Source of the DNA: Squalus acanthias
Lineage: Eukaryota
Assembly: GCA_030390025.1 (NCBI GenBank)
Contig: CM059432.1
Coordinates: forward strand, 33,792,001 to 33,856,000
Direction of reading: 5' to 3'
Length of the DNA: 64,000 nt
Shown: positions 1 through 64,000 of the stretch, piece after piece
Position numbering within the stretch: position 1 is the stretch's first letter
How the letters are laid out: every line of letters starts with the position of its first letter
Program-made: the position numbers and the translations under genes
The notes under the pieces: generated by a model
What the model was told of the DNA's origin: nothing
Database searches by the model: none
What the model saw: only the letters and a program-made list of their open reading frames with translations

Positions 1-154
1 AAGCAATGGCTAGCATTTAAAGAATTAATACATAATTTACAACAAATATACATTCCTTAAGGCACAAAAACCCCACAGGAAAAGTGGTCCAACCGTGGCT
101 AACAAGAGAAGTTAAAGATAGTATTAGATCAAAGGAAGAGGCTTATAATGTTGC
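1..154 (+). mobile_element. CR1-like LINE ORF2 fragment
   Basis: Near-identical to CR1 segments at 11400-11480 and 20545-20600 (ccgtggctaac..agaagttaaagatagtattagatcaa..gaagaggcttata). Confidence 0.7.
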
Positions 155-389
155 TAACATCTTCCAGCCTTTCTAAAATTCCCATTTTTTTGCTCCAAGA
201 GGGAAATGGAGCGCAAAATCAAGCGCTTCACTTCCTTCTTGGAGTGCAAGAGGGGGGGAAGTTCACGACCCGGGGTGCACAGCTCAGCAGCGCCACGCAC
301 TGGGCTGCGCGGCGCTGACGTGTTGCAGGGGCTCTTCCCTGAATTAAAGGGAAGGGCCCCACGCTGCAAACTCTGCAGTTTTTTTTTAC

Positions 390-3300
390 TTACCAGTGTG
401 GTAAATAAGGTTGGTGAGCTGCAGGCGCAAATAGACACATGGGAATATGATGTTGTGGTGATAACAGAGACCTGGCTCAAAAAAGGGCAGGATTGGGTAC
501 TAAATATTCCTGGATATAAGGTGTTCAGGAAAGATAGGGAAGGAAAGAAAGGAGGTAGGGTGGCAGTATTGATTAAGGAGAATATTACAGTGCTGGAGAG
601 AGAGGATGTCCTGGAGGGGTCAAGGACAGAATCTATTTGGTTAGAGTTGAGAAACAATAGAGGTGCCATTACACTACTAGGTGTACTCTATAGGCCGCCA
701 ACTAGTGGGAAGGTTATAGAGGAGCAAATTTGCAGGGAAATTACAGAGAGGTGCAAGAACTATAGTACTGATAATGGGGGACTTCAAATATCCTAATATA
801 GTCTGGGATAGTAATAGTGTAAAGGGCAGAGAGGGGGAAGAATTTCTGAAGTGTGTTCAGGAGAACTTTCTTGATCAGTATGTTTCCGGCCCAATGAGGA
901 AGGAGGCATTGCTGAATCTGGTTCTGTGGACTGAGATGGGTTAAGTGGATCAAGTGTCAGTAGGGGAACATACAGGGAACAGTGATCACAGTATCATAAG
1001 GTTTCGATTAGCTATGGAAAAGGACAGGGAGCAATCTAGAGTAAAAATACTTAATTAGAGGAAAGCCAATTTCAATGGGTTGAGAATGGATCTGGCCCAG
1101 GTAAATTGGAATCAAAGATTGGCAGGCAAAACTGTAATCGAACAATGGGCTGCCTTTAAAGAGGAGATGGTTCGGGTACAGTCGGGGTACATCCCCACGA
1201 GTGGGAAAGGTAGGGCAACCAAAGTCAGAGCTCCCTGGATGATGAAAGAGATAGAGAGTAAAATGAAGCAGAAAAAAGGAGTGTATGACAGATGTCAGGT
1301 TGAGAATACAAGTGAGAACCAGGCTGAATATAGGAAGTTCAGAGGGGAAGTGAAAAAGGAAATAAGTGGGGCAAAGAGAGAGTATGAGAATAGATTGGCA
1401 GCTAACATAAAAGGGAATCCAAAAGTCTTCTCTTGGCATATAAATAGTAAATGGTTAGTAAGAGGAGGGGTGGGGCCGATTAGGGACCAAACTGGAGACC
1501 TACACATGGAGGCAGTGGGCATGGCTGAGGTACTAAATGAATACTTTGCATCTGTCTTTACCAAGGAAGAAGATGCTGCCAAAGTCATGGTGAAAGAGGA
1601 GGTAGTTGAAATACTGGATGGGATAAAAATTGATAAAGAGGAAGTATTAGAAAGGCTGGCTGTACTTAAAGTAGGTAAGTCACCAGGACTGAATGGGATG
1701 CATCCTAGGAGGTAATTGCGGAGGTACTGGCCATAATCTTCCAATCCTCCTTGGATACGGGGGTGGTGCCAGAGGACTGGAGAATTGTAAATGTTACACC
1801 CTTATTCAAAAAAGGGTGTAAAGATAAACCCAGCAACTATAGGCCAGTCAGTTTAACCTCGGTAGTGGGGAAGCTTTTAGAAATGATGATCCATCCGGGA
1901 CAAAGTGTGGCTTAATTAAGGGAAGCCCGCACGGATTTGTTAAAGGCAAATCGTGTTTAACTAACTTGATTGAGTTTTTTGATGAGGTAACAGAGAGGGT
2001 TGATGAGGGCAATGCAGTTGATGTGGTGTGCATGTACTTCCAAAAGGCATTTGATAAAGTGCCACATAATAGACTTGCCAGCAAAGTTGAAGCCCATGGA
2101 ATAAAAGGGACAGTGGCAGCATGGATACAAAACTGGCTAAGTGACAGGAAACAGAGAGTAGTGGTGAACATTTGTTTGTCGGACTGGAGGAAGGTATACA
2201 GTGGTGTTCCCCAGGGGTCGGTACTAGGACTACTGCTTTTCTTGACATATATTAGCGACTTAGACTTGGGTGTACAGGGCACAATTTCAAAATTTGCAGA
2301 TGACACAAAACTTGGAAGTATAGTGAACAGTGAGGAGAATAGGGATAGACTTCAAGAGGACATAGACAGGCTGGTGGAATGGGCGGACACGTGGCAGATG
2401 AAATTTAACGCAGAAAAGTGTGAAGAGATACATTGGGCTCAATTTTCACTGGCCCGTGGAGGCGGGTTTGGAGGCGGGAGTGGTGTGAAAATAGCAGATT
2501 CGGGGGTCCCGAACCCATCCCGCCCCCAACCCGCCTCCATGCCAGTTTCCCAGGAGGCGGGTACCCGACCTGTGCTGGGACCCGCCTCCCCGAGGCGGGA
2601 AGGGGATTAGTGCCTAATCCCTATTTTTAGCCCTGAAGTGTGGGCTTCCCAACAGGTCCGAACCACGCCGATTTAGCAAGGCGGACCGTCAGTCTGGAGG
2701 GCTTGGAGGGGTCGAGATGTCCGGTGTGCAGGTGAGTGATGGGTGCATGAGTGCAGAGGTAAGTGTGTTTGGTGTGTGTAAAGTGTTTTAAGAACTTTTA
2801 CTTACCTTAACTTTATCCTGCAGGCTAGCTTCCTTAAGGTGTCGGGAGTCCCTCACATCCACGGCACAGAAAGCAGAATGGCCGCGGAGCTGTCAAAAGC
2901 TGCAGTCTCTGCTTTCTGTGCTGGATTGATTTCTAACTGAGTCCAAGTACAGGGACTCACGTTAGAAATCATATTGTCAGTGTTTGACAGCTTCACAGAG
3001 TGTCAAACGCTGAAATTTCATCTGTCAAAAGCTCTTGACAGATGAAATTTCAATGGCTGATGTCACCTATATCCAAGGGACCCTTGATTGGCCTGCTAAG
3101 CCCGCTGGGCGGGCTTAACAAGGTCAATCAAGGGAAAATACAGTGGGTTGGCCACAAGTCGATGGAGGCGGGACTACAACCCAAAAAGTGGGAGTCCTGC
3201 CTCCATCACGTCCCCATTGACAAAATCCAGCCAATTATGTTCGGAAGAACAAGGAGAGGCAATATAAACTAAAGGGTACAATTCTAAAGGGGTGCATGGA

Positions 3301-3502
3301 CAGAGAGACCTGGGGGTATATGTGCACAAATTGTTGATGGTGGCAGGGCAGGTTGAGAAAGCAGTTAAAAAAGCATACAGGATCCTGGGCTTCATAAATA
3401 GAGGCATAGAGTACAAAAGCAAGGAAGTTATGATGAACCTTTATAAAACACTGGTTCGGCCTCAACTGGAGTATTGTGTCCAATTTTGGGCACCGCACCT
3501 TT
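390..3502 (+). mobile_element. CR1-like (HER1-type) LINE ORF2: APE endonuclease + reverse transcriptase, frameshifted; split by a MITE at 2435-3233
   Basis: ORF pieces contain ITETWL, YRPP, FQKAFDKVPH, GVPQGSVLG, SKFADDTKL and VRPQLEYCVQFW; multiple stops/frameshifts. Confidence 0.93.
2435..3233. mobile_element. Non-autonomous Harbinger-type DNA element (MITE) inserted in CR1 RT
   Basis: Left end GGGCTCAATTTT, right end AAAATCCAGCC (rc GGCTGGATTTT); flanked by ATT/ATT; CR1 reading frame resumes after it. Confidence 0.75.
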
Positions 3503-3682
3503 GGAAACCGGCTGATGACGCATCATCAAATGACATCACCAGACCCATGTCCTCTAATTGGCTGGCAAACATGCTGGGTGGGCTTAACAAGCCCAATCTA
3601 GGGAAATTCATTTCAGAAGCCGGGATGGAGACAGCCTGCCACGTATCTGCTGAGGTCAGCAAAATCGCGACCAAAGATTCTA

Positions 3683-4372
3683 AATAGTGGGGAACCAGGG
3701 TCTAGTGAGAATGAGGAACTTCAAGAAATTAGTATTAGTAAAGAAATAGTACTGGAGAAATTAATGGGACTAAAAGCCAGCAAATTCTCTGGACCTGATA
3801 GCCTATATCCTAGGGTTTTAAAAGAGGTAGCTACAGAGATAGTGGATGCATTGGTTTTGATCTTCCAACATTCCCTAGATTCTAGAATGGTCCCACGAAT
3901 TGGAAGGTGACAAATGTAACCCCGCTGTTCATGAAAGGAGAGAGAGAGTAAACAGGGAACTATAGGCCAGTTAGCCTGACAGCTGTAGTAGGGAAAATGC
4001 TAGAATCTATTATTAGGGACGTGGTAACAGGGCCCTTTGAAAATCATAGTATGATTCGGCAGAGGCAACATGGATTTATGAAAGGGAAATCATGTTTGAC
4101 AAATCTGTTAGAGATTTTTGAGATTGTAACTAGCAGGGTAGATAAGGGCGAACTAGTGGATGTAGTATATTTTGATTTTCAGAAAGCATTCAATAAGATG
4201 CCACTCAAGAGGTTATTACACAAAATTATGGCTCATGGGATTAGGGGTAATATATTAGCATGGATTGATGATTGGTTAATGGACAGAAAACAGAGAGTAG
4301 GAATAAACGGGTCATTTTTGGGATGGCAGGTTGTAACTAGTGGGGTAGCGCAAGGATCAGTGCTTGGACCTC
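3683..4372 (+). mobile_element. CR1-like LINE RT fragment
   Basis: ORF 3997-4392: QHGFMKGKSCLTNLLE, DFQKAF, GVAQGSVLGP. Confidence 0.9.
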
Positions 4373-4406
4373 TGATGTGTCCTGTGGCCTAGAGCCATTT
4401 GGTTTA

Positions 4407-4600
4407 TGTGGTAACACAATACAGCTTCCTGTGACTCGAACTTTATTGCATCACTTCCTGTGATTAGTCCAGGATAAATACTGGACTGATCAGTTGGATC
4501 CTGGAGAGGCATAGAGTAAGACCTCTTTTGTATGTAGCACCTTTTTAGTTGATTAAAGCTTACTTTAAGTTCACCACGCGTAAGGCTCATTCTTACGACA
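4407..4600 (+). repeat. Gypsy 5' LTR
   Basis: TGTGGTAAC...TTACGACA, direct repeat of 8681-8874. Confidence 0.97.
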
Positions 4601-4678
4601 ATTTAATCAACTTTGGAAAACTTCGCACTCAAACTTTTTGGACGAACTCGGAACTAAGGATCCAGGGAATCACCCATC

Positions 4679-7600
4679 ATGGAAAACATCCTTAAACCAT
4701 CGCGTCTTGACTTGGACCCAAACACCCCAGCAGCCGGTAAGGTGTGGAAACACTGGTATCGCACGTTTGACAATTTTCTGGAATATTGTAAGGCTGATGA
4801 TGACTCAAAGTTGCGGATACTCATCAACTGTGTCACCCCGAATGTATTTCAGTATGTGGAGGAATGGGGCAGTTACGAGGAGGCAATTTGGAAGCTTAAG
4901 AGACTATATACTAAGACACCGAATGAGGTCTATGCCAGACATCTACTTGCTACAGCCCAACAAGGGCCGGAGGAATCCATTGATAAATTCCTCCAAGAGC
5001 TTCGCAGACTTAGTATGGACTGTAACTTTCGGGCGGCCTCAGCTGAGCTGTACCGTGAAGAAATGATCCGTGATGCTTTCATCTGCGGGCTTGCCTCCCC
5101 ATTTATACGCCAGCGTCTACTGGAAAGTAAGACACTTGAGCTTCAGAGAGCTTATGACATGGCTTGCTCTCTAGATCTGGCAAAAAGAAATGCAGACCTT
5201 TATACAGTGCCCAGACCTCGGTCTACTGCCTTAACTACAGTCAGGCAATTTAAGAGGCCACAGGTGAACTCTATTAGGGAGGTCTTTATCCCTGACGATC
5301 AATCTGATGACTTCACTGATGAAGAGGATGATGACCCCACTGTGGCAGCCTCTTGGCAATCTAAGAAATGCTTCTTTTGTGGTGATGAGTTCCACCCTCG
5401 GAAATTCTGCCCTGCTCGCAATGCGTTTTGCAGTCATTGCAACAAAAAGGGTCATTTTGCAAAGGTTTGCCTATCAAGAGCCTCTACGAGGGCTTATCAA
5501 GCTAAGTCCTACCGAACTGCCCCGGTAAGGGCCTATCAAGAAGTTCCGGCTAAAATCTATCGTGCTTCCTCTCGAAGAAACACACCTAGAGTTTCAGCCA
5601 CTCTTTGTGCAACGACACCAATTACAGCTGCTTGTCCTCAGAACCTATTCCATGCAGCTACAAAAGCATCAATTAATGGACATACTTTAGATGCCTTAAT
5701 TGACTCAGGTAGCACTGATAGTTTCATTAGGGAACAGATTGTTGCAGAGTTAAAGCTACATGTTTTCCCATCGGACCAGGCAGTTGCGATGGCTCAGTCA
5801 TCACTTAATACCAGAATTTCTGGCTTTTGTATGGTTGAAATAACACTTAATGGTCGCAGGTATCCCTCCACCCGGCTTTCGGTGCTCAAGGACTTATGTA
5901 GTGATCTTATCTTAGGGCTGGATTTTCAAAAGCAGCATAAGAAGCTCACCATTGAGTTCGGCGGATCCAAACCTGAACTCACTATTTCTAATATACTACC
6001 TCGATTACCGTTCTGTGCATTGTCAGCAGCTTCACTGGATGAACCCTCACTGTTTTCCAGTATCCCTCCTCGATGCAAACCGATTATAACAAAGTCACGA
6101 CGTTTCAGTCAGGAAGACCAGTCTTTTATTGCGGCTGAGATTTCTCGGCTTTTAGCAGAGGATATCATCGAGCCTTGTTCGTCGCCATGGCGCGCCCAGG
6201 TCGTTATTGTTAAGAACCCTCTACAACCTCACAAGAAACGGCTGTGCATTGACTATTCACAGACCATCAATCAATATACGGACTTGGACGCATACCCATT
6301 GCCGCGCATCGATGATATGGTTAATAAATTGGCTGAGTACACGGTGTTCTCAACATATGATCTAAAAAGTGCCTATCATCAGGTACCCTTGAAGGTCTCA
6401 GACAAGCAGTATACGGCCTTTGAAGCCAATGGACGGCTGTATCAATTTCGTCGCCTCCCCTTTGGGGTCACTAATGGAGTGGCTGTCTTCCAGCGAGCAA
6501 TGGATGACCTGGTCAAACAGGAAGACTTGAAGGATACGTTTCCTTATCTGGACAATATTACTGTCGCAGGTCGCAATCAGCGGGAACATGACGCCAATCT
6601 CCAACGATTTTGGGATGCACTCCAGCACCGTAATTTGACATTAAATGCGGCTAAATCCATTGAGTCACAACCAACCATCAACATCCTTGGCTATTGTGTG
6701 GGCAATGGCATCATTAAACCTGACCCTGAAAGGCTTCGCCCACTCCAAGAACTCCCGCCACCTAAGAATCCGGCCTCCTTGCGCCGGGCCCTCGGCCTGT
6801 TTGCATACTATGCTAAATGGATTCCTAACTTCTCGGACCGAATCCAACCTCTACTGAAGGCCAGCACATTCCCACTAGACACAGCGGCTGTTGCAGCCTT
6901 TAACCTCCTGAAAAAACAGTTGGAGAAAGCGACTCTTCACTCCATCGATGAGAGTCTTCCTTTTGTCGTTGAGTGTGATGCCTCGGAGGTGGCGATCTCG
7001 GCCACTCTGAATCAGGAAGGTCGTCCGGTGGCATTTTTGTCCAGGACTTTTCAAGGGGCTGAGCTACATTATCCTCCAGTCGATAAAGAAGCTACAGCCA
7101 TCATAGAGGCAGTACGGAAGTGGAGTCACCTCCTAGCTCGCCAGCACTTTACCTTAATCACGGACCAATGATCGGTCGCCTTCATGCTCGATAATCGAAA
7201 ACGGACCAAAATTAAAAATGATAAAATCCAGCTTTGGCGGCTAGAATTGGCCTCTTTTGGTTACACCATCCACTATCGACCTGGCAAGGAGAATGTGGCT
7301 CCAGATACCCTCACACGAGCATTCTGCTCCGCCATGGCACCCTCTACGCTCGTAGACATCCATGATGGGTTGTGTCATCCGGGCGTTACTCGCATGCTAC
7401 ACTTCGTGCGGTCCCGAAATCTCCCATTCTCTACCGGGGATGTAAAGAAGATGTGCTCGGACTGCAGAGTCTGTGCGGAATTGAAACCTCGGTTTTTCCG
7501 CCCCTCGGGTGGTATACTCATACATGCGACCCAGCCAATGCAACGGCTTAGCATCGATTTTAAGGGGCCGTTGCCCTCTTCAACTCGCAACACTTATCTA

Positions 7601-8617
7601 TTGACCATGGTCGATGAGTATTCCCGTTTTCCGTTTGCCTTTCCCTGCCCCAATATGCTGACGACCACGGTTATCAGCTGCCTTGAGCAGGTATTTGCTT
7701 TCTGTGGCATGGCATCCTATGTTCATTCGGATCGGGGCCCTTCTTTTATGTCAGGAGAACTCAAGGCCTATCTCTCGGAACGGGGTATTGCTGCCAGCAA
7801 AACGACGCCTTATCATCCGGTCGGGAATGGGCAAGTCGAGCGTTTTAACGCTATCATCTGGAATGCGGTACGTCTGGCTTTGAGATCTCGGGGCCTACCC
7901 AACCAGCAATGGGAAGCAGTACTTCCAGACGCATTACACTCCACACGGTCCCTCCTTTCGACCGCCACAAATACAACGCCTCATGAACGGTTCTTCCGAT
8001 TTCAGCGTCGCTCATCCTATGTGATATCTCTCCCGTCGTGGCTGACTGCACCGGGACCAGTGCTACTCCGAAGATATGTCTGGGCGTCTAAGAATGACCC
8101 TCTGGTAGATGAGGTTGAGCTCACTGACGTCAACCCTACCTACGCCTATATTCGGTATCCTGACGGTCGGGAATCTACCGTGTCATTGCGGGATCTGGCT
8201 CCCTGCCCGCCGAAACATAGAGGGACACCAGGGGATGATATTGTACCAGGCACATCTCTGGGCTCGCCAGGTGCCTCTCATCACGATCTGGATCTGACGC
8301 CGGCTGGTACCTCACTCCAGCGTGCCGACCTGGGGCAGACTGACTATGAGCCCGTCGGGGCTCGCACGCGCAGCCACGATCCACCCTGTACCGTACGCTC
8401 GGAAACGGATCTGCCACAGCCCTGCCCGACACCCGTTCGGGCACCAGTACACAGTCAGGATCGTCCTGACCCCTCACAGAGCGGGCTGGATCACTCGGAC
8501 TCTGGTCCACGGCCCGCGGCGGGTAAACGGGCTAGGGGCCCTCTACCGCTACAAGAACCCAAACGGGTGCGGCTCTCCCTCGTCCAGCGGCTACGAAATG
8601 GAGGGAGAATGTGGTAA
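4679..8617 (+). pseudogene. Gypsy gag-pol polyprotein (Gag with 2 CCHC knuckles, protease, RT, RNase H, integrase) with one in-frame TGA at 7169-7171
   Basis: CFFCGDEFHPRKFC/CSHCNKKGHFAKVC, LIDSGS, YLDN RT motif, CDAS RNase H, HHCC + IDFKGP/SDRG/VER integrase; ORFs 4679-7171 and 7184-8617 share a frame. Confidence 0.95.
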
Positions 8618-8680
8618 CACAATACAGCTTCCTGTGACTCGAACTTCATCCCGGCCTCCTAATCTTTTGGTGGGGGAGAA

Positions 8681-8874
8681 TGTGGTAACACAATACAGCT
8701 TCCTGTGACTCGAACTTTATTGCATCACTTCCTGTGATTAGTCCAGGATAAATACTGGACTGATCAGTTGGATCCTGGAGAGGCATAGAGTAAGACCTCT
8801 TTTGTATGTAGCACCTTTTTAGTTGATTAAAGCTTACTTTAAGTTCACCACGCGTAAGGCTCATTCTTACGACA
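8681..8874 (+). repeat. Gypsy 3' LTR
   Basis: Matches 4407-4600; preceded by PPT, followed by TSD. Confidence 0.97.
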
Positions 8875-8994
8875 GTTTATATTTGCACTGTTTGAGGGTA
8901 ATTTTATCCTACTCTGTCTGGTGGGAACTGGCGTGATCAGATTGTCCTCTCGTTTTACAGTACATCCGATTGTAATCAATACAAATATGGAGAA

Positions 8995-9400
8995 TTACTT
9001 AAAAAATTGTAGTTTTTCTTGTTGGAAGAATGCAGGTTAAGGAACAATATAATAGAAATGTTTAAAATTATGTAAGGATGGGACAGAGTAGATAGAAGCA
9101 GACTCTTTCCCATAATTGATGAGGTCTAGGAGGGGACACAGATACAAGATTAAATGTAAGAGATTTTGAACAGAGATGACAGGAGAAACTTCTTTACACA
9201 TAGAGTTGTGAGGCTGTGGAATTCCCTTCCAGGGTTATCGGTTGAGGCAAAAACTGTGTCAACATTCAAGGTTAGATTGCATAGATTAATGAAGTAAAAA
9301 GGATGAAGGGATAGGGGAACAGGGTGGGTAAATGTGATTAGAACTATTTTCTCGAGTAGAGGGTAAATGCCGACACGGATTGGTTGGGCCAAATACATTT
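8995..9400 (+). mobile_element. CR1-like LINE 3' end, degenerate
   Basis: aggagaaacttctttacacatagagttgtgaggctgtggaattc motif shared with other CR1 3' ends in the window. Confidence 0.75.
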
Positions 9401-10963
9401 CTAGGTATTTCCCTCCTCCAGTCTCATTACTTTGCACTTGCCTACAATAAATGGCATTTGCCTTTCATCAGATAACCTCCCAATCTATCCAGATCCATTT
9501 GCATTTGGCTTCTATTATATTTTCAGTGAAATTTCCAGAGGAAGACCTCCCGATCTCCTGTGGTAAATTGGATAGCTCTTTCAAAGAGCTGGCACAGACA
9601 CGATGGGCTGAATGGACTTCTGTGCTGTATAATTCTATGATTCTATGAACACTTTAATCCGAGAAACAGTATTAAAGGCTTTATTTAATTACCATTTCTG
9701 TCGACAGGCCCTTACCGTTACGTGTGACACGGGACCACAAATTGGACCGTATTTATAATACGGGCGAAACATCCTTGTATTTTAAGTGCATCCCAGGACG
9801 AAACTTACTGCATCAAGGGACAATTGAAGGGATAAACTCCAGCTGCTCTTAAGTCAAAAAACACGTCATCCGCTTACATCGAGAAACTGCGAGTGTCGAG
9901 AAAATTAAGATGGTTCCCAATATGTCGACATAAGTGGTTAGGTCTACGCAATTGTCACCCACCACCAACACCTTCTCAGGTCAACTCGGGAAGGACAATA
10001 AATTCCCCCTTTGCCAATGTTGCCATCATCCTGAGAACAAATCTATTAAAACCACTAGACAAATATATTGAACATAAACAACAACAACAGTAACTTGTAT
10101 TTATATAGTGTCTTCAACGTAGCAAAACATCCCAAGGCGCTTCACAGGAGCAGGTAAATGATTGGCATTCAGTAAAAAACTGTTTATTTACAGTAATAAC
10201 AAACTTTTATTTTATTTTAATTATTAATTCTCAGGATGTGGGCATCGCTTGCAAGCCCATCCCTAGTTGCCCTGACAACTTGAGTGACATGCTATATCAC
10301 TTCAGTGGGTAGTTAATAGTCAATGACGTTGGTGTGGAACTGACCAGGTAAGGACGGCTGGTTTCCTTCTCTAAAGGGCAGTAGTGAACCAGTTGGGTTT
10401 TTTACAACAATTACTAATCTCGAAATGTCAGAAGCAACAAAGGCACAGTTCCGGCGCTAACCCTCGACATAAAACGTAGATTCTTTAGTTCTTACATAGC
10501 TCTCTGTTTCCATGGGATCCTCTGACTAACCCTCTGTCTCTGCTGGCTTCAGACTGGCTGCAATTCAGCCAAGTTATAGCTCCAATTCCTTTGAAGATGG
10601 ACCAGAACAAAGGACATGAAAAACTGCATTTCTCCTAACTACACTTTGATGACCAGACACCCAGGGTTCTAGTGATTGAATGGAATGGCATCTGCTCCAA
10701 ACCACTTTGATCAACCTGAGCTAACACTTATCTGGCTAGCTATCAGGGCAACTGCTGGACACAATGACATGAGGAGCTTTGGACTCTTCAGAACATCAGC
10801 AAATCAAACTACCTTTTCTGCAGCAGGAACAAACTGCAGACACATAATAATAACTTTAACATACATTATACTCTATGCAGTTTGCAGAAGTAGCTGGCAG
10901 AAAACAAGTTTCACCCTGTGTGTGCTGTGATCAGTAAGAAAAGATCTAATTTCTCATAACTAC

Positions 10964-12017
10964 AATTTGGGGACTTTAATCTTCTTATAGACTGGACAAA
11001 TCAAATTGGCAAAAGCAGTTTGGAGGATGAGTTCATGGAGTGCATTCGAGGCAGTTTTCTAGAATAATATGCGTGGAACCAACCAGGGAAGAGGCTATTT
11101 TAGATCCTTTCTTGTGTAATGAGACAGGGTTAATTAGTAATCTCACAGTAAGGTATCATCTGGGGAAGGGTGATCATAATTTGATAGAATTTCACATTGA
11201 GTTCGAGAGTGATGTACATAGGTACAAAACTAGAGTATTAAACTTAAATAAAGCCAATTACATTGGTACAAGTGGCGAGTTGTCTAAGGTAGATTGGGAA
11301 ATCAAATTAAAAGGTATGAGGGTAGATAAGCAATGGTGAACATTTAAAGAAATATTTCATAATTCTCAACGAATATACATTAATTGAGAAATAAAAGGTC
11401 CACGGGAAAAGTGATCCATCCGTGGCTAACTAAAGAGGTTAAGGATAGTATTAGATTCAAAGAAGAGGCTTATAAAGTTGCCAAGAAGAGTAGCAAGCCT
11501 GAGGATTAGGAGAGTTTTAGAAACCAGGAAAGGATGACCAAAAAATTGATAAAGAGGGAGAAAATAGAATCAGAGTAAACTAGCAAGAAATATAAACACA
11601 GATTGTAAGAGTAGCGAAAGTAAACATGGGTCCCTTAGAGGCTGAGACAGGAGAATTTATAGTGGGGAATAAGGAAATGGCAGAGACGTTAAAAAATATT
11701 TTGTATCTGTCTTCACAGTAGAAGACACAAAAAACATACCAGAAATAGTGGGGAACCAAGGGTCTAATGAGAGCGGGGAACTTAAAGTAATTAATATTAG
11801 TAAAGAAAAAGTACTGCAGAAATGAATGGGACTAAAAGCCAACAAATCCCCTCGACCTGATGGCTTACATCCTAGAGTTCTAAAAGAGATGGCTGCAGAG
11901 ATAGTGGATGCATTGGTTGTGATCTTCCAAAATTCTCTAGATTCTGGAACAGTCCCAGTGGATTGGAAGGTAGCAAATGTAACCCTGTTATTCAAGAAAG
12001 GAGGGAGTGAGAAAATG
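10964..12017 (+). mobile_element. CR1-like LINE ORF2 (endonuclease C-terminus to RT N-terminus), degenerate
   Basis: EPTREEAILD, KSPRPDGLHPRVLKE, DWKVANVT motifs. Confidence 0.88.
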
Positions 12018-13040
12018 GCTGTTTTTCAGACTGGAGGATGGTAGATAGTGGTGTTCCCCAAGGGTCAGTGCTGGGGCCACTGCTTTTTTTGATATATATA
12101 AATGACCTGGATATTGGAATACAGAGTAGAATTTCTAAATTTGCCAATGACACCAAACTTGGGGGTGTGGAAAACAGTGATAATGATATCAATCGACTGC
12201 AACAGGACATAGAAAGACTAGTAGAATGGGCAGACAAGTGGCAGATGGAATTTAATACAGAGAAGTGTGAGGTGATGAATTTTAGCAGAAGGAACATGGA
12301 GAGGCAATATACACTTAATGGCACAGTTTTAAAGAGTGTGCAGGGACAGAGAGACCTGGGAATTAACGTGCATATGTCCCTGAAGGTGGCGAGACATATT
12401 GAGAGAGTGGTTAACAAAGCATACGGGATCTTGCGCTTCATAAATAGGGGTATTGAGTACAAAAGTAGAGAAGTTATGCTGAACCTGGAGTATTGCATGC
12501 AGTTCTGGTCACCACACTTTAGGAAAGATGTGAAGGCACTTGAGAGGGTGCAGAAGAGATTTACCTGAATGGTTCCAGTGATGGGGGATCTTAACTACAA
12601 GGACAGGTTGGAGAAGCTGGATTTGTTTTCATTAGAGCAAAGGAGATTGCGGGGTGATTTGATAGAGGTGTACAAGATAATGACGGGTTTGGATAGGCTA
12701 GACGGGGAAAGGCTGTTCCCACTAGTTGATGGTACAAGGACTAGGAGACAGAGATTTAAGGTTTTGGGCAAGAGATACAGGGGAGACGTGAGGAAAAGCT
12801 TTTTTATGCAGCGAGTGGTGAGGACCTGGAACTCGCTACCGACGGAAGTGGTAGAAGCGGACACACTCAAATTTTTCAAGGGGAGACTGGATAGGCACTT
12901 GAGGGAAATAAACTTGCAGGCCTACGGGGATAGAGCAGGGGAATGGGACTGACTGGATTGCTCTACAGAGAGCCGGCACGGACCCGATGGGCCAAATGGC
13001 TTCCTTCTGTGCCGTTATGGCTCTATGACTATGACTCTAT
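12015..13040 (+). mobile_element. CR1-like LINE RT C-terminus and 3' UTR with microsatellite tail
   Basis: [46 protein letters not shown]; tail ctctatgactatgactctat. Confidence 0.92.
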
Positions 13041-14295
13041 ATAACTAGCAGAGTAGATAAAGGGGAACCAGTGGATGTAGTATATTTGGATTTTCATAAG
13101 GCGCTCACGAAAGGTTGTTGCACAAGATAAGGGCTCATGGAGTTGGGGGTAATATATTAGCATGGATAGACAAAAAACAGAGGGTAGGAATAAACTAGTC
13201 ACTTTCAGGTTGGCAGGCAGGGGCATCAAAGAAAGAAAATTCTCGTGGATCAATAGCTCAAGAGGTTGGGTGGTTGATACTCGGCCATTTTTGAGCACTT
13301 ATGTTGCCTTTCAGTGGAATAATCTTACTTTACTTGGTTGGTTGAAATTCATCACTGTTCATCAAGGCTACACTAAAGTGAGGTGAGGTGCCCCCCCTCA
13401 GAGAGAAGGAAGAAAGGGCAAAGAGGGAAACCTGACTTTATATCATGATGTGCTGAGCAATGCTCAACTGCAGCAGGATTTTAGGATTCTAAGGGAACTA
13501 GATAATGCAGATCATGACGAGCTATTTTACCATGTCCAGAACAGTAGAACAAGAGGACACGGCCTGTGCTTGAAGGGGGGCAAATTCAAAATTAATTTTT
13601 GGAAACATTATTTCAGTGAGCAAGTGGTCAATCTGTGGAACAGGCTCCCTAGGGAGATGATGGAAGCCTGTCATTTTGATCCATTCAAATGCAAAACTTG
13701 ATAGATTTTATTCAGCAAATAACATTTGCGATACAGTATATGAACAATTTGAGACATGACATGTGGTAAGTGTAGCGAGCTTGGGAGGACTTAGAAGCTT
13801 TGGCTCCCAAAGCTCTCCACCACTGGGGGTTTCCCTTGCCTCATGTCTGGGTCTGTTGTAGACTAATTGATAGAGGTTGATTGCTATGATTAGTCAACAA
13901 CTCCATTATCATTGTATCATGTGAATGTCAAGATGGTAGAAGGCCAACTAGATGGACCATGGTCTTTATTCATCTTCCCATTCCCATGTTCCAATGAAGA
14001 GATAGGAGCGCAATCTTTATAAATCATTAGAATCATCCGTACAGCATAGTAGGAGGCCATTCAGCCCATCGCGCCTGTGTTGGCTCTTTGATAGAGCTAT
14101 CCAATTAGTCACACTCTCCCTGCTCTTTGCCCATAGCCCTGCAAATTTTCCTTTTCATATGAATATATCCCATTTGTTTTTGAAAGTTACTATTGAACTT
14201 GCTGTCACCGTCCTTTCAGGCCGTGCATTCCAGATCGTAACATCTTGTAAAAAAAGTTCTCCTCATCTTCCCTCTGGTTCTTTTGCCAATTACCA
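13040..14295. mobile_element. Cluster of short CR1 fragments (13040-13220 +, 13480-13720 +, 14030-14295 -)
   Basis: DFHKA-like RT piece; SRTRGHG..VVNLWNRLP; inverted 3' UTR piece. Confidence 0.65.
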
Positions 14296-14967
14296 TTGAG
14301 TAACACTCTGGGAGATCAATTAGTACTGTTGAAAAAAAAACCTTTAAAAATGTCTGCTTCATAATAATACCTAAATACAGCAATCAACTGTTTAGAGTAA
14401 GAAATTTGGATCACTCTCAAAGTAAGTGCCCAATAAGGGTCCATTGTATATGGAGCTGGCAGTTGAATGAGACTATTTCGATATTAGCCACTCAAACCAC
14501 CCAGGGTATACTGCTCATGTCATAGCAACTGTCAAACCCATATGTATGAATAAAAACATTCTTATTTTATTGACTTCTTTGGGTCCCATACACTGGTCCC
14601 AATCTAAAAGAGAAAGCAGATGATGTCTGTGCTCTGCATTACACCATGCTTCTTCTATGGAGGCACAGTTCTGTACAGTAAATGTAAAATGAAGCTACGT
14701 TAAGAAGCTCCAGGCCTCGTATCCTGGGCTGTGCTAATCTCAGCCAGAGCAGTGTGTTGCTCACAGAATCGGACTTGGTCGTCAGCCCCACTCCCCTCCC
14801 AGGGTTCAATAGATTGCCTGACCTTACTGCCTAGGCTAACTTATGACGATTAGCCCATTGAATGAGATAGGGAGGGCATCCAATGTCCTATCAGAAATCA
14901 GTACCCTTCAGGCAACGAGAGAGAAAAAAAGCTGCGTTAACTAGTCTCTCAATGTGAAACAAATTAG

Positions 14968-15414
14968 CTGTGGCTCAGTCGGTAGCACTCTCGCCTCTGA
15001 GCCAGGAGGTTGTGGGTTCAAGTCCCAATCCAGAGACTTGAGCACAAAATCTAGGCTGACACTTTGTACAGTGCAGTACTGAGGGAGTGCTGCACTGTCG
15101 GAGGTGCCGTCTTTGAAATGATACATTAAACCAAGTTCTCGTCTGCCCTCTCAGGTGGACATAAAAGATTTCATGGCACTATTTTGAAGAAGAGCAGGGA
15201 AGTTCGCCCCGGTATCCTGGCCAATATTTATCCCTCAACTAACATCACTGAATCAGATGATCTGGTCATTATCTCATTACTGTTTGTGGGATCTGGCTGG
15301 GTTCAAAATGGCTGGGGCGTTTCCTACATTGCGCTTCAAAAGTACTTCATTATCTGTAAAGTGGTTTGGGACGTCCTAAGGTCATGAAAGGCACTAGAAA
15401 ATGCAAGTCTTTCT
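14968..15414 (+). mobile_element. tRNA-derived SINE (Deu/SacSINE1-like)
   Basis: Pol III A box TGGCTCAGTCGG and B box GGTTCAAGTCC; body shared with copies at 23165-23600, 28290-28562 and 60780-61140; ends aatgcaagtctttct. Confidence 0.85.
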
Positions 15415-18400
15415 GTCAACCCTGGAGAAAGACAGCCTTATGTTATGTAAGCAATGTATGAGTTCAATGATTATAGCAGCAAATACAGGTAACACGGCAT
15501 GCAATACATTGCTGTCCAGCCAGTAGACTAGGATAGTCAGCGCCATGACTACCAATGATGCTGCTTTATGATTGGGCAGTGGGAGTTGTGATCCAAACAG
15601 GGCTAGACAGATGATGTCAGTTTCCTCGCCACTCCTTCTTCCTCTCTTTTCTCTCCTCAGGGGATGGAATGCCTGACTTCAGTTCAGCCTTCCAAATAGT
15701 GGCCCTGTTGAAAATTGACGAATTTCAGCCAACCAAGCCAGACAAGCATGCTCCAGTGACAAGCTCCAACTTGAGTGCTCAAACACAGCAGTCTTCTGCC
15801 TGGTAGACATCAACCCAACTGTTTGAGCTATTGGATCCACATGAATTTCCATCTCTGCTGTCCTGATAACATGTCTCTCTGCACCCACCCCCCCACCGCC
15901 ATTCCCTCCCCCACCCGCACCCCCCCCCCCCTGATCTCAGACTATCCTGCCCTGCTGCACTAGTTTGACATTTCCAATTCCCACACTCTCTATCCTTATG
16001 ACCTCTCTGAGTAATATTGCTGAGTAAAAGCCAAATAATGTCAGATTTAGGGCAGCCATGTGCTGTGGAATCATCTCCTTCGGGACCTGGAATGAGACTA
16101 TACAGGCTTACAGTATTTCAGTTAAGGTTTTTGACAGCCGTCAGAAAAAGAGAGAGAGAAAGAGAGACCTGCATTTCAACTGTTTGGTCTGGATTCAAGC
16201 CCTGAGCTGAGAGGTGAAAAGACGAAGATTTAACATATTGTGCCACCCAGTTCCATATGTTCCTTAGTCTCTGGGTTTTCTTCCTGCTATGTAACTGTAG
16301 GCAAGACTCATTACCATGGCCTACTGCCAAGCCGGAACATCTGGCGAATCAAGTAGCGTATGGGCCAAGCAGGTGGTAATCCAATGTCAGTTTGAATTGG
16401 CTTAAGTCATTTTTTGTTTGGTGTCGTGTCAAAAACACTGGAGGAGCTGGCGGTGAGAGCTTCCAAGCAGCTGCAAGTAAGTGAATCGACACGGAGTTCT
16501 GTGCGAGCTCTCGGTGTCTTGAAGGCTGGGCCGATGGGAGGTTCTAACACCCTGTCCCGTCAACAAAGGGGGCCTTGGAAGGCTTCAGGGGAAGGGGCTC
16601 GCACGGAAAGTGCACGATATGCTTCAGCCTGCGGTTCCAAACAGCCCAGCACTTCCCATGTGCTTTTCATTGCACGTCAGGCGGATTCGCACTCAGACTC
16701 GACTACTGTCAAGTTTAGGAGGGGTCTGTTTGTTTCTCTTCTCCGCTCCTCTTGGTCATTTCTTTTTTCTCTCTCACACTATATATATATTGTAAAAGAG
16801 CCAGGCCAGTATGTGTAGCATATTAAAAACAGAAATCAAACATTTACTGTTCTACATTCCTTAAAGAGGGACAGAAAACACTTCATGCTACACATTGCTG
16901 TTACTTTCAACAAAAAGGTTAGTGATTCATGCAACAGGAGAGAGTCAGCAATCCTCCAGGTATCTGCTTGAGGAATTTGTAATATTTTTTTTTCTCTCTC
17001 CAGTTTTGCAGGCTGCGTTTTCTTTTCTCGGCTTTTTGTTTACCTCCTGGCAGCGTGCGAGGAATGGAGCAAGATGGGAGGGGTAAGGGAGGGAGAAAAA
17101 GAGATGAAGTGAAGCCTAAATAGCTGACAGAAATAATACACGAAGCAACTGGCGATGGGATGCCATTGTTCAAGCATATCATCTCATTTCCCTTCTCACT
17201 TCTGGCCTAAACGAAAGTGGAGAAAGACTTTTGGACTTCTTTCTACCATTCTCAAGTTTGAAAGGATGGCATATGTCCAGCCGGTGTCATCACCTGGAAC
17301 TCTGTCCCGTCTATGCGGAAGTTACAATCTATCATTTGCTGATCCAGGCTCGAAGCGTGCATGAAGGGCTGTGGGACATCTGGAAGTTGCCAGCTGGTGT
17401 CATTTCACCAACAATTGGTCTTTCTCTCACATTCCCTTTGCAGTTTTCTCCCCTGCCCTCCTGAAGGCAATGAATCATTCTGAGGCACAGTTCCAGGGGC
17501 ATCAGCAGTCCCCCTCGGTGTCTTGCCCAGGTGGCTGTTCTTTGCGTGTGTAAGCCGAGACACCGAACGTTTTCTGGCTACTCAACTACAGGAGGCAACA
17601 CAGACGAACCCGCCCCCCGTCCTCACCGGAGCACGCAACCACACTTTTAAATAGGAGGTCACTGGATGCAGTTCAAGAACAAGAAACCTTGCTGATTTTA
17701 TTTTCCCTTTCTCCAGCCCAGGGCGTCGATGCCAACTGTAACACCTCCACTGTTGGTCCCACTGAGAGCAGCTAACTCAGCACAGACCAGCAATCAAACA
17801 TTGGACCTTCCTGGTCTTTTTGGCTCAGTGTTGCGCTGGGTAATGCATCACCCACTGACTCAGTGTGGGAACTTCCTTCCTCTTTTAATAGTTTTTTTGC
17901 AAATCCCATCACAGTATTCAGCTTCCCGCAAGAAAAACTAAAACGCATGTTAGCTTAAGGCAAAATGATGCCAGGTCCAACGACAGGGAGAGAAATCAGG
18001 AAGTCTGCTGGAGAGTTGGTGAGAGGGAGGCTCTCGTTGTAAAGACCTCCCCAAGGGCTGCCCACTCCAGCAGGATGAGAGCAGTTAACTCAATCAGCAC
18101 ACTTTAATCGTGTTAACAGCAGCAAAGCAAATTCATAAGCAGGGCCTTGAATGCTATGAACTGAAACTTCTACACCTTCTACACCAATGTGAACAGGTCA
18201 GTGGGTCACTGAATTAACAATCCTCCTTTTGTCAAATAAATTGAGGGGCTTTATCCCCATTCTACTCTCCCAATCGCTTTTACAGGTGGCAGAATGTTAT
18301 GCTGATGGATAATATCTTTCAGGCCAAAATACAAAGGGGTCGATTTTCGCTGAATACTTTAGGTGCTAAAGAGCTGGCCAAGATGGGGTCTTAAGCTGAA

Positions 18401-18652
18401 ACGCTGGTTTAGCCTGCATTTAGCGCAAGCCGCCATCTTGGTAAAGGAGTTGAAGGCAGCGCTAGGGACAGCCGCCCAGCGGCTTGTTAAACAGCTGAAT
18501 GTCACTTAAAGTGCCTGCTAATGGTTATTAAAGAGGGTGCACTGCATTTTGGTGGCTAGCGCTTCAACTAACGCCCTCTCCTAACAGCGGCCAGCTGTTT
18601 GGGAATAATCACGGCATTGATGTCGATTTCAAGCGCTACTTAAAGGTATATT

Positions 18653-18876
18653 GGCCATGATGCGGAGATGCCGGTGTTGGACTGGGGTGGACAAAAGTGA
18701 GAAGTCGCACAACACCAGGTTATAGTCCAACAGTTTTATTTGAAATCACAAGCTTTCGGAGCGCTGCTCCTTCGTCAGGTGAAGTCACTTCACCTGACGA
18801 AGGGGCAGCAGCTCCGAAAGCTTGTGATTTCAAATAAAACTGTTGGGCTATAACCTGGTGTTGTGCGACTTCTCAC
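18653..18876. mobile_element. Penelope-like retroelement terminal remnant forming a ~180-bp palindrome with hammerhead ribozyme motifs
   Basis: Inverted arms 18696-18785 and 18787-18877; CTGACGA..GAAA core on both strands; 12-bp direct repeat TAAAGGTATATT (18641-18652, 18877-18888). Confidence 0.85.
18790..18827 (+). ncRNA. Minimal type I hammerhead ribozyme motif
   Basis: Stem I TCAC/GTGA, CTGACGA, stem II GGGGC/GCTCC, GAAA, palindromic AAGCTT in place of stem III. Confidence 0.75.
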
Positions 18877-20542
18877 TAAAGGTATATTCACCACTTAAAA
18901 GGATACTCACCATTTCATGGTCATTGCTGCTGGAGGTGTGAAGCAGACCTCTGAAACACATCGGGAGACTTTCTGGGGCACTTTGTGAAGACTTCACTAA
19001 GACTCGAGCAACATTTATTCTGGAAATTCTCCGAGGACTTCACCTAAAAAGAGTAAGTGCTGTGCTACTCCATCTTATTGGACACCCTATAGAAGGCACC
19101 AGGAGAAAGGGAGGGCTTGGTCATGGGCATCTTGCTAGGGGTCCCCCTTGGTCTGGACGAGAATGGGAGGAGAACGTGAGGCCAAGCAAAGCAACACCAA
19201 CTGCTGCAGGAGAGAGGGACAGGAGGGAGAGGTGGTGTCCTTCCCCACCTCCGGGTACGGGACATCCCTCCTCCTCTGGACCTCCTCCATCAGGATCTCC
19301 AGTGCCCCATCCGAGAACCTGTGCGCCCTCTCCCTCGACTCCTGAGCTATCACCACTATCAACCACTTCTTTAAACGCCTCTCCCTGCCTTCTTCACCTC
19401 CAAAAATTAGTGCAAGGTGCTCATGGATTTTTTTTCTCACTAACATTGAGGCCACCTATTCAGCTGCCTCTGCTGCTCTGCCCCTTTTCCCTTGCCAACA
19501 AGCCACAACCCTCTCCAGGCTCCCCCTGTCCTAGCCCTGTTCCTGCGGCAGATATTCTGTCCAAGTTCAGGGTGGGACAAAGAAGTGCCCTCCCTCACAT
19601 TGGCGGCTGCATGCAAACGATGAGGTTAGGACAGGATGATGCCTCCCCCACCCCTGCCTCCCCCGCCCTAAATTCTGGGACTTCCACCTTCCCATCCATC
19701 CTTGAGAATTGCACCACTGTTTAAAAGTTGCACACTGACAAGATATCTTCGTCAGAGCGGAAATACTTCGTTAAAGGGACACTGCTCACTGAGATCGCTT
19801 GTGGAGACTGTTGGCTGTGGCTTGGGACTCACAGCAAAACAAAAATCACTGTTCTACTTTTCCCCTACATTCTGCATTGCCCTCAGAAAACATTCTATTA
19901 AAAAAATTATTGTCCTAAGATCTGAGGGCTACACAATGAGTTTCCCAAGGTGAATCCCACTTTACACGATCTACATACTAGAGGAAGATGCTGGAGGCTG
20001 TAAGGGAAGCCACATTAATCAGGCAGCACCAGGGGAGAGCAAGACCATCCCGGCAATAGCCATCTAGCAGGATATATAGACCCAAGCACATTTTCTAAGA
20101 CCTTGCCTAGGAGCTCTGTCTCAGGAGGTTGAGCTTCAGTCATGAAGCTTTGGAGGAGTGCCTTTCACTGCTATAGCCAGATCTGCAGCTAAGGTGCACA
20201 GCACAGACAGCTCTCACTGTGGCACAGAAAGTACCTGCAGCCCTCAAACTTTATACCACAGGCTCATTCCAGCAACCCACAGGGAACTTCCATCAGATCA
20301 GCCAATTTGCTGTGCACTCCTCTATAATGCATGTCACCAATGCCCGCTTTTCCAGAGTGGCTCAGTTTATACAATTTGACAGTGCTCCCACATAGATGGC
20401 TGAGATAGCCATCAAATTTTTTGGAATTGTTGGGTTTCCCATGGCTGTCAGGACTACTGATTGCACCCACCTGGCATTGTCTGCCCCAGATGTAAAGTCC
20501 CATATTATATGAACTTCAGTGGCTTCCATTCCCTAAATATGC

Positions 20543-22535
20543 AGCTAACCAGAGAAGTTAAAGATAGTATTAGATCAAGGGAAGAGGCTTATACTGTTGC
20601 CAAAAAGAGCAGTAAGCCTGAGGATTGGGAGGATTTTAGAATTCAGCAAAGGAGGACCAAGAAATTGATAAAGAAAGGGAAAATAGAATGAGAGTAAACT
20701 AGCGAGAGACATAAAAACAGACTGTAAAAGGTATTTAAAAAGGAAAAGATTAGTGAAAGTAAATGTGGGTCCCTTACAGGCTGAGACAGGAGAAATTACA
20801 ATGGGGAATAAGGAAATAGCAGAGAAATTAAACAAGTACTTTGTGTCTGTCTTCACGGAAGAAGACGCAAAAAACCTCCCGGAAATAGTGGAGAACCAAG
20901 GGTCTAGCAAGAATGAGGAACTGAAAGAAATTAGTATTAGTAAAAATATAGTACTGGAAAAATTAATGGGACTGAAAGCTGATAAACACTGTGGACCTGA
21001 TGGCCTACATCCTAGGGTTTTGAAAGAGGTGGCTATAGAGATAATGGATGCATTGGTTGTCATCTTCCAAAATTCCATTGATTCTAGAACGGTTCCTGCG
21101 GATTGGAAGGTAGCAAATGTAACCCCACTGTTTAAGAAAGGAGGGAGAGAGAAAACAGGGAACTACAGACCAGTTAACCTGACATTAGTAGTAGGGAAAA
21201 TGCTAGAATCTATTATTAAGGACGTGGTAACAGGGCACTTAGAAAATAATAATAAGATTGGGCAGAGTCAACACAGATTTATGAAAGGGAAATCATGTTT
21301 GACGAATCTGTTAGAGTTTTTTAAGGTCGTAACTAGCAGAATAGATAAGGGGGAACCAGTGGATGTGGTGTATTTGGATTTTCAGAAGGCATTTGATAAG
21401 GTGCCACACAAGAGGTTATTAAACAAAATTAGGGCTCATGGGATTGGGGGTAATATACTAGCATTAGTGAGGATTGGTTAACGGACAGAAAACAGAGAGT
21501 AGGAATAAATGGGTCATTTTCAGGTTGGCAGGCTGTAACTAGTGGAATACCGCAAGGATCAGTGCTTGGGCCTCAGCTATTCACAATCTATATCAATGAT
21601 TTGGATGAGGGGACCAAATGTAATATATCCAAGTCTGCTGATGATATAAAGCTAGGTGGGAATGTAGGTTATGAGGAGGATGCAAAGAGGCTTCAAGGGG
21701 ATATAGACAGGCTAAGTGAGTGGACAAGAACATGACAAATGGAATATAATGTGGAGAAATGTGAAGTTATCCACTTTGATAGGAAAAATAGAAAAGCAGA
21801 GTATTTTTTAAATGTCAAGAGATTGGGAAATGTTGGTGTTCAGAGGGACCTGGGTGTCCTTGTACATGAATCACTGAAAGTTAACATGCAGGTACAGCAA
21901 GTCATTAAGAAAGCAAATGGTATGTTGGCCTTTATTACAAGAGGATTTGAGTATAAGAGTAAATACGTCTTACTGCAATTATATAGGGCCCTGGTGAGAC
22001 CACACCTGGAGTATTGTGTACAGTTTTGGTCTCCTTACCTAAGGAAGGATATACTTGCCATAGAGGGAGTACAATGAAGGTTCACCAGACTGATTCCTGG
22101 GATGGGGGGATTGTTCTATGAGGAGAGATTGAGTAGACTAGGCCTATATTCTCTAGAGTTTAGAAGAATGAGGTGATCTCACTGAAACATACAAAATTCT
22201 TACAGGGCTTGACAAGGTAGGTGCAGGGAGGATGTTTCCCCTGGCTGGGGAGTCTAGAACCAGGGGTCACAGTCTCAGAATAAGGGGTCGACCATTTAGG
22301 ACTGAGATGAGGAGAAATTTCTTCACTCAGAGAGTGGTGAATCTTTGGAATTCTCTACCCAGGAGGACTGTGGAGGCTCAATCATTGAATATATTCAACA
22401 CAGAGATTGATAGATTTTTGGATATTAAGGGTATCAAGGGATATGGGGATAGTGATCAGCCATGATCTTTTTGAATGGGGGAACAGGCTCGAGGGGCCAA
22501 ATGGCCTACTCCTGCTCCTATTGCTTATGTTCTTA
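20543..22535 (+). mobile_element. 5'-truncated CR1-like LINE (RT through 3' UTR)
   Basis: ORFs 20753-21481, 21739-22077, 22232-22465 carry the canonical CR1 RT motifs; 3' tail cctactcctgctcctatt..tatgttctt. Confidence 0.93.
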
Positions 22536-22639
22536 ATTACGATGACAGGCATAGCTTCCTGCACATGAATTCACAACATGCTGAGAGCAGTTATAATGCT
22601 TTTATACTCTGTCAGTCTAGCGTCTCAGCTCTATTTCAA

Positions 22640-23049
22640 CAGCAGGGCTAAGAGCCAGGATGGCAACTGGGTGAAAAAGAACACCACTACTCCCATGGTT
22701 TATGAAGCCTCTTCATAGGACCTCAAGTGCTCCAAGAGATGCTACAATGAAGACAAGGATAAGAAGTTGGCAAGCCATTGGGATACTCTAAGGAAGGTAC
22801 AACTGTCTCGATGTCCAGGATACCTTGCAGTATGCACCCTTGCTAATTATAACAGCATGTTGTGTGCTTCCTAATTTTGCAATCAGGATAGGATTGATGG
22901 TAGATGTCCCCGAGGCTGCCAGTGAGCCTGATGATGGTACTGCTGATGCTGTAGACCTGCTTCATGAAGAACAGGAAGCAGGTGTACTGGCAACAGCTGA
23001 AAGACAGCTGAGAGACAGACTCATTCAGCACACATTCACAGATGCATAG
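22640..23049 (+). pseudogene. Old Harbinger (HARBI1-like) transposase C-terminal fragment
   Basis: LQYAP..IITACCVLPNFAI..RQLRDRLIQHTF aligns with LQYSPEQVSKFVVVCCMLHNMAI..RQRLIASRF of the intact transposase. Confidence 0.7.
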
Positions 23050-23164
23050 AGCAATATTTTTTGTACGTCTCAGCCCATCAAAGATCTACTTCCTCTCACC
23101 AAACTACCTATGTTTTGTCAACTCCTTGCTCCTCACTGCGAGCCATCACATCCTAATCAGCCAT

Positions 23165-23600
23165 GTCAGCCATGACTCATCTCACCTCTTGAGTCAGGAA
23201 GTGGTGGGTTCAAGTCCACCTCCAGAGCCTTGAGCACATAATCCAGGCTGACATTTCAGTGCAGTGCTGAGGGAGTGCTGCACTGTCAGAGGTGCCGTCT
23301 TTCGGATGAGACGTTAAACCGAGGCCCCATCTGCCCTCTCAGATGGATGTAAAGATCCCATGGCACTATTTCGAAGAAGAGCAGGGGAGTTCTCCGTGTG
23401 TCCTGGCCTACATCCCTCAACCAACACCTAAAACAGATGATCTGGTCATTTATTTCATTGCTGTTTGTGGGAGCTTGCTGAGCACAAATTGGCTGCCTTA
23501 CATCACAACAGTGACGACACTTCAAAAAAGTACTTGTCTGTGAAGCACTTTGGGATGTCCTGATGTCATGAAAGGCTCTATATAAATGCAAGTTCTTTCT
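23165..23600 (+). mobile_element. tRNA-derived SINE (Deu/SacSINE1-like)
   Basis: Homologous to 14968-15414; B box GGTTCAAGTCC; tail tataaatgcaagttctttcttt. Confidence 0.85.
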
Positions 23601-23720
23601 TTAAAACCTGAGCCTCAATATTAGCACATTACCTGTTTCCCACTGTCCTTCAAGACAACCAAATGGAAAGCAGTACTTACACCAAGTATTCCAATAATTT
23701 ATTGTAACAACATGCAATTT

Positions 23721-23819
23721 GTTCTGACGAAAGGTCACCGACTTGAAACGTTAACTCTGTTTCTCTCTCCACAGATGCTGCCAAACCTGCTGAGTATTTC
23801 CAGCATTTTGCTTTTATTA
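23721..23819 (+). mobile_element. Short Penelope-type non-autonomous element beginning with a minimal hammerhead motif
   Basis: GTT-CTGACGA-A-AGGTC/GACTT-GAAA-CG-TT-AAC at 23721-23755; bracketed by direct repeat CAATTTGTTCTG (23715-23726, 23820-23831). Confidence 0.7.
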
Positions 23820-23964
23820 CAATTTGTTCTGTGTCACCGTGCACACCCCTTGTGACCACATGATTTCTTCTGTGCTCTGTTCTAACACTTCTTCGATAGG
23901 CCACCTGAGGGCCTGGTGTCTGAGATGTAGACAACTGACACAGAATATTATGAACCTCTGAGGA

Positions 23965-24660
23965 ATTTTTTTTATTCGTTCATGGGATCTGGGCATTGCT
24001 GGCAAGGCCAGCATTTATTGCCCATCCCTAGTTGCCCTTGAGAAGGTGGTGGTGAGCTGCCTTCTTGAACCGCTGCAGTCCATGTTGTCAAGGTACCAGA
24101 AGTAGGCCATTCGGCCCTTTCTATATTCTATGTTTCTATGTCCCACAGTGCTGTTAGGGAGGGAGTTCCAGGATTTTGACCCAGCGACGATGAAGGAACA
24201 GCGATATACTTCCAAGTCCGGATGGTGTGAGGGGAACTTGGAGGTGGTGGTGTTCCCATGCGCCTGCTGCCCTTGTCCTTCTAGATGGTAGAGGTTGTGG
24301 GTTTGGGAGGTGCTATCGAAGAAGCCTTGGCAAGTTGCTGCAGTGCATCTTGTAGATGGTACACACTGCAGCCACGGTTCGCCTGGTGGAGGGAGTGAAT
24401 GTTTAAGGTGGCAGATTGGGTGCCAATCAAGCGTGCTGCTTTGTCCTGGATGATGTCGAGCTTTTTGAGTGTTGTTGGAGCTGCACTCATCCAGGCAAGT
24501 GGAGAGTATTCCATCACACTCCTTACTTGTGCCTTGTAGATGGTGGAAAGGCTTTGGGGAGTCAGGAGGTGAGACAGTCGCCACAGAATACCTAGCCTCT
24601 GACCTGCTCTTGTTGCCACAGTATTTATGTGGCTGGTTCAGTTAAGTTTTTGGTCAACCT
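23965..24660 (-). mobile_element. Non-LTR retrotransposon 3' end (CR1/L2-group, different family)
   Basis: ORF 24281-24619: LSTIYKAQVRSVMEYSPLAW..LDIIQDKAARLI; KSWNSLP; homologous shorter piece at 30200-30510. Confidence 0.85.
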
Positions 24661-24895
24661 CTGAGGATGAAGGTGGTCTTTCTTTAAGAGCTGCAAATCC
24701 TGGGCAGGATTGTTTGTAATAGGCTCTTCAGCATCCGGGTCCTGCCAAGGTGAAGGCTTCTATGGGGAGCTGATAGAATGCTCTTCTGTGCTGCTGCTAT
24801 GAGGGGACTCGGCCACTGAGGCTTCTCCCCGCTACTGGGGATGGGATTCTAGTTGCCAGTGATCAGTCAGGGAAAGAACCTCACAGAATCAGAAA

Positions 24896-25062
24896 GGGGG
24901 TGAATTTGACTTTGGGCGATTGTACAAAAGGGGTGAGATCGGATCAGTCTCTTCTGATTCTTATTTCCATTGACTTCAGTGTAGAATGGATATGAGTTGT
25001 ATAATGGGGGCTAATCTGATATCACCCATTCAACACTATTGGCCAAAGTCAAATTTACCCCC
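24896..25062. mobile_element. 167-bp hairpin MITE
   Basis: TIR GGGGGTGAATTTGACTTTGG / CCAAAGTCAAATTTACCCCC; flanked by AAA/AAA. Confidence 0.8.
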
Positions 25063-26299
25063 AAAGATCCTTAAAACCTTGGGAGAGAGTCAACCGGATA
25101 TCCTTCAGTCTCTCTGAGATGCTGCCCTGCTCCCCCCAGTATCTCTCTCCCCCCCACCTTCACCCCCACCTCCCCCTCCCCCCCCCCCCCACCACCCCCC
25201 AGGTTCCCTTACCTGTGGGTTCTCACTGGCCCACAAAGAAAAATAAAAGAAAAAATTTGAACTTACCTTACTGGCCTCTCTGGCCCTCGATCCAGTTCCC
25301 AGCATATTTGAAGAGGACAGTTTGGGTCGGGTGTCCTTGTTGCTGCAAGTTACAGGCAGTCAGATTGAGGCAGGAAAGGAATAGGTACTCCATTTTAACT
25401 GACCCGCCTACCCTGGTCTGGTTTCTGCCAGGCTTAGGGCATTAAAATTGGGCCTATTAAGTGAGAAAATGTAGACATTCCCATGAACCCACTGGAAGCA
25501 CAGTGACTCTAAGATGTCCATACCAAACTGGCAGGTCAGACTGGGAGCCAAACATTGCTTCGTCTTCTTGTGGTATCAAGTGTTGGATGTTGGCATGCCA
25601 TCCCCCAGAAGCCGAGCATTCCCTGACATTGTGCGCTGTCTTCTCTTGGAGGAGGAACCTATAGTGGTGATTGGCTGCTGTAGTCAGGATTCTTGGAATG
25701 GATGATAGAATTGGTAAGTGCCGGGGCAACACTGATAACCATTCTTGACTTCTTGAATGTATGTCCTCCACAGTCCACCTTTGTGCTACTGCTGTCTTCT
25801 GGGTCCATTCGTACGTGTTGTATGATAGTCATTGCATAACCTCCAATAGTTTCTTGGAGCAAGCAGATAATGCAAGGATAGGAACATATCTAGGCAACAG
25901 TGACCATAACATTTTTTAAATCTTGGTCTTGGAATGTGAGTGATGCTGGCAAGGCAGTACTTATTGCCTATCGCTAATTGCCTTAAGTACATTAGGAGGC
26001 AACCATGTAGTGTAGGACTGGAGCTACATATCGGCCAGTCCAGGGAGAGGTGGCAGGTTCCTTTCCCTGAAGGACATTAGTCAACCAGTTGGGTTCTTGC
26101 AAAAATTCAGTAGCTTCCATGGTCATTTCATCTGGTGCCAACCCAGAAATGATCAGATTTATTGAATTCAATGGCATCATTTGCAATAATGGGATTATGA
26201 CCTCGCAGCCTCTGGATTTCTAGCCCAGTACCAGAACCACAACAATACCATTCCCTCAAATTCAGTTAAGCTTGATATAAAAAGTGAAAAAGAAAGGGA

Positions 26300-27920
26300 A
26301 CAAAGATAATGATACTTGACCCAAGAAATGCAAATCTCAACGTGATAAAAAGGAAACTAAATTGGCAGATAAGACAATTGACAGGAAACTTTCAAACAAG
26401 AGATGATGAGGACAGAATATAAATACTCCCGCAAGAAGTAAAGGGAGTGCAGCAAAAGTTGGAATTCATTTGATGAGTAAAGGAATTAAAATTAAACTGA
26501 GATTTAAGAGGCATGAGAAAACTTGAGGGCTAATAAGACGAAAGGAAAAATACAGAGGGGAAGCAAAAAAAGGTGCTCAGAAAGGATAAGAGGGTGTGAA
26601 GAAAGACTGGCTGGGAACAATTGGCAGCCCGTTTTAAATTCTGCTCGATTTTCTTTTCCATTGACTTTAGTAACAATAGGGAGGGCGCAGAAGAGATTTA
26701 CTAAGGTGACACCAGGGTTGAGAGACTTTAGTTATGAGGAGAGATGAGAGAAACCACAGTTCTTTTCACTCGAACAGTGAGGGAATAAGAGTAGATCTGC
26801 ACAATACCAGCACCCAACCTCTTACTATTCATTTGCATATCCTGGAGACTGCAGGAAAAACTGAGATGTTTTGATGAGGTAAACAGAGAAACACTCTTTC
26901 CACTGATCAGTGAGTCAGTAACTAGAGGGCATGATTTTAAGAGTGCCAAAAAAAACTAAGGGAGAAGTTAGGAAAAACTTGTATGCAGAGGATTATTAAG
27001 ACACGGAATGTCCTATCAGGACCAGTGGTCGAAGAATCCATAATAGGTTTCAAAAAGGAAGTGAATAAATGAGGCAGAAATTCCGATCCCGACGGGTGGG
27101 TACGCGCTGTGTACTCATCCGTAGGGACATCGGAAATGCCGGTTTCAGGCATGCACTGCACATGCGCTGGAAACCGGCATTTCTGATCTGTCAAGAAAGC
27201 TCTTGACAGATCGGACGCCTGCCCTGGAGCAGGGCCTCTGCGGGTGGAGAGTTCCGTTTTTTGGAGACCCTCCGCCCGCAGAAAACACTTACAATTTTCT
27301 TGCGCCTTCAAAATCAGGCGCAAGGTCTGCTTTTACCAGGCTAAGAGTTGAACAAAGTAAAAAGAATTTTTTTTTTCCACTAATTTATCATTTTAAAATA
27401 CTTTAAAGAAAGGTAAGTTTATTTTTAGCCCCGTTAAAAACTTAAATTATTTTTTTCAAAAATTTAAATTTTTGTTTACAATAGTTAATTTATGTAATTT
27501 ATAGTCATTTTAAAAATGTGATGCTTTTTTAAAATTTATTTGAAGTTTTACTTATGTTATGGGGGTGATCTCTATTCATAGATTTGACAGGTCTTCCTGT
27601 CAAATCTATGAATGGAGATTCCCTGCTCTGATTGGCTCCCCATGGCCCACGTGATCCCAGGGACGCTGCGAACTACCTGCGCCCCTGGGATACGCGTGCC
27701 CTGCACACCGGCAGTTTGAAGAGGCACAGCAACGGAACTCTGCGCCTCCCGGGAGCCCTCCGGTCCAGGCGGAGATTTTTCCAAATCGCAGCCCTCCGCC
27801 TGCGGGAGAGCTGCGAACGGAATTTCTGGGCCATTATTTAAAAATGAAAAACAATTGTAAGGGTGTGGGGAAAGGGAAGTGGAATGAGACTAAGTAGATA
27901 GCTCTTACAGAGAGCTGGCT
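26300..27920 (+). mobile_element. Highly degenerate CR1 fragments hosting a MITE
   Basis: RAQKRFTKVTPGLRDFSYEER and 3' UTR motifs on both sides of the 27071-27832 insert. Confidence 0.6.
27071..27832. mobile_element. Harbinger-type MITE
   Basis: Ends GAGGCAGAAATTCCG / CGGAATTTCTGGGCC; GC-rich subtermini, AT-rich core; flanks AAT/ATT. Confidence 0.7.
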
Positions 27921-27939
27921 CAGGCACAGGCACAAATGA

Positions 27940-28258
27940 TCTCTGGGAACTCTGCGTTCCTCCAATTCTAGCTTCTTGTGCATCCCCCATTTCCTTCTCC
28001 CCACCACTGGTGGCCGTGCCTTCAGCCGTCTAAGCCTTAAGCTCTGGAATTCTCACCTTAAACCTCTCAGCCTCTCCACCTCGCTCTCCTTCTTTAAGAC
28101 ACTTCTTAAAACCCACCTCTTTGACCATGCTTTTGGTCACCCGTCCTAATACCTCCTTCTATGGCTCAGTGTCAATTGTTGCCCGATTACGTTCCTGTGA
28201 AGCACCTTGGGACGTTTTACTCTGGTAAAGGCACTGTATAAATATAAGTTGTTGTTGC
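27940..28258 (+). mobile_element. L2-like LINE 3' end (second copy at 34858-35232)
   Basis: gccttcagc..aagctctggaattc..cctctttgacc; tail taaatataagttgttgttg. Confidence 0.65.
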
Positions 28259-28289
28259 AATATTCTATGAATTCCCAATTCATCTATTT

Positions 28290-28562
28290 TCATTAGTGTT
28301 GGTTAAGGGAGGAATGTTGACTAGGAAAGCTGTTCTTCTTCACATGATGCTACAGAGTCTTTAACCATCCACCTGAACAGGCAAATGCAGTCTCAGTTTA
28401 ACATCTGATTTGATAGACAATATGTCAAACAACGCAGCATGCCCTCAGTACTGCGCTAGAACGTCAGTCTAGATAATGAGATTAAGTCCTGGATCCTGGA
28501 GTGGGGCTTGGACTCACAACCTTCTGACTCTGAACCAAGGGTATTACCACCTGAGCCAAGCT
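28290..28562 (-). mobile_element. Degenerate SacSINE-like SINE
   Basis: Reverse complement of SINE head/body (ctgagccaag, ccctcagtactgc). Confidence 0.6.
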
Positions 28563-30679
28563 GACATCAGCACTAAATTGGAAATCTCACTCAGTAAGTG
28601 GGCCATTATAAACCCTTCATCTAGGTTTGCCCAATAAAGCAAAATGCAGCTTCAGTAAAATAAATTAAGAAAACTGTACTCAATCTAAAACTCGACACTG
28701 CCAAGTTGAGAATGAGATGACGCTAGAATAAAGGTGACAAACAGGGGCGGCAGCTCCCTGCAAAGGTTCGGTTTGGGGACTGGATCCGCTTGGGGTCCCT
28801 GATGCCATCCTGGATTTCACCGTTGATGTGGGAAGGCCTCTACAGACCAGTCGTGCAGAAATGGAGTGCGTTAGGTGGAGAGCTTGGCCTGCCTGGACTG
28901 ACCCATGCTGCAGGGGGAATGGATCTGCTAGGGCCTCCTGACTGCCTCAGGGTCCCCATGCAATTGCAGAGCACTAACACATCACAAAGAAAGGCACACA
29001 TGAGAAAAGACATGCAGACCACCTAGCTCATTCGTCCAGAGAAACTTACAGTTCCCCCATCAAGCATCTAACTTTCTCTTCAATGATTTCAGAGATTTGT
29101 CTCCATTACCTATCTGCTACAAACTAGTTTAACGACTAAACCACATGCAAGAAACAAGGAGTGAGAGAGAAAATGAGAGAGAGTGAGCGAAAGAGAGAGA
29201 AAGAGAGACTGTTAGCTACAATAGTCTGGGGAAGAGTTAGAGAAACAAAAAAAAAGGAGGGTCAGTCATGTGCTTTTAATTCTCATTTAAACAAGTATGT
29301 GGGCAAGTAATAAAGGATAAGTACAGCATGAATACCCTAGTCTGGTATTGATTCATATCAAGCTACCCACTTGAACGCCCCAGACTGAGAGTACGCCCTT
29401 AATGATAACTGCATATATGTCCTGTCATACATCATTTTAATTTGTCTGTAAACCAATTGGAAAAAAAATCTGCACACTTGACTCTTCAAAGGCAATCTGA
29501 GTATTTCCTAACAACTTTAATTGAGACCTAGTCATGCTACACGGTGTTTTAGAAAACTCATGTCATTACATTGGTTCTATTGACCTATGGCAACCTGAGA
29601 ACTCCAACCACACAAACCACACATTGACCCTGTAGTGATTAATTCAACTGCAATGGAATAATTCCAATTGTGCTGCCAAGCAGCAGAAGGAAAGGGGAGG
29701 GAGGAAAATGGGGCACTGTGCAAACCAACCCAACTCAATCTCACAAATCAGTCACAACGCAAAAGGCCTCCGTGTCCCTGTCTTTGAGGAAAGGATTTGG
29801 ATAGAAGGAAGCAATAGTGGAATGTACGAAAGCGCCGTCTTGCCAAGTTCGAGGCTAGAAAAAACAAAAGATTAAAGGATGAAATCGAAGCACTTTGCGT
29901 CTGCTAGCTCCTTTTCCTGGGTCAGGCACGGCCTTGTCCCTCGGCTGCCATGCGATGTGGACCTGCTTTGGCTATAAATCCATGGTGACCTGCATGTCTG
30001 TGTCAAAGCCAAAGAGCGGTTGTGCATATGCAAAGTGAGCAATGTGCCTACTGCACACATAGCTTGGGAATCTTCTTTCTGTATGGTATAGAGATGATAC
30101 ACTGTGCTATCTCTCACCCTTTCCCCTCAACAATACTGCAAATTAATTAAGTGCCCAAGGAGAACAGTCTATCCATTATATATATATATATATATTTTTT
30201 ATATTCTTTGTCGGGATATGGGAAAGGCCAATATTTTATTGCCCATCCTTAGTTGTCCTTGAGAAGGTAATGGTGGGTCTTCCTCTTGAACCGCTTCAAA
30301 CCATGTGGTGAAGGTACTCCAGGATTTTGACCCAGTGACAATGAAGGAACAGCGATACATGTTGACGTCGGGATGGTGTGTGACTTCGAGGGAGATTTGG
30401 CGGTGATGATGTTCCCATGTCCTTCTAGGTGGTGGAGGTCGTGGGTTTAGGACGTGCTGGCAAAGTAGCCTTGGCAAGTTGCTGTAATGCATCTTGTAGA
30501 TAGTATATATGTAGACATACGGCACATGAGACTATTTCGAAGATAAGCAGGGAGTTCTGCCCAGTGTCCTGGCCAATATTTATCTCTCAACCAATATCAC
30601 TAAAAAACATATTATCTTATTGCTGTTTGTGGGACCGCATTTTATTTCTTTCTTTCTCTTTCTTTTACATGTTGAGCAC

Positions 30680-31020
30680 TGACTCTACTAGGGAGGGAGT
30701 CCAAAACTAGAGGCCTTAAATATAAGATCGTCACTAACAAATTCAATAAGGAATTCAGGAGAAACTTCTTTACTCAGAGAGAGGTGCGAATGTGGAACTC
30801 GCTACCACATGAAATGGTTGAGGCGAGGAGCATAGATGCATTTAAGAGGAAGCTAGATAAGCATATGAAGGGGAAAGCAATAGAAGGATATGTGGATAGG
30901 GTGAGGTGAAGTAAATAGAGTAGGAGGAAGCTCGTGTGGAGCATAAACACTGGTATAGACCATTGGGCCGAATGTACTGTTTCTGTGCTGTAAAATTCTA
31001 TGTAATTCTATATAATTCTA
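30680..31020 (+). mobile_element. CR1-like LINE 3' end
   Basis: aggagaaacttctttactcagagag..tggaactcgctacc; tail attctatgtaattctat. Confidence 0.8.
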
Positions 31021-31541
31021 CTAAGACTTCTAAGTCTCTTTCATCCTTTGCTATTTCAACACCATTTGTGAAGTCCTATGTACAGTATATTCTGCATTAA
31101 ATTTTAGCTGCCATTGTTCGCCCATTTACATATTTTGTCTAACTCATTCTGTAATCTCTGGGCTGCTTCCTCTGATTCCACTGCCCCTCCTAGCATGGTA
31201 TTGTCTATCAATTTGGACAACTTGCATTGAGTTGCTGAATTCAACTCACTGATGTCAATTAGAAACAGTAGCAGTCACTGCACCGAGCCCTGGGGCACCC
31301 CACTCAGTACGTTCCCCCACCCCAACACGATTCCTCTAATAAGTACAAGGTTTTTTCTTTGGACAGTGTCAGTTGTACCTTAAATCTCCACAGCTTTGAG
31401 TCTTACACGTGGGACTTTAATGCCTTTTGGAAGTCTAGTTATACCACATTATAGGGTTTAGCATACTTTACTTGGGTTGTAATCTCCTCAAAGAAGCCAT
31501 GGAGGTAATCCAAAAAGCATGTTCCATTCCTAAGCAATATT

Positions 31542-32334
31542 GGGGGAAAAATTCGGTTGGTTTACGACTCCCGTTAGTGCCTTAAGAGGGCGCTAATGGG
31601 ACGCAAAGCAGATCGTGACGTCAGTCGAGCGTGCAATGCCCCGGTAGTGCCCCGGACCGGATATTGAGTGGTGCCCCCTGCCTTACCGCCTGCCGCTAGC
31701 AACGACAGGTTGAGGGGAGCGTTTTGCAGTCGGGAAGGGACTGGGGGAGCGCTATTTAAAGGCGACCGCTTACTGCCTTTTTTTGTCGGCAAAATTTTTG
31801 CACCGCGCATTCTGAGTGAGAGAGAGAGAGACTTCTGGAGATATTCAACGCTGTGTTGAGGAGTTTTGGCTACTGAGCAGCACTTGGCAGGTTCATTTTG
31901 ATTTGATCTTCCTTGTATCGATTTAGAAGAGACTGTGGGGGCTGCACTCTGAGCTCTTTCCCTGGGTCTCTCCATTGTTCTTTCCAGCAGTTTTGATGTA
32001 CAGGTCTCTCCAGGCCGAGATTCGAGGCTGCAATGAGCAGGGTGTGGATGGAGAGCAAGATCTACCCTCCCCTTTAAGAACTGGCTGGCTCCAGTGTGTC
32101 TGTTCCATTGCTGACTGACATCACATGAGCTTCGCCAGCGCTCTGAGGTAGCGCCTCGCTCCTCGGCGTTAGCGCCTTAAGAGAGGTGTGTAGCGCCTGA
32201 TTTAGCGCTCCAATCACCTCCAGGGGCGATAGAAGCCAAGTTTGCAGTCGAAGGCGATAATTAGCGCCAGGCGCTAAACTTTGCGCCTGGCCGATAATTA
32301 TGCCTCAAATGGGGCGATACCAAATTTCTCCCCC
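31542..32334. mobile_element. Non-autonomous internal-deletion derivative related to the Harbinger at 38393-42680
   Basis: TIR GGGGGAAAAATT / AATTTCTCCCCC, TSD ATT; both subterminal regions align with the two ends of 38393-42680. Confidence 0.88.
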
Positions 32335-32798
32335 ATTGACTGTTGTTTAGTACCATATCATGTCCCCAGGACATCCCAGTGTTCTTCCCATCCAATCTAA
32401 TGATTGACTTTTCTCTTGAGGTGCAGTCACTGTTGTTGTGTATCTGAATGTATCAGTTGATCTGCACAGAACAAGACCTCATAAACAGCAAGTAAGAGGA
32501 GTGACTAGTTAGTCTATTATTTTTTGTGTTGAAGTTGGGTGAGGGAGGAATTTTAACTAGGAGAACTCCCTGTTTTTTAGTTATGTCATGGGATCTTTCA
32601 ATTTTGCCTGAGGGAACTGCTTTGTCCACAAGGATGATGGTCGTGCAGAGTAGATAAAGGTAGTTAATACTGGGTAAATTAATACCGTTAAAAAGGGAAC
32701 TGGATCAATAACTGGCAAGAAAGGGGAATGAAGGTCACAAATATATTACAAGATCTGCTGCCTCACATATGGATGAAGAAAAGAGTCTAGAGATAATT

Positions 32799-32934
32799 GC
32801 TGGGAATTTCCTCTTGGATTCTTCTGATCGTCTGCTGTAACTTCGGAGGGAGATTGGCAAAAACACCATTTATCCGATGTATCCGGGTTTTCCTCTCATC
32901 TTCTGCGGAGAGAACTCCAGAGGAAATTCCCAGC
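32799..32934. mobile_element. ~135-bp hairpin MITE
   Basis: Perfect 16-bp TIR GCTGGGAATTTCCTCT / AGAGGAAATTCCCAGC. Confidence 0.7.
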
Positions 32935-34857
32935 GCATCAATGATGGGTGGGGCGGCGGGATGAGGAGAGGGTCAATGAATGAGGTAGTTATACACAGAT
33001 TGTGGAAATGAATGGGTCCAAGTGCCGAATGGCGGCTTCTTGTTACAAGCTCAGATTCTCGAGACCTTCCTTGCTTGACGTGTGTAAAGCATCAGACAGT
33101 GATGAGAGAAAATAGCTCACAAGTGTAGCCTGGAACTGGCACTTTTATGCAAGTTTAAAACCAGCCAAGGTGCAGAACAGGAGGTGGGGGGGGGGAGGTA
33201 CGGGGAGAGGTGAGATCATAGCTCCGAAATTTGCAGCTGATGAAAATTAATTGAAACCTTAATAACCTCAAAAATTAATATCTCCACACCACCAGACATG
33301 GAAACAATTGAGGAGAAGAATGACTTTTATTAGTTTACATTCAAAAATTTTCCAGACACCACTCAAAAAAATGGATTTTGAGCCAAAACCAAACAGGTGG
33401 AAACCCCCTCATGACCTTAACATCACTGCTTCCTTCAAGGAACTGGATATGCTCCACTCCTCTGAATTACAATCAGCCCGGATGGAAAATATATATACTT
33501 TTTAAAAAAGATGATTAAGTACCAGTTGCAATGCAGAGCGGTGAGTGACTCAGACTGAGGTGCATGACGGAATCTGCCCAGCCGCCTCCCAAAGGCTCGG
33601 CCTAGTTCGGAAGCATGTCCCATTACATCCCCTACAGGCATTCCCACGCTCCCATTAATACCCGCACTGACCTCAGCGTGTTCCTCAGATTCTGGCCTGC
33701 TCCAATTATCGCAAACGGGCCTGAGCTGAGGGCAGTGTTCTAGTCCTTAATGTCCCACAGGTGAAAATGCAGTGTGCTGATTCCCTCCACCCCCCTTCCC
33801 ACCCCAGTTCCCCCTTATTTTCATTTCTACAAAATCACAGAATGAAAGTCAGTGTGTGGACAAATCTGCTGTTGTCTTTTCTCGTTCCTTTTTTTAAATG
33901 ATTCTCTCCTCTTCCAATATAACATTTTACGCACTTCAAATGGAATCCATTGCACCAAGTCCTTTGAAATGTTTTGATGACATAATAAGGCTCTAAGTAA
34001 ATGCGACTATTTCTTAGAATCATGGAATATTCCAGCTCAGATCTATCCCACCCAGACTAATCCCACTCTCCTGTTTACTCCCCATGCCTTATAAGCAACT
34101 ATTTAATTCCTTTTTCAAAGCATTTACAGAGAGCAAAAACAATTTTGCATTTATATATTGCCTTTAACATCCATTTCCTTCCATAACTCAGTGCCTAGCT
34201 CAGTATCTCTGTGCTGGGGGAATAGGAAATCTGTAGGGCTTCCCACTCCCAACCATTGTCTACCAGCACTCGTGAAGAATGGCCGTGTTGGCAAATTGCC
34301 ATCTGATGACTGGCAACATTACCCGAGCATGAGTCAGTGCCTCCTGGAGTGAAAGGGAAAAAGGAGAACACATTGATCTTTATTACATAGGGGCGTGAGT
34401 AACAAGAAAATCGTTCTCCTAGTACAATGTTCATGCTTTTTAAAACTTGGGTGAGAGTGGGAACATAGGTACAGGATTAGGACATTTGGGCCCTCGAGCC
34501 TGTTCCACCATTCAGTGGCTCATCTGTACCTCAGGTCCATTAATCCACGTTGACTCCGTATCCCATGATACCCTTACCTAACAAGAAAATATCAATCTCA
34601 GACGTGAAAGCTCTAATTGACCCAACATCCACAACCTTTTCGAGCAGAGAATGCCAGATTTCTATCACCCTTTGTGAAGGTAAAGGTAGATGTTCCGAAT
34701 AGCCAGGATTCATAAAATGGCCGCAACCAATCAGTAACAGAGGCAGAGATCCATTTCATTTGTTCTCTGTCCAGTTAAATGAATCACATAGATTGCCCGT
34801 CATGGTTTCACGAGCACAGGAAATTTCCATGTGGAGCAAGCGGCAGCTTAACTTTGG

Positions 34858-35232
34858 AGGAGCATGGCCTCACCCCTCCATAAGTCTGTAACCTCCTTCA
34901 GCCTTACAACCCACCAGCAACTCCGCGTTCCTTCAACTCTGGCCTCTGGTTCATCCCCCCACTTCCTTCGCTCCACTGTTGGCGGCCATGCCTCCAGCTG
35001 TCTAGGCCCTAAGCTCTGGAATTCCCACCCCAAACCTCCTCTTCTCTTCATATCTCTCTCGTACTTTAAGACCCTCCTTAAACCCCACCTTTTTGACTCG
35101 GCTTTTAGTCACCTGTCCTAGTGTCTCCTTCCTTCTTTGGCTTGGTGTCAGTTTTTGTCTGATTACGCTCCTGTGAAGCGCCGGGACCTTTCACTACATT
35201 AAAGGCGCTATACAAATAAAAGTTGTTGTTAT
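34858..35232 (+). mobile_element. L2-like LINE 3' end
   Basis: Homologous to 27940-28258; tail aagttgttgtt. Confidence 0.65.
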
Positions 35233-35329
35233 TAACTTTTATGTGTTAATGAAGCCCTGGTGACACCAATTAGACAGATGTTCCTGCTATTTCCTGACAT
35301 TCCCAGTCCCATATTGGTGGTTCATGTAC

Positions 35330-36510
35330 CCACCCATTTAAAATGGCGTGTGTTGCTAGGCACAGAGCTGTAGATGGAAGTGGATTTAAAGATCCTTGAC
35401 TGAAGATTATTTGGAGCATTTTCAGAGAATTTCTGAACCATTTTTTTCTAGCTTTTATTTTTGCTGTGACATCGCCCTTTTATTTTGCAACAACAATAAC
35501 AACACAGTGGGTTTTCCCATGGGAATCCCCCTATAATACTGGTATTTTTTGGAGCAGGAAGAGGCGGATCAATGGAGGATCAATGATAGGCCAGTCAGAA
35601 TGCACTGGAAACTTTTATGTTCACCCATTGAGACCCTCACAGCCGCAGTTATAGACACATGCCTCGCTCTGTCAGAAGAGCAGTACATACGGAGGGTTCG
35701 ATTCCCAAGAAAGACTGTGACAGCGGACCTGATGGCATGAACGTGAAATGGGAAACCAAGATGGGACGGGGGCGGTTCTTCAAAAGCAGCCCAATCACAG
35801 TTGTTCATGCTTCCAGTTGTGCTAAATGAAAGAAGGCACGTAGGAAGGTCATTGAAACCCACTGTAGAACCATCAGTCACATCTGCAGGCCCTGCCTGTG
35901 GGGTGCAGGTTCCACAAGCCTTCATCAAGCAGAGCTGTGAAAGTCAGCTGTCTTGTGAGAAGGGTCCCCCTGGGTGGCAAACAGGATCGTTGGGGGAGAC
36001 TTTCAACTACTGGCCACCCAGTTCTTGCCTGAAAAACAGGCGACCAGCAGTTGAAAGTCTGGCGGGGACCTTATACACTCATTTGCCCTCCTGAATCAAC
36101 TGTCAGGCAGGCATTCAAATGGGTGCCAATCACACCTGCCCAAAACAGGCGAGAGGCTGTTTAGTTATGCAAATTGGAACCCTACACCTGTTGTGGGACC
36201 CCAATCACAAATTTTAAGGAGAAATAGGCAGAGCATGCATGGCTTATGCCAGTCTCATTGCCCCAGGCCTTGAGAGGCCCAACCGGCGATCCTAAAAGGA
36301 TCTTTAAAGGTGATCTGCTGGAGGCCTCGCTGAAAAGGTTATTCTTTTTAAAGATCTTTGTGGGGCCAGGAAAAGCAGGAGCTGTAGATGGAAGTGCATT
36401 TAAAGATCCTTGCATGTAGATTGTTTGGAGCGTTTTTGGAAAATTTATGAACCTTTTTTTCCTGCTTTTATTTTTGCTGTGACATCGCCCTTTTTATTTT
36501 ACAACCCACA
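35330..36510 (+). mobile_element. Degenerate Harbinger fragments with a duplicated ~125-bp 5' segment
   Basis: LSEEQYIRRVRFPRKTV resembles transposase N-terminus MSEELCLRRLRFSKEVV; 35365-35490 is repeated at 36380-36505. Confidence 0.5.
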
Positions 36511-36724
36511 AATATTTTCTAGCCCGTTCTTGTAGCCTCCTGGCATCCAATCCCCCCACCCCACTCCGACAGGCTGGCTTTGTGCTACGGCCGGCAGGAT
36601 TTTCCCCTGCGGGAAATTGGTGAGTTGCAGCGATGGTGCCAGTTTGGTTCCCAGCTGGGTGGGCCCTGTGGGTGCACATCACCAATATCACGTCTGTTCG
36701 ACACCCAACCCAAAAAGTTCAGAA

Positions 36725-36872
36725 ATTGAAAGGGTAGATACAGACAGGTTATTTCCTCTGATGGGGGGAATCCAGAACAAGGGGCAGCGGCACAATCTTA
36801 AAATTAAAGCTAGGCCATTCAGGAGTGAAATCAAGAAGCATTTTTGGACACAAATGGAAATTTGGATCTTTC
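36725..36872 (+). mobile_element. CR1 3' end, left half (continues at ~53608-53795)
   Basis: RHNLKIKARPFRSEIKKHF; continuation GAFKTEIDRFF after the SINE/ERV. Confidence 0.75.
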
Positions 36873-36952
36873 ACAGAATCACAACAATGCAGATAGAGGC
36901 CATTTCGGCCCATCTAGCCTGCACCGACACATATCCCACTCTATCCCCGTAA
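36873..36952 (-). mobile_element. V-SINE/HE1-like SINE 3' tail, split by the ERV
   Basis: ggccatttcggcccatc tail; ctatccccGTAA joins GTAAccccacg at 53374 to restore the empty site. Confidence 0.7.
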
Positions 36953-38044
36953 TGTAAGGGGTGACCTGCGGCTCTGTGCTTAGCCTGGGTGCTAGTGCGA
37001 GGTTAGGCCTTGTTGCCTGTTCTGGTCTCCAGCCAGCCTGGTAACACTAGACACCTGTGAGTGGTTCGACCCACTCGCCCTTACGGTTCTGTCACTGGAC
37101 TTAGGTGCGAGAGCAATAATGCAGAGAAAAACTCAGGTAGACCCGGTCGAATAGTGCGAAATGGAAAATCTTTATTGCATATTATTCAAGATTACGAGAT
37201 ACATGTCATAAGCACAGATTAATGACAGTACAATCTTACACACAGTTATGTAACTAATTTTAGGGAAACGAGGAGCGCATGACACATCGTAAAAAGGGAC
37301 ACACATTATACTTATCCTTAAAACTTAAACCCTCCCCTATCAATACCTGTCCTAATCTAGATTTGTAGGATCGAGACTCATGCTCACCACTCGTGATAAC
37401 TCGGAGAATTCCGAAACTCTGCTCGGATGTTTTTACCGCAGCACCTGACTATCCACGTGCTGATCAGGGGTCTCTGTACCCCACTTGTTTACTCGTTTCT
37501 GCTCCGGCTAGCAGGCTGGACCGTCTGCTGTCATGAAGATCTGTGTTGTCCTCGGAGTTCCGATACTACTCGAAAAAGAGTCTTCCTGTGCCCTCACCAG
37601 TTTGTAAAATTCAAAGAAAGGTCTTCCTGGGCAAGGAAGTGTTTATTCGACTTACAGGCGCGGTCGGGGCTTACTGACCGTGGCGATGCGTATTGTCGTC
37701 TTCTTCTCTTCTCATCTCATCTCATCTCCTCGGTACAATAGCCCTTATTCTCACCTGGGAGACCGATTCCAGTATTTATGTATAAAATGCAAACCCATCA
37801 TGTCTTGTGAATTATCTCAAATGTGCTGAGTCCTGTACGATCTTGCACAAATGTTTATTGGAACGCCATCTTGTCTGCCCATTGAAAGTCTAGAACCTTC
37901 TGCCACGAGGCGTGGCGGCCATTTTACAGGCTGTTTGTGTCCGCTTTGAAACCTGACAGCATTCTGCTGAAATAAAGCTGTTTGTACGAAACTTTATGTC
38001 TCCTTCTTATTTTATAAAATCGCGATAATTTTGCGAATTCTACA
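36953..38044 (-). repeat. ERV 3' LTR (1092 bp; lacks 559 bp present in the 5' LTR)
   Basis: Colinear with 51723-53373 except for 52502-53060; about 4 substitutions counted by eye. Confidence 0.95.
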
Positions 38045-38055
38045 GTCCCTCCTGT
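38045..38055 (-). promoter_or_regulatory. ERV polypurine tract
   Basis: Minus strand ACAGGAGGGAC immediately precedes TGTAG of the 3' LTR. Confidence 0.75.
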
Positions 38056-38904
38056 TGATGCGAATAACTCCGCTTATCGTATCAAAAATATTGTGGTGAG
38101 CAATATTATCTCGATTCTCCACATCCAAAAATTCCCATAACTTAAAACTATCTAGGGTCTCCGTGTCGTCCTTATTTCCCAGGAAAACTACATTCTTATA
38201 ACACCATAGGAAGCATTTGCCTTTAACTTACACCGCGTGTATTTCCTTCCAGGTGTAACCAGGCCGATGCCTCTCGCACCACCTGCATATGCATATTTTT
38301 TTATTCAAAGAAAAAAGAAAACAAAAACCAACCAAACAATCATATTCAACAACACCAAATCAAATTAATCAAAACCAACTCTTAAACATGTAGGGGTAAA
38401 AATTCAGTTGGTTGCGCCTCCCGTTAGCGCCTTAAATGGGCGCTAATGGGGCGTTAAGGCGCTAACGCCCGGGCGCAGCGCTGTTTGCGCCGCTCGAGAA
38501 CTTAACTTGAGATTGTGCGGCGGCGCTAAAACTTACCGCTGCGACCACCTGCGCGCGCAGATTGTGACGTCAGTCCGTGGTGCAACGCCCTTGGGGCGCC
38601 CCGGAGCGGAAATTGAGTGGCGCCCCCTGCCTTACCGCCTGGCGCTTCCAACGACCGGAAGACTGGAACGTTATCAATCGGTCTGGGGCTGGGGGGGGCG
38701 CTATTTAAAGGGGGCCTCTTCCTGTCTTTTTCTGTGGTCGACATTTATGCACCACTCGTTCTGAGAGAGAGAGAGAGATTCGGAGAGAGAGAGAGAGAGA
38801 CTTCTACATTGACTCAACGCTTTGTGAGGTAGTTTTGCCTAGTTCATCCTAACTTTGCTGCTACTTTCGTTGCTGTACCTCATTACTTTTCTGGCAAAGA
38901 GAAG

Positions 38905-40065
38905 ATGGGGGCTGCAATGATTGGGGGCGTCGTCCTGCTCCAGCTCAATCGGAGCAGAGTGAGACGCAGACAGAGAGTGGCAATGATGGCCAGACGGAGG
39001 AGGCCCATCAGGCGCATGTACAGGAGAGCTTACCCTCCCAGGGTATATCGTGAACAGCTCTCCTACATCCACATGTCCGAGGAGCTGTGTTTGCGAAGGC
39101 TGCGATTCAGCAAGGAGGTGGTCACTGAGCTCTGCCACCTGCTGCAGCCAGATCTGCAGCCTCAGCTGAGGTCCAGGACGTCTCTGTCGGTGGCAGTGAA
39201 GGTCACAGTGGCCTTGAACTTCTACGCCACTGGCTCATTCCAAGCTGCTGTTGGGGACCTCGCCAATATCTCCCAGTTTGCGGTGCATCGCTGCATCCGG
39301 CAGGTCACCAATGCCCTCTTCACAAGGAGACGAGACTTCATCTCCTTCCCTATGACCCCAGACAAGCAGCATGACCGTGCTATGGGCTTTGCGAGGGTAG
39401 CGGGCTTCCCCATGGTGCAGGGCGCCATTGACTGCACGCATGTGGCTTTGCGTGCTCCGCGAGAGAATGCAGAGGAGTTCCGGAACAGAAAGGGGTTCCA
39501 TTCCTTGAATGTGCAGTTGGTCTGTGACCACAGACAGGTGATTCTCGCTGTCAATGCCCACTATCCGGGCAGCTGCCACGATGCTTTCATCCTGCGCCAG
39601 AGTACTGTGGCAGAAATTTTCGAGGCACCGCATCAGCCAGTTGGTTGGCTTCTGGGGGACAAGGGGTACGCATTGAGCACCTGGCTGATGACACCGCTCC
39701 GTACGCCAAACACCCCTGCTGAGCTGCGGTACCAGGAAAGCCAACAAGCAACGAGGAACATTATTGAGCGCACAATCGGCGTGCTCAAACAACGATTCCG
39801 CTGTCTGGACCATTCCGGAGGAGCCCTGCAGTACTCGCCTGAGCAAGTTTCCAAATTCGTAGTGGTGTGCTGCATGTTGCACAACATGGCAATCCTCAGG
39901 ACGCAGCCAATGCCACCAGGCCTTGCAGCACCACAAGAGGAGGAGGAGGAAGAGGAGGAACAGGCCGAGGACGATGATCAGCAGCAGCACCAAGGCAGGA
40001 GGGCGGCCCACAATGGTCAAACTGCAAGGGCCGTCCGTCAACGACTAATAGCAAGCCGCTTCTAG
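38905..40065 (+). CDS. Harbinger DDE transposase (HARBI1-like), intact 386 aa
   Basis: [55 protein letters not shown] motifs; no stops. Confidence 0.96.
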   Translation: MGAAMIGGVVLLQLNRSRVRRRQRVAMMARRRRPIRRMYRRAYPPRVYREQLSYIHMSEELCLRRLRFSKEVVTELCHLLQPDLQPQLRSRTSLSVAVKVTVALNFYATGSFQAAVGDLANISQFAVHRCIRQVTNALFTRRRDFISFPMTPDKQHDRAMGFARVAGFPMVQGAIDCTHVALRAPRENAEEFRNRKGFHSLNVQLVCDHRQVILAVNAHYPGSCHDAFILRQSTVAEIFEAPHQPVGWLLGDKGYALSTWLMTPLRTPNTPAELRYQESQQATRNIIERTIGVLKQRFRCLDHSGGALQYSPEQVSKFVVVCCMLHNMAILRTQPMPPGLAAPQEEEEEEEEQAEDDDQQQHQGRRAAHNGQTARAVRQRLIASRF

Positions 40066-40359
40066 GGCCCCTGCCAGTGCTACAAACACGAATCAACCCA
40101 GCACGCAACCCCTAAGCCGGCCAAGGCACCAATAATTCCAACCACCAGCCATGTATATTTTGAATACAGAAACTTATTTATTGTACAAACTCTGTGTGTG
40201 TCAATTCCTCATGACAAACTCATAGAAATAAACACAAAAAAACAGTCAATAACATAACTGGTTCTCACAACCTGGAGATAATGTCCAAAACACTAAACAA
40301 AAGTTGGGCCATGAACCTCGGCCTTTAATAAAAAAATGACCAGCATTTTGGCACACCTC

Positions 40360-42323
40360 CTACTTTTTGCCCTTCGAGGGTGATCTCCTTCCCTTGCGCA
40401 CTTCCCCCCTTCTAACCCTACTGCTCCTCCGTAATGGGACCTCAGTGGCTGCAGCAAGGCTGGTGGAAGGCTGCTGCTTGTCACACCCTGACACTGCAGA
40501 TGCCCCTGAAGGACGGCCTCGACCACTTCTGGGCCTGGAGGGCCCGGCTGCAGACTGCACCAACTCTGCATGGGCGGCAGCAGTCTGTCCTACAGGCGGT
40601 GGCAAGTGCAGTGGAGAAGTGACAGTGTTGGCAGCAGGAATGCTGTCATCGTGAGAGAGGACAGCAACTCCCTGCTCGCCCGACACACTGGCACTCCCAC
40701 GGGGCAGCACTTCAGCATCCGGAGCAATTTGCCTGAGAACAGATTGCTGGCCTGCTGCGGCGCGGTGACAGCCCCGGGGACATGTGCACGAACCATCGAG
40801 GATGGCAGCAGTCAGTGCTCGCGTGGCCTCAATCTGAGTCTGCATGAGAGCAGGCTCAGATGGGTTCCTGGCAGCCAGTGACTGAATTGCAGCAGTAAGC
40901 TTTAGTGTGGCATCCGCCTGTGCTACAGCGAAGTGCTCCACACTCCTTGCCAGTGCCTCAATGCATTCGGGCACCCTTCCCACTGCACCCATGAGCTCAG
41001 TGTGCATGACCACCGCCTGGCTGTTCATTTCTGCAATCAGCCGCTCCTCCTCTGCGTCCATTGCATTAGGAGTGTCTGGCATACTCTCCCTCTGGGGAGA
41101 AGGCTCCCGTTCTTCCCTCCCCCCCCCATGGCGTTGCTGCAGCCCGCTGGGTCCTGGAACTTCACCATCATCAGCCCCTTCCCCCCTGCTCCCCCGTTCT
41201 TCCCTCCCCCCCCCATGGCGTTGCTGCAGCCCGCTGGGTCCTGGAACTTCACCATCATCAGCCCCTTCCCCCCTGCTCCCCTCCGGGGAAGGCGTGTTCC
41301 CAGTGTGGCCATGGGCTTCCTCGGGAGAGGGTGGCACTGATGCTCCGGCTTCCTCTTCCTCCTCAGCTGCAGCATCACTCCCAGTGGCAGCTTCAGGGAC
41401 CATCTCCTCAGCTGGTGAATCACCATCTGAAAGCAGGGAGGTACAAGAGTGGCTTTAGCGTGAGGACAGGGTGGCAGTAAGGGAGGAATAAGTGCAGCGA
41501 GTTAGCAAGTTGGATTGAAAGTGTCAAAGGCTGGTATTGTGAGGGACAAGTGGAAGGACAGAGGACAAAAAGGTGATGACCTTACCATTGCTGTCCACAA
41601 CGGGGTCGGCGTCTCCAGTGGCGACGGGACCGATCACCCGGCTTGCCACAATCCTGTGGACGCGCTCCTCCAGATCGCTGAGGGGTTGCAGCTGAAGCCG
41701 CCCTCCACCCGTCCGTTGCTGCTGTCTCCGATTATGAGCCAGCTTAGCCTGCAAGAAAAAGGACAGCATCTGAGTCAATATACAGCCATGGTCTTGCCTG
41801 ATGTGCCTCCCATAGGTGAATAGCCCTTACAATATGCAGCCATGGTCTTGCCTGATGTGCCTCCCATAGGTGAATAGCCCTTACTGTATGCAGCCATGGT
41901 CTTGCCTGATGTGCCTCCTATAGGTGAATAGCCCTTACTGTATGCAAAGTGTGGAATGTGTGTGTGTGTTTGATGAAAGGGCCATAGGTGTTGGATGAGT
42001 GTTGTGCATTGGGGTTTTAAGACCCTCTGGCCATAGAGTGAGGTTGAGATGGAGGGATGGAGAGGTATTGAGAAAAAGCCACTCACCCTGACGACCCGAG
42101 TGAGGTCGTTGAACTTTTTGCGGCACTGGACATGGGTCCTGGGCACCATGCTCCTGGAGGAGACGCTCTGAGCCACCTCCCTCCACACTCTTCTGAACTC
42201 GCGTGGCAAAGGCCTCCTGCCACTCTCTGGGAACAGCATGCATCGTCTGCGCTCCACTGCGTCAACCAGAGCATCCAAGGCCCGCTCGGTGAAGCGATGA
42301 GCGCGTTCTCTCACCCTCTCCAT
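40360..42323 (-). CDS. Harbinger Myb/SANT-like DNA-binding protein, 3 exons (42323-42087, 41748-41586, 41426-40360), ~488 aa
   Basis: RFTERALDALV..WREVA..RTHVQCRKKFNDL trihelix motif; GT-AG introns with matching phases (0 and 1) give an uninterrupted frame. Confidence 0.88.
41104..41281. repeat. Tandem 87-bp in-frame duplication in Myb-like exon 3
   Basis: GSRGEGADDGEVPGPSGLQQRHGGGREER occurs twice. Confidence 0.9.
41778..41946. repeat. ~54-bp x3 tandem repeat in Myb-like intron 1
   Basis: cagccatggtcttgcctgatgtgcctcccataggtgaatagcccttac repeated three times. Confidence 0.92.
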
Positions 42324-42781
42324 GCTTGGCAGCAAAATGGATTACAGGTCTCTCCAGGCTGAGATTCAAGGCTGCAATGAGCAGGGTGTGGCTGGGGAGC
42401 AAGTGGCCCCCCCCGCTTTAAGAAGTGTCCGGCGCCAGTGTGTCTGTGTTCCCTCGCTAACTGGCAGCAGCTGCGCTGCGCTCGTGCGCTGAGTTAGCGC
42501 CTCACTCCTAGGCCTTTGCGCCTTAAGAGAGGTGTGCAGCGCCTAATTTAGCGCTCCACTCACCTCCCGGGGCGGTAAAAGTGAAGTTTCCTGTCAGTGC
42601 CGATAATTAGCGCCAGGCGCTAATATTTGCGCGCGGACGATATTTGCGCCCCAAATGGGGCGCGACCTAATTTCTACCCCGTAGAGTTCCAAACTTAATT
42701 ACAGTTTCTGAGAAAAATCACGATCGATTACAACACTTCCGAGACGCACGTGGAAAACTGGAGTGACGCCATTTTGTCTGT

Positions 42782-45292
42782 TTACGCGGTGCTTTCATTG
42801 TGCACGCGCACGTAACGTTCTCGCCACTCTCCCGTGTTTTCGTTCTTGGTGAGGCGTTTGCCTCTCTTACAATGCACGACCAATAAGTATATCACAATAA
42901 ACACTTGGCATACAACTAAAATGTGGGAGGCTATTCTAATCCAGGAAGGCACTTCAATGTTGGTGAACAGATTCCACCACGGTGGAATTACTATGTCCAG
43001 AATTTCTGTCCCTATCTCGACAGTCTTTTGTTCTAGGGTGTAAAAATGTTTTTGCGATACCGCGACGGCTTTCAAAAGCTTGGTGAGGTGTTCAGGGAGA
43101 GGGGGAATGAGGTATCCGAAATGCGCGACGAATCGCTGCAGGTCGGTGAAGTTCTCTTTTACTGTGAGATGAACCGTGGATGGTTCAGGGATCGGGACAA
43201 TTCGCTGTTGTGCTACTTGAACTTCCGCCCTGGGTTTGAAACAGAAACTGCTGTCACTCACCGGACACCGGCTACGGTTTCCATGTTGGTAGTGTTGCGC
43301 TGCAGTGGTAACACAATATGTTCCACCCCCGATGTATGCTACCTGCGGAGGCACATGATCTTGTGCCATTGCCTCCATGGTGCAATTCATGGGCTTGGCG
43401 CCAGCCGTTCTGAACCCGCACTGTGGTGTTAAAAAGGCATTCAAGTGCTGGGGACACAGTATTATGTGTGCTCCCCGGCCACGACAACCAGAGAGATCTG
43501 TACCTGTCATCGTTTGCTCCCAGCGGATGACGTAAGGTGGAACCGCTGCATAGCGAATGTGGGCTCCCCCATGAATGACACCAATGTTCTCTACCCGGTA
43601 CACCGGGGCGGGCTTTGCTGTGTCGCCCAAAACCGGCATACGTAATACTATACCCATGATGGTATGGTTTGATCGTCCGCAGTCCACGGGGACTGGGTAT
43701 GCTTCTGAAGCTAGTCTGAGCTGGCACGGGTTTAATGCGTTCTGAAAAGGGTGGAGCGCCTGCAGGTGTTTGTTACTTATCCAGGACGGGACCAAACCTT
43801 GTTTTAAATCCTCCAAATTACTGCGGCCCTCGCCCAGTAACCACGCCCCGTAAAGCACGCACACCTCATTCTGCGCAGCCTGATCGGACGCATTCCGATC
43901 TTCCCTAATCAGGGCATTTACCGTACGCGCATGTTTCTCTAGTTCAGCTATTATTTCTTTTAAATGGAGAGTCATGGCCTGGTCCTCGTGTAACCCAGAC
44001 CCAACCACCTTATTTTCATCTGTGAGGATGTTCTTCAATTGTGTTTTTAAGCCATTAATCTGGGTCTGCAGCTCCACGCTGTCTAGAGCGTTGACCACAG
44101 ATGTACCTGTATTGAAAGCAGTGAACATGTCGTTCACAACACCCCTTCTTTGCCTCCCCACCTGATCCAAAACTTCATGTGGTGCGGTGTACAAACTTGT
44201 TTTATCAATTTCCGCGAAATCGAACTCATAAAATTGTCTAAACATCTTGGTCAACAGGACCTGATATAACTGTTCCGTCTTTTTGGGGCACCACTCTGGT
44301 AACCGCACCTCGGTGAGATTTAAAATCACCGAGGCCACCGCGTAATGTACCCCCTGAAATAGTATCTGGTCTGTGGGGACCAGTACCAAACCATTCCCGG
44401 GTCCCTTACTGGTTTTAGGGCACCCTTCTTCCTTGGCTAGAACCACCGGAATCGTGGGCGGGGCTTTGCGTGGGCGCGTAATGAGTTCAGTGGCATTTAC
44501 CGGGATCAGAGAGTATGGGGCTCCGCACCCACTGGTGCTCGCATCCCACCTCATCCCCTGTCCGTTATCCTGCCATTGATTGATGAAAAATATGGAGATG
44601 CCTTTGGGGCAAACGTGCTTTGACCCCCACATACATACATAAATTCCCTCATCCGGTTCCCACCATTTGTCCCAACAGACTTTCAATTGTCCGTTAGTCC
44701 CCATAATTGTCCGATGGGTATTGTTACCCAACCGCTCCCACTCGACCGAGGAGTTTCTCATATTCTTGCTTAACTTTCGTAGCCACCACCATCGGCTCAA
44801 TAGGACATTCCCATTACAAGTCAAACAAATCCGTTTGCCGACGGTGACGCTGACTCTGGGTGCGATGATCCTCACTTTGGGGCACATTAAAGAAGTCTCT
44901 TTGTAGGCAAAACCCGATGTACTGGAATACTCAGTTGAATTCGTTCCCAGCCATCCTGGCCACTTTCCCTTGTGGAAATAGGTGGTGGTCTCCTCAGCCT
45001 CTCGCCTTCCGGTCCCATCCACCGCGATGGGGGCCGTGTCCCCGGAGCATCCAAACACCACGACATCCTTGGTGCGGCCTCGATAGGCCAATCCACATCC
45101 GATTGCCGCGAGCAATACTAGAATTCGTTCCATCCTTCCTTGGTTCCTGTGATCAGATAGAATGAGGTAGCCAGCCTCCCAAGAGTCTCTGGCTTTTGTG
45201 AAGGGTGAGCGGGTCCCCTGACCTCGCCTCTCGTAAGAAGACATGTGCGCTGGATAGACTTTAACTATTCCTATCTCTAAAACTCCCATCAT
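42782..45292 (-). CDS. env: Envelope glycoprotein (class I fusogen, F-like); probable true start Met at 45133
   Basis: Signal peptide MERILVLLAAIGCGLA, furin site RQRR then GVVNDMFTAFNTG fusion-peptide-like stretch, heptad repeat, Cys-rich region, TM ILVVCQVFIVIYLLVV, short tail; ORF fully open. Confidence 0.92.
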   Translation of the reverse strand: MMGVLEIGIVKVYPAHMSSYERRGQGTRSPFTKARDSWEAGYLILSDHRNQGRMERILVLLAAIGCGLAYRGRTKDVVVFGCSGDTAPIAVDGTGRREAEETTTYFHKGKWPGWLGTNSTEYSSTSGFAYKETSLMCPKVRIIAPRVSVTVGKRICLTCNGNVLLSRWWWLRKLSKNMRNSSVEWERLGNNTHRTIMGTNGQLKVCWDKWWEPDEGIYVCMWGSKHVCPKGISIFFINQWQDNGQGMRWDASTSGCGAPYSLIPVNATELITRPRKAPPTIPVVLAKEEGCPKTSKGPGNGLVLVPTDQILFQGVHYAVASVILNLTEVRLPEWCPKKTEQLYQVLLTKMFRQFYEFDFAEIDKTSLYTAPHEVLDQVGRQRRGVVNDMFTAFNTGTSVVNALDSVELQTQINGLKTQLKNILTDENKVVGSGLHEDQAMTLHLKEIIAELEKHARTVNALIREDRNASDQAAQNEVCVLYGAWLLGEGRSNLEDLKQGLVPSWISNKHLQALHPFQNALNPCQLRLASEAYPVPVDCGRSNHTIMGIVLRMPVLGDTAKPAPVYRVENIGVIHGGAHIRYAAVPPYVIRWEQTMTGTDLSGCRGRGAHIILCPQHLNAFLTPQCGFRTAGAKPMNCTMEAMAQDHVPPQVAYIGGGTYCVTTAAQHYQHGNRSRCPVSDSSFCFKPRAEVQVAQQRIVPIPEPSTVHLTVKENFTDLQRFVAHFGYLIPPLPEHLTKLLKAVAVSQKHFYTLEQKTVEIGTEILDIVIPPWWNLFTNIEVPSWIRIASHILVVCQVFIVIYLLVVHCKRGKRLTKNENTGEWRERYVRVHNESTA

Positions 45293-45424
45293 TTTACCTC
45301 TTTCTGTTAAAAACCTTAAACTACAAACTTAACCTGATTTAAGAACTATAAACTTGAACTTACAAAACTTATCAACTTATCACTTATCTTATAACTGTAC
45401 AGTGCCGCCCGTTCCCAGGGCGGC

Positions 45425-48400
45425 CTACTCAAATTCTGCGGTTGCCGCCGCAGGCTTCTCCCAATGGGGGGGGGGGGCACTGACCCCTCCCTTTGATCTG
45501 CCGCAGCCTGTCGCTGCTGCGCTGGGGCTGGGATCTCCCTGAGCTGCCTTGACCTTGAACTTACGTCTGGGGACATATGGGGGACTTACCCAAATCTTTC
45601 TGGGCTGGGGTTTCCGACTTGACCTACGGAGAACTACCGGGGGCAGGAACTCCAGGACTGACGGACCGGGTTTTGAGACTTCCAGCGTGGTGACCCGTGG
45701 TCCCACCACAGTCGCTGGCTCCGCCTCCCCTGACTCCGCCTCCCTGAACTCGGGATCTGCAGCTTGTGGCACCGCCCTACTTGGCCCAGTAGGCGGCCCT
45801 TCACTCGCAGTCCCTACCTCCCTCGAGGGCAAGACGTTCAAGGCGGGCGGCTCGGGCTCTGAGGCTTCCATCGCCACGCCCTGTGGTCCCACCACAGCGG
45901 CTGGCTCCGCCTCCCCTAGCTCCGCCCCCCTGCGTTCGGGACCTGCAGCTTCGGCCTCCACCCTTTGTGGATCTCTATCTGTCTCCCCTATACCTGAATC
46001 GGGGGCGACCCTTTCGTCCTCCGATTCCAGCTCCTCCTCGCTTGTGTGACTATCTTCGTTGAGCTCCTCGAGCTCTTCCTCATCTGACTCCCAACCCAAA
46101 TAAAGGATCCTACATTTTTCTAGGATGTCCTCTCCCCTAACGCAAGCTGCTTTGCCTGCCTGTGTGCCCTGTGGCCCTACCTGGGGCTGCGAATCCCCAC
46201 TCGCAGGTTTGGCCCCTGTGGTAGGCCCTTGTGCACCCGGCTTATACAGTTTGCACTGATTTACGTGGAACCACTTAGTGCGCCGAGGTACCTTTACGGC
46301 GTATACCATGGGACTCGCCTTATCTACAATGCTGTAGGGTCCCATATACAGTGGTTCCAGACTCCCTACTCTGGCGTAGTTTCTGACCATGACCTGGTCT
46401 CCTACTTCCCACTCCCGCTTTTTGCGGGGTTCCAGCAACAGGCGATTGCCCTGATGCTGCCTTCCCATGTTCCCAGCCGCCTGCTCATAAACCTGCTTCA
46501 GGTGCTCCAAGAGGGTCTGGACGAACTTGTCCCTGCTTACCTCTTGGAGCTGACCCTCAGTGAGCACCGGCGCTAGCACATGGGTGGGGGTTCGCATGAT
46601 CCTCCCAGTCATCACCTCGTGCGGGGAATACCCCGTACTTTTCGACTGACTGGCCCGGACCCCCATGAGGACTAAAGGCAGAACCTCCGCCCATTTTTGG
46701 GGCGAGTTCATAGTCTCTTTCCTCAATTTCTCCTTCAGGGTCCGGTTCATGCGTTCAACAATCCCGGATGACTGGGGATTGTGCGCTACGTGCCATTTCC
46801 CTTCAATGCCCAAAAGCATGAGGGTGTTCTGCATCACCTGGCCGGTGAAATGACTCCCTTGGTCTGACTCCACAAAACGGGGAAGTCCCCACCGCGAGAA
46901 CACTTCCTGGACCAAGATTTTTGCAGTACCCAGTGCCGTAGCTGTTCTACAGGGGAAGGCTTCCACCCATTTGGAAAACACATCCACCAAGACGAGGCAG
47001 TATTTATAGCCTCCCTGGGTGGTGGGCAGGGGCCCTATATAGTCGATCTGTATTGACTGCCATGGTCCCTCTACCCTCCTGATGTGCCCCATGGGCACTT
47101 TCCTTTTCTGGGGGTCTGGGTTGTTTGCAGCGCACACGAGACAGCTTGCACAGAACTCGCGGACCTGCTCCCTGAACCCCGGCCACCATCCCGCTTGCTC
47201 TACCCGTTGCCAGGTAACCTCGGGCCCGGGGTGCCCTGCCCCAGGTCCCTCATGAGCCAACTGGAGGAATTCCCTCCTGTGCTGCTGCGGCACAACCCAC
47301 TGCTCCTCGCGGAACAGCATGCCTTCCTTAACGGAGAGGGTTGCCGTACTGTACGGACCCTCTACCTGCTTCCCCTCAGCAATGGTTCTGAGAACTGCTT
47401 TTAGGGCGGGATCCTGATTCTGGACGGTCTTAAGGTCTAGGGGCAATGCTACCCTGGTGTTCCCGGAATTCCCGTCCCTGCCTTGGATCGCTGCCACGGG
47501 TCTGGGCCCATAGGGGTCCCAGAAAGTGCCGTTACGGGCACCCTCCCTGGCTAGCGCATCCGCCTGCTGGTTGCCTTCCCCACGGGGCTCTGTGGTGGAG
47601 TGAGCCTTCACCTTATGGATGAAAATCTCCCCTTCCTCCCTTACTGCTGCTAGGATCTTTTCCAGCAAGGGCTTCACCGTTAAAGGTCGTCCGTCCGCGG
47701 AGGTGTATCCACGGCGGGACCAAATGGCCAGGTATTCCGTACACGAATTGCATGTGAACATACTGTCCGAGCAAATCGTGTATGGTGTTGGGAAAGTTTC
47801 TGGGTGGGTAACGACGTACACCACTGCAGACAGCTCCGCCTGCTGCGCGCTCATGGTGCTGGGGAGCTTAATCGCCAGGGCAAGGTTTGCCGCAGGGTCA
47901 TAAACTCCGCACCCTGTGAGTCGTTCGCCAGCGGACACTGTGCTGGAACCATCAACATAAATCTCGCGCCCAGTGGGATGTATCCCGGCCCGCAAACCTA
48001 TGTTGACTTCCCACACCCCTTCCACCGAACACTGGTGGGCTGTACCGGGGTATACCAAATTGGCCGCAAGCCTGGGCTCGCAAAGACCTTTAATTCTAAG
48101 ATCCATCTGGGAAAGGAGAAGGGTCCAGCGCGCAATTCACACGCTGCTTACGGTCCCATCCTTAATCCTCCCATCTAGAAGCATCTTAGTTGGTGTGTGA
48201 TGGGTGAGGAGAGTGATGGGAGAGAGCCCTGTGAAGATTGCTGATCTTTTCACAGACCAATGCGTGGCTAAAAGGTGCCTTTCGCAATTGGAGAAACTTC
48301 TCTCCACATCCGTTAACACCCTGGACGAATAGACAACCGGCCTCAGCTTGCCGTAACGCTCTTGGAGCAGCACAGCGCTCAAGCTGTCCCCGCTGGCAGC

Positions 48401-49912
48401 TACCTCCAGGAAAAACTCCTTCCCCCCATCTATGGCCCCTAAAGCTGGCGCGGTCTGCAAATCCCTTTTTAACTTCTCGAAGGCTGCCTGGCAGCCCTCG
48501 TCCCAAGACCACTCCACTCCCTTATGGAGGAGTCGGAGCAGCGGCGCCGCTGTGGCCGCATAGTCTTCGATAAAATCCCTGCAGTAACCGGTCAGTCCCA
48601 AAAAGGACCTCACACCCCTTATGGTGTTGGGAATCGGTAACTCTTGCACCGACTCCCTCCTAGCCTTATCTATGGCTCTTTCCCCAGCGCGAATGGTCAG
48701 CCCCAGGAATTTTACTTCCTGCTGACCGATACGTGCTTTCTTAGGGTTCACTTTAAAACCCTTTCTCGCTAGCAGCTCCAATAACTCGGCCAGCAGTGGT
48801 CCATGCTCCTCCCTTGAGTCCGTAAATAGGAGCAAATCATCCACGTACTGCACTATCTGATTGGGCTGACTAAACTCCTTTAAACTTCCTGCCATACACT
48901 GATGGAAAATACTGGGGCTGTTGTGGAAACCCTGTGGCAGACAGTTCCATGTGTACTGTTGTCCTTTGAAAGTAAAGGCAAACTTGTACTGGTCCTCTCG
49001 CCGCAGCGGGATGGACCAAAAACCGTTCGAGATATCCAGCACCGTGAACGTGGTCGCGGACGCTGGGATACTCCCTATTAGGTCAGCAACTGCTGCTACC
49101 GTGGGCGCGCAGGCGGGAATGTTACTGTTAAGGACTCTGTAGTCCACCGTGGCCCTCCACAAATTATCCGGCTTCCTAACCGGCCATAATGGGGAGTTCA
49201 CGTGTGTGGCTATCGGCCTCAACACGCCCTGCTGCACCAAGGAGGACATTGCTGTCTCCATATCGGGTTCTGCTTCTTTGGGGAAGTTATACTGCTTTTG
49301 GGGCCGGGTCATGGGGTCCCCATCTACGCTGACCTCAAACCCGGTAACCCTCCCACAATCGTGCTTGTGGGTTGCAAACGCGTGCATATTATCTGACACG
49401 TACGTTTGCATGTCCGTTGGGACATCCGCGACCATAAGCCCGAGGTCGTAGCCTCTGGATGGCTTCATGGTACACAGGGCCCCTTTACCTTCCTCCTCCG
49501 GGATTACCACTACCTCGCCTTTTCCACCCTTAGCTCCCCAGAGACAGTGATTCCTGAGGTCCACGAGGATCCCGTGCCCCGATAGGAGGTCTGATCCGAG
49601 GATGCCTCTCCCACCCCCCTCTTGCCATTTCATCAGTATGCACTTCCACGTGGTGTGGAGTGCTCCTAAATGAATGGATAGCGGAATGGAGAACGCGCCA
49701 GCCTGCTCTTTTCCCGTGAACCCCGCTAATGTGTATGGGACCTTGGTAGATAGCGGTGAGTCAAAAGGGCTATCCGTATGAATCACGGTGCATGAAGCTC
49801 CCGTGTCCAACAAATAACTACCCTTCTGTTTCGCTACCTCCATCTCCACCAGGGGTCGCTTCCACGCATCATAGCTGAGCGGACACAAGTAGACGGGCTG
49901 TGCGGGCTCTAG
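45425..49912 (-). pseudogene. pol: Pro-Pol: protease, RT, degenerate RNase H (tether), RNase H, integrase with long tail; one in-frame TGA at 48137-48139
   Basis: LLDTGAS, LPQGFHNSP, YVDDLL, FFLEVAAS (tether), YVDGSS/AQQAEL/SDS/GNQQAD, HHCC + IDYIGP/SDQG/IVERMN; ORFs 48137-49888 and 45425-48106 share a frame. Confidence 0.94.
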
Positions 49913-51718
49913 TCATTGGGTACTATTGGACGGGGCTGCGGCATCTGCGGGGCCGGTAGCAACTGCCACCCTTCCATGCGAAATCATGAGGGTGCGCATG
50001 GCTCCCAACATTGATTCGATCGTATCTGGATGGATAGGTGCACTAGCTCCCCTATCGGAGACAGGCGCCTGGGCTCGGACTGCGGGATTTTTATCCCTGG
50101 ACTCCTTCCAAGGGTTCCTGCAGTTCTTGCGCCAATGCCCTGTCTTCCCACACCCGTAACAAGCATTACTGGCCTGCGGGGCGCGATTTCCCTCCTGATG
50201 CTACTCCTTTTGAGCCGGGGCTGTGGGCCGCGCCTCATGCACCTTTCCCTTAAGGGGACGTGCTCCCGTACTCCTGGTATTACGGTACCCTACCGTGAGT
50301 CGATTTAGGACCGACTCCTCTGTAGTGGCGGGGTTAGTGGGATCAAACCACGCTTTGGCCTGCTCCCTGACGGCTGGCAAACTGTTGGCTACTATACACC
50401 TGAGCCAATGAGTTAAACCGACGCCGTCCAAATAGGCACGCGCTGGTGCGCCTGGGCAGCTACGCTGGTATACTGGCCACAGCCTGTCGGCGAAAACCTT
50501 CGGGGGTTCTCCCTCCATCTGCACTGTTTGTCCCAATCTAACGAACGGACCTTCATCGTCCGCTCCCAACACTTCCAGGACCTCGTCCCTCAATTCCCCA
50601 TAGGTATTATTTCCCCTCTTGCTCTCGTCTGAGAGACACTGAAGGATCGAGCTGTCTAATGAGAACAACAGCATTTTTGCTTTTTCCCCATCGTCGCAGC
50701 CGTTAATGGCTGCGGTTTGCTCTACCTCCCTGAAATGTACGGAAGGGTCGTCTGACTCGGCCAGCTTCCGTACGTGACTGATCATAACCCTCAGCTGGTG
50801 TGAGCTGTGAGGCAACACAAGCTGGTTGAGGAGATCCCCCTGTGCCCCACCGTCTCTGTTCGGGCCCCTCTTGATACCCGTGACCGGACACAACGGTCCC
50901 GGCTTCACTTCTACCTCAGTGGGCTCTTCCTCTACTTCTACCACTTCCTTCCTCACCCAGGTTGCCGAATAGCTGGGTGGCGCGGAGGGCACAGTGGCAA
51001 ATACCTCCTCTGCTTTGTTCGGTGGGGATTTCTGAAATTCCTCACCCACCAGCGGCTGGTGTGCTGACGGGCTGATAAGGCACACCATGCCGTGCGCTTT
51101 ATTCAGGGCCTTTTTAAGGTTCCCTATCTCTCTTTGGCAGACGCTGTGATCGGCCCCCTGATGTTTATCCTCGAGGGCCATCTTATATGCCGCCCTAACC
51201 CCCGTTAAGCTCTCTTCCTGGGCTTTTATTTGGGCAGCTAGGCGGGCACATCGTTTCTTTATTCTGCCCTCATTTAACTTTGCCTCAGTGACCTGGCACT
51301 CGAGGTAATCTATTTTCGCCTCATGGTGGTTGGCGACTAATTGGCGTTCTTGATGCAACGCATTTAAAGACGCGATGAGCTGCTGCCCCCCCGCGACCTT
51401 CTCGTCCATTTCCACCTCTAAACCCTTGATCTGAGCTGCCTGCGCTAAGATGACCTGGTCCGAAATTTGGACTTGTCTTTTATAGCACATCAGCCAGACC
51501 GCTTTCTCTACTGTTCTTTTATGTTCCTTGCTATCTGTCCACCTCACGGCTGCCTCTAGTGGACGCTTATCCACCAGCAGGTCACTTATCCATTTCTTAG
51601 TCAAATTCACTTTTCCAAACACATAATCTGCTATTCTCTCTTCCATGACATTTCGCCCATTCATACCAGGGTCTAACACATCATTTTCTCGCTGCCAGTG
51701 TCCCTTCGTGGTCGCCAT
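49913..51718 (-). pseudogene. gag: Gag (coiled coil, late domains, capsid, CCHC knuckle); premature TAG at 50201-50203, natural TGA at 49913-49915
   Basis: 505-aa ORF continues in frame past the TAG into CYGCGKTGHWRKNC; PSAPPSY and PTAP motifs. Confidence 0.9.
51700..51717 (-). promoter_or_regulatory. Primer binding site complementary to tRNA-Arg 3' end
   Basis: TGGCGACCACGAAGGGAC, 5 nt inside the 5' LTR boundary; matches the vertebrate tRNA-Arg(TCG) 3' end GTCCCTTCGTGGTCG-CCA as I recall it. Confidence 0.8.
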
Positions 51719-51722
51719 TATC

Positions 51723-53373
51723 TGTAAGGGGTGACCTGCGGCTCTGTGCTTAGCCTGGGTGCTAGTGCGAGGTTAGGCCTTGTTGCCTGTTCTGGTCTCC
51801 AGCCAGCCTGGTAACACTAGACACCTGTGAGTGGTTCGACCCACTCGCCCTTACGGTTCTGACACTGGACTTAGGTGCGAGAGCAATAATGCAGAGAAAA
51901 ACTCAGGTAGACCCGGTCGAATAGTGCGAAATGGAAAATCTTTATTGCATATTATTCAAGATTACGAGATACATGTCATAAGCACAGATTAATGACAGTA
52001 CAATCTTACACACAGTTATGTAACTAATTTTAGGGAAACGAGGAGCGCATGACACATCGTAAAAAGGGACACACATTATACTTATCCTTAAAACTTAAAC
52101 CCTCCCCTATCAATACCTGTCCTAATCTAGATTTGTAGGATCGAGACTCATGCTCACCACTCGTGATAACTCGGAGAATTCCGAAACTCTGCTCGGATGT
52201 TTTTACCGCAGCACCTGACTATCCACGTGCTGATCAGGGGTCTCTGTACCCCACTTGTTTACTCGTTTCTGCTCCGACTAGCAGGCTGGACCGTCTGCTG
52301 TCATGAAGATCTGTGTTGTCCTCGGAGTTCCGATACTACTCGAAAAAGAGTCTTCCTGTGCCCTCACCAGTTTGTAAAATTCAAAGAAAGGTCTTCCTGG
52401 GCAAGGAAGTGTTTATTCGACTTACAGGCACGGTCGGGGCTTACTGACCGTGGCGATGCGTATTGTCGTCTTCTTCTCTTCTCATCTCATCTCATCTCCT
52501 CTCGGGGCTTCGGTTCCAACACCGTTTACCGACTTTTCGGGATGGTGCGCCCGTTTCAAGGCCTCACAGCCCAGTTCTACACAGATCTTCGCGGCAAGCC
52601 ACAAGGTTGATCCTAGCGGATCAGAGTCCAGAGCCGTCAGGCAAGAGAATAAAAGTTCAACAGTCTTCCAGCGAGTCAAAACAGCAAGTGCAAGAAGAAG
52701 CAGAGACAGCAGTCAGCAGCAAGAGTAGCAAGCGAAGAGAGAGAGATGGACGGTTGTACCTTACAGTTATAGTGCTGTAATTCCTCTTTTCCCGCCCAAT
52801 CTTAATGTCTATCTTTTGTCAGGATTTTGGTGCTCAAACTTCTTGTATAGGGTGATCTCCGTTTTTAATGAGTTTCGGTGATACTTGTAACTGTCTGAGT
52901 ACCCGTTAATACTTCTCCCATTGTGGAACCGGCTAGTAGTCTCCCTGGTGGGGTTTGGGGGCTTCCAAATGCTTGCTGTGAGTACCCATGAATGGCTCTC
53001 TCATCGTAGAGCCGTGGGGATTTTGCATATTAATGTCTTTGGATGGGTCCTTGATCGCTCGGTACAATAGCCCTTATTCTCACCTGGGAGACCGATTCCA
53101 GTATTTATGTATAAAATGCAAACCCATCATGTCTTGTGAATTATCTCAAATGTGCTGAGTCCTGTACGATCTTGCACAAATGTTTATTGGAACGCCATCT
53201 TGTCTCCCCATTGAAAGTCTAGAACCTTCTGCCACGAGGCGTGGCGGCCATTTTACAGGCTGTTTGTGTCCGCTTTGAAACCTGACAGCATTCTGCTGAA
53301 ATAAAGCTGTTTGTACGAAACTTTATGTCTCCTTCTTATTTTATAAAATCGCGATAATTTTGCGAATTCTACA
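51723..53373 (-). repeat. ERV 5' LTR (1651 bp)
   Basis: TG..CA ends; candidate CCAAT/GC box at 52791-52800, TATAA at ~52768-52772, AATAAA at ~52412 and ~51941 (minus). Confidence 0.95.
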
Positions 53374-53377
53374 GTAA

Positions 53378-53607
53378 CCCCACGTATTTAATCCCCCTAA
53401 CACTAAGGGTCAATTTATCATAGCCAAATCAACCTAACCCGCACATCTTTGGACTGTGGGAGGAAACCGGAGCACCCGGAGGAAACCCACGCAGACACGG
53501 GGAGAATGTGCAAACTCCACACAGACAGTCACCCAAGGCTGGATTCGTACCTGGGTCCCTGGTGCTGTCAGGCAACAGTGCTAACCACAATGCCACCGTG
53601 TTGGCCC
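53378..53607 (-). mobile_element. V-SINE/HE1-like tRNA-derived SINE (head and V-domain)
   Basis: Minus strand tggcattgtggttagcac A box, then gtgtggagtttgcacattctccccgtgtctgcgtgggtttcctccgggtgctccggtttcctcccacagtccaaaga core. Confidence 0.88.
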
Positions 53608-53795
53608 ACAAACTGCTGTAGATGTGGGACAGTTGGAGCTTTCAAGACTGAGATCGATAGATTTTTTGTTGGGTAACGGTATCAAGGGACATGGAGCAAA
53701 GGCAGATAAATGGAGTTGAGATACAGATCAGCCATGATCTAATTGAATGGCAGAACAGGCTGGAGGGGCTGAATGGCCTACTCCTATTCCTATGT
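53608..53795 (+). mobile_element. CR1 3' end, right half
   Basis: ttcaagactgagatcgatagattttt..gaatggcctactcctattcctatgttc. Confidence 0.8.
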
Positions 53796-54149
53796 TCCCC
53801 CATTGTGTTCAAAATCACCTTATGCAGCATTATCCCCACTTCATAAGCTGCGCCATCCAAAGACTGTGGCCGGAATTTTCACCTTTGCATCGGGTTTGGT
53901 GCGTGCGGGTCCAAAATGCGATGTTCTGAGCAATGCGCTGCTCAGATCGACTTTCACCTAATGGCCCCAATTGAAAGAGTCATGCGCGTTTCCCGGCCCT
54001 ATTAAATGGTGCGGGTCTGATGACGTCATTGATGGCTCATTTCCAGCGCCCATATTCAAAGCAGCCTTTCACTGAACTCACTTGAAGGTTTCCAGAGGAG
54101 GGTGGAAGGTGTGAAAGAAAGGCCACAGGAGAGGTAAAACTTTTGAAAC

Positions 54150-55991
54150 ATGGATAGCCAAAGGCAGAGGGCTGCACCCCGGATCTCTGATTCTTCCTAG
54201 CTTACTCTTGTGGAGGCTGTCAGAACACGCAGGGAGATCCTCTTCCCTGATGACAGGCAAAGGAGACCTCCACAAGCTACTAAGAGAACCTGGCTGGATA
54301 TTGCTGAGGAGGTCAGCAGCAGGGATGTGGTCAGGAGGACCTTGGATACAGTGCAGGAAGCGCTTCAATGATCTCATGAAGTCAGGAAAGGTGAGTGCAA
54401 TGCCACACTCACCCTCATCCTGAAGTGCCTGTCACCACATCCCCATCACACTGCCTTCCCAAGCCTACTCCTGCACATCATTCCTCACACCAACATACCT
54501 TGCACATCCACCCATCCCTCTCTCTCTATGTACATACTCACATCCCCATCTGACCAACCACCCTCACACTCACCCTCATCCTAATGCAATCATACCAAGT
54601 AACACCACAGAAGGAAACCATTTGGCATTGGCACCCCACTCCCTCATAGCCACAGATGTAACCCATCCATTCCTTACACTCATTCCATCACTCTCACTCA
54701 AACTTCTCTTCTTTCCTTCCTTGCAGGAGAAGAGAGCCCACAACAACAGGGAGAGGCAGAGAATCGGAGGTGGCCCTCCAGTAATTACACATCTCACAGC
54801 AGCAGAGGAGGAGGCTCTGGAAATTTCGGAAGTTCGAGAGATGCTGGCGGTGGGAGACGGAGAGAGCAGCACATCCTAGCAACCTGGTGACAGAATCACA
54901 TCTCATAAAGCCACGTGGCATATAGCAGTCACCCATATGGTGACTGATGTCAGCAGCCAATGAAATGTCATCATGTGCATAATGGCAACGTTACCCATTC
55001 TTATTATAACACTTCGAATTCATCTCCTTACTCTTCCACAGGTCCATCAACTGCCCCCACCCCACTCACCACTGTCCAGCCGGAGGAGGAAGATGACTCC
55101 TCAGAGGAACCTCCAGCCTCTGAGGATCCAGCATCAGCAGACCCAAGCGCACCCACCACCAGCGCAGATACACACACCTGGGTGGGTTCTTTGCGCCATA
55201 GAGTAGAGTTGTCACCTGGTGTCTCACAATTCACAAGTGAGCAAGAGCAGATGGTGTTGACAGGGACAGCAGTGGAGACTCCTCACCAGAGGGCGCAAGA
55301 GGCTCCAAACTCTGCTGAGCTGCATGCAGACGCTGAGCCTCGGGGGCCATCGAGAAAGAGGGTGATTTTGGAGGGACAGCAACAATTGCATGAGGCTCTG
55401 ACATCTTTTGCAGCCGCGATGTTCATCTCCAACATGAGCACAACCATGTCACAGGCAATGGCAACGACGTGCTCCTCAATGGAAAGGATGGCCACCTGCA
55501 TGGAGCAGCAAATGAGCCACTCACATGAGCACATGCTAGCTGTGGACAACAAATGGCAGGCGCTCATAGACCTCCTCTCAAGGAAGGATGTAAACGTTGA
55601 CTTGGGCCTTCATCGCCCCACTGTTGTGCAGCAAGGTGCTCGCCAGCTCCTTGCTAGCAGGGAAGTGTGGGTGGCCCATGAGAGGGATGAAGGTGAGAGG
55701 GGACATGGAAGTGGGGGTTCTTCTCAAAGCGCTCCCACTTCTCCCCCGTTGCCTCCCCCTCAGTCAGAGCCCCAGATGCTTCCTTGGATCTGGGTTTTGG
55801 AGACTGTGATGGCCCCACTAAAGGAGCAGACTTTGGCGGGGCCATCACAGGCTCCAAAACCAAGAGGACACCCGTCAAAAGTGTCTACGCAGTCGCAGCC
55901 GGGAAGTGAGCAGCCGGCAACTACCTCTGCTGAAGCCACAGGGGTTGTACCTCGTAGAAGCACTCACAAACAAAAAATGATACAAAAGTAG
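54150..55991 (+). pseudogene. Harbinger Myb/SANT-like gene, 3 exons (54150-54390, 54727-54886, 55042-55991) with stops/frameshift
   Basis: QRAAPRISD..LVEAVRTRREILFP..WIQCRKRFNDL|gtgagt; EKRAHNNRERQRIGGGPP; same exon layout as element 38393-42680. Confidence 0.85.
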
Positions 55992-56273
55992 AGGCACAAG
56001 GATAACATGTGGCTGTATCAAAAAATGTTGGTGCTCAGTTTCAGTTGTTTTGATTACACAAATAAATGGTTTTCTTTTCACCACTTTCGGGTCTTGTCCA
56101 TTTTTGCCTCAAACCTTGGAAGTGGCTTTGCCACTTGGAGTGAATGATGTGACATTATTTAACCTCAAGCATTGGGCAGTTGGGTGAGAGCAATGGCTTG
56201 GTAATTGCAGGGATGCTTTATGTTGTTGTTGCGGGGGGGATCTTAGTAGAGCATGTGGCTGCATTGGAGCAAG

Positions 56274-58246
56274 TTAAGTAAATCTGGCCATGATGAGGCT
56301 CTCCCGGGCCTCCCAGGCAGCAATGTGTGCTGCTGCTGCTGGTGTCTGCATCTCAGCTTCATCCTCTGCATCTTCCACTGCTCGTTCTTCTCCTCCTCCT
56401 CCTCTGAAGCGGCTGTGTGCTGTGCGTCATGCTCCTCCTGCAGCTCCAATCCTCACTGCTGCACTATGTTGTGCAGCGCGCAGCAGATGACGATGATTCT
56501 GGAGACCCTGGCTCCAGTGCGTACTGAAGGGCTCCTCCAGATCTGTCAAGGCATCTGAAGCGCATCTTCAGCATGCCAGTTGCTTGTTCTATGACACATC
56601 TGTTGGAGACGTGGCTCTCATTAGAACGCTCCTTGGCCTCAGTACTTGGCCTCCTCAGGGGTGTCATGAGCCACGTCTTCAGTGGATAGCCCTTGTTTCC
56701 AAGCAGCCAGCCGGTAAGTCTGTTTGGAGGTGCGAAGAGCTGAGGGAGGGTGGACTGGCGCAGCACGAAAGAGTCATGACAGCTGACAGGGAATCTGGCG
56801 CACACATGCATAATCATCTTTTTATGAGGGAGTGGAAGCCTTTGCAGTTCACAAATACTCCTGGGTGATGATGGGGTGCCTTCGTGGCCACATGTGTGCA
56901 GTCGATGGCGCCCTGCGCCTGTGGGAAGCCAGCCAGAGCCGCAAAGCTGCGCACCCGCTCAGTAACACTGGCTTCATCGGTGGCAAAGTTGATATAATTG
57001 GCTGACTTGTGAAACATGGCGTCGGTTACCTTGGTGATGTATTTGTGGGCGGCCGACTGCAAGATCCTGCAAATGTCTGCTGCAGATCCCTGGAAGATGC
57101 CTGAGGCGAAGAAGCTGAGGGCGGTGGTGACTTTGCCAGCCACTGGTAAGGAGTTTCTACCAGGACCTCTGGGCAGCAGGTCTTGTTCCAGTAAGCTACA
57201 AATGTCTGCGACGACCTGGCACAATAACCTGAGCCTCCTGAAGCACTGCTGCTCAGTCATGTTGAGGAAGCTTATCCTCTGTCTATATACCCTGTGTTGG
57301 GGGTATCGCCTCCAGCGTGCTGCAGCCCTGTGGTGCCCCACTCTCTCCTGTGGAGCATCAGGTTATTGAGGAGAAGGCTGCTGTTGTGCTTGCTGCTGTT
57401 GTTGGTGTTGGTGGTGGGGCTCATCGTGGTCCGATTCTGAGGACCAAGGTGAGACAGTATGGGCTGGATTTTCAATGACCTGTGGAGTCGGGTTTGGAGG
57501 CGTGTGGGGGGTTAAAGTTGCGGGGTCGGGGGTCCCGACCCCATCCCGACTCCATCCCGCCTTCACGCAATTTTGACAAAATCGGTCGCGGAGTTCCCGA
57601 CTCCGTCCCGCCTCCAAGAGGCGGGAGAGGCCATTAAAGCCCTTAACAAGGCCTAAATTGGCTCTGTAATGCCATTTTGAAACATTTTAGCTAGTTTAAC
57701 CCTTTTCCGACGTGAAGTACGCCTGATGTGAAACACTCCAGTGAAACCTGGCAGGAGCACAAGTGGATAGCTGACTATCAGCTGCAGGTCCACTATTACA
57801 ACGGAGATGTGATGAAGGGTAGTAGTATTGTGATGAAGGTAGTAGTATTAGGTCTGAAAGTCACCTCTGATGCTGCTGCATGTCTTCAGAGACTGCCTGG
57901 CCTTGCTGTGAGAGGCCCTGGATGGAAAAAAAATTCTCTCTCTCTCACTGCTGCTGCTGCTGCTGCTCATTTTGCATCCAGGTCCACTCACACCAAAAGC
58001 CAGGCAGTCTCTGAGACCAGGCAGGCAGCCTCTGACCTGCAATGATGACATCATCAGAGGCGACTTTCAGACTGAAACCACTAATTGGTTCATGGGTTCC
58101 CACATGCTGGAACTCAATTACCCAATTAAGTGAAAATTGCATCATTCATCCACATTAATCTGGAGTCGGGGGGGCAACATGAAATGTGGCTAACACGACC
58201 CCAACCCGACCCCAAGATAAAATCCAGCCCTATAAGCGGCACCCAT
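56274..58246 (-). pseudogene. Harbinger transposase, frameshifted and interrupted by a MITE
   Basis: [40 protein letters not shown] split over several frames. Confidence 0.9.
57461..58230. mobile_element. Harbinger-type MITE (770 bp)
   Basis: Perfect TIR GGGCTGGATTTT, TSD TAT; removing it rejoins ATGGGTGCCGCTTATA to CTGTCTCACC of the transposase. Confidence 0.9.
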
Positions 58247-59049
58247 GCTGATGTTGTAGATGGCAGATCAAGTAGCGATCAGAGGGCCGATCCCTCAATG
58301 TTGTGATAGTGACTAGCAATGTGGTGAGAGTGGCTTCCGAGGTTGCGGAAATGACCTGCAAACTCCAGAAACCTAAATCTGTGCACTAAATGGAGTCAGC
58401 AACAGCCTTTCCCTTAGGCAACTAATGAGGTGTAGGGTGTGTGTATTTCTCTGGTATTCCCAGCTGTCCATTAATGCCCTCACACAATGGCACCTGAGCT
58501 TCCGCCTCCCCTTCACAGGCGAGGTTCCCGAGCTGCATTCTTCCAGTGCTCATGCCATTAAATTCAGAAGCTGCAGTTAAAAACCTCGGTAAGAGTCTGA
58601 TAAGAAGCATTTAATGAGTTTAATTAGGTCGGCCGCCTCTCCCGATCGGGTCCGTGACGCGCTGGCAAACGCGCCCGAGTTAAAGTTGTGAGGAGGCGGG
58701 ATGGCGGCGGGTTCCTGACGCGCTCCCTATTTTCACAATTTTTACAGCTGACCCACCTCCAAACCCGCACACACGGCAAGGGGAAAATTCCGGCCTGTGT
58801 TTTGTGCCTCCTCATTCTGTTCCTTTTACTTTATGTTTTTCATGACACTTCTTCTCCTGCTCCCCTTTCAGTGGGATAAAATGCCTTTGCAGTTTTTTCG
58901 ATGACTTTTAAGAATCTTATGCCTCCCTATGCAACCACATACCTTTAAATTTCATCTAAAGCATGACTTTCCAGTCCCCTCCCCAATCTGCACAAGGTCA
59001 AAGCTGTATGAGGAGTTATGAATTAATATGGAAATAAGTTGACCTATCG

Positions 59050-59505
59050 TGCTTGTGCCAGCTCTTTGAAAGAGCAATCCAATTAGTATCATTCCCCTAC
59101 TCATTCCCTTACAAAATTTTTCCTTTTCCATTATTTATCCAATTCCCTTTTGAAAGTTATTATTGAATCTGCTTCCACCACCCTTTCGGGCAGTGCATTC
59201 CAGATCCTAACAACCCACTGCATAGGAACATTTCTCCTCATCTCCCCTCTGTTTCATTTACCAATGATTTTAAATCTGTGTCCTCTGGTTACCGGTACTC
59301 CTGCCAGTGGAAACAGTTTCTCCTTATTTACTCTATCAAAACCTCTCTTAAATTTGAACACCTCTATGAAATCTCCCCTTAAGCTTTTCTGCTTTAAAGA
59401 AAACAATCTCAGCTTCTCCGGTCTCTCCACATAACTGAATTCTGTCATCCCTGGTATTATTCTGGTAAATCTCTTCTGCATCCTCTTCAAGGCCTTGACA
59501 TCCTT
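59050..59505 (-). mobile_element. CR1-like LINE 3' end
   Basis: KDVKALKRMQKRFTRIIPG..LRGDFIEVFK..TRGHRFK. Confidence 0.88.
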
Positions 59506-60316
59506 GAAAACTGAATTCAAATTCTCAAACTGCCACGTTCTCCAGTCCGGGCCTCTGGATTACTTGTTCAGTTACATAACTACCATAGTACTGTGCCCAT
59601 TTCAAAGTAATCCATTGTATGTGTAGTGCTTTGGACTGTTTCTGAGAGATGTGCTAAAATGTAAAACAAATGGCAGGCTTACTTTAGATGTGAAATTTTT
59701 ACTTGCCTTATTTGTTTTTGACATTGCTTTTCAAAATAACATCAGAGTCAAGTATCAGTGAAACTTGCTACAAGTGTTCAGCTCCAAATGATGGGATCAC
59801 TCCACTGTGTCTAAGAAAATAAATAAAATATGTCAGGAAATGGAAACTTTCATTTTGGGAGAATGTACAGTATCTCCATGGAAACAGTCTGTCTGCCGAC
59901 CCCACATGCCTTAAAAAAAATGTCCCTGTTATCTTTAACAATTCTTTCCTGTGCTTTCCTTGTCTGGATGGCAGCAGGAAACATTTCGTAAGTGGCTAAT
60001 AATAATCTCAGTTTAATAGGAAGTGGTAGGGCTTGGCAGAGCCACCGTCCCAGAAAGCCAGACTTGCTCATCAGTTTGTGTGTGGGAATCCTGGCCTTCT
60101 TTTGACGCCCTTTCCTAAAATCGCAGCCTGTTATGTTCCACTGGAGTCGAACCAGTTGATAATTAATAGGTAGTTCTGTCATGAAGCTCTGTGGATCATT
60201 GTTGCTGTTTTGGGGGGAGAGAGTGTTTGGTTGGTGATTGAAGATCGCGGGGGCAGATTTTTGCCTTCACTTCCTGGGCGGTAATCTAGCGAAGTAGATC
60301 GCTCACCCGTCGTAAA

Positions 60317-60593
60317 TGTGAAAGGTCAGATAGCCAGTTAGTGAAGGATAGAAGACTAGATCCTAGTCTTTAGTTGCTTAAAATCCTTTATTTACAGAAA
60401 CACACATTACATTCTGTGCACCCCCACCCCCAGATAAGCTTGCAACTCTTCCCTAGCCTACTCCCATATATATGTGCACAAGAGAGTCCCCAATTAATAC
60501 CCACCACCTGAATACAATTAACATCCAATTGCTATACACCACTTGAATACAATTAACATCCAATTGCTATACACCACTTGAATACAATTAACA
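60317..60593. repeat. Possible solo LTR containing a 35-bp x2.5 tandem repeat (60502-60593), inserted in a small MITE
   Basis: TGT..ACA ends, imperfect flanks GTAAA/GAAAA; surrounding cttcctgggcggtaatct / agattactgcccaggaag are inverted. Confidence 0.45.
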
Positions 60594-60779
60594 GAAAAGG
60601 CCGCTCAATTTTCATCCCAATCAATGAACATCAGGCGGATTCTACAGCGGGCAAGCAACCCCTTTCATCAGATTACTGCCCAGGAAGTTACTGTCAGCTG
60701 TATTTATATGAACGATGGCAGAAATCCCGGCATACGGGGCTTCAGAAAGTAAGAGGCCATGATAAGAGTGAAAAAAAAC

Positions 60780-61140
60780 TTGCTTTTACATAGTACCTTT
60801 TCACATCTCAGAAACATCTCAAAGTGCTTCACGTACAAGTTACGTTGAAGAAAGGTTGTTATGCAGGTAAACTCAGTGGCCATTTGCACACAGACCTCAC
60901 AACAACATCTTACACAAATGACAACAAAATGAATGATGGGGAGAATGTTGACCAAACAGTAGGAAAACTGTTTTTATTTGAACAGTACCATATCTTGAAC
61001 ACCAACCTGAACCGCCAGAGCAGGAGATGAAGCCCCAGTTGAACGCCTCATCCTTTGACAGTGCAGCACTCCCACAGTACTGCACTGGAGTGTCAGCTTA
61101 GATCATAAGCTATAGTCCTGGATTTGGGTTTGAACCCATA
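60780..61140 (-). mobile_element. Degenerate SacSINE-like SINE
   Basis: gacagtgcagcactcccacagtactgcact is the reverse complement of the SINE core. Confidence 0.65.
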
Positions 61141-61186
61141 ACCATCCACCTTACATTGGGTTGCACAGAATCGGTGTTATGAACAA

Positions 61187-61420
61187 ACACATCAGGAAAC
61201 ACTTCTTCACACAAAGGGTAGAGGAAATCTGGAACTCTCTCCACCAAAAGGCTGTGGATGCTTGGCCAAGTGGAGCTTTCAAGAATGAGATCGATAGATT
61301 TTTGTTGGGTAACGGTATCAAGGGATATGGAGCAAAGGCGGATAAATGGGATTCAGGTACAGATCAGCCATGATCTATAGAATGGTGGTACAGGCTGGAG
61401 GGGTTGTTCCTATATTCTTA
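61187..61420 (+). mobile_element. CR1 3' end
   Basis: RKHFFTQRVEEIWNSL..AFKNEIDRFL. Confidence 0.85.
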
Positions 61421-63565
61421 TGGAATAGTCTAGAATGGCCTTTTCCCATTCCACGTTCCTGCATGTTCTCACATACAAAGCTCTTTGATTCTCTTTTTTG
61501 TCCCCCTTCTACTTGGAACAAGTGACCTCTAGGCCCACTCAGCAGGATATGAGATAACTGTTGCTCAATATATATACAGAACTTTAAAAAAAATCATTAC
61601 ACTTAAAATAAATATACAAGATTTCACTGAATTGTCGATTAAACAAACATCAAAAGTGACTCTTCGCTGAGGTAACAGCGTGTTTGATCATGAAACGCTC
61701 TGTTTAATATGAAGCTTCCAGTGTTTATCTAATCCTCGGGCTGAAGCTTTTCGGTCAGTGCCTTGTCCCTGAGAGCTGTGTCTCTGCACTTCTTTAAACG
61801 CTCTGCTATCAGCTCTGAGTGTAAGGCTCTGCATCTATGGCTTTTAGTTTCGACCCGGCTGAGTTGCAGTGTTGTGCCAACACATCTCTAGAAACACCAA
61901 GCACTTCAGAAAATCTTCAACTTAAATTGAAAGAGAAAAAGAAAACGCACTTCACCCGATTCTGCTGATCGGGAGACTACAGGGCACAAGCCGGGCAGAG
62001 GGAGGGGGGTGGGAACAGTTAAAATGCCAGAGTAACAGTTAAGATTCAGCGAGTAATTCTCCCGCTCCATCCCCGATCTGTTACGATGGGTAATCTCTCT
62101 ATCCCCTGATCTGAGAATGAATCTGAAAATTCCTCTTGAATCCCTGCTCTGTACTGGTAGTAAAGAAAGAAAGACTTGCATTTATATAATGCCTTTCACG
62201 ATCTCACGTTCCAAAGCGCTTTACAGCCAATCAAGTATTTTTGAAATGTAGTCACTGTTGCAACTGGCTTCAGTCTCTCCTGGACTTGTTATTACATTCA
62301 ACAACAGCAGCAAGAGCAACAGCAACAACTTGCATTTATTTAGTAGCTTTAACATCGAAAAATGTGCCAAAGCATTTCACAGCGGCGTAATTAGAAGTAA
62401 ACAGACGTCGTTTCAAAGAAGGAAACACTAGGAGGGGTGACCAAAAACCTAATCAAAGAGCTGCGTTTTAAGGAAGGTCTTACAGGAGGAGAGGCAGAGG
62501 GGGTTGGGATGGAATTCCAGAGCCTGGGGTCTGGCTTAAGACTCGGCTGCCATTGGTGGGGTCAAGGGAAGATAGGGATGCAAAAAAAGCCAGAATCAGA
62601 GGAATGGAGAGTCGGAGGGAGGGTGGGGGGCGGTGTAGTTCGCATAAAAATATCAGCAAGGGTTCCTACTCCTGAGACACCTCCTTAAATTGTGCATGGG
62701 TGGATGTTGTTTTATAACATTTTTAAGTAAACATCAAGGCGCTTGGCAGAGGATGGCACCGGAGAGAAGGTGAAGGGATGTGTGAGCGAGACACAGCATG
62801 GGAACTACCAGAGCTGGGTGTCACTGTAGGCCATGCTAGCTCGACTCACCGTCAAATACACTCAGAGAGAGGCCAGGTTATCAAGGTCAGAAGAACCGGC
62901 TGTACATGACAGGTTTGACCTGGAGAGGAAACCAGCCTTGCTCCCTCGGCTCAGGCCTCAGGTTAAAATGGCAGATCGGGCCCTGATGATATAATCGAAG
63001 CCTGATCTGCATGGTTAAAGAGGACCCCGCCGGCTTGGGGTGAGTGTCCTTGCTGCCTGCAATTTAAAATTGCAGTTGGTCTGACCGGGGTGAGAAAGGA
63101 GAGGGTTAAGTCCTGCCGCCCCCAACCTCCCACCAGTCCATTTTAATTGGTGGAAACCAGGCAGGGGGAATTAAAATCGAGGCCTCTGGCTCTCTTTTTA
63201 TACATCTGACACTTTTGAAGTGTGACATCCAAAATGTGGCATTTGACCTGTGATGGACATGTGCTACACAAACTTTTATTCATATACATAGATTAATAAG
63301 AGCTCCCACTGTCCGGTGATTGAGCGTTGGGTTTTCAATCAGGGGATCCTAATTTAAATCTGGGTGGAGTGAGTCAGTACACGGACAGTGAGGGTTCAGT
63401 TCCCTCCATCCCATCTGAGGTATGGTGTTGTAGTGGTTATGTTACTGGACTGGTAATTTTAGAGGCCGAGACTAATAATTCCAGGTGCTGTGAGTTCAAA
63501 TTCAATCATGGCTGTTTGAAAATTTGAATTCAGTTTAAAAAGCTGATTTCAGTAAAAGTGACACT

Positions 63566-64000
63566 GGCCGGAATTTTGCCGGCGCTCAGGGGACGGGTTT
63601 GGAGGCGGAACATCCGGCAAAATCGCAAAGATTGACAGCGGGTCAGAAACCCACTGTCAACCCGCCTCCAAACAATCTTCCCAAGTGTCGGGTCCCCGAT
63701 TTGCGCATGGACCCGACACCTAGCGGCAGGAAGAAGATTATAGGCACTTATCTGCTTGTTAACAGGCAGTTAAGAGGCTTTTTGCAATTTTGACAGGTCT
63801 ACTGCGGGCTTCCCAACGTCCGGACACCATGCCAGGTAAGTGTGGCGTGCTGTGGGTCTGCTGTAATGTTTCTGCATTGATGACAGCTGCATAAGTGGTG
63901 TGAAGGATCCAATGGTACACTGGTGAGTTTCAGAGGTAAGAAAATGTTGGGAAAATCACTTTTAATGCATTTACACTTTTCTGTAAGTGACAAGTTTTGG
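63566..64000. mobile_element. Left end of a Harbinger-type element running off the window
   Basis: Begins GGCCGGAATTTT (same TIR as 53868) followed by cgggtttggaggcgg subterminal motif as in 2435 and 57461. Confidence 0.65.

Follow-up and report, generated by a model that had tools for sequence, protein, structure and literature searches.

A young Ty3/Gypsy retrotransposon of Squalus acanthias carries, just downstream of its 5' LTR, a site that pairs perfectly with a segment of that same LTR, and the two sequences covary across 23 related families. The covariation, together with the fixed register of the site and the absence of a TGG site, supports the original prediction that the element primes its own reverse transcription. 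Judged from these sequence comparisons, self-priming of some kind is very probable, and a Tf1-like version, in which the primer would come from the 5' end of the RNA, is the form that we moderately favor. To our knowledge, self-priming has been proven only in fission-yeast elements, and it has been regarded as characteristic of the Tf1/sushi chromoviruses.

Structure of the element

The element occupies positions 4407-8874 (4468 bp) on the + strand of the 64,000-nucleotide stretch of S. acanthias DNA that was analyzed (the window); all of its features described below lie on this strand. It is a Ty3/Gypsy LTR retrotransposon by its TG...CA LTRs, its target-site duplication and its protease-RT-RNase H-integrase order. 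The 5-bp duplication, GTTTA, is found at 4402..4406 on the left and 8875..8879 on the right, and the two LTRs of 194 bp each (4407..4600 and 8681..8874) show 0 differences over their length. A single gag-pol frame at 4679..8617 encodes Gag with two CCHC knuckles, protease, RT with a YLDN motif, RNase H and integrase, the last four enzymatic domains being recognized by Pfam. This frame is interrupted by one in-frame TGA at 7169-7171, within RNase H. A PDB search returned Ty3 RT as the best match (E 1.7e-44), and the ESM Atlas matches of the element were generic RT clusters only. The polypurine tract lies at 8669..8680, directly before the 3' LTR. Further upstream, at 8599..8646, is an extra purine tract followed by a repeat of the first 37 bp of the LTR (8610-8646), which may be the record of a template switch at the start of plus-strand synthesis. 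An Rfam scan of 4380-4720 returned nothing beyond one chance-level match.

The S. acanthias genome holds 797 candidate copies of the family. We consider the family young, because all 40 copies that were scored, the window copy included, are 100% identical over 314 bp. Many copies in this genome retain open frames of ~1320 codons. At one locus (G000:C6:72600456-72626705, L139) five family copies lie mostly ~5.7 kb apart in what is apparently a tandem array.

A primer-binding site complementary to the LTR

The final CA of the 5' LTR is followed by a one-base spacer, A, at 4601 (A in 21/23 families) and then by the predicted primer-binding site, TTTAATCAACT, at 4602..4612. As had been proposed, this site is the exact reverse complement of a segment in the element's own LTR, AGTTGATTAAA at 4547..4557, the predicted self-primer; the match has no extension on either side. 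A second copy of the primer segment is present in the 3' LTR at 8821-8831. The 3' end of the predicted primer is oriented toward the LTR end, as required for priming. The claim that no TGG tRNA site follows the LTR also held: TGG is absent directly after the 5' LTR, and a TGG at 4614-4616 varies within the family, with position 4616 being G in 37 junctions and A in 6. The perfect match of site and segment is kept in 42 of 43 junctions among the fetched family copies.

We compared copies in the S. acanthias genome that differ at primer position 7. Seven are changed in the 5' LTR, six of them there only and one in both LTRs with the site unchanged; the other seven are changed in the site, six with both LTRs unchanged and one unreadable. 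At L053 both LTRs are changed and the site is unchanged. No copy changed at this position in the S. acanthias genome is compensated, a result that does not separate a 5' from a 3' origin of the primer.

Covariation of segment and site across related families

Among its relatives, those with names belong to cnidarians, a catshark and three kinds of crustacean, namely shrimps, a mantis shrimp and a copepod; no relatives were found in the viral contigs scanned. The metagenome set comprised 80 loci, of which 41 had a Gag start and 39 were testable, two having been dropped for missing upstream DNA or a weak match. Perfect pairing of 11-19 nt between the site after the CA and the upstream LTR was found in 32 of the 39 testable loci, and shuffling of each passing locus gave a match as good as its own in no more than 1 of 200 trials. 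Among the seven failing loci, L050 (one change in the site) and L059 (which lacks one base at the LTR end) are members of passing families, L042 is truncated by the contig start, and in L085 (290-310) and L086 the primer segment is reduced to its 3' part, the remnant adjoining what we take, from its appearance, to be a DNA-transposon end. Upstream of Gag at L077 and L079, the site pairs only imperfectly with its own LTR, which suggests a decayed copy or another primer in this family.

For tests of specificity we used 23 families, namely the 21 passing metagenome families and two from S. acanthias, with the L042, L077/L079 and L085/L086 families excluded. The highest pairwise identity of the LTR ends in this set is 62%, and there are 19 different 11-mers. 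The site lies almost always 1 nt past the LTR end, the LTR boundary being confirmed by a second LTR in 11/23 families and the register taken from the best pairing elsewhere. In the paired core, 252 of 253 cells are Watson-Crick and none is G-U. Because core pairing is in part a matter of construction, specificity rests on swap and permutation tests. Families pair with their own partner over a mean of 14.5 nt, as opposed to 5.0 nt for swapped partners, only 10/506 of which reach 11 nt. The own partner is strictly best in 17/23 families, and the remaining six share their 11-mer with another family. Permutation tests for covariation gave p<=0.0003 at positions 4-9 and 11-13 and p<=0.0007 at positions 15-16, and were not significant at positions 1, 14, 17 and 18. 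Covariation of the two 11-mers, the check named in the original prediction, is strongly positive by both tests.

These results leave chance complementarity in AT-rich sequence with a negligible probability. Both 11-mers are indeed AT-rich, but a match of at least 11 nt to 4602-4619 arose in only 17/20000 dinucleotide shuffles of the LTR region of the window copy, the swap test across the 23 families refutes chance, and the permutation test also speaks against it.

Individual cases point the same way. L099 and L051 differ by one base in both LTRs and, correspondingly, by its pairing partner in the primer site. The second S. acanthias family (81% RT-RNase H identity, 215-bp LTR) shows 13-nt pairing in 8/10 loci, the exceptions being one locus whose 5' LTR carries a deletion and another that could not be delimited. 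Visual inspection finds the same layout in two further families, on MAG contigs. Other Gypsy elements of S. acanthias have TGG sites and self-matches of at most 7 nt. The lineage members L198-L202 sit in bacterial MAG contigs, most likely as eukaryotic contamination.

Features of the primer segment and a model for self-priming

In the window copy, the first A of the primer segment (4547) is held in an initiator-like TTAGT and is the candidate transcription start. An A is found at -11 in 18/23 families and a G at -10 in 22/23, preceded by pyrimidines, a context that we liken to the initiator consensus TCAKTY described in PMC3601003. The YYAG motif was also considered as a 3' splice site, a reading that was dropped because AG is missing in 5/23 families. 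No TATA box was found in any of the 23 families, and the window copy has none within 60 nt of the segment. At its other end the segment terminates in a poly(A)-signal hexamer, AATAAA or ATTAAA, in 12/23 families; in the window copy ATTAAA forms its last six bases (4552-4557). Directly 5' of the segment is a T-rich stretch with two TGTA words (4529..4546), which we presume may act as an upstream element for 3'-end processing.

The segment is followed directly by R and then C in 22/23 families, and these bases often open a hairpin. A hairpin just 3' of the segment reached p<=0.05 in 6/23 families (Fisher 2e-5); in the window copy, folding places it at 4558..4570 (4558-4562 with 4566-4570; family p 0.08), where it abuts the 3' end of the primer. 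A second predicted stem-loop close to the LTR end (4579..4597) is not conserved among families, reaching p<=0.05 in 2/23. Of the three duplexes in the Tf1 'pretzel', the two flanking ones (leader-to-loop and U5-end) were not above shuffles in a folding-based test that weak duplexes may escape (2/23 families each; Fisher p 0.17 and 0.63).

Under the Tf1-like model, transcription would start at 4547 or a few bases upstream, the front of the RNA would fold onto 4602-4612, and a cut after 4557, beside the small hairpin, would free a 3' OH. In Tf1 it is RNase H that frees the primer (PMC7175516, PMC5341516, PMC11042837). RT would then copy the rest of the LTR and jump to the 3' repeat. Copying of the primer during plus-strand synthesis would keep the site an exact Watson-Crick match, in the way reported for Tf1, where the primer is copied into the site at this step (PMC11042837); we read the absence of G-U in the 253 core cells as a sign of such copying. 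The last six bases of the primer would also serve as the poly(A) signal, masked in the 5' copy but exposed in the 3' one.

The same hexamer raises the question of whether the pairing serves some other job, such as masking the poly(A) signal of the 5' LTR or shaping the leader, while another RNA primes. We regard this as quite improbable. The paired segment does end in AATAAA or ATTAAA in those 12 families, but the other 11 keep the pairing without a hexamer there, masking would need neither the 1-nt register nor the absence of G-U, and no alternative primer site is present.

A second point concerns the end of the RNA from which the primer would be taken. Most relatives pair over 13-16 nt, position 13 being paired in 20/23 families and position 16 in 16/23, and pairing beyond 11 nt would fit either a longer primer, starting 2-5 nt further upstream, or an origin in the 3' repeat. 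Self-priming by the 3' repeat copy, at the U3-R junction of the same or a second RNA, is a possibility to which we give a rather low probability. In its favor, covariation reaches past the initiator-like A at -11 to the upstream positions 12, 13, 15 and 16, the bases beyond -11 are always present in the 3' copy, and the start is not fixed by any TATA box. However, the longer pairing is accounted for just as well if transcription begins 2-5 nt further upstream, and in the window family the pairing ends exactly at the initiator-like A.

Likeness of the primer segment to tRNA-Ile(AAT)

Searches of the S. acanthias genome for a tRNA with the exact primer sequence gave 3 pattern matches, as opposed to 1 in the control, and none was called a tRNA by ARAGORN. 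One of the three is a decayed tRNA-Ile(AAT) gene, which led us to a likeness between the primer segment and the D-loop of this tRNA. Nucleotides 14-24 of tRNA-Ile(AAT) pair 11/11 with the window site, two of the pairs being G-U, with an energy of -9.2 kcal/mol compared with -9.8 kcal/mol for the element's own segment. In the same register, the D-loop pairs over 11-13 nt in 9/23 families. A good match of the post-LTR sequence to a host tRNA, internal fragments included, had been named as evidence against self-priming; such a match exists in part for the window family, when G-U is allowed, but not for 14 of the 23 families, in which pairing covers at most 10 nt with tRNA-Ile(AAT) but 11-18 nt with the family's own LTR. 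When tRNAs are scored with a weight matrix built from the LTR segments, the tRNA-Ile D-loop, together with the GC past the primer end, obtains p 5e-5 per tRNA, a value that becomes ~0.003 when ~50 tRNA types are allowed for and that belongs to a match spotted after the fact.

This likeness makes it conceivable that a 5' fragment of tRNA-Ile(AAT), with its end at nt 24 and annealed via its D-loop, acts as the primer, with the LTR segment as a mimic or relic. The pairing in the window family and in the nine families speaks for it, as do the weight-matrix score and the abundance of this tRNA sequence (294 matches to its 25-base core in the S. acanthias genome), and internal tRNA primers are described for copia groups (PMC6317226, PMC5445492). 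We nevertheless judge it very improbable. The match is post hoc, from a comparison that covered six anticodon types, and copying of this tRNA into the site would give C opposite both G of the G-U pairs, whereas T stands opposite one of them in 22/23 families. Only 2/9 sampled Ile(AAT) genes carry a fully pairing loop. Because 14 families misfit, the T is kept in 22/23 and 7/9 of the sampled Ile genes differ in the loop, tRNA-Ile probably does not act as the main primer at present. Its likeness to the segment may be left over from the segment's origin, or may have come about by chance where an initiator meets a poly(A) signal.

As a speculative scenario that we hold to be unlikely overall, the lineage, widespread in aquatic animals, would have left tRNA priming independently of Tf1/sushi through an LTR mimic of a once-used tRNA-Ile D-loop that combines the roles of start site, primer and poly(A) signal, with tRNA-Ile perhaps still a backup in some families. 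If so, the D-loop mimic would be a switch from tRNA priming to self-priming caught in the act.

Placement of the lineage among Gypsy elements

Self-priming in this element would be of particular interest if it lay outside the Tf1/sushi clade. Its description as a non-chromodomain element proved correct, Chromo and SH3_Tf2-1 domains being found in 0/18 lineage proteins at E<=0.05. Its description as YLDN-type fits the RT of the window copy but not the lineage as a whole, which also shows YLDD, YMDN, YVDN, YIDN and others. A Gag capsid profile built from 61 lineage proteins scored 85-92 bits with Mag-like elements, at most 13.8 with chromoviruses and at most 19 with every other labeled group, in a target set of 367 chromovirus versus 52 Mag-like RT segments. 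'Mag-like' is our label for elements with NCBI K02A2.6-like names and TGG sites, a group that we take to be the Mag lineage. The zinc-knuckle profile of the lineage also matches Mag-like elements best, and the integrase profile gave 103 for chromoviruses as opposed to 125-140 for Mag-like and several other groups.

RT trees were built with FastTree (202 rows) and with IQ-TREE under site mixtures (50 rows). The chromoviruses in the RT tree were ten plant and algal ones, with named Tf1/sushi, fungal and vertebrate members and named Mag absent; homologs retrieved from chromovirus seeds were plant and algal proteins only. When the S. acanthias genome was searched with Chromo, SH3_Tf2-1 and an algal chromovirus RT, none of the elements retrieved could be identified as a chromovirus. 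Both trees place the RT of the lineage on a long stem, apart from the chromoviruses and from nine Mag-like RTs (IQ-TREE support 100/100, 100/99 and 100/98, respectively). The best RT tree joins the lineage to the Mag-like group with support of 37/43. In AU tests, two nestings among the plant and algal chromoviruses were marginally rejected (p 0.044), and a position as sister to them was not (p 0.225). A place outside the chromoviruses is supported by domains and Gag and weakly by the RT tree, whose chromoviruses are plant and algal only. From these comparisons, the lineage is probably not Tf1/sushi, though its priming probably works in a similar way, and it likely descends from tRNA-primed Mag-like elements and not from chromoviruses.

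Within the lineage, the window RT-RNase H is 69-75% identical to P0003-P0021, which include soft-coral relatives, and 60% identical to the catshark protein P0111, which belongs to another subgroup. These values hint at horizontal transfer among marine animals. Basal branches of the lineage (P0246, P0182, P0233 and P0256) stand at 39-47% identity.

Comparison with known elements

Tf1 and Tf2 of Schizosaccharomyces pombe, Tj1, Tosmo and the Tf1/sushi chromoviruses likewise have an LTR-complementary site directly after the 5' LTR (PMC7175516, bioRxiv 10.1101/2022.12.06.519325, PMC4600332), and the pairing of 11 nt in the window family is as long as in Tf1. The lineage differs from Tf1/sushi in having no chromodomain or SH3 domain, a Mag-like Gag and an RT on its own long branch. 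Further differences are the pairing of 13-16 nt in most families, the lack of detectable pretzel duplexes and the poly(A) hexamer at the end of the primer segment in 12/23 families. Self-priming in the lineage is a prediction from sequence.

Likeness to the Mag lineage is seen in the Gag capsid and zinc-knuckle profiles and, with low support, in the best RT tree. It extends to the compact size of 4-5 kb, the short LTRs and the 5-bp duplications described for Mag (PMC3286476). Mag is reported to use tRNA-Ser or tRNA-Leu sites (PMC3286476), whereas the lineage lacks TGG in 23/23 families; the Mag-like copies in the S. acanthias genome have TGG sites as well. RT-RNase H identity between the lineage and Mag-like elements is ~30%.

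Self-priming has also been predicted from similar LTR complementarity for Tcn1 (Gypsy) and TAR (Copia; Houba, Osr-1) of plants and fungi (PMC6317226). Tcn1 is a chromovirus related to Tf1/sushi and TAR belongs to Copia, so neither is a non-chromovirus animal Gypsy, but TAR indicates that self-priming can arise outside Tf1/sushi. In the papers that we consulted, self-priming is linked with Tf1/sushi, with Tcn1 and, among Copia elements, with TAR (PMC6317226, PMC5006619, PMC5445492, bioRxiv 10.1101/2022.12.06.519325, PMC4600332, PMC7175516, PMC5341516, PMC11042837). We found in this literature no account of self-priming in a non-chromovirus animal Gypsy; Repbase and subscription journals lay outside its scope, and a prior mention is possible there. 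MolGy and PolGy, from molluscs and annelids, are described as unplaced marine-invertebrate Gypsy clades, some of which group with Mag (PMC6238403, PMC8556966), and our lineage may be one of them. The main texts of these two papers contain no mention of primer sites, and five supplement files of PMC6238403 held no match to a lineage sequence.

It is likely that self-priming in this lineage arose separately from that of the yeast elements known for it. If true, this would be a separate origin within Gypsy, in a large non-chromovirus lineage that is young and present at high copy number in a vertebrate genome, and its tRNA-primed cousins would make the switch from tRNA to self-primer open to comparison. 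Self-primed elements would presumably also lack the target site of 3' tRNA fragments.

Other elements in the window

Another LTR element, whose long repeats are nearly identical, occupies ~36953-53357 on the - strand; its RT served in the trees as an outgroup only. Its ORFs, all on the - strand, encode a Gag-like protein (50201-51772), protease, RT and RNase H (48137-49912), a second RNase H with integrase (45425-48136) and an envelope-like protein of 848 aa (42782-45328) that has no match in Pfam. We take it to resemble a lokiretrovirus-type provirus. Inside it, at 38833-41454, are a Harbinger-like DDE transposase (410 aa, PF13359) on the + strand and a 364-aa ORF on the - strand. The Gypsy element itself is surrounded by many fragments of LINE RT and endonuclease, which occur in window positions 1-4372 and again from 9180 on and are presumably of CR1 type.

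What the first reader, a model, noticed from the sequence alone, without database searches (positions are those of the whole stretch)
38393..42680. Intact autonomous Harbinger riding inside the retroviral genome
Seen: a complete element (TIRs, TSD GTA, open transposase, open spliced Myb-like gene) sits between the env stop and the PPT without damaging any viral ORF or the PBS/PPT. Inference: a full-length viral transcript would carry it, a possible route for horizontal transfer of a DNA transposon by an enveloped virus. The Myb-like gene is sense to the viral RNA, so retro-copied progeny should lose its introns, unless its own poly(A) signal truncates the viral RNA. The simplest explanation remains a post-integration insertion.
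Basis: partly seen in the sequence, partly recalled or inferred. Interest (0 to 1): 0.7.

Follow-up and report, generated by a model that had tools for sequence, protein, structure and literature searches.

The report
Transposon landing hotspot inside retroviral copies
An intact cut-and-paste (Harbinger) transposon sits in the tail of a broken endogenous retrovirus, and related transposons sit at the same three bases in dozens of other copies of that virus, most likely because each jumped separately into a spot that matches their preferred landing sequence, not because the virus carried them along.

Summary
The element is real: 4,288 bp, 12-bp TIRs, GTA duplication, open transposase and a two-intron Myb-like gene, between the env stop and the PPT. 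The host provirus, however, is broken. It has private stops in gag and pol and a 559-bp deletion in its 3' LTR.

The insertion is not a one-off. Exact patterns find 28 left and 38 right filled junctions against 215 empty sites, about 12-15% occupancy, by full-length elements and MITEs in both orientations.

These look like independent insertions after integration:
- Filled copies are scattered over the viral tree.
- Insert and virus distances are uncorrelated.
- 0 of 22 full-length inserts lost an intron, and neither spliced junction occurs genome-wide.
- The only congruent sets are segmental duplications.

The site is the provirus's best match to the family's palindromic target motif. Extended target preference is known for Harbingers, and this scan had already noted such hotspots in other repeats of this genome. 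Viral carriage is not supported.

The parts
38393..42680 (+). Autonomous PIF/Harbinger transposon, 4,288 bp, 12-bp TIRs (1 mismatch)
   Evidence: at least 35 full-length copies at 99-100% identity
38390..38392 (+). Target triplet GTA, left copy
   Evidence: single GTA in 24 of 30 proviral copies
42681..42683 (+). Target triplet GTA, right copy (TSD)
38905..40065 (+). Harbinger transposase, 386 aa, open
   Evidence: Pfam PF13359 E 8e-38; open for 386 aa in 27 of 28 free copies
42087..42323 (-). Myb-like gene exon 1 (Myb/SANT domain)
   Evidence: PF13873 E 7e-9; gene model; intron 1 predicted only
41586..41748 (-). Myb-like gene exon 2
   Evidence: joint 41426-41586 in 4 of 4 runs
40360..41426 (-). 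Myb-like gene exon 3 to stop
40177..40182 (-). AATAAA downstream of the Myb-like gene, sense to the viral RNA; predicted poly(A) signal
   Evidence: function inferred
36953..38044 (-). 3' LTR, 1,092 bp, with a 559-bp deletion at about 37729-37731
38045..38056 (-). Polypurine-tract-like stretch
42782..45328 (-). env ORF, 848 codons stop to stop, open
   Evidence: relatives only in a skate and a sawshark
45425..49912 (-). pol (PR, RT, tether, RNase H, IN), interrupted by an in-frame stop at 48137-48139
49913..51772 (-). gag, interrupted by an in-frame stop at 50201-50203 before the zinc knuckle; ends at a TGA (49913-15) shared by 10 of 10 copies
51700..51717 (-). Primer-binding-site-like motif (tRNA-Arg match recalled, not tested)
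51723..53373 (-). 5' LTR, 1,651 bp; provirus flanked by a GTAA duplication (36949-52, 53374-77)
37995..37997 (+). Second, weaker Harbinger target in the LTR (TAT; also 53324-26), empty in this provirus
   Evidence: score 7.8; 7 filled against 554 empty genome-wide

Best explanation
A young autonomous Harbinger most likely jumped by ordinary cut-and-paste into an already integrated, now defective provirus, at a 3'-untranslated spot that is a recurrent landing site for this transposon family. Shown: the site is filled in about 12-15% of proviral copies, by several element types in both orientations, and it is the provirus's best match to the family's palindromic target motif (roughly TAAAC(T/A)C-NWN-G(A/T)GTTTA). 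Inferred: the transposase and Myb-like protein read that motif, and proviruses lie in regions about tenfold more receptive to Harbingers than average, which together give the occupancy seen. Predicted: in this orientation the Myb-like gene's poly(A) signal would cut the viral RNA short, and the 3' LTR deletion would leave any progeny without a promoter.
For: Recurrence: 6 of 30 closest proviral copies are filled; 28 and 38 filled junctions against 215 empty. Independence: among 113 viral flanks, filled copies are scattered. A same-class nearest neighbour occurs 3 times against 3.6 expected in 96 rows, P 0.65. Insert against virus distance: rho -0.17 (55 pairs), 0.01 (55 pairs) and 0.004 (168 MITE pairs). 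The window's Harbinger differs at 6 of 4,288 sites from a free copy and from an opposite-orientation copy in a provirus 2.7% away, while its four nearest viruses (1.1-1.2%) are empty. Introns: 0 of 22 proviral full-length inserts are spliced, including 11 with the Myb-like gene sense; 0 genome-wide matches to either exon junction. Motif: the site scores 11.0; 0 of 12,062 other proviral positions and 27 of 139,963 host positions score as high. The LTR site scores 7.8 and is filled 7 of 561; the ninefold occupancy ratio matches the score gap. Regional effect: young Harbinger DNA is 0.3% of 200 kb of random DNA but 5.1% of 78 kb beside other copies. An extended 15-bp target preference in vertebrate Harbingers is in print (PMC2836001, PMC3016246, passages).
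Against: The motif alone implies only 0.3-1% occupancy, so a 10-20-fold regional factor is needed, and it is inferred from noisy backgrounds. The motif comes from 109 half-sites and is scored in-sample, so the ninefold match may be partly luck. Dating at this locus is not decisive: LTR-LTR 4 of 1,092 (CI 0.10-0.94%) against Harbinger 6 of 4,288 (CI 0.05-0.30%). In 4 of 11 dated proviruses the insert's nearest sampled relative is farther than the LTRs are from each other. L077 stays so after a dedicated search (44 of 4,204 against 3 of 1,042). Orientation differs by class (full-length 4 forward, 12 reverse; short 19 forward, 6 reverse; Fisher P 0.003, post hoc), which the model does not explain.
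Confidence: 0.88

Rival explanations
1. The virus carries the transposon: an insert in the 3' untranslated region is transcribed, packaged, reverse-transcribed and re-integrated with the virus, in at least some copies, and could reach new hosts.
For: The site breaks no viral ORF or cis-signal, env is open, and at least 45 places are filled. Short inserts of about 0.9 kb add little length. L077's insert looks older than its LTR pair. Unspliced genomic RNA can keep introns (general knowledge), so intron retention is not absolute proof against carriage.
Against: There is no clade of filled copies and no insert-virus congruence apart from segmental duplicates. No intronless copy was found. The 7 LTR-site insertions are on 7 different contigs, none paired in one provirus. 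This provirus has stops in gag and pol and a deleted 3' LTR, and is 16.4 kb with the insert against 12.1 kb without. Each orientation puts an AATAAA sense to the virus; introns and internal poly(A) signals are listed as constraints on gammaretroviral vectors (PMC3185771, passages). The best transposase relatives are 65-66% identical and from cartilaginous fishes, with no near-identical hit in a distant taxon among the best 120 of 248.
Confidence: 0.05
2. Filled sites spread between proviral copies by gene conversion or segmental duplication from a few founding insertions.
For: L077/L078 share the host junction. L081/L082/L089 are 99.3-99.5% identical over 8.3-9 kb and share a non-viral break with L091. 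A few proviruses have mismatched TSDs, which suggests recombination.
Against: This accounts for only 4 of 45 places. The rest differ in element type, subfamily and orientation, and inserts are often closer to free copies than to each other.
Confidence: 0.04
3. The transposon actively targets this retrovirus, for example through tethering to a protein or chromatin mark at the 3' LTR, beyond sequence preference and general regional openness.
For: Occupancy is about 48,000-fold above the genome mean per base and 10-40-fold above the motif-implied rate. Both recurrent sites lie within about 400 bp of the 3' LTR boundary.
Against: Of the 30 closest full-length copies only 2 are at this site, and 3 are at one site of an unrelated repeat. 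The site takes about 45 of at least 8,851 insertions. The two viral sites scale with motif score. Young Harbingers are also dense beside one another.
Confidence: 0.03

Closest known systems
Harbinger3_DR / vertebrate PIF-Harbinger elements (PMC3016246, PMC2836001, PMC9179366; passages seen)
   Same: Two genes (DDE transposase plus Myb/SANT protein), TIRs, 3-bp TSD, an extended palindromic target of about 15 bp, and short non-autonomous derivatives.
   Different: The motif here has an NWN core with GAGT-like arms, not AAACACCWGGTCTTT. It is a very young family in a probable cartilaginous fish (at least 8,851 exact ends), with a site filled in 12-15% of copies of a retrovirus.
Harbinger and other DNA transposons inserting into the AcMNPV baculovirus (PMC4735498; passages seen)
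   Same: A Harbinger transposes into viral DNA at its preferred motif.
   Different: A baculovirus packages DNA, so an insert travels as it is. A retrovirus must pass the insert through RNA, and no such passage was detected here.
Gamma/epsilon-like (class I) endogenous retroviruses of fishes; lokiretroviruses also considered (PMC7947760, first quarter of text read)
   Same: LTR-gag-pol-env-LTR, tether plus RNase H, a 4-bp TSD, and gag and pol in one frame separated by a conserved stop. RT is closest to gammaretroviral structures (MLV identity recalled).
   Different: 1.65-kb LTRs; an env with no Pfam or PDB match and only two cartilaginous-fish relatives; a TGA-CTAG junction. The genus was not resolved and no RT tree was built.

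Membership tests
PIF/Harbinger superfamily | DDE_Tnp_4 (HARBI1-type) transposase | tested here: met
   PF13359 E 8e-38; 248 relatives at E <= 1e-50, nearly all listed ones named HARBI1
PIF/Harbinger superfamily | Separate Myb/SANT-like gene | tested here: met
   PF13873 E 7e-9; 488-aa model; intron 2 joint in 4 of 4 runs
PIF/Harbinger superfamily | TIRs and 3-bp TSD | tested here: met
   TSD in 29 of 30 full-length copies
PIF/Harbinger superfamily | Extended palindromic target preference | tested here: met
   109 half-sites; +4 is T in 98 of 109 and TSD position 2 is A or T in 107 of 109
PIF/Harbinger superfamily | Two-protein excision activity | not testable with these tools
   Recent activity is inferred from copies differing at 6 of 4,288 sites
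Retrovirus-borne (co-replicated) cargo | Same insert haplotype in a clade of proviruses at different integration sites | tested here: not met
   congruent sets are segmental duplicates
Retrovirus-borne (co-replicated) cargo | Loss of sense-oriented introns | tested here: not met
   0 of 11 sense-oriented inserts; 0 genome-wide
Retrovirus-borne (co-replicated) cargo | U3 insert copied to both LTRs | tested here: not met
   7 places on 7 contigs, exact pattern only
Retrovirus-borne (co-replicated) cargo | Full-length viral RNA containing the insert | tested here: inconclusive
   Only contigs of multicopy sequence were available
Retroviridae (host provirus) | LTRs, PBS, PPT, gag, PR-RT-tether-RH-IN, env | tested here: met
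Lokiretrovirus | Env similar to Mononegavirales F (PF00523) and RT sister to other retroviruses | tested here: inconclusive
   No Pfam hit for env at E 0.001; no RT tree built

The most novel reading that the evidence does not exclude
The viral 3' untranslated site acts as a harmless docking spot from which a Harbinger, most plausibly the 0.9-kb MITE, has occasionally been carried through a round of retroviral replication, giving a DNA transposon an enveloped route between cells or hosts. L077 and the forward bias of short inserts would be its traces.
Probability: 0.06. Interest if true: 0.7.

Novelty: new member of a known kind. Interest (0 to 1): 0.25.

Why it matters
It is a clean natural test. 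Dozens of proviruses hold a transposon at a spot that breaks nothing in the virus, yet none shows signs of having been copied with it. Shared nested insertions at one nucleotide are therefore not evidence of common descent or of hitchhiking, which is a caution for dating and phylogeny by nested insertions. The family is also young and apparently active, with a measurable target code. Had carriage been real, it would be a new route for horizontal transfer of DNA transposons.

Tried and rejected
One-off insertion: rejected.

Intronless copies: none found.

Special targeting of Harbingers by the retrovirus: 6 of 79 proviral 3' flanks lie inside young Harbingers, and 4 were confirmed on both sides. 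That exceeds the 0.3% random share but not the 5.1% share beside other Harbingers or the 6.4% share at any identity, so it is read as shared regions.

Horizontal transfer: no near-identical transposase in a distant taxon. Six coded organisms hold 45% or more of the words in some run, but their relationship is unknown, so this was not used.

Expression of a full-length viral RNA: no RNA holder is on record, and contigs cannot show it.

Env had no useful PDB match. No tRNA gene lies in the window. One search was translated in the wrong frame and is superseded.

Literature searches (listings only) showed no report of a DNA transposon carried in a retroviral genome; the library is partial. No supplements were opened. 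PMC10699275 (passages) did not help to name the virus. Look-ups of this scan by place and by sequence were empty.
Full report
Observation. The window holds a provirus on the minus strand, 36953-53373, flanked by a GTAA duplication, with a 1,651-bp 5' LTR and a 1,092-bp 3' LTR that differ at 4 sites. A Harbinger of 4,288 bp lies at 38393-42680 with GTA on both sides and a 12-bp TIR, about 100 nt beyond the env stop and 335 nt before the PPT. Its transposase (38905-40065, 386 aa) and its Myb-like gene (488 aa, two predicted introns) are open. Intron 2 is skipped in contigs of 4 of 4 runs guessed to be RNA, from 2 studies; intron 1 is not among the listed joints.

The host virus is defective. gag has an in-frame stop at 50201-03 ahead of its zinc knuckle, and pol has one at 48137-39 between the tether and RNase H. 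Of 20 other copies fetched, 10 and 11 cover these codons and none has the stop, whereas the gag-pol stop is shared by 10 of 10. The 3' LTR lacks 559 bp that include the TATAA of the 5' LTR. By inference any progeny would be promoterless, as in self-inactivating vectors (PMC3185771, passages). An AATAAA lies sense to the virus at 40177-82, downstream of the Myb-like gene, and others lie on the opposite strand at 40227 and 40327. Either orientation is therefore predicted to truncate the viral RNA. The provirus is 16.4 kb with the insert and 12.1 kb without. Relatives of env and of the transposase come from cartilaginous fishes, so the host is probably one.

The site is a hotspot. A search with the viral flank alone gave 1,787 candidates, of which 40 were scored and 30 fetched. 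Six of the 30 are filled at the same triplet: the window, three 893-bp MITEs and two full-length elements in the opposite orientation. Exact patterns give 28 left junctions, 38 right junctions and 215 empty sites, that is 11.5-15% occupancy. The union is 45 places, or 41 after removing four duplicates. A junction search added older copies; it can only find forward inserts, so that clade's full occupancy in the tree is an ascertainment effect. Of 57 distinct filled loci, 52 have both ends readable; 34 have GTA/GTA and 10 older ones ATA/ATA. The family has at least 8,851 exact right ends in 3.7 Gb, so the site is about 48,000-fold enriched per base. PIF/Harbinger excision is usually precise (PMC2836001, passages), so some empty sites may once have been filled.

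The insertions are independent. I built a tree of 113 viral flanks (59 empty, 54 filled), leaving out five re-fetched loci, loci with under 900 nt of env side, and L123. Filled copies of every class are scattered over it. In 96 rows (7 duplicates and 10 older-clade rows removed), a filled copy's nearest neighbour has the same class 3 times against 3.6 expected, P 0.65. Insert and virus distances do not correlate (pairs are not independent). The window's element differs at 6 of 4,288 sites from a free copy (L042) and from a reverse copy in a provirus 2.7% away (L074), while its four nearest viruses are empty. The only congruent sets, L077/L078 and L081/L082/L089/L091, share non-viral sequence and are segmental duplicates. 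None of 22 full-length inserts in proviruses (11 with the Myb-like gene sense) and none of 28 free copies has a spliced junction. Both junction patterns give 0 matches genome-wide with one mismatch allowed. A second site in U3 is filled 7 times, on 7 contigs, never in both LTRs of one provirus.

Dating is mixed. Of 13 proviruses with full-length inserts, 11 had a second LTR found. In 6 the LTRs differ more than the insert does from its nearest sampled relative, in 1 about equally, and in 4 less. The free sample was chosen by likeness to the window's haplotype, so those distances are upper bounds. For L077 a dedicated search left the nearest free copies at 44 of 4,204 sites against 3 of 1,042 for the LTRs. 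Four of the 10 free copies examined are as isolated, and none of the 10 is in this provirus family. L077 is unresolved but is not positive evidence for carriage. At the window the intervals overlap.

Why this site. From 109 half-sites the target is palindromic, about TAAAC(T/A)C-NWN-G(A/T)GTTTA. The viral site scores 11.0. None of 12,062 other proviral positions reaches that, and 27 of 139,963 host positions do. The LTR site scores 7.8 and is filled 7 of 561 times; the occupancy ratio of 9.2 equals two to the power of the score gap, an agreement that may be partly luck. The motif alone implies 0.3-1% occupancy at scores of 10-12, so both viral sites run about tenfold or more above it. A regional effect of that size is visible: young Harbinger DNA is 572 of 200,000 random bases but 3,996 of 78,300 bases beside other copies, and 6 of 79 proviruses integrated inside young Harbingers. 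Recurrence and motif match are shown; recognition by the element's proteins and the regional factor are inferred. The class-dependent orientation bias is unexplained.

Comparison and novelty. The element meets every testable defining feature of PIF/Harbinger. Extended target preference is established: 15 bp in vertebrates, and a palindromic consensus for Harbinger3_DR (PMC2836001, PMC3016246, passages). Harbingers insert into baculovirus DNA (PMC4735498, passages), but that route needs no RNA step. PMC9179366 (passages) found no Harbinger in elephant shark and asked for other cartilaginous fishes to be examined. Unreviewed notes of this scan already describe Harbinger hotspots in a LINE and in a Penelope element of this genome. 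Searches listed no report of retroviral carriage of a DNA transposon, and my data do not supply one. The best transposase relatives are 65-66% identical, with no near-identical hit in a distant taxon among the 120 listed.

Verdict. This is a real, intact, young Harbinger in a defective provirus, and one of dozens of independent hits to a preferred target. It is a new member of a known kind; interest 0.25. Carriage by the virus remains possible at about 6%, mainly for the short MITE.

Noticed in passing
window 36953-38044 against 51723-53373: The 3' LTR has a 559-bp deletion at a CTC microhomology that removes the TATAA region; the 5' LTR is whole.
   Followed up: partly
window 49907-49915 (-): The gag-pol junction is TGA followed by CTAG, with the stop conserved in 10 of 10 covering copies. 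This resembles a known readthrough context (recalled).
   Followed up: partly
window 42782-45328 (-): The env has no Pfam or PDB match and only two database relatives, from a skate and a sawshark. Its fold class was not determined.
   Followed up: partly
41 filled proviral sites: Orientation depends on element class: full-length 4 forward and 12 reverse, short 19 forward and 6 reverse (Fisher P 0.003, post hoc). Unexplained.
   Followed up: partly
L093, L096, L102, L103, L134, L146: Reverse nesting: proviruses integrated inside Harbinger copies, 6 of 79 flanks. The Harbinger continues on both sides in L096, L103, L134 and L146.
   Followed up: partly
   Followed up: no
L045, L059, L069; L171, L196, L270; L181, L200, L272: Other recurrent Harbinger landing sites in host repeats.
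   Followed up: no
window 31542-32334: An older 793-bp Harbinger MITE, about 80% identical to the element's ends, with an ATT duplication.
   Followed up: partly
window 4406-8879: An LTR retrotransposon with gypsy-type domain order (direct repeats near 4406 and 8680; PR-RT-RH and IN ORFs).
   Followed up: no
L086, L087, L088: Deletions of viral sequence that start at a Harbinger end. L088 joins the LTR site to the 3' untranslated site.
   Followed up: no
window 41106-41281 and 41779-41946: Tandem repeats inside the Harbinger (about 87 bp in exon 3, 54 bp in intron 1) vary in number between copies and explain lengths from 4.06 to 4.54 kb.
   Followed up: partly

Follow-up and report, generated by a model that had tools for sequence, protein, structure and literature searches.

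A likely immunoglobulin V-type domain in front of a predicted F-like fusion core in the Env of a young shark endogenous retrovirus

Paramyxoviruses encode a separate attachment protein, and F-type fusogens normally depend on one. To our knowledge, the F2 subunits of paramyxovirus/pneumovirus and baculovirus/errantivirus F proteins carry no N-terminal immunoglobulin (Ig) domain. Retroviral Envs of the gamma type follow a different plan. According to the available text of Hotzel (bioRxiv 10.1101/2024.03.17.585361), the receptor-binding domain (RBD-C) of MLV, FeLV and Env-Pb1 is a modified IgV, Env-Dbi has captured a SIRP-derived IgV, and in all of them an N-terminal IgV is followed by a linker and the SU core; the IgV is found in some gamma-type lineages and is swapped or absent in others. 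A sequence-only reading of the locus analysed here had held that retroviral SU does not normally include an Ig fold, which these Envs contradict. Lokiretrovirus (loki) Env, in the accessible part of Wang and Han (PMC7947760), is an F-related class I protein with a signal peptide, an RXK/RR site, a coiled coil and a transmembrane segment. Among 21 visible N-termini (of 23 Envs), 20 start at the core, without a front module, and one is truncated.

Here we describe an Env in which an Ig V-type domain likely precedes a core predicted to fold like paramyxovirus F. The earlier worry that such a domain might be universal in loki Envs, which would have lowered the novelty, did not hold for these N-termini. 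In a literature search (subscription journals and bioRxiv supplements lay outside it), we found no description of a retroviral Env of F type that bears an Ig domain. A term search gave no occurrence of "immunoglobulin" in the available text of PMC13524379, PMC9040795, PMC13709493 and PMC10699275; the accessible parts of PMC12193657 contain no mention of such an Env, and no mention of Ig was seen in those of PMC7947760. A term search of the available text of the Hotzel preprint found nothing on fish, sharks, lokiretroviruses or paramyxoviruses. What appears new is the combination of an F-type Env with a layout like that of Ig-type RBDs; both parts are known separately, and the conceptual precedent is close.

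The provirus and its affinities

The window, a 64,000-nucleotide stretch of Squalus acanthias contig CM059432.1 (assembly GCA_030390025.1, positions 33,792,001 to 33,856,000, forward strand), contained the following features (positions are those of the window).

36953-53373, minus strand: provirus carrying env
51723..53373, minus strand: 5' LTR, with TG...CA ends and a GTAA target duplication
51700..51717, minus strand: primer-binding site, complementary to host tRNA-Arg(TCG)
45425..51772, minus strand: gag-pol region (Gag, zinc knuckle, PR, RT, tether, RNase H, IN), single frame with three stops
42782..45133, minus strand: env ORF, 783 aa, ATG at 45133
45086..45133, minus strand: likely signal peptide, residues 1-16, from sequence; helix 2-16 in the model
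44885..45085, minus strand: N-terminal stretch, residues 17-83, conserved in the shark/skate lineage; pLDDT <50
44579..44884, minus strand: Ig-like (V-type) domain, Env residues 84-185, with Cys106, Trp115-117 and D161-x-G-x-Y-x-C167
44423..44578, minus strand: linker, residues 186-237, Pro-rich at its end; pLDDT mostly <50
44156..44422, minus strand: F2-like core, residues 238-326, starting CPKTSKGPGNGLVL; pLDDT mostly 85-95
44144..44155, minus strand: RQRR furin-type cleavage motif, residues 327-330
42947..44143, minus strand: F1-like ectodomain (putative fusion peptide, long helices at 333-444, Cys-rich beta region, helix 679-711)
42872..42946, minus strand: transmembrane segment by hydropathy, residues ~730-754, followed by a 29-aa tail
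38394..42680, no strand assigned: Harbinger/PIF-type DNA transposon piece (DDE_Tnp_4, E=8e-38)
36953..38044, minus strand: 3' LTR, ~556 bp shorter than the 5' LTR

Gag and pol lay in one frame, with stops at 50203-50201, 49915-49913 and 48139-48137, and env was open. In the frames upstream of env, Pfam detected PR, RT, tether, RNase H and IN. The tail of the integrase frame (45425-46300) was long, acidic and Pro/Ala/Glu-rich, with an internal repeat spaced 186 bp. The two LTRs, compared in two pieces, were 99.6-99.7% identical; the ~556 bp missing from the 3' LTR correspond to 52502-53057 of the 5' LTR and were largely kept in the 3' LTRs of other copies. The Harbinger/PIF piece, located between env and the 3' LTR, was present in this copy and absent from 3/3 other copies, so it was inserted into an already existing young provirus. 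It contained a 410-aa DDE transposase frame (38833-40065, plus strand) and, by eye, minus-strand pieces of Myb-like type. The stretches tested showed no terminal inverted repeats.

The locus had been taken for lokiretroviral. The Env does have the relationship to Mononegavirales F by which lokiretroviruses are recognized (Foldseek, Atlas). The RT, however, lacks the loki signature by eye: it reads LPQGFHNSPSIF, as in snakehead retrovirus (SnRV) and canonical retroviruses, whereas the loki RTs available for comparison read C/T-PFGY-x-NSPAEF. Several further motifs, also judged by eye, were shared with SnRV. In a tree of 121 RT rows, a set with no named loki or SnRV reference, the window RT grouped with RTs of frog and coelacanth elements, its nearest relatives, and apart from the large clade read as gamma/epsilon-like. 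The primer-binding site of the window fits host tRNA-Arg(TCG), and a tRNA-Arg primer is ascribed to SnRV. SnRV-like endogenous retroviruses (ERVs), which form clade Huo in PMC6001957 and correspond to elephant-shark lineage I of PMC4422223, have been reported in elephant shark and coelacanth, in the accessible parts of PMC4422223, PMC4977317 and PMC6001957. RT motifs, tree placement, primer-binding site and these reports together point to a probably SnRV-like element whose Env core resembles that of loki. In the available text of PMC7947760, lokiretroviral elements were found in 0/6 cartilaginous-fish genomes, among them that of bamboo shark, the source of the Env relative P0013. SnRV, in the part of its description available, differs in being a complex virus that has accessory ORFs, and its Env tail has 136 residues, against 29 here. 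Matches to RT_RNaseH_2 and RNase_H (tether plus second RNase H) are common to all retroviruses, and the "NYNRIN-like" database names among relatives also attach to unrelated ERVs.

The Ig-like domain and the fusion core

The Ig-like motif first noticed in the env ORF is real. The domain has the B-strand Cys, the C-strand Trp and the D-x-G-x-Y-x-C signature, a combination reached by 0/20,000 shuffled sequences. Further cysteines are located at residues 84, 103, 153 and 175, N-glycosylation sequons at residues 127 and 137, and three extra cysteines were invariant in 6/6 aligned sequences. A Pfam check proposed earlier did return Ig_3, at 13.6 bits (17-19 bits in relatives), which is below the curated cut-off of 30. 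The best weak structure and profile matches were immune or adhesion IgV domains (CRTAM, TREM-1, TREM-2, CD8a). The CRTAM alignment was in register at the positions of strands B, C, E, F and G; taken together, these matches were generic (9-18% identity, Z ties within 1). A PDB search with the untrimmed Ig alignment gave no Ig match, whole-Env sequence searches of Pfam and PDB gave no match, and a 39-sequence Env profile gave weak, unrelated matches only. The full-length model (39-row alignment, mean pLDDT 62) was poor over the N-terminal 235 residues and placed a helix at 112-126. Scores were sub-threshold throughout, and the V-type reading comes from the agreement of five methods on the same superfamily. 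One candidate was rejected: P0047 matched residues 21-89 (E=6.5e-6) by chance, being a 5,014-aa bacterial-type repeat protein in which 16 weak repeats were summed.

The model was confident over residues ~240-312 and 400-650. Its best Foldseek match was hPIV3 F (E=3.9e-10), followed by RSV, henipavirus and NDV F; there were 231 matches at E<=0.001 and, among the matches listed, all were paramyxovirus or pneumovirus F. Atlas assigned residues 238-720 to Baculo_F (0.93) and Fusion_gly (0.91). The predicted fold of this region is shared with paramyxovirus/pneumovirus and baculovirus/errantivirus F at 9-15% identity, and Pfam PF00523 had no match in the window Env. The core is therefore predicted from the model to fold like paramyxovirus F, and the proposal of an Ig-like domain and an F-type fusogen in one ORF is borne out to the extent of these matches. 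CPKTSKGPGNGLVL marks the point at which loki Envs and domain-less relatives start their mature chain; the loki core begins, by eye and in the available text of PMC7947760, with a similar GPxxG(I/V)xL motif. The peptide after RQRR330 was mildly hydrophobic (<1.4 hydropathy in 19-residue windows).

In BFVD, the Env model matched lispivirus, baculovirus and paramyxovirus F and also feline foamy virus Env, together with the predicted epsilonretrovirus Envs of WEHV-1 (E=3e-11) and WDSV (E=1.4e-9). An F-type Env on a non-loki backbone is therefore not unique, as far as these predicted structures go. SnRV Env was not among the 50 BFVD matches listed, which carries no weight either way. A fish filovirus glycoprotein and abalone and ranid herpesvirus proteins were also matched.

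The N-terminal slot among relatives and the age of the domain

A representative search gave 50 related proteins, of which 18 were read whole and 49 scanned with Pfam. Their common core begins C-P-x(6-8)-G-L/I, and what stands before it varies. The same Ig precedes the core in shark and skate relatives of the window Env. Pfam Ig matches were obtained for 2/49 relatives, P0010 and P0034. Ig-like motifs were seen by eye in a second shark group (P0013 and L024, L027 and L031 of the same genome as the window) and in the frog proteins P0021 and P0049; the segments of L024, L027 and L031 matched no Ig family. The UniRef automatic name of bamboo-shark P0013 is "Ig-like domain-containing protein", with no mention of its Env nature. 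Residues ~14-130 of P0034 matched V-set (E=0.0015); this domain is more host-like, lacks the B-F cysteines and presumably resembles CD2/CEACAM N-domains, and P0034 is the best candidate for a separate Ig capture. P0012 (Mustelus), P0023 (Pristiophorus) and P0031 carry a Cys-rich module without a Pfam match (residues ~20-150) in place of the Ig. In P0035 and coelacanth P0051 the signal peptide is followed directly by the core. Judged from these two sequences and the loki N-termini, the front Ig is dispensable for an F-type Env as such.

In a core tree (IQ-TREE, 14 rows picked for a readable N-terminus), the window lineage was sister to the Cys-rich, non-Ig lineage (100/99) and Ig-bearing P0034 was sister to domain-less P0035 (97/93); P0049 and P0051 formed long branches. 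Profile-profile tests among the three Ig-like groups gave no significant match, so that one old capture with losses and replacement and several captures both fit. When a profile was used to look for Envs at greater distance, the four matches were all Mantella-type proteins. The cluster of P0049 contained 16 related Envs of Mantella aurantiaca (90% cluster, most of 677 aa), annotated as uncharacterized host genes, which suggests that this frog has a young ERV family of like layout.

Searched with the Ig stretch, the 3.7-Gb genome yielded, as a rough count, 5,528 candidates at first look, and all 150 that were scored were 94-100% identical copies. The element is a young, high-copy shark endogenous retrovirus, and its abundance makes the family a sizeable share of host genome history. 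C106, W117, D161, G163, Y165 and C167 were retained in 19/19 young copies, a biased set since these were the top-scoring ones. Against 6/6 older loci of the same genome, the Ig domain had a dN of 0.235-0.306 with saturated synonymous sites; dN was 0.13-0.27 for the F2-like core (four usable older loci) and 0.10-0.16 for F1 (three usable). The nearest named proteins are from skate and sawshark, whose elements have the Ig domain. Between the window Env and skate Env, identity was 72/102 residues in the Ig domain and 68/89 in the F2-like core, and 51/67 of residues 17-83 were identical in skate P0002. From the saturation, the skate identity and the six residues kept in young copies, we conclude that the Ig domain is old, maintained and under purifying selection, and not a recent capture.

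The domain had been described as captured and host-like, which finds no support here: it is old and conserved across shark and skate elements, and no host donor gene was identified (best E=0.004), nor any host protein matching the Ig stretch among the 50 matches of the representative search; Env-Dbi, in the available text on it, differs in having a clear donor. Among 14 runs, none was recorded as an RNA source; the contigs of three runs covered all 30 bins, which is uninformative on transcription.

Possible functions of the Ig-like domain

Relatives have another module at this place, or lack one; we therefore favour, at roughly an even chance, the reading that the Env of this probably SnRV-like ERV has a predicted F-type core preceded by a likely Ig V-type domain as an exchangeable attachment module. 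The modular attachment role suggested earlier is plausible from the variable N-terminal slot, and no separate attachment gene besides env was found in this provirus. The precursor would lose its signal peptide and be cut at RQRR330, and the front subunit (residues 17-330: N-terminal module, Ig, Pro-rich linker and F2-like core) would remain on the F1-like trimer. Each spike would then display three Ig domains on flexible linkers. Binding of the Ig to a cell-surface protein, plausibly another Ig-superfamily (IgSF) member, would concentrate the virus and let the F core refold and fuse. The module would thereby stand in for the attachment gene that paramyxoviruses encode separately, and the layout would repeat, with a different fusogen, the RBD-linker-core order of gammaretroviral SU, the gamma-type IgV being joined to a gamma-type SU/TM in the accessible descriptions.

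Rather unlikely is a structural role, in which the Ig would act as a cap, spacer or glycan shield, stabilising the prefusion trimer or positioning residues 17-83 as the true binder. The sequons and invariant extra cysteines would suit such a role, as would the similar conservation of Ig and F2-like core and the co-occurrence of residues 17-83, but loki Envs, P0035 and P0051 do without a front module, and sister lineages swap in an unrelated one, which suits a part that sets specificity more than it suits a scaffold. Poxviruses and herpesviruses are known to carry IgSF mimics, and the weak matches of the domain are to immune or adhesion IgV. A decoy or mimic for shark leukocyte Ig-superfamily receptors, acting from the virion or the infected-cell surface, is nevertheless improbable: the matches are generic, position and linker fit the RBD plan, and the provirus has no other attachment gene. 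Still less probable is a beta-rich module of another fold that matches the motif by convergence; sub-threshold scores, an unusual Trp-rich E-F region and the modelled helix at 112-126 would be expected of it, yet the five methods converge on one superfamily, the CRTAM alignment is in register and the shuffles never reached the motif. The possibility that this ERV family recently captured an exon from a shark gene, for which Env-Dbi and SIRP offer a precedent (in the available text), is largely refuted by the lack of a fitting host protein among the 50 matches, by the 150 same-genome matches that were all copies, and by the saturated synonymous sites between families with the Ig, which skate and sawshark elements also have.

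An Ig before an F core would link two designs, F-type fusogens and gamma-type Ig RBDs, and relatives with other modules or none would form a natural comparative series for attachment-fusion coupling in class I proteins. It would also bear on the origin of retroviral Env, an open question for which Wang and Han outline four scenarios in the accessible part of PMC7947760. More tentatively, and with considerable doubt, these proteins may represent a broad, overlooked vertebrate Env class (shark, skate, frog, coelacanth) in which an F-type fusogen has a plug-in slot, filled several times independently by host-derived Igs and once by a Cys-rich module, the Igs setting receptor use through IgSF adhesion mimicry. 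If so, retroviruses would have arrived at an Ig-type RBD a second time, independently, here joined to fusion machinery of paramyxovirus type.

The same genome also contained more divergent Env lineages (L021-L032), 33-80% identical to bamboo-shark P0013, some of them with an Ig-like motif of their own.
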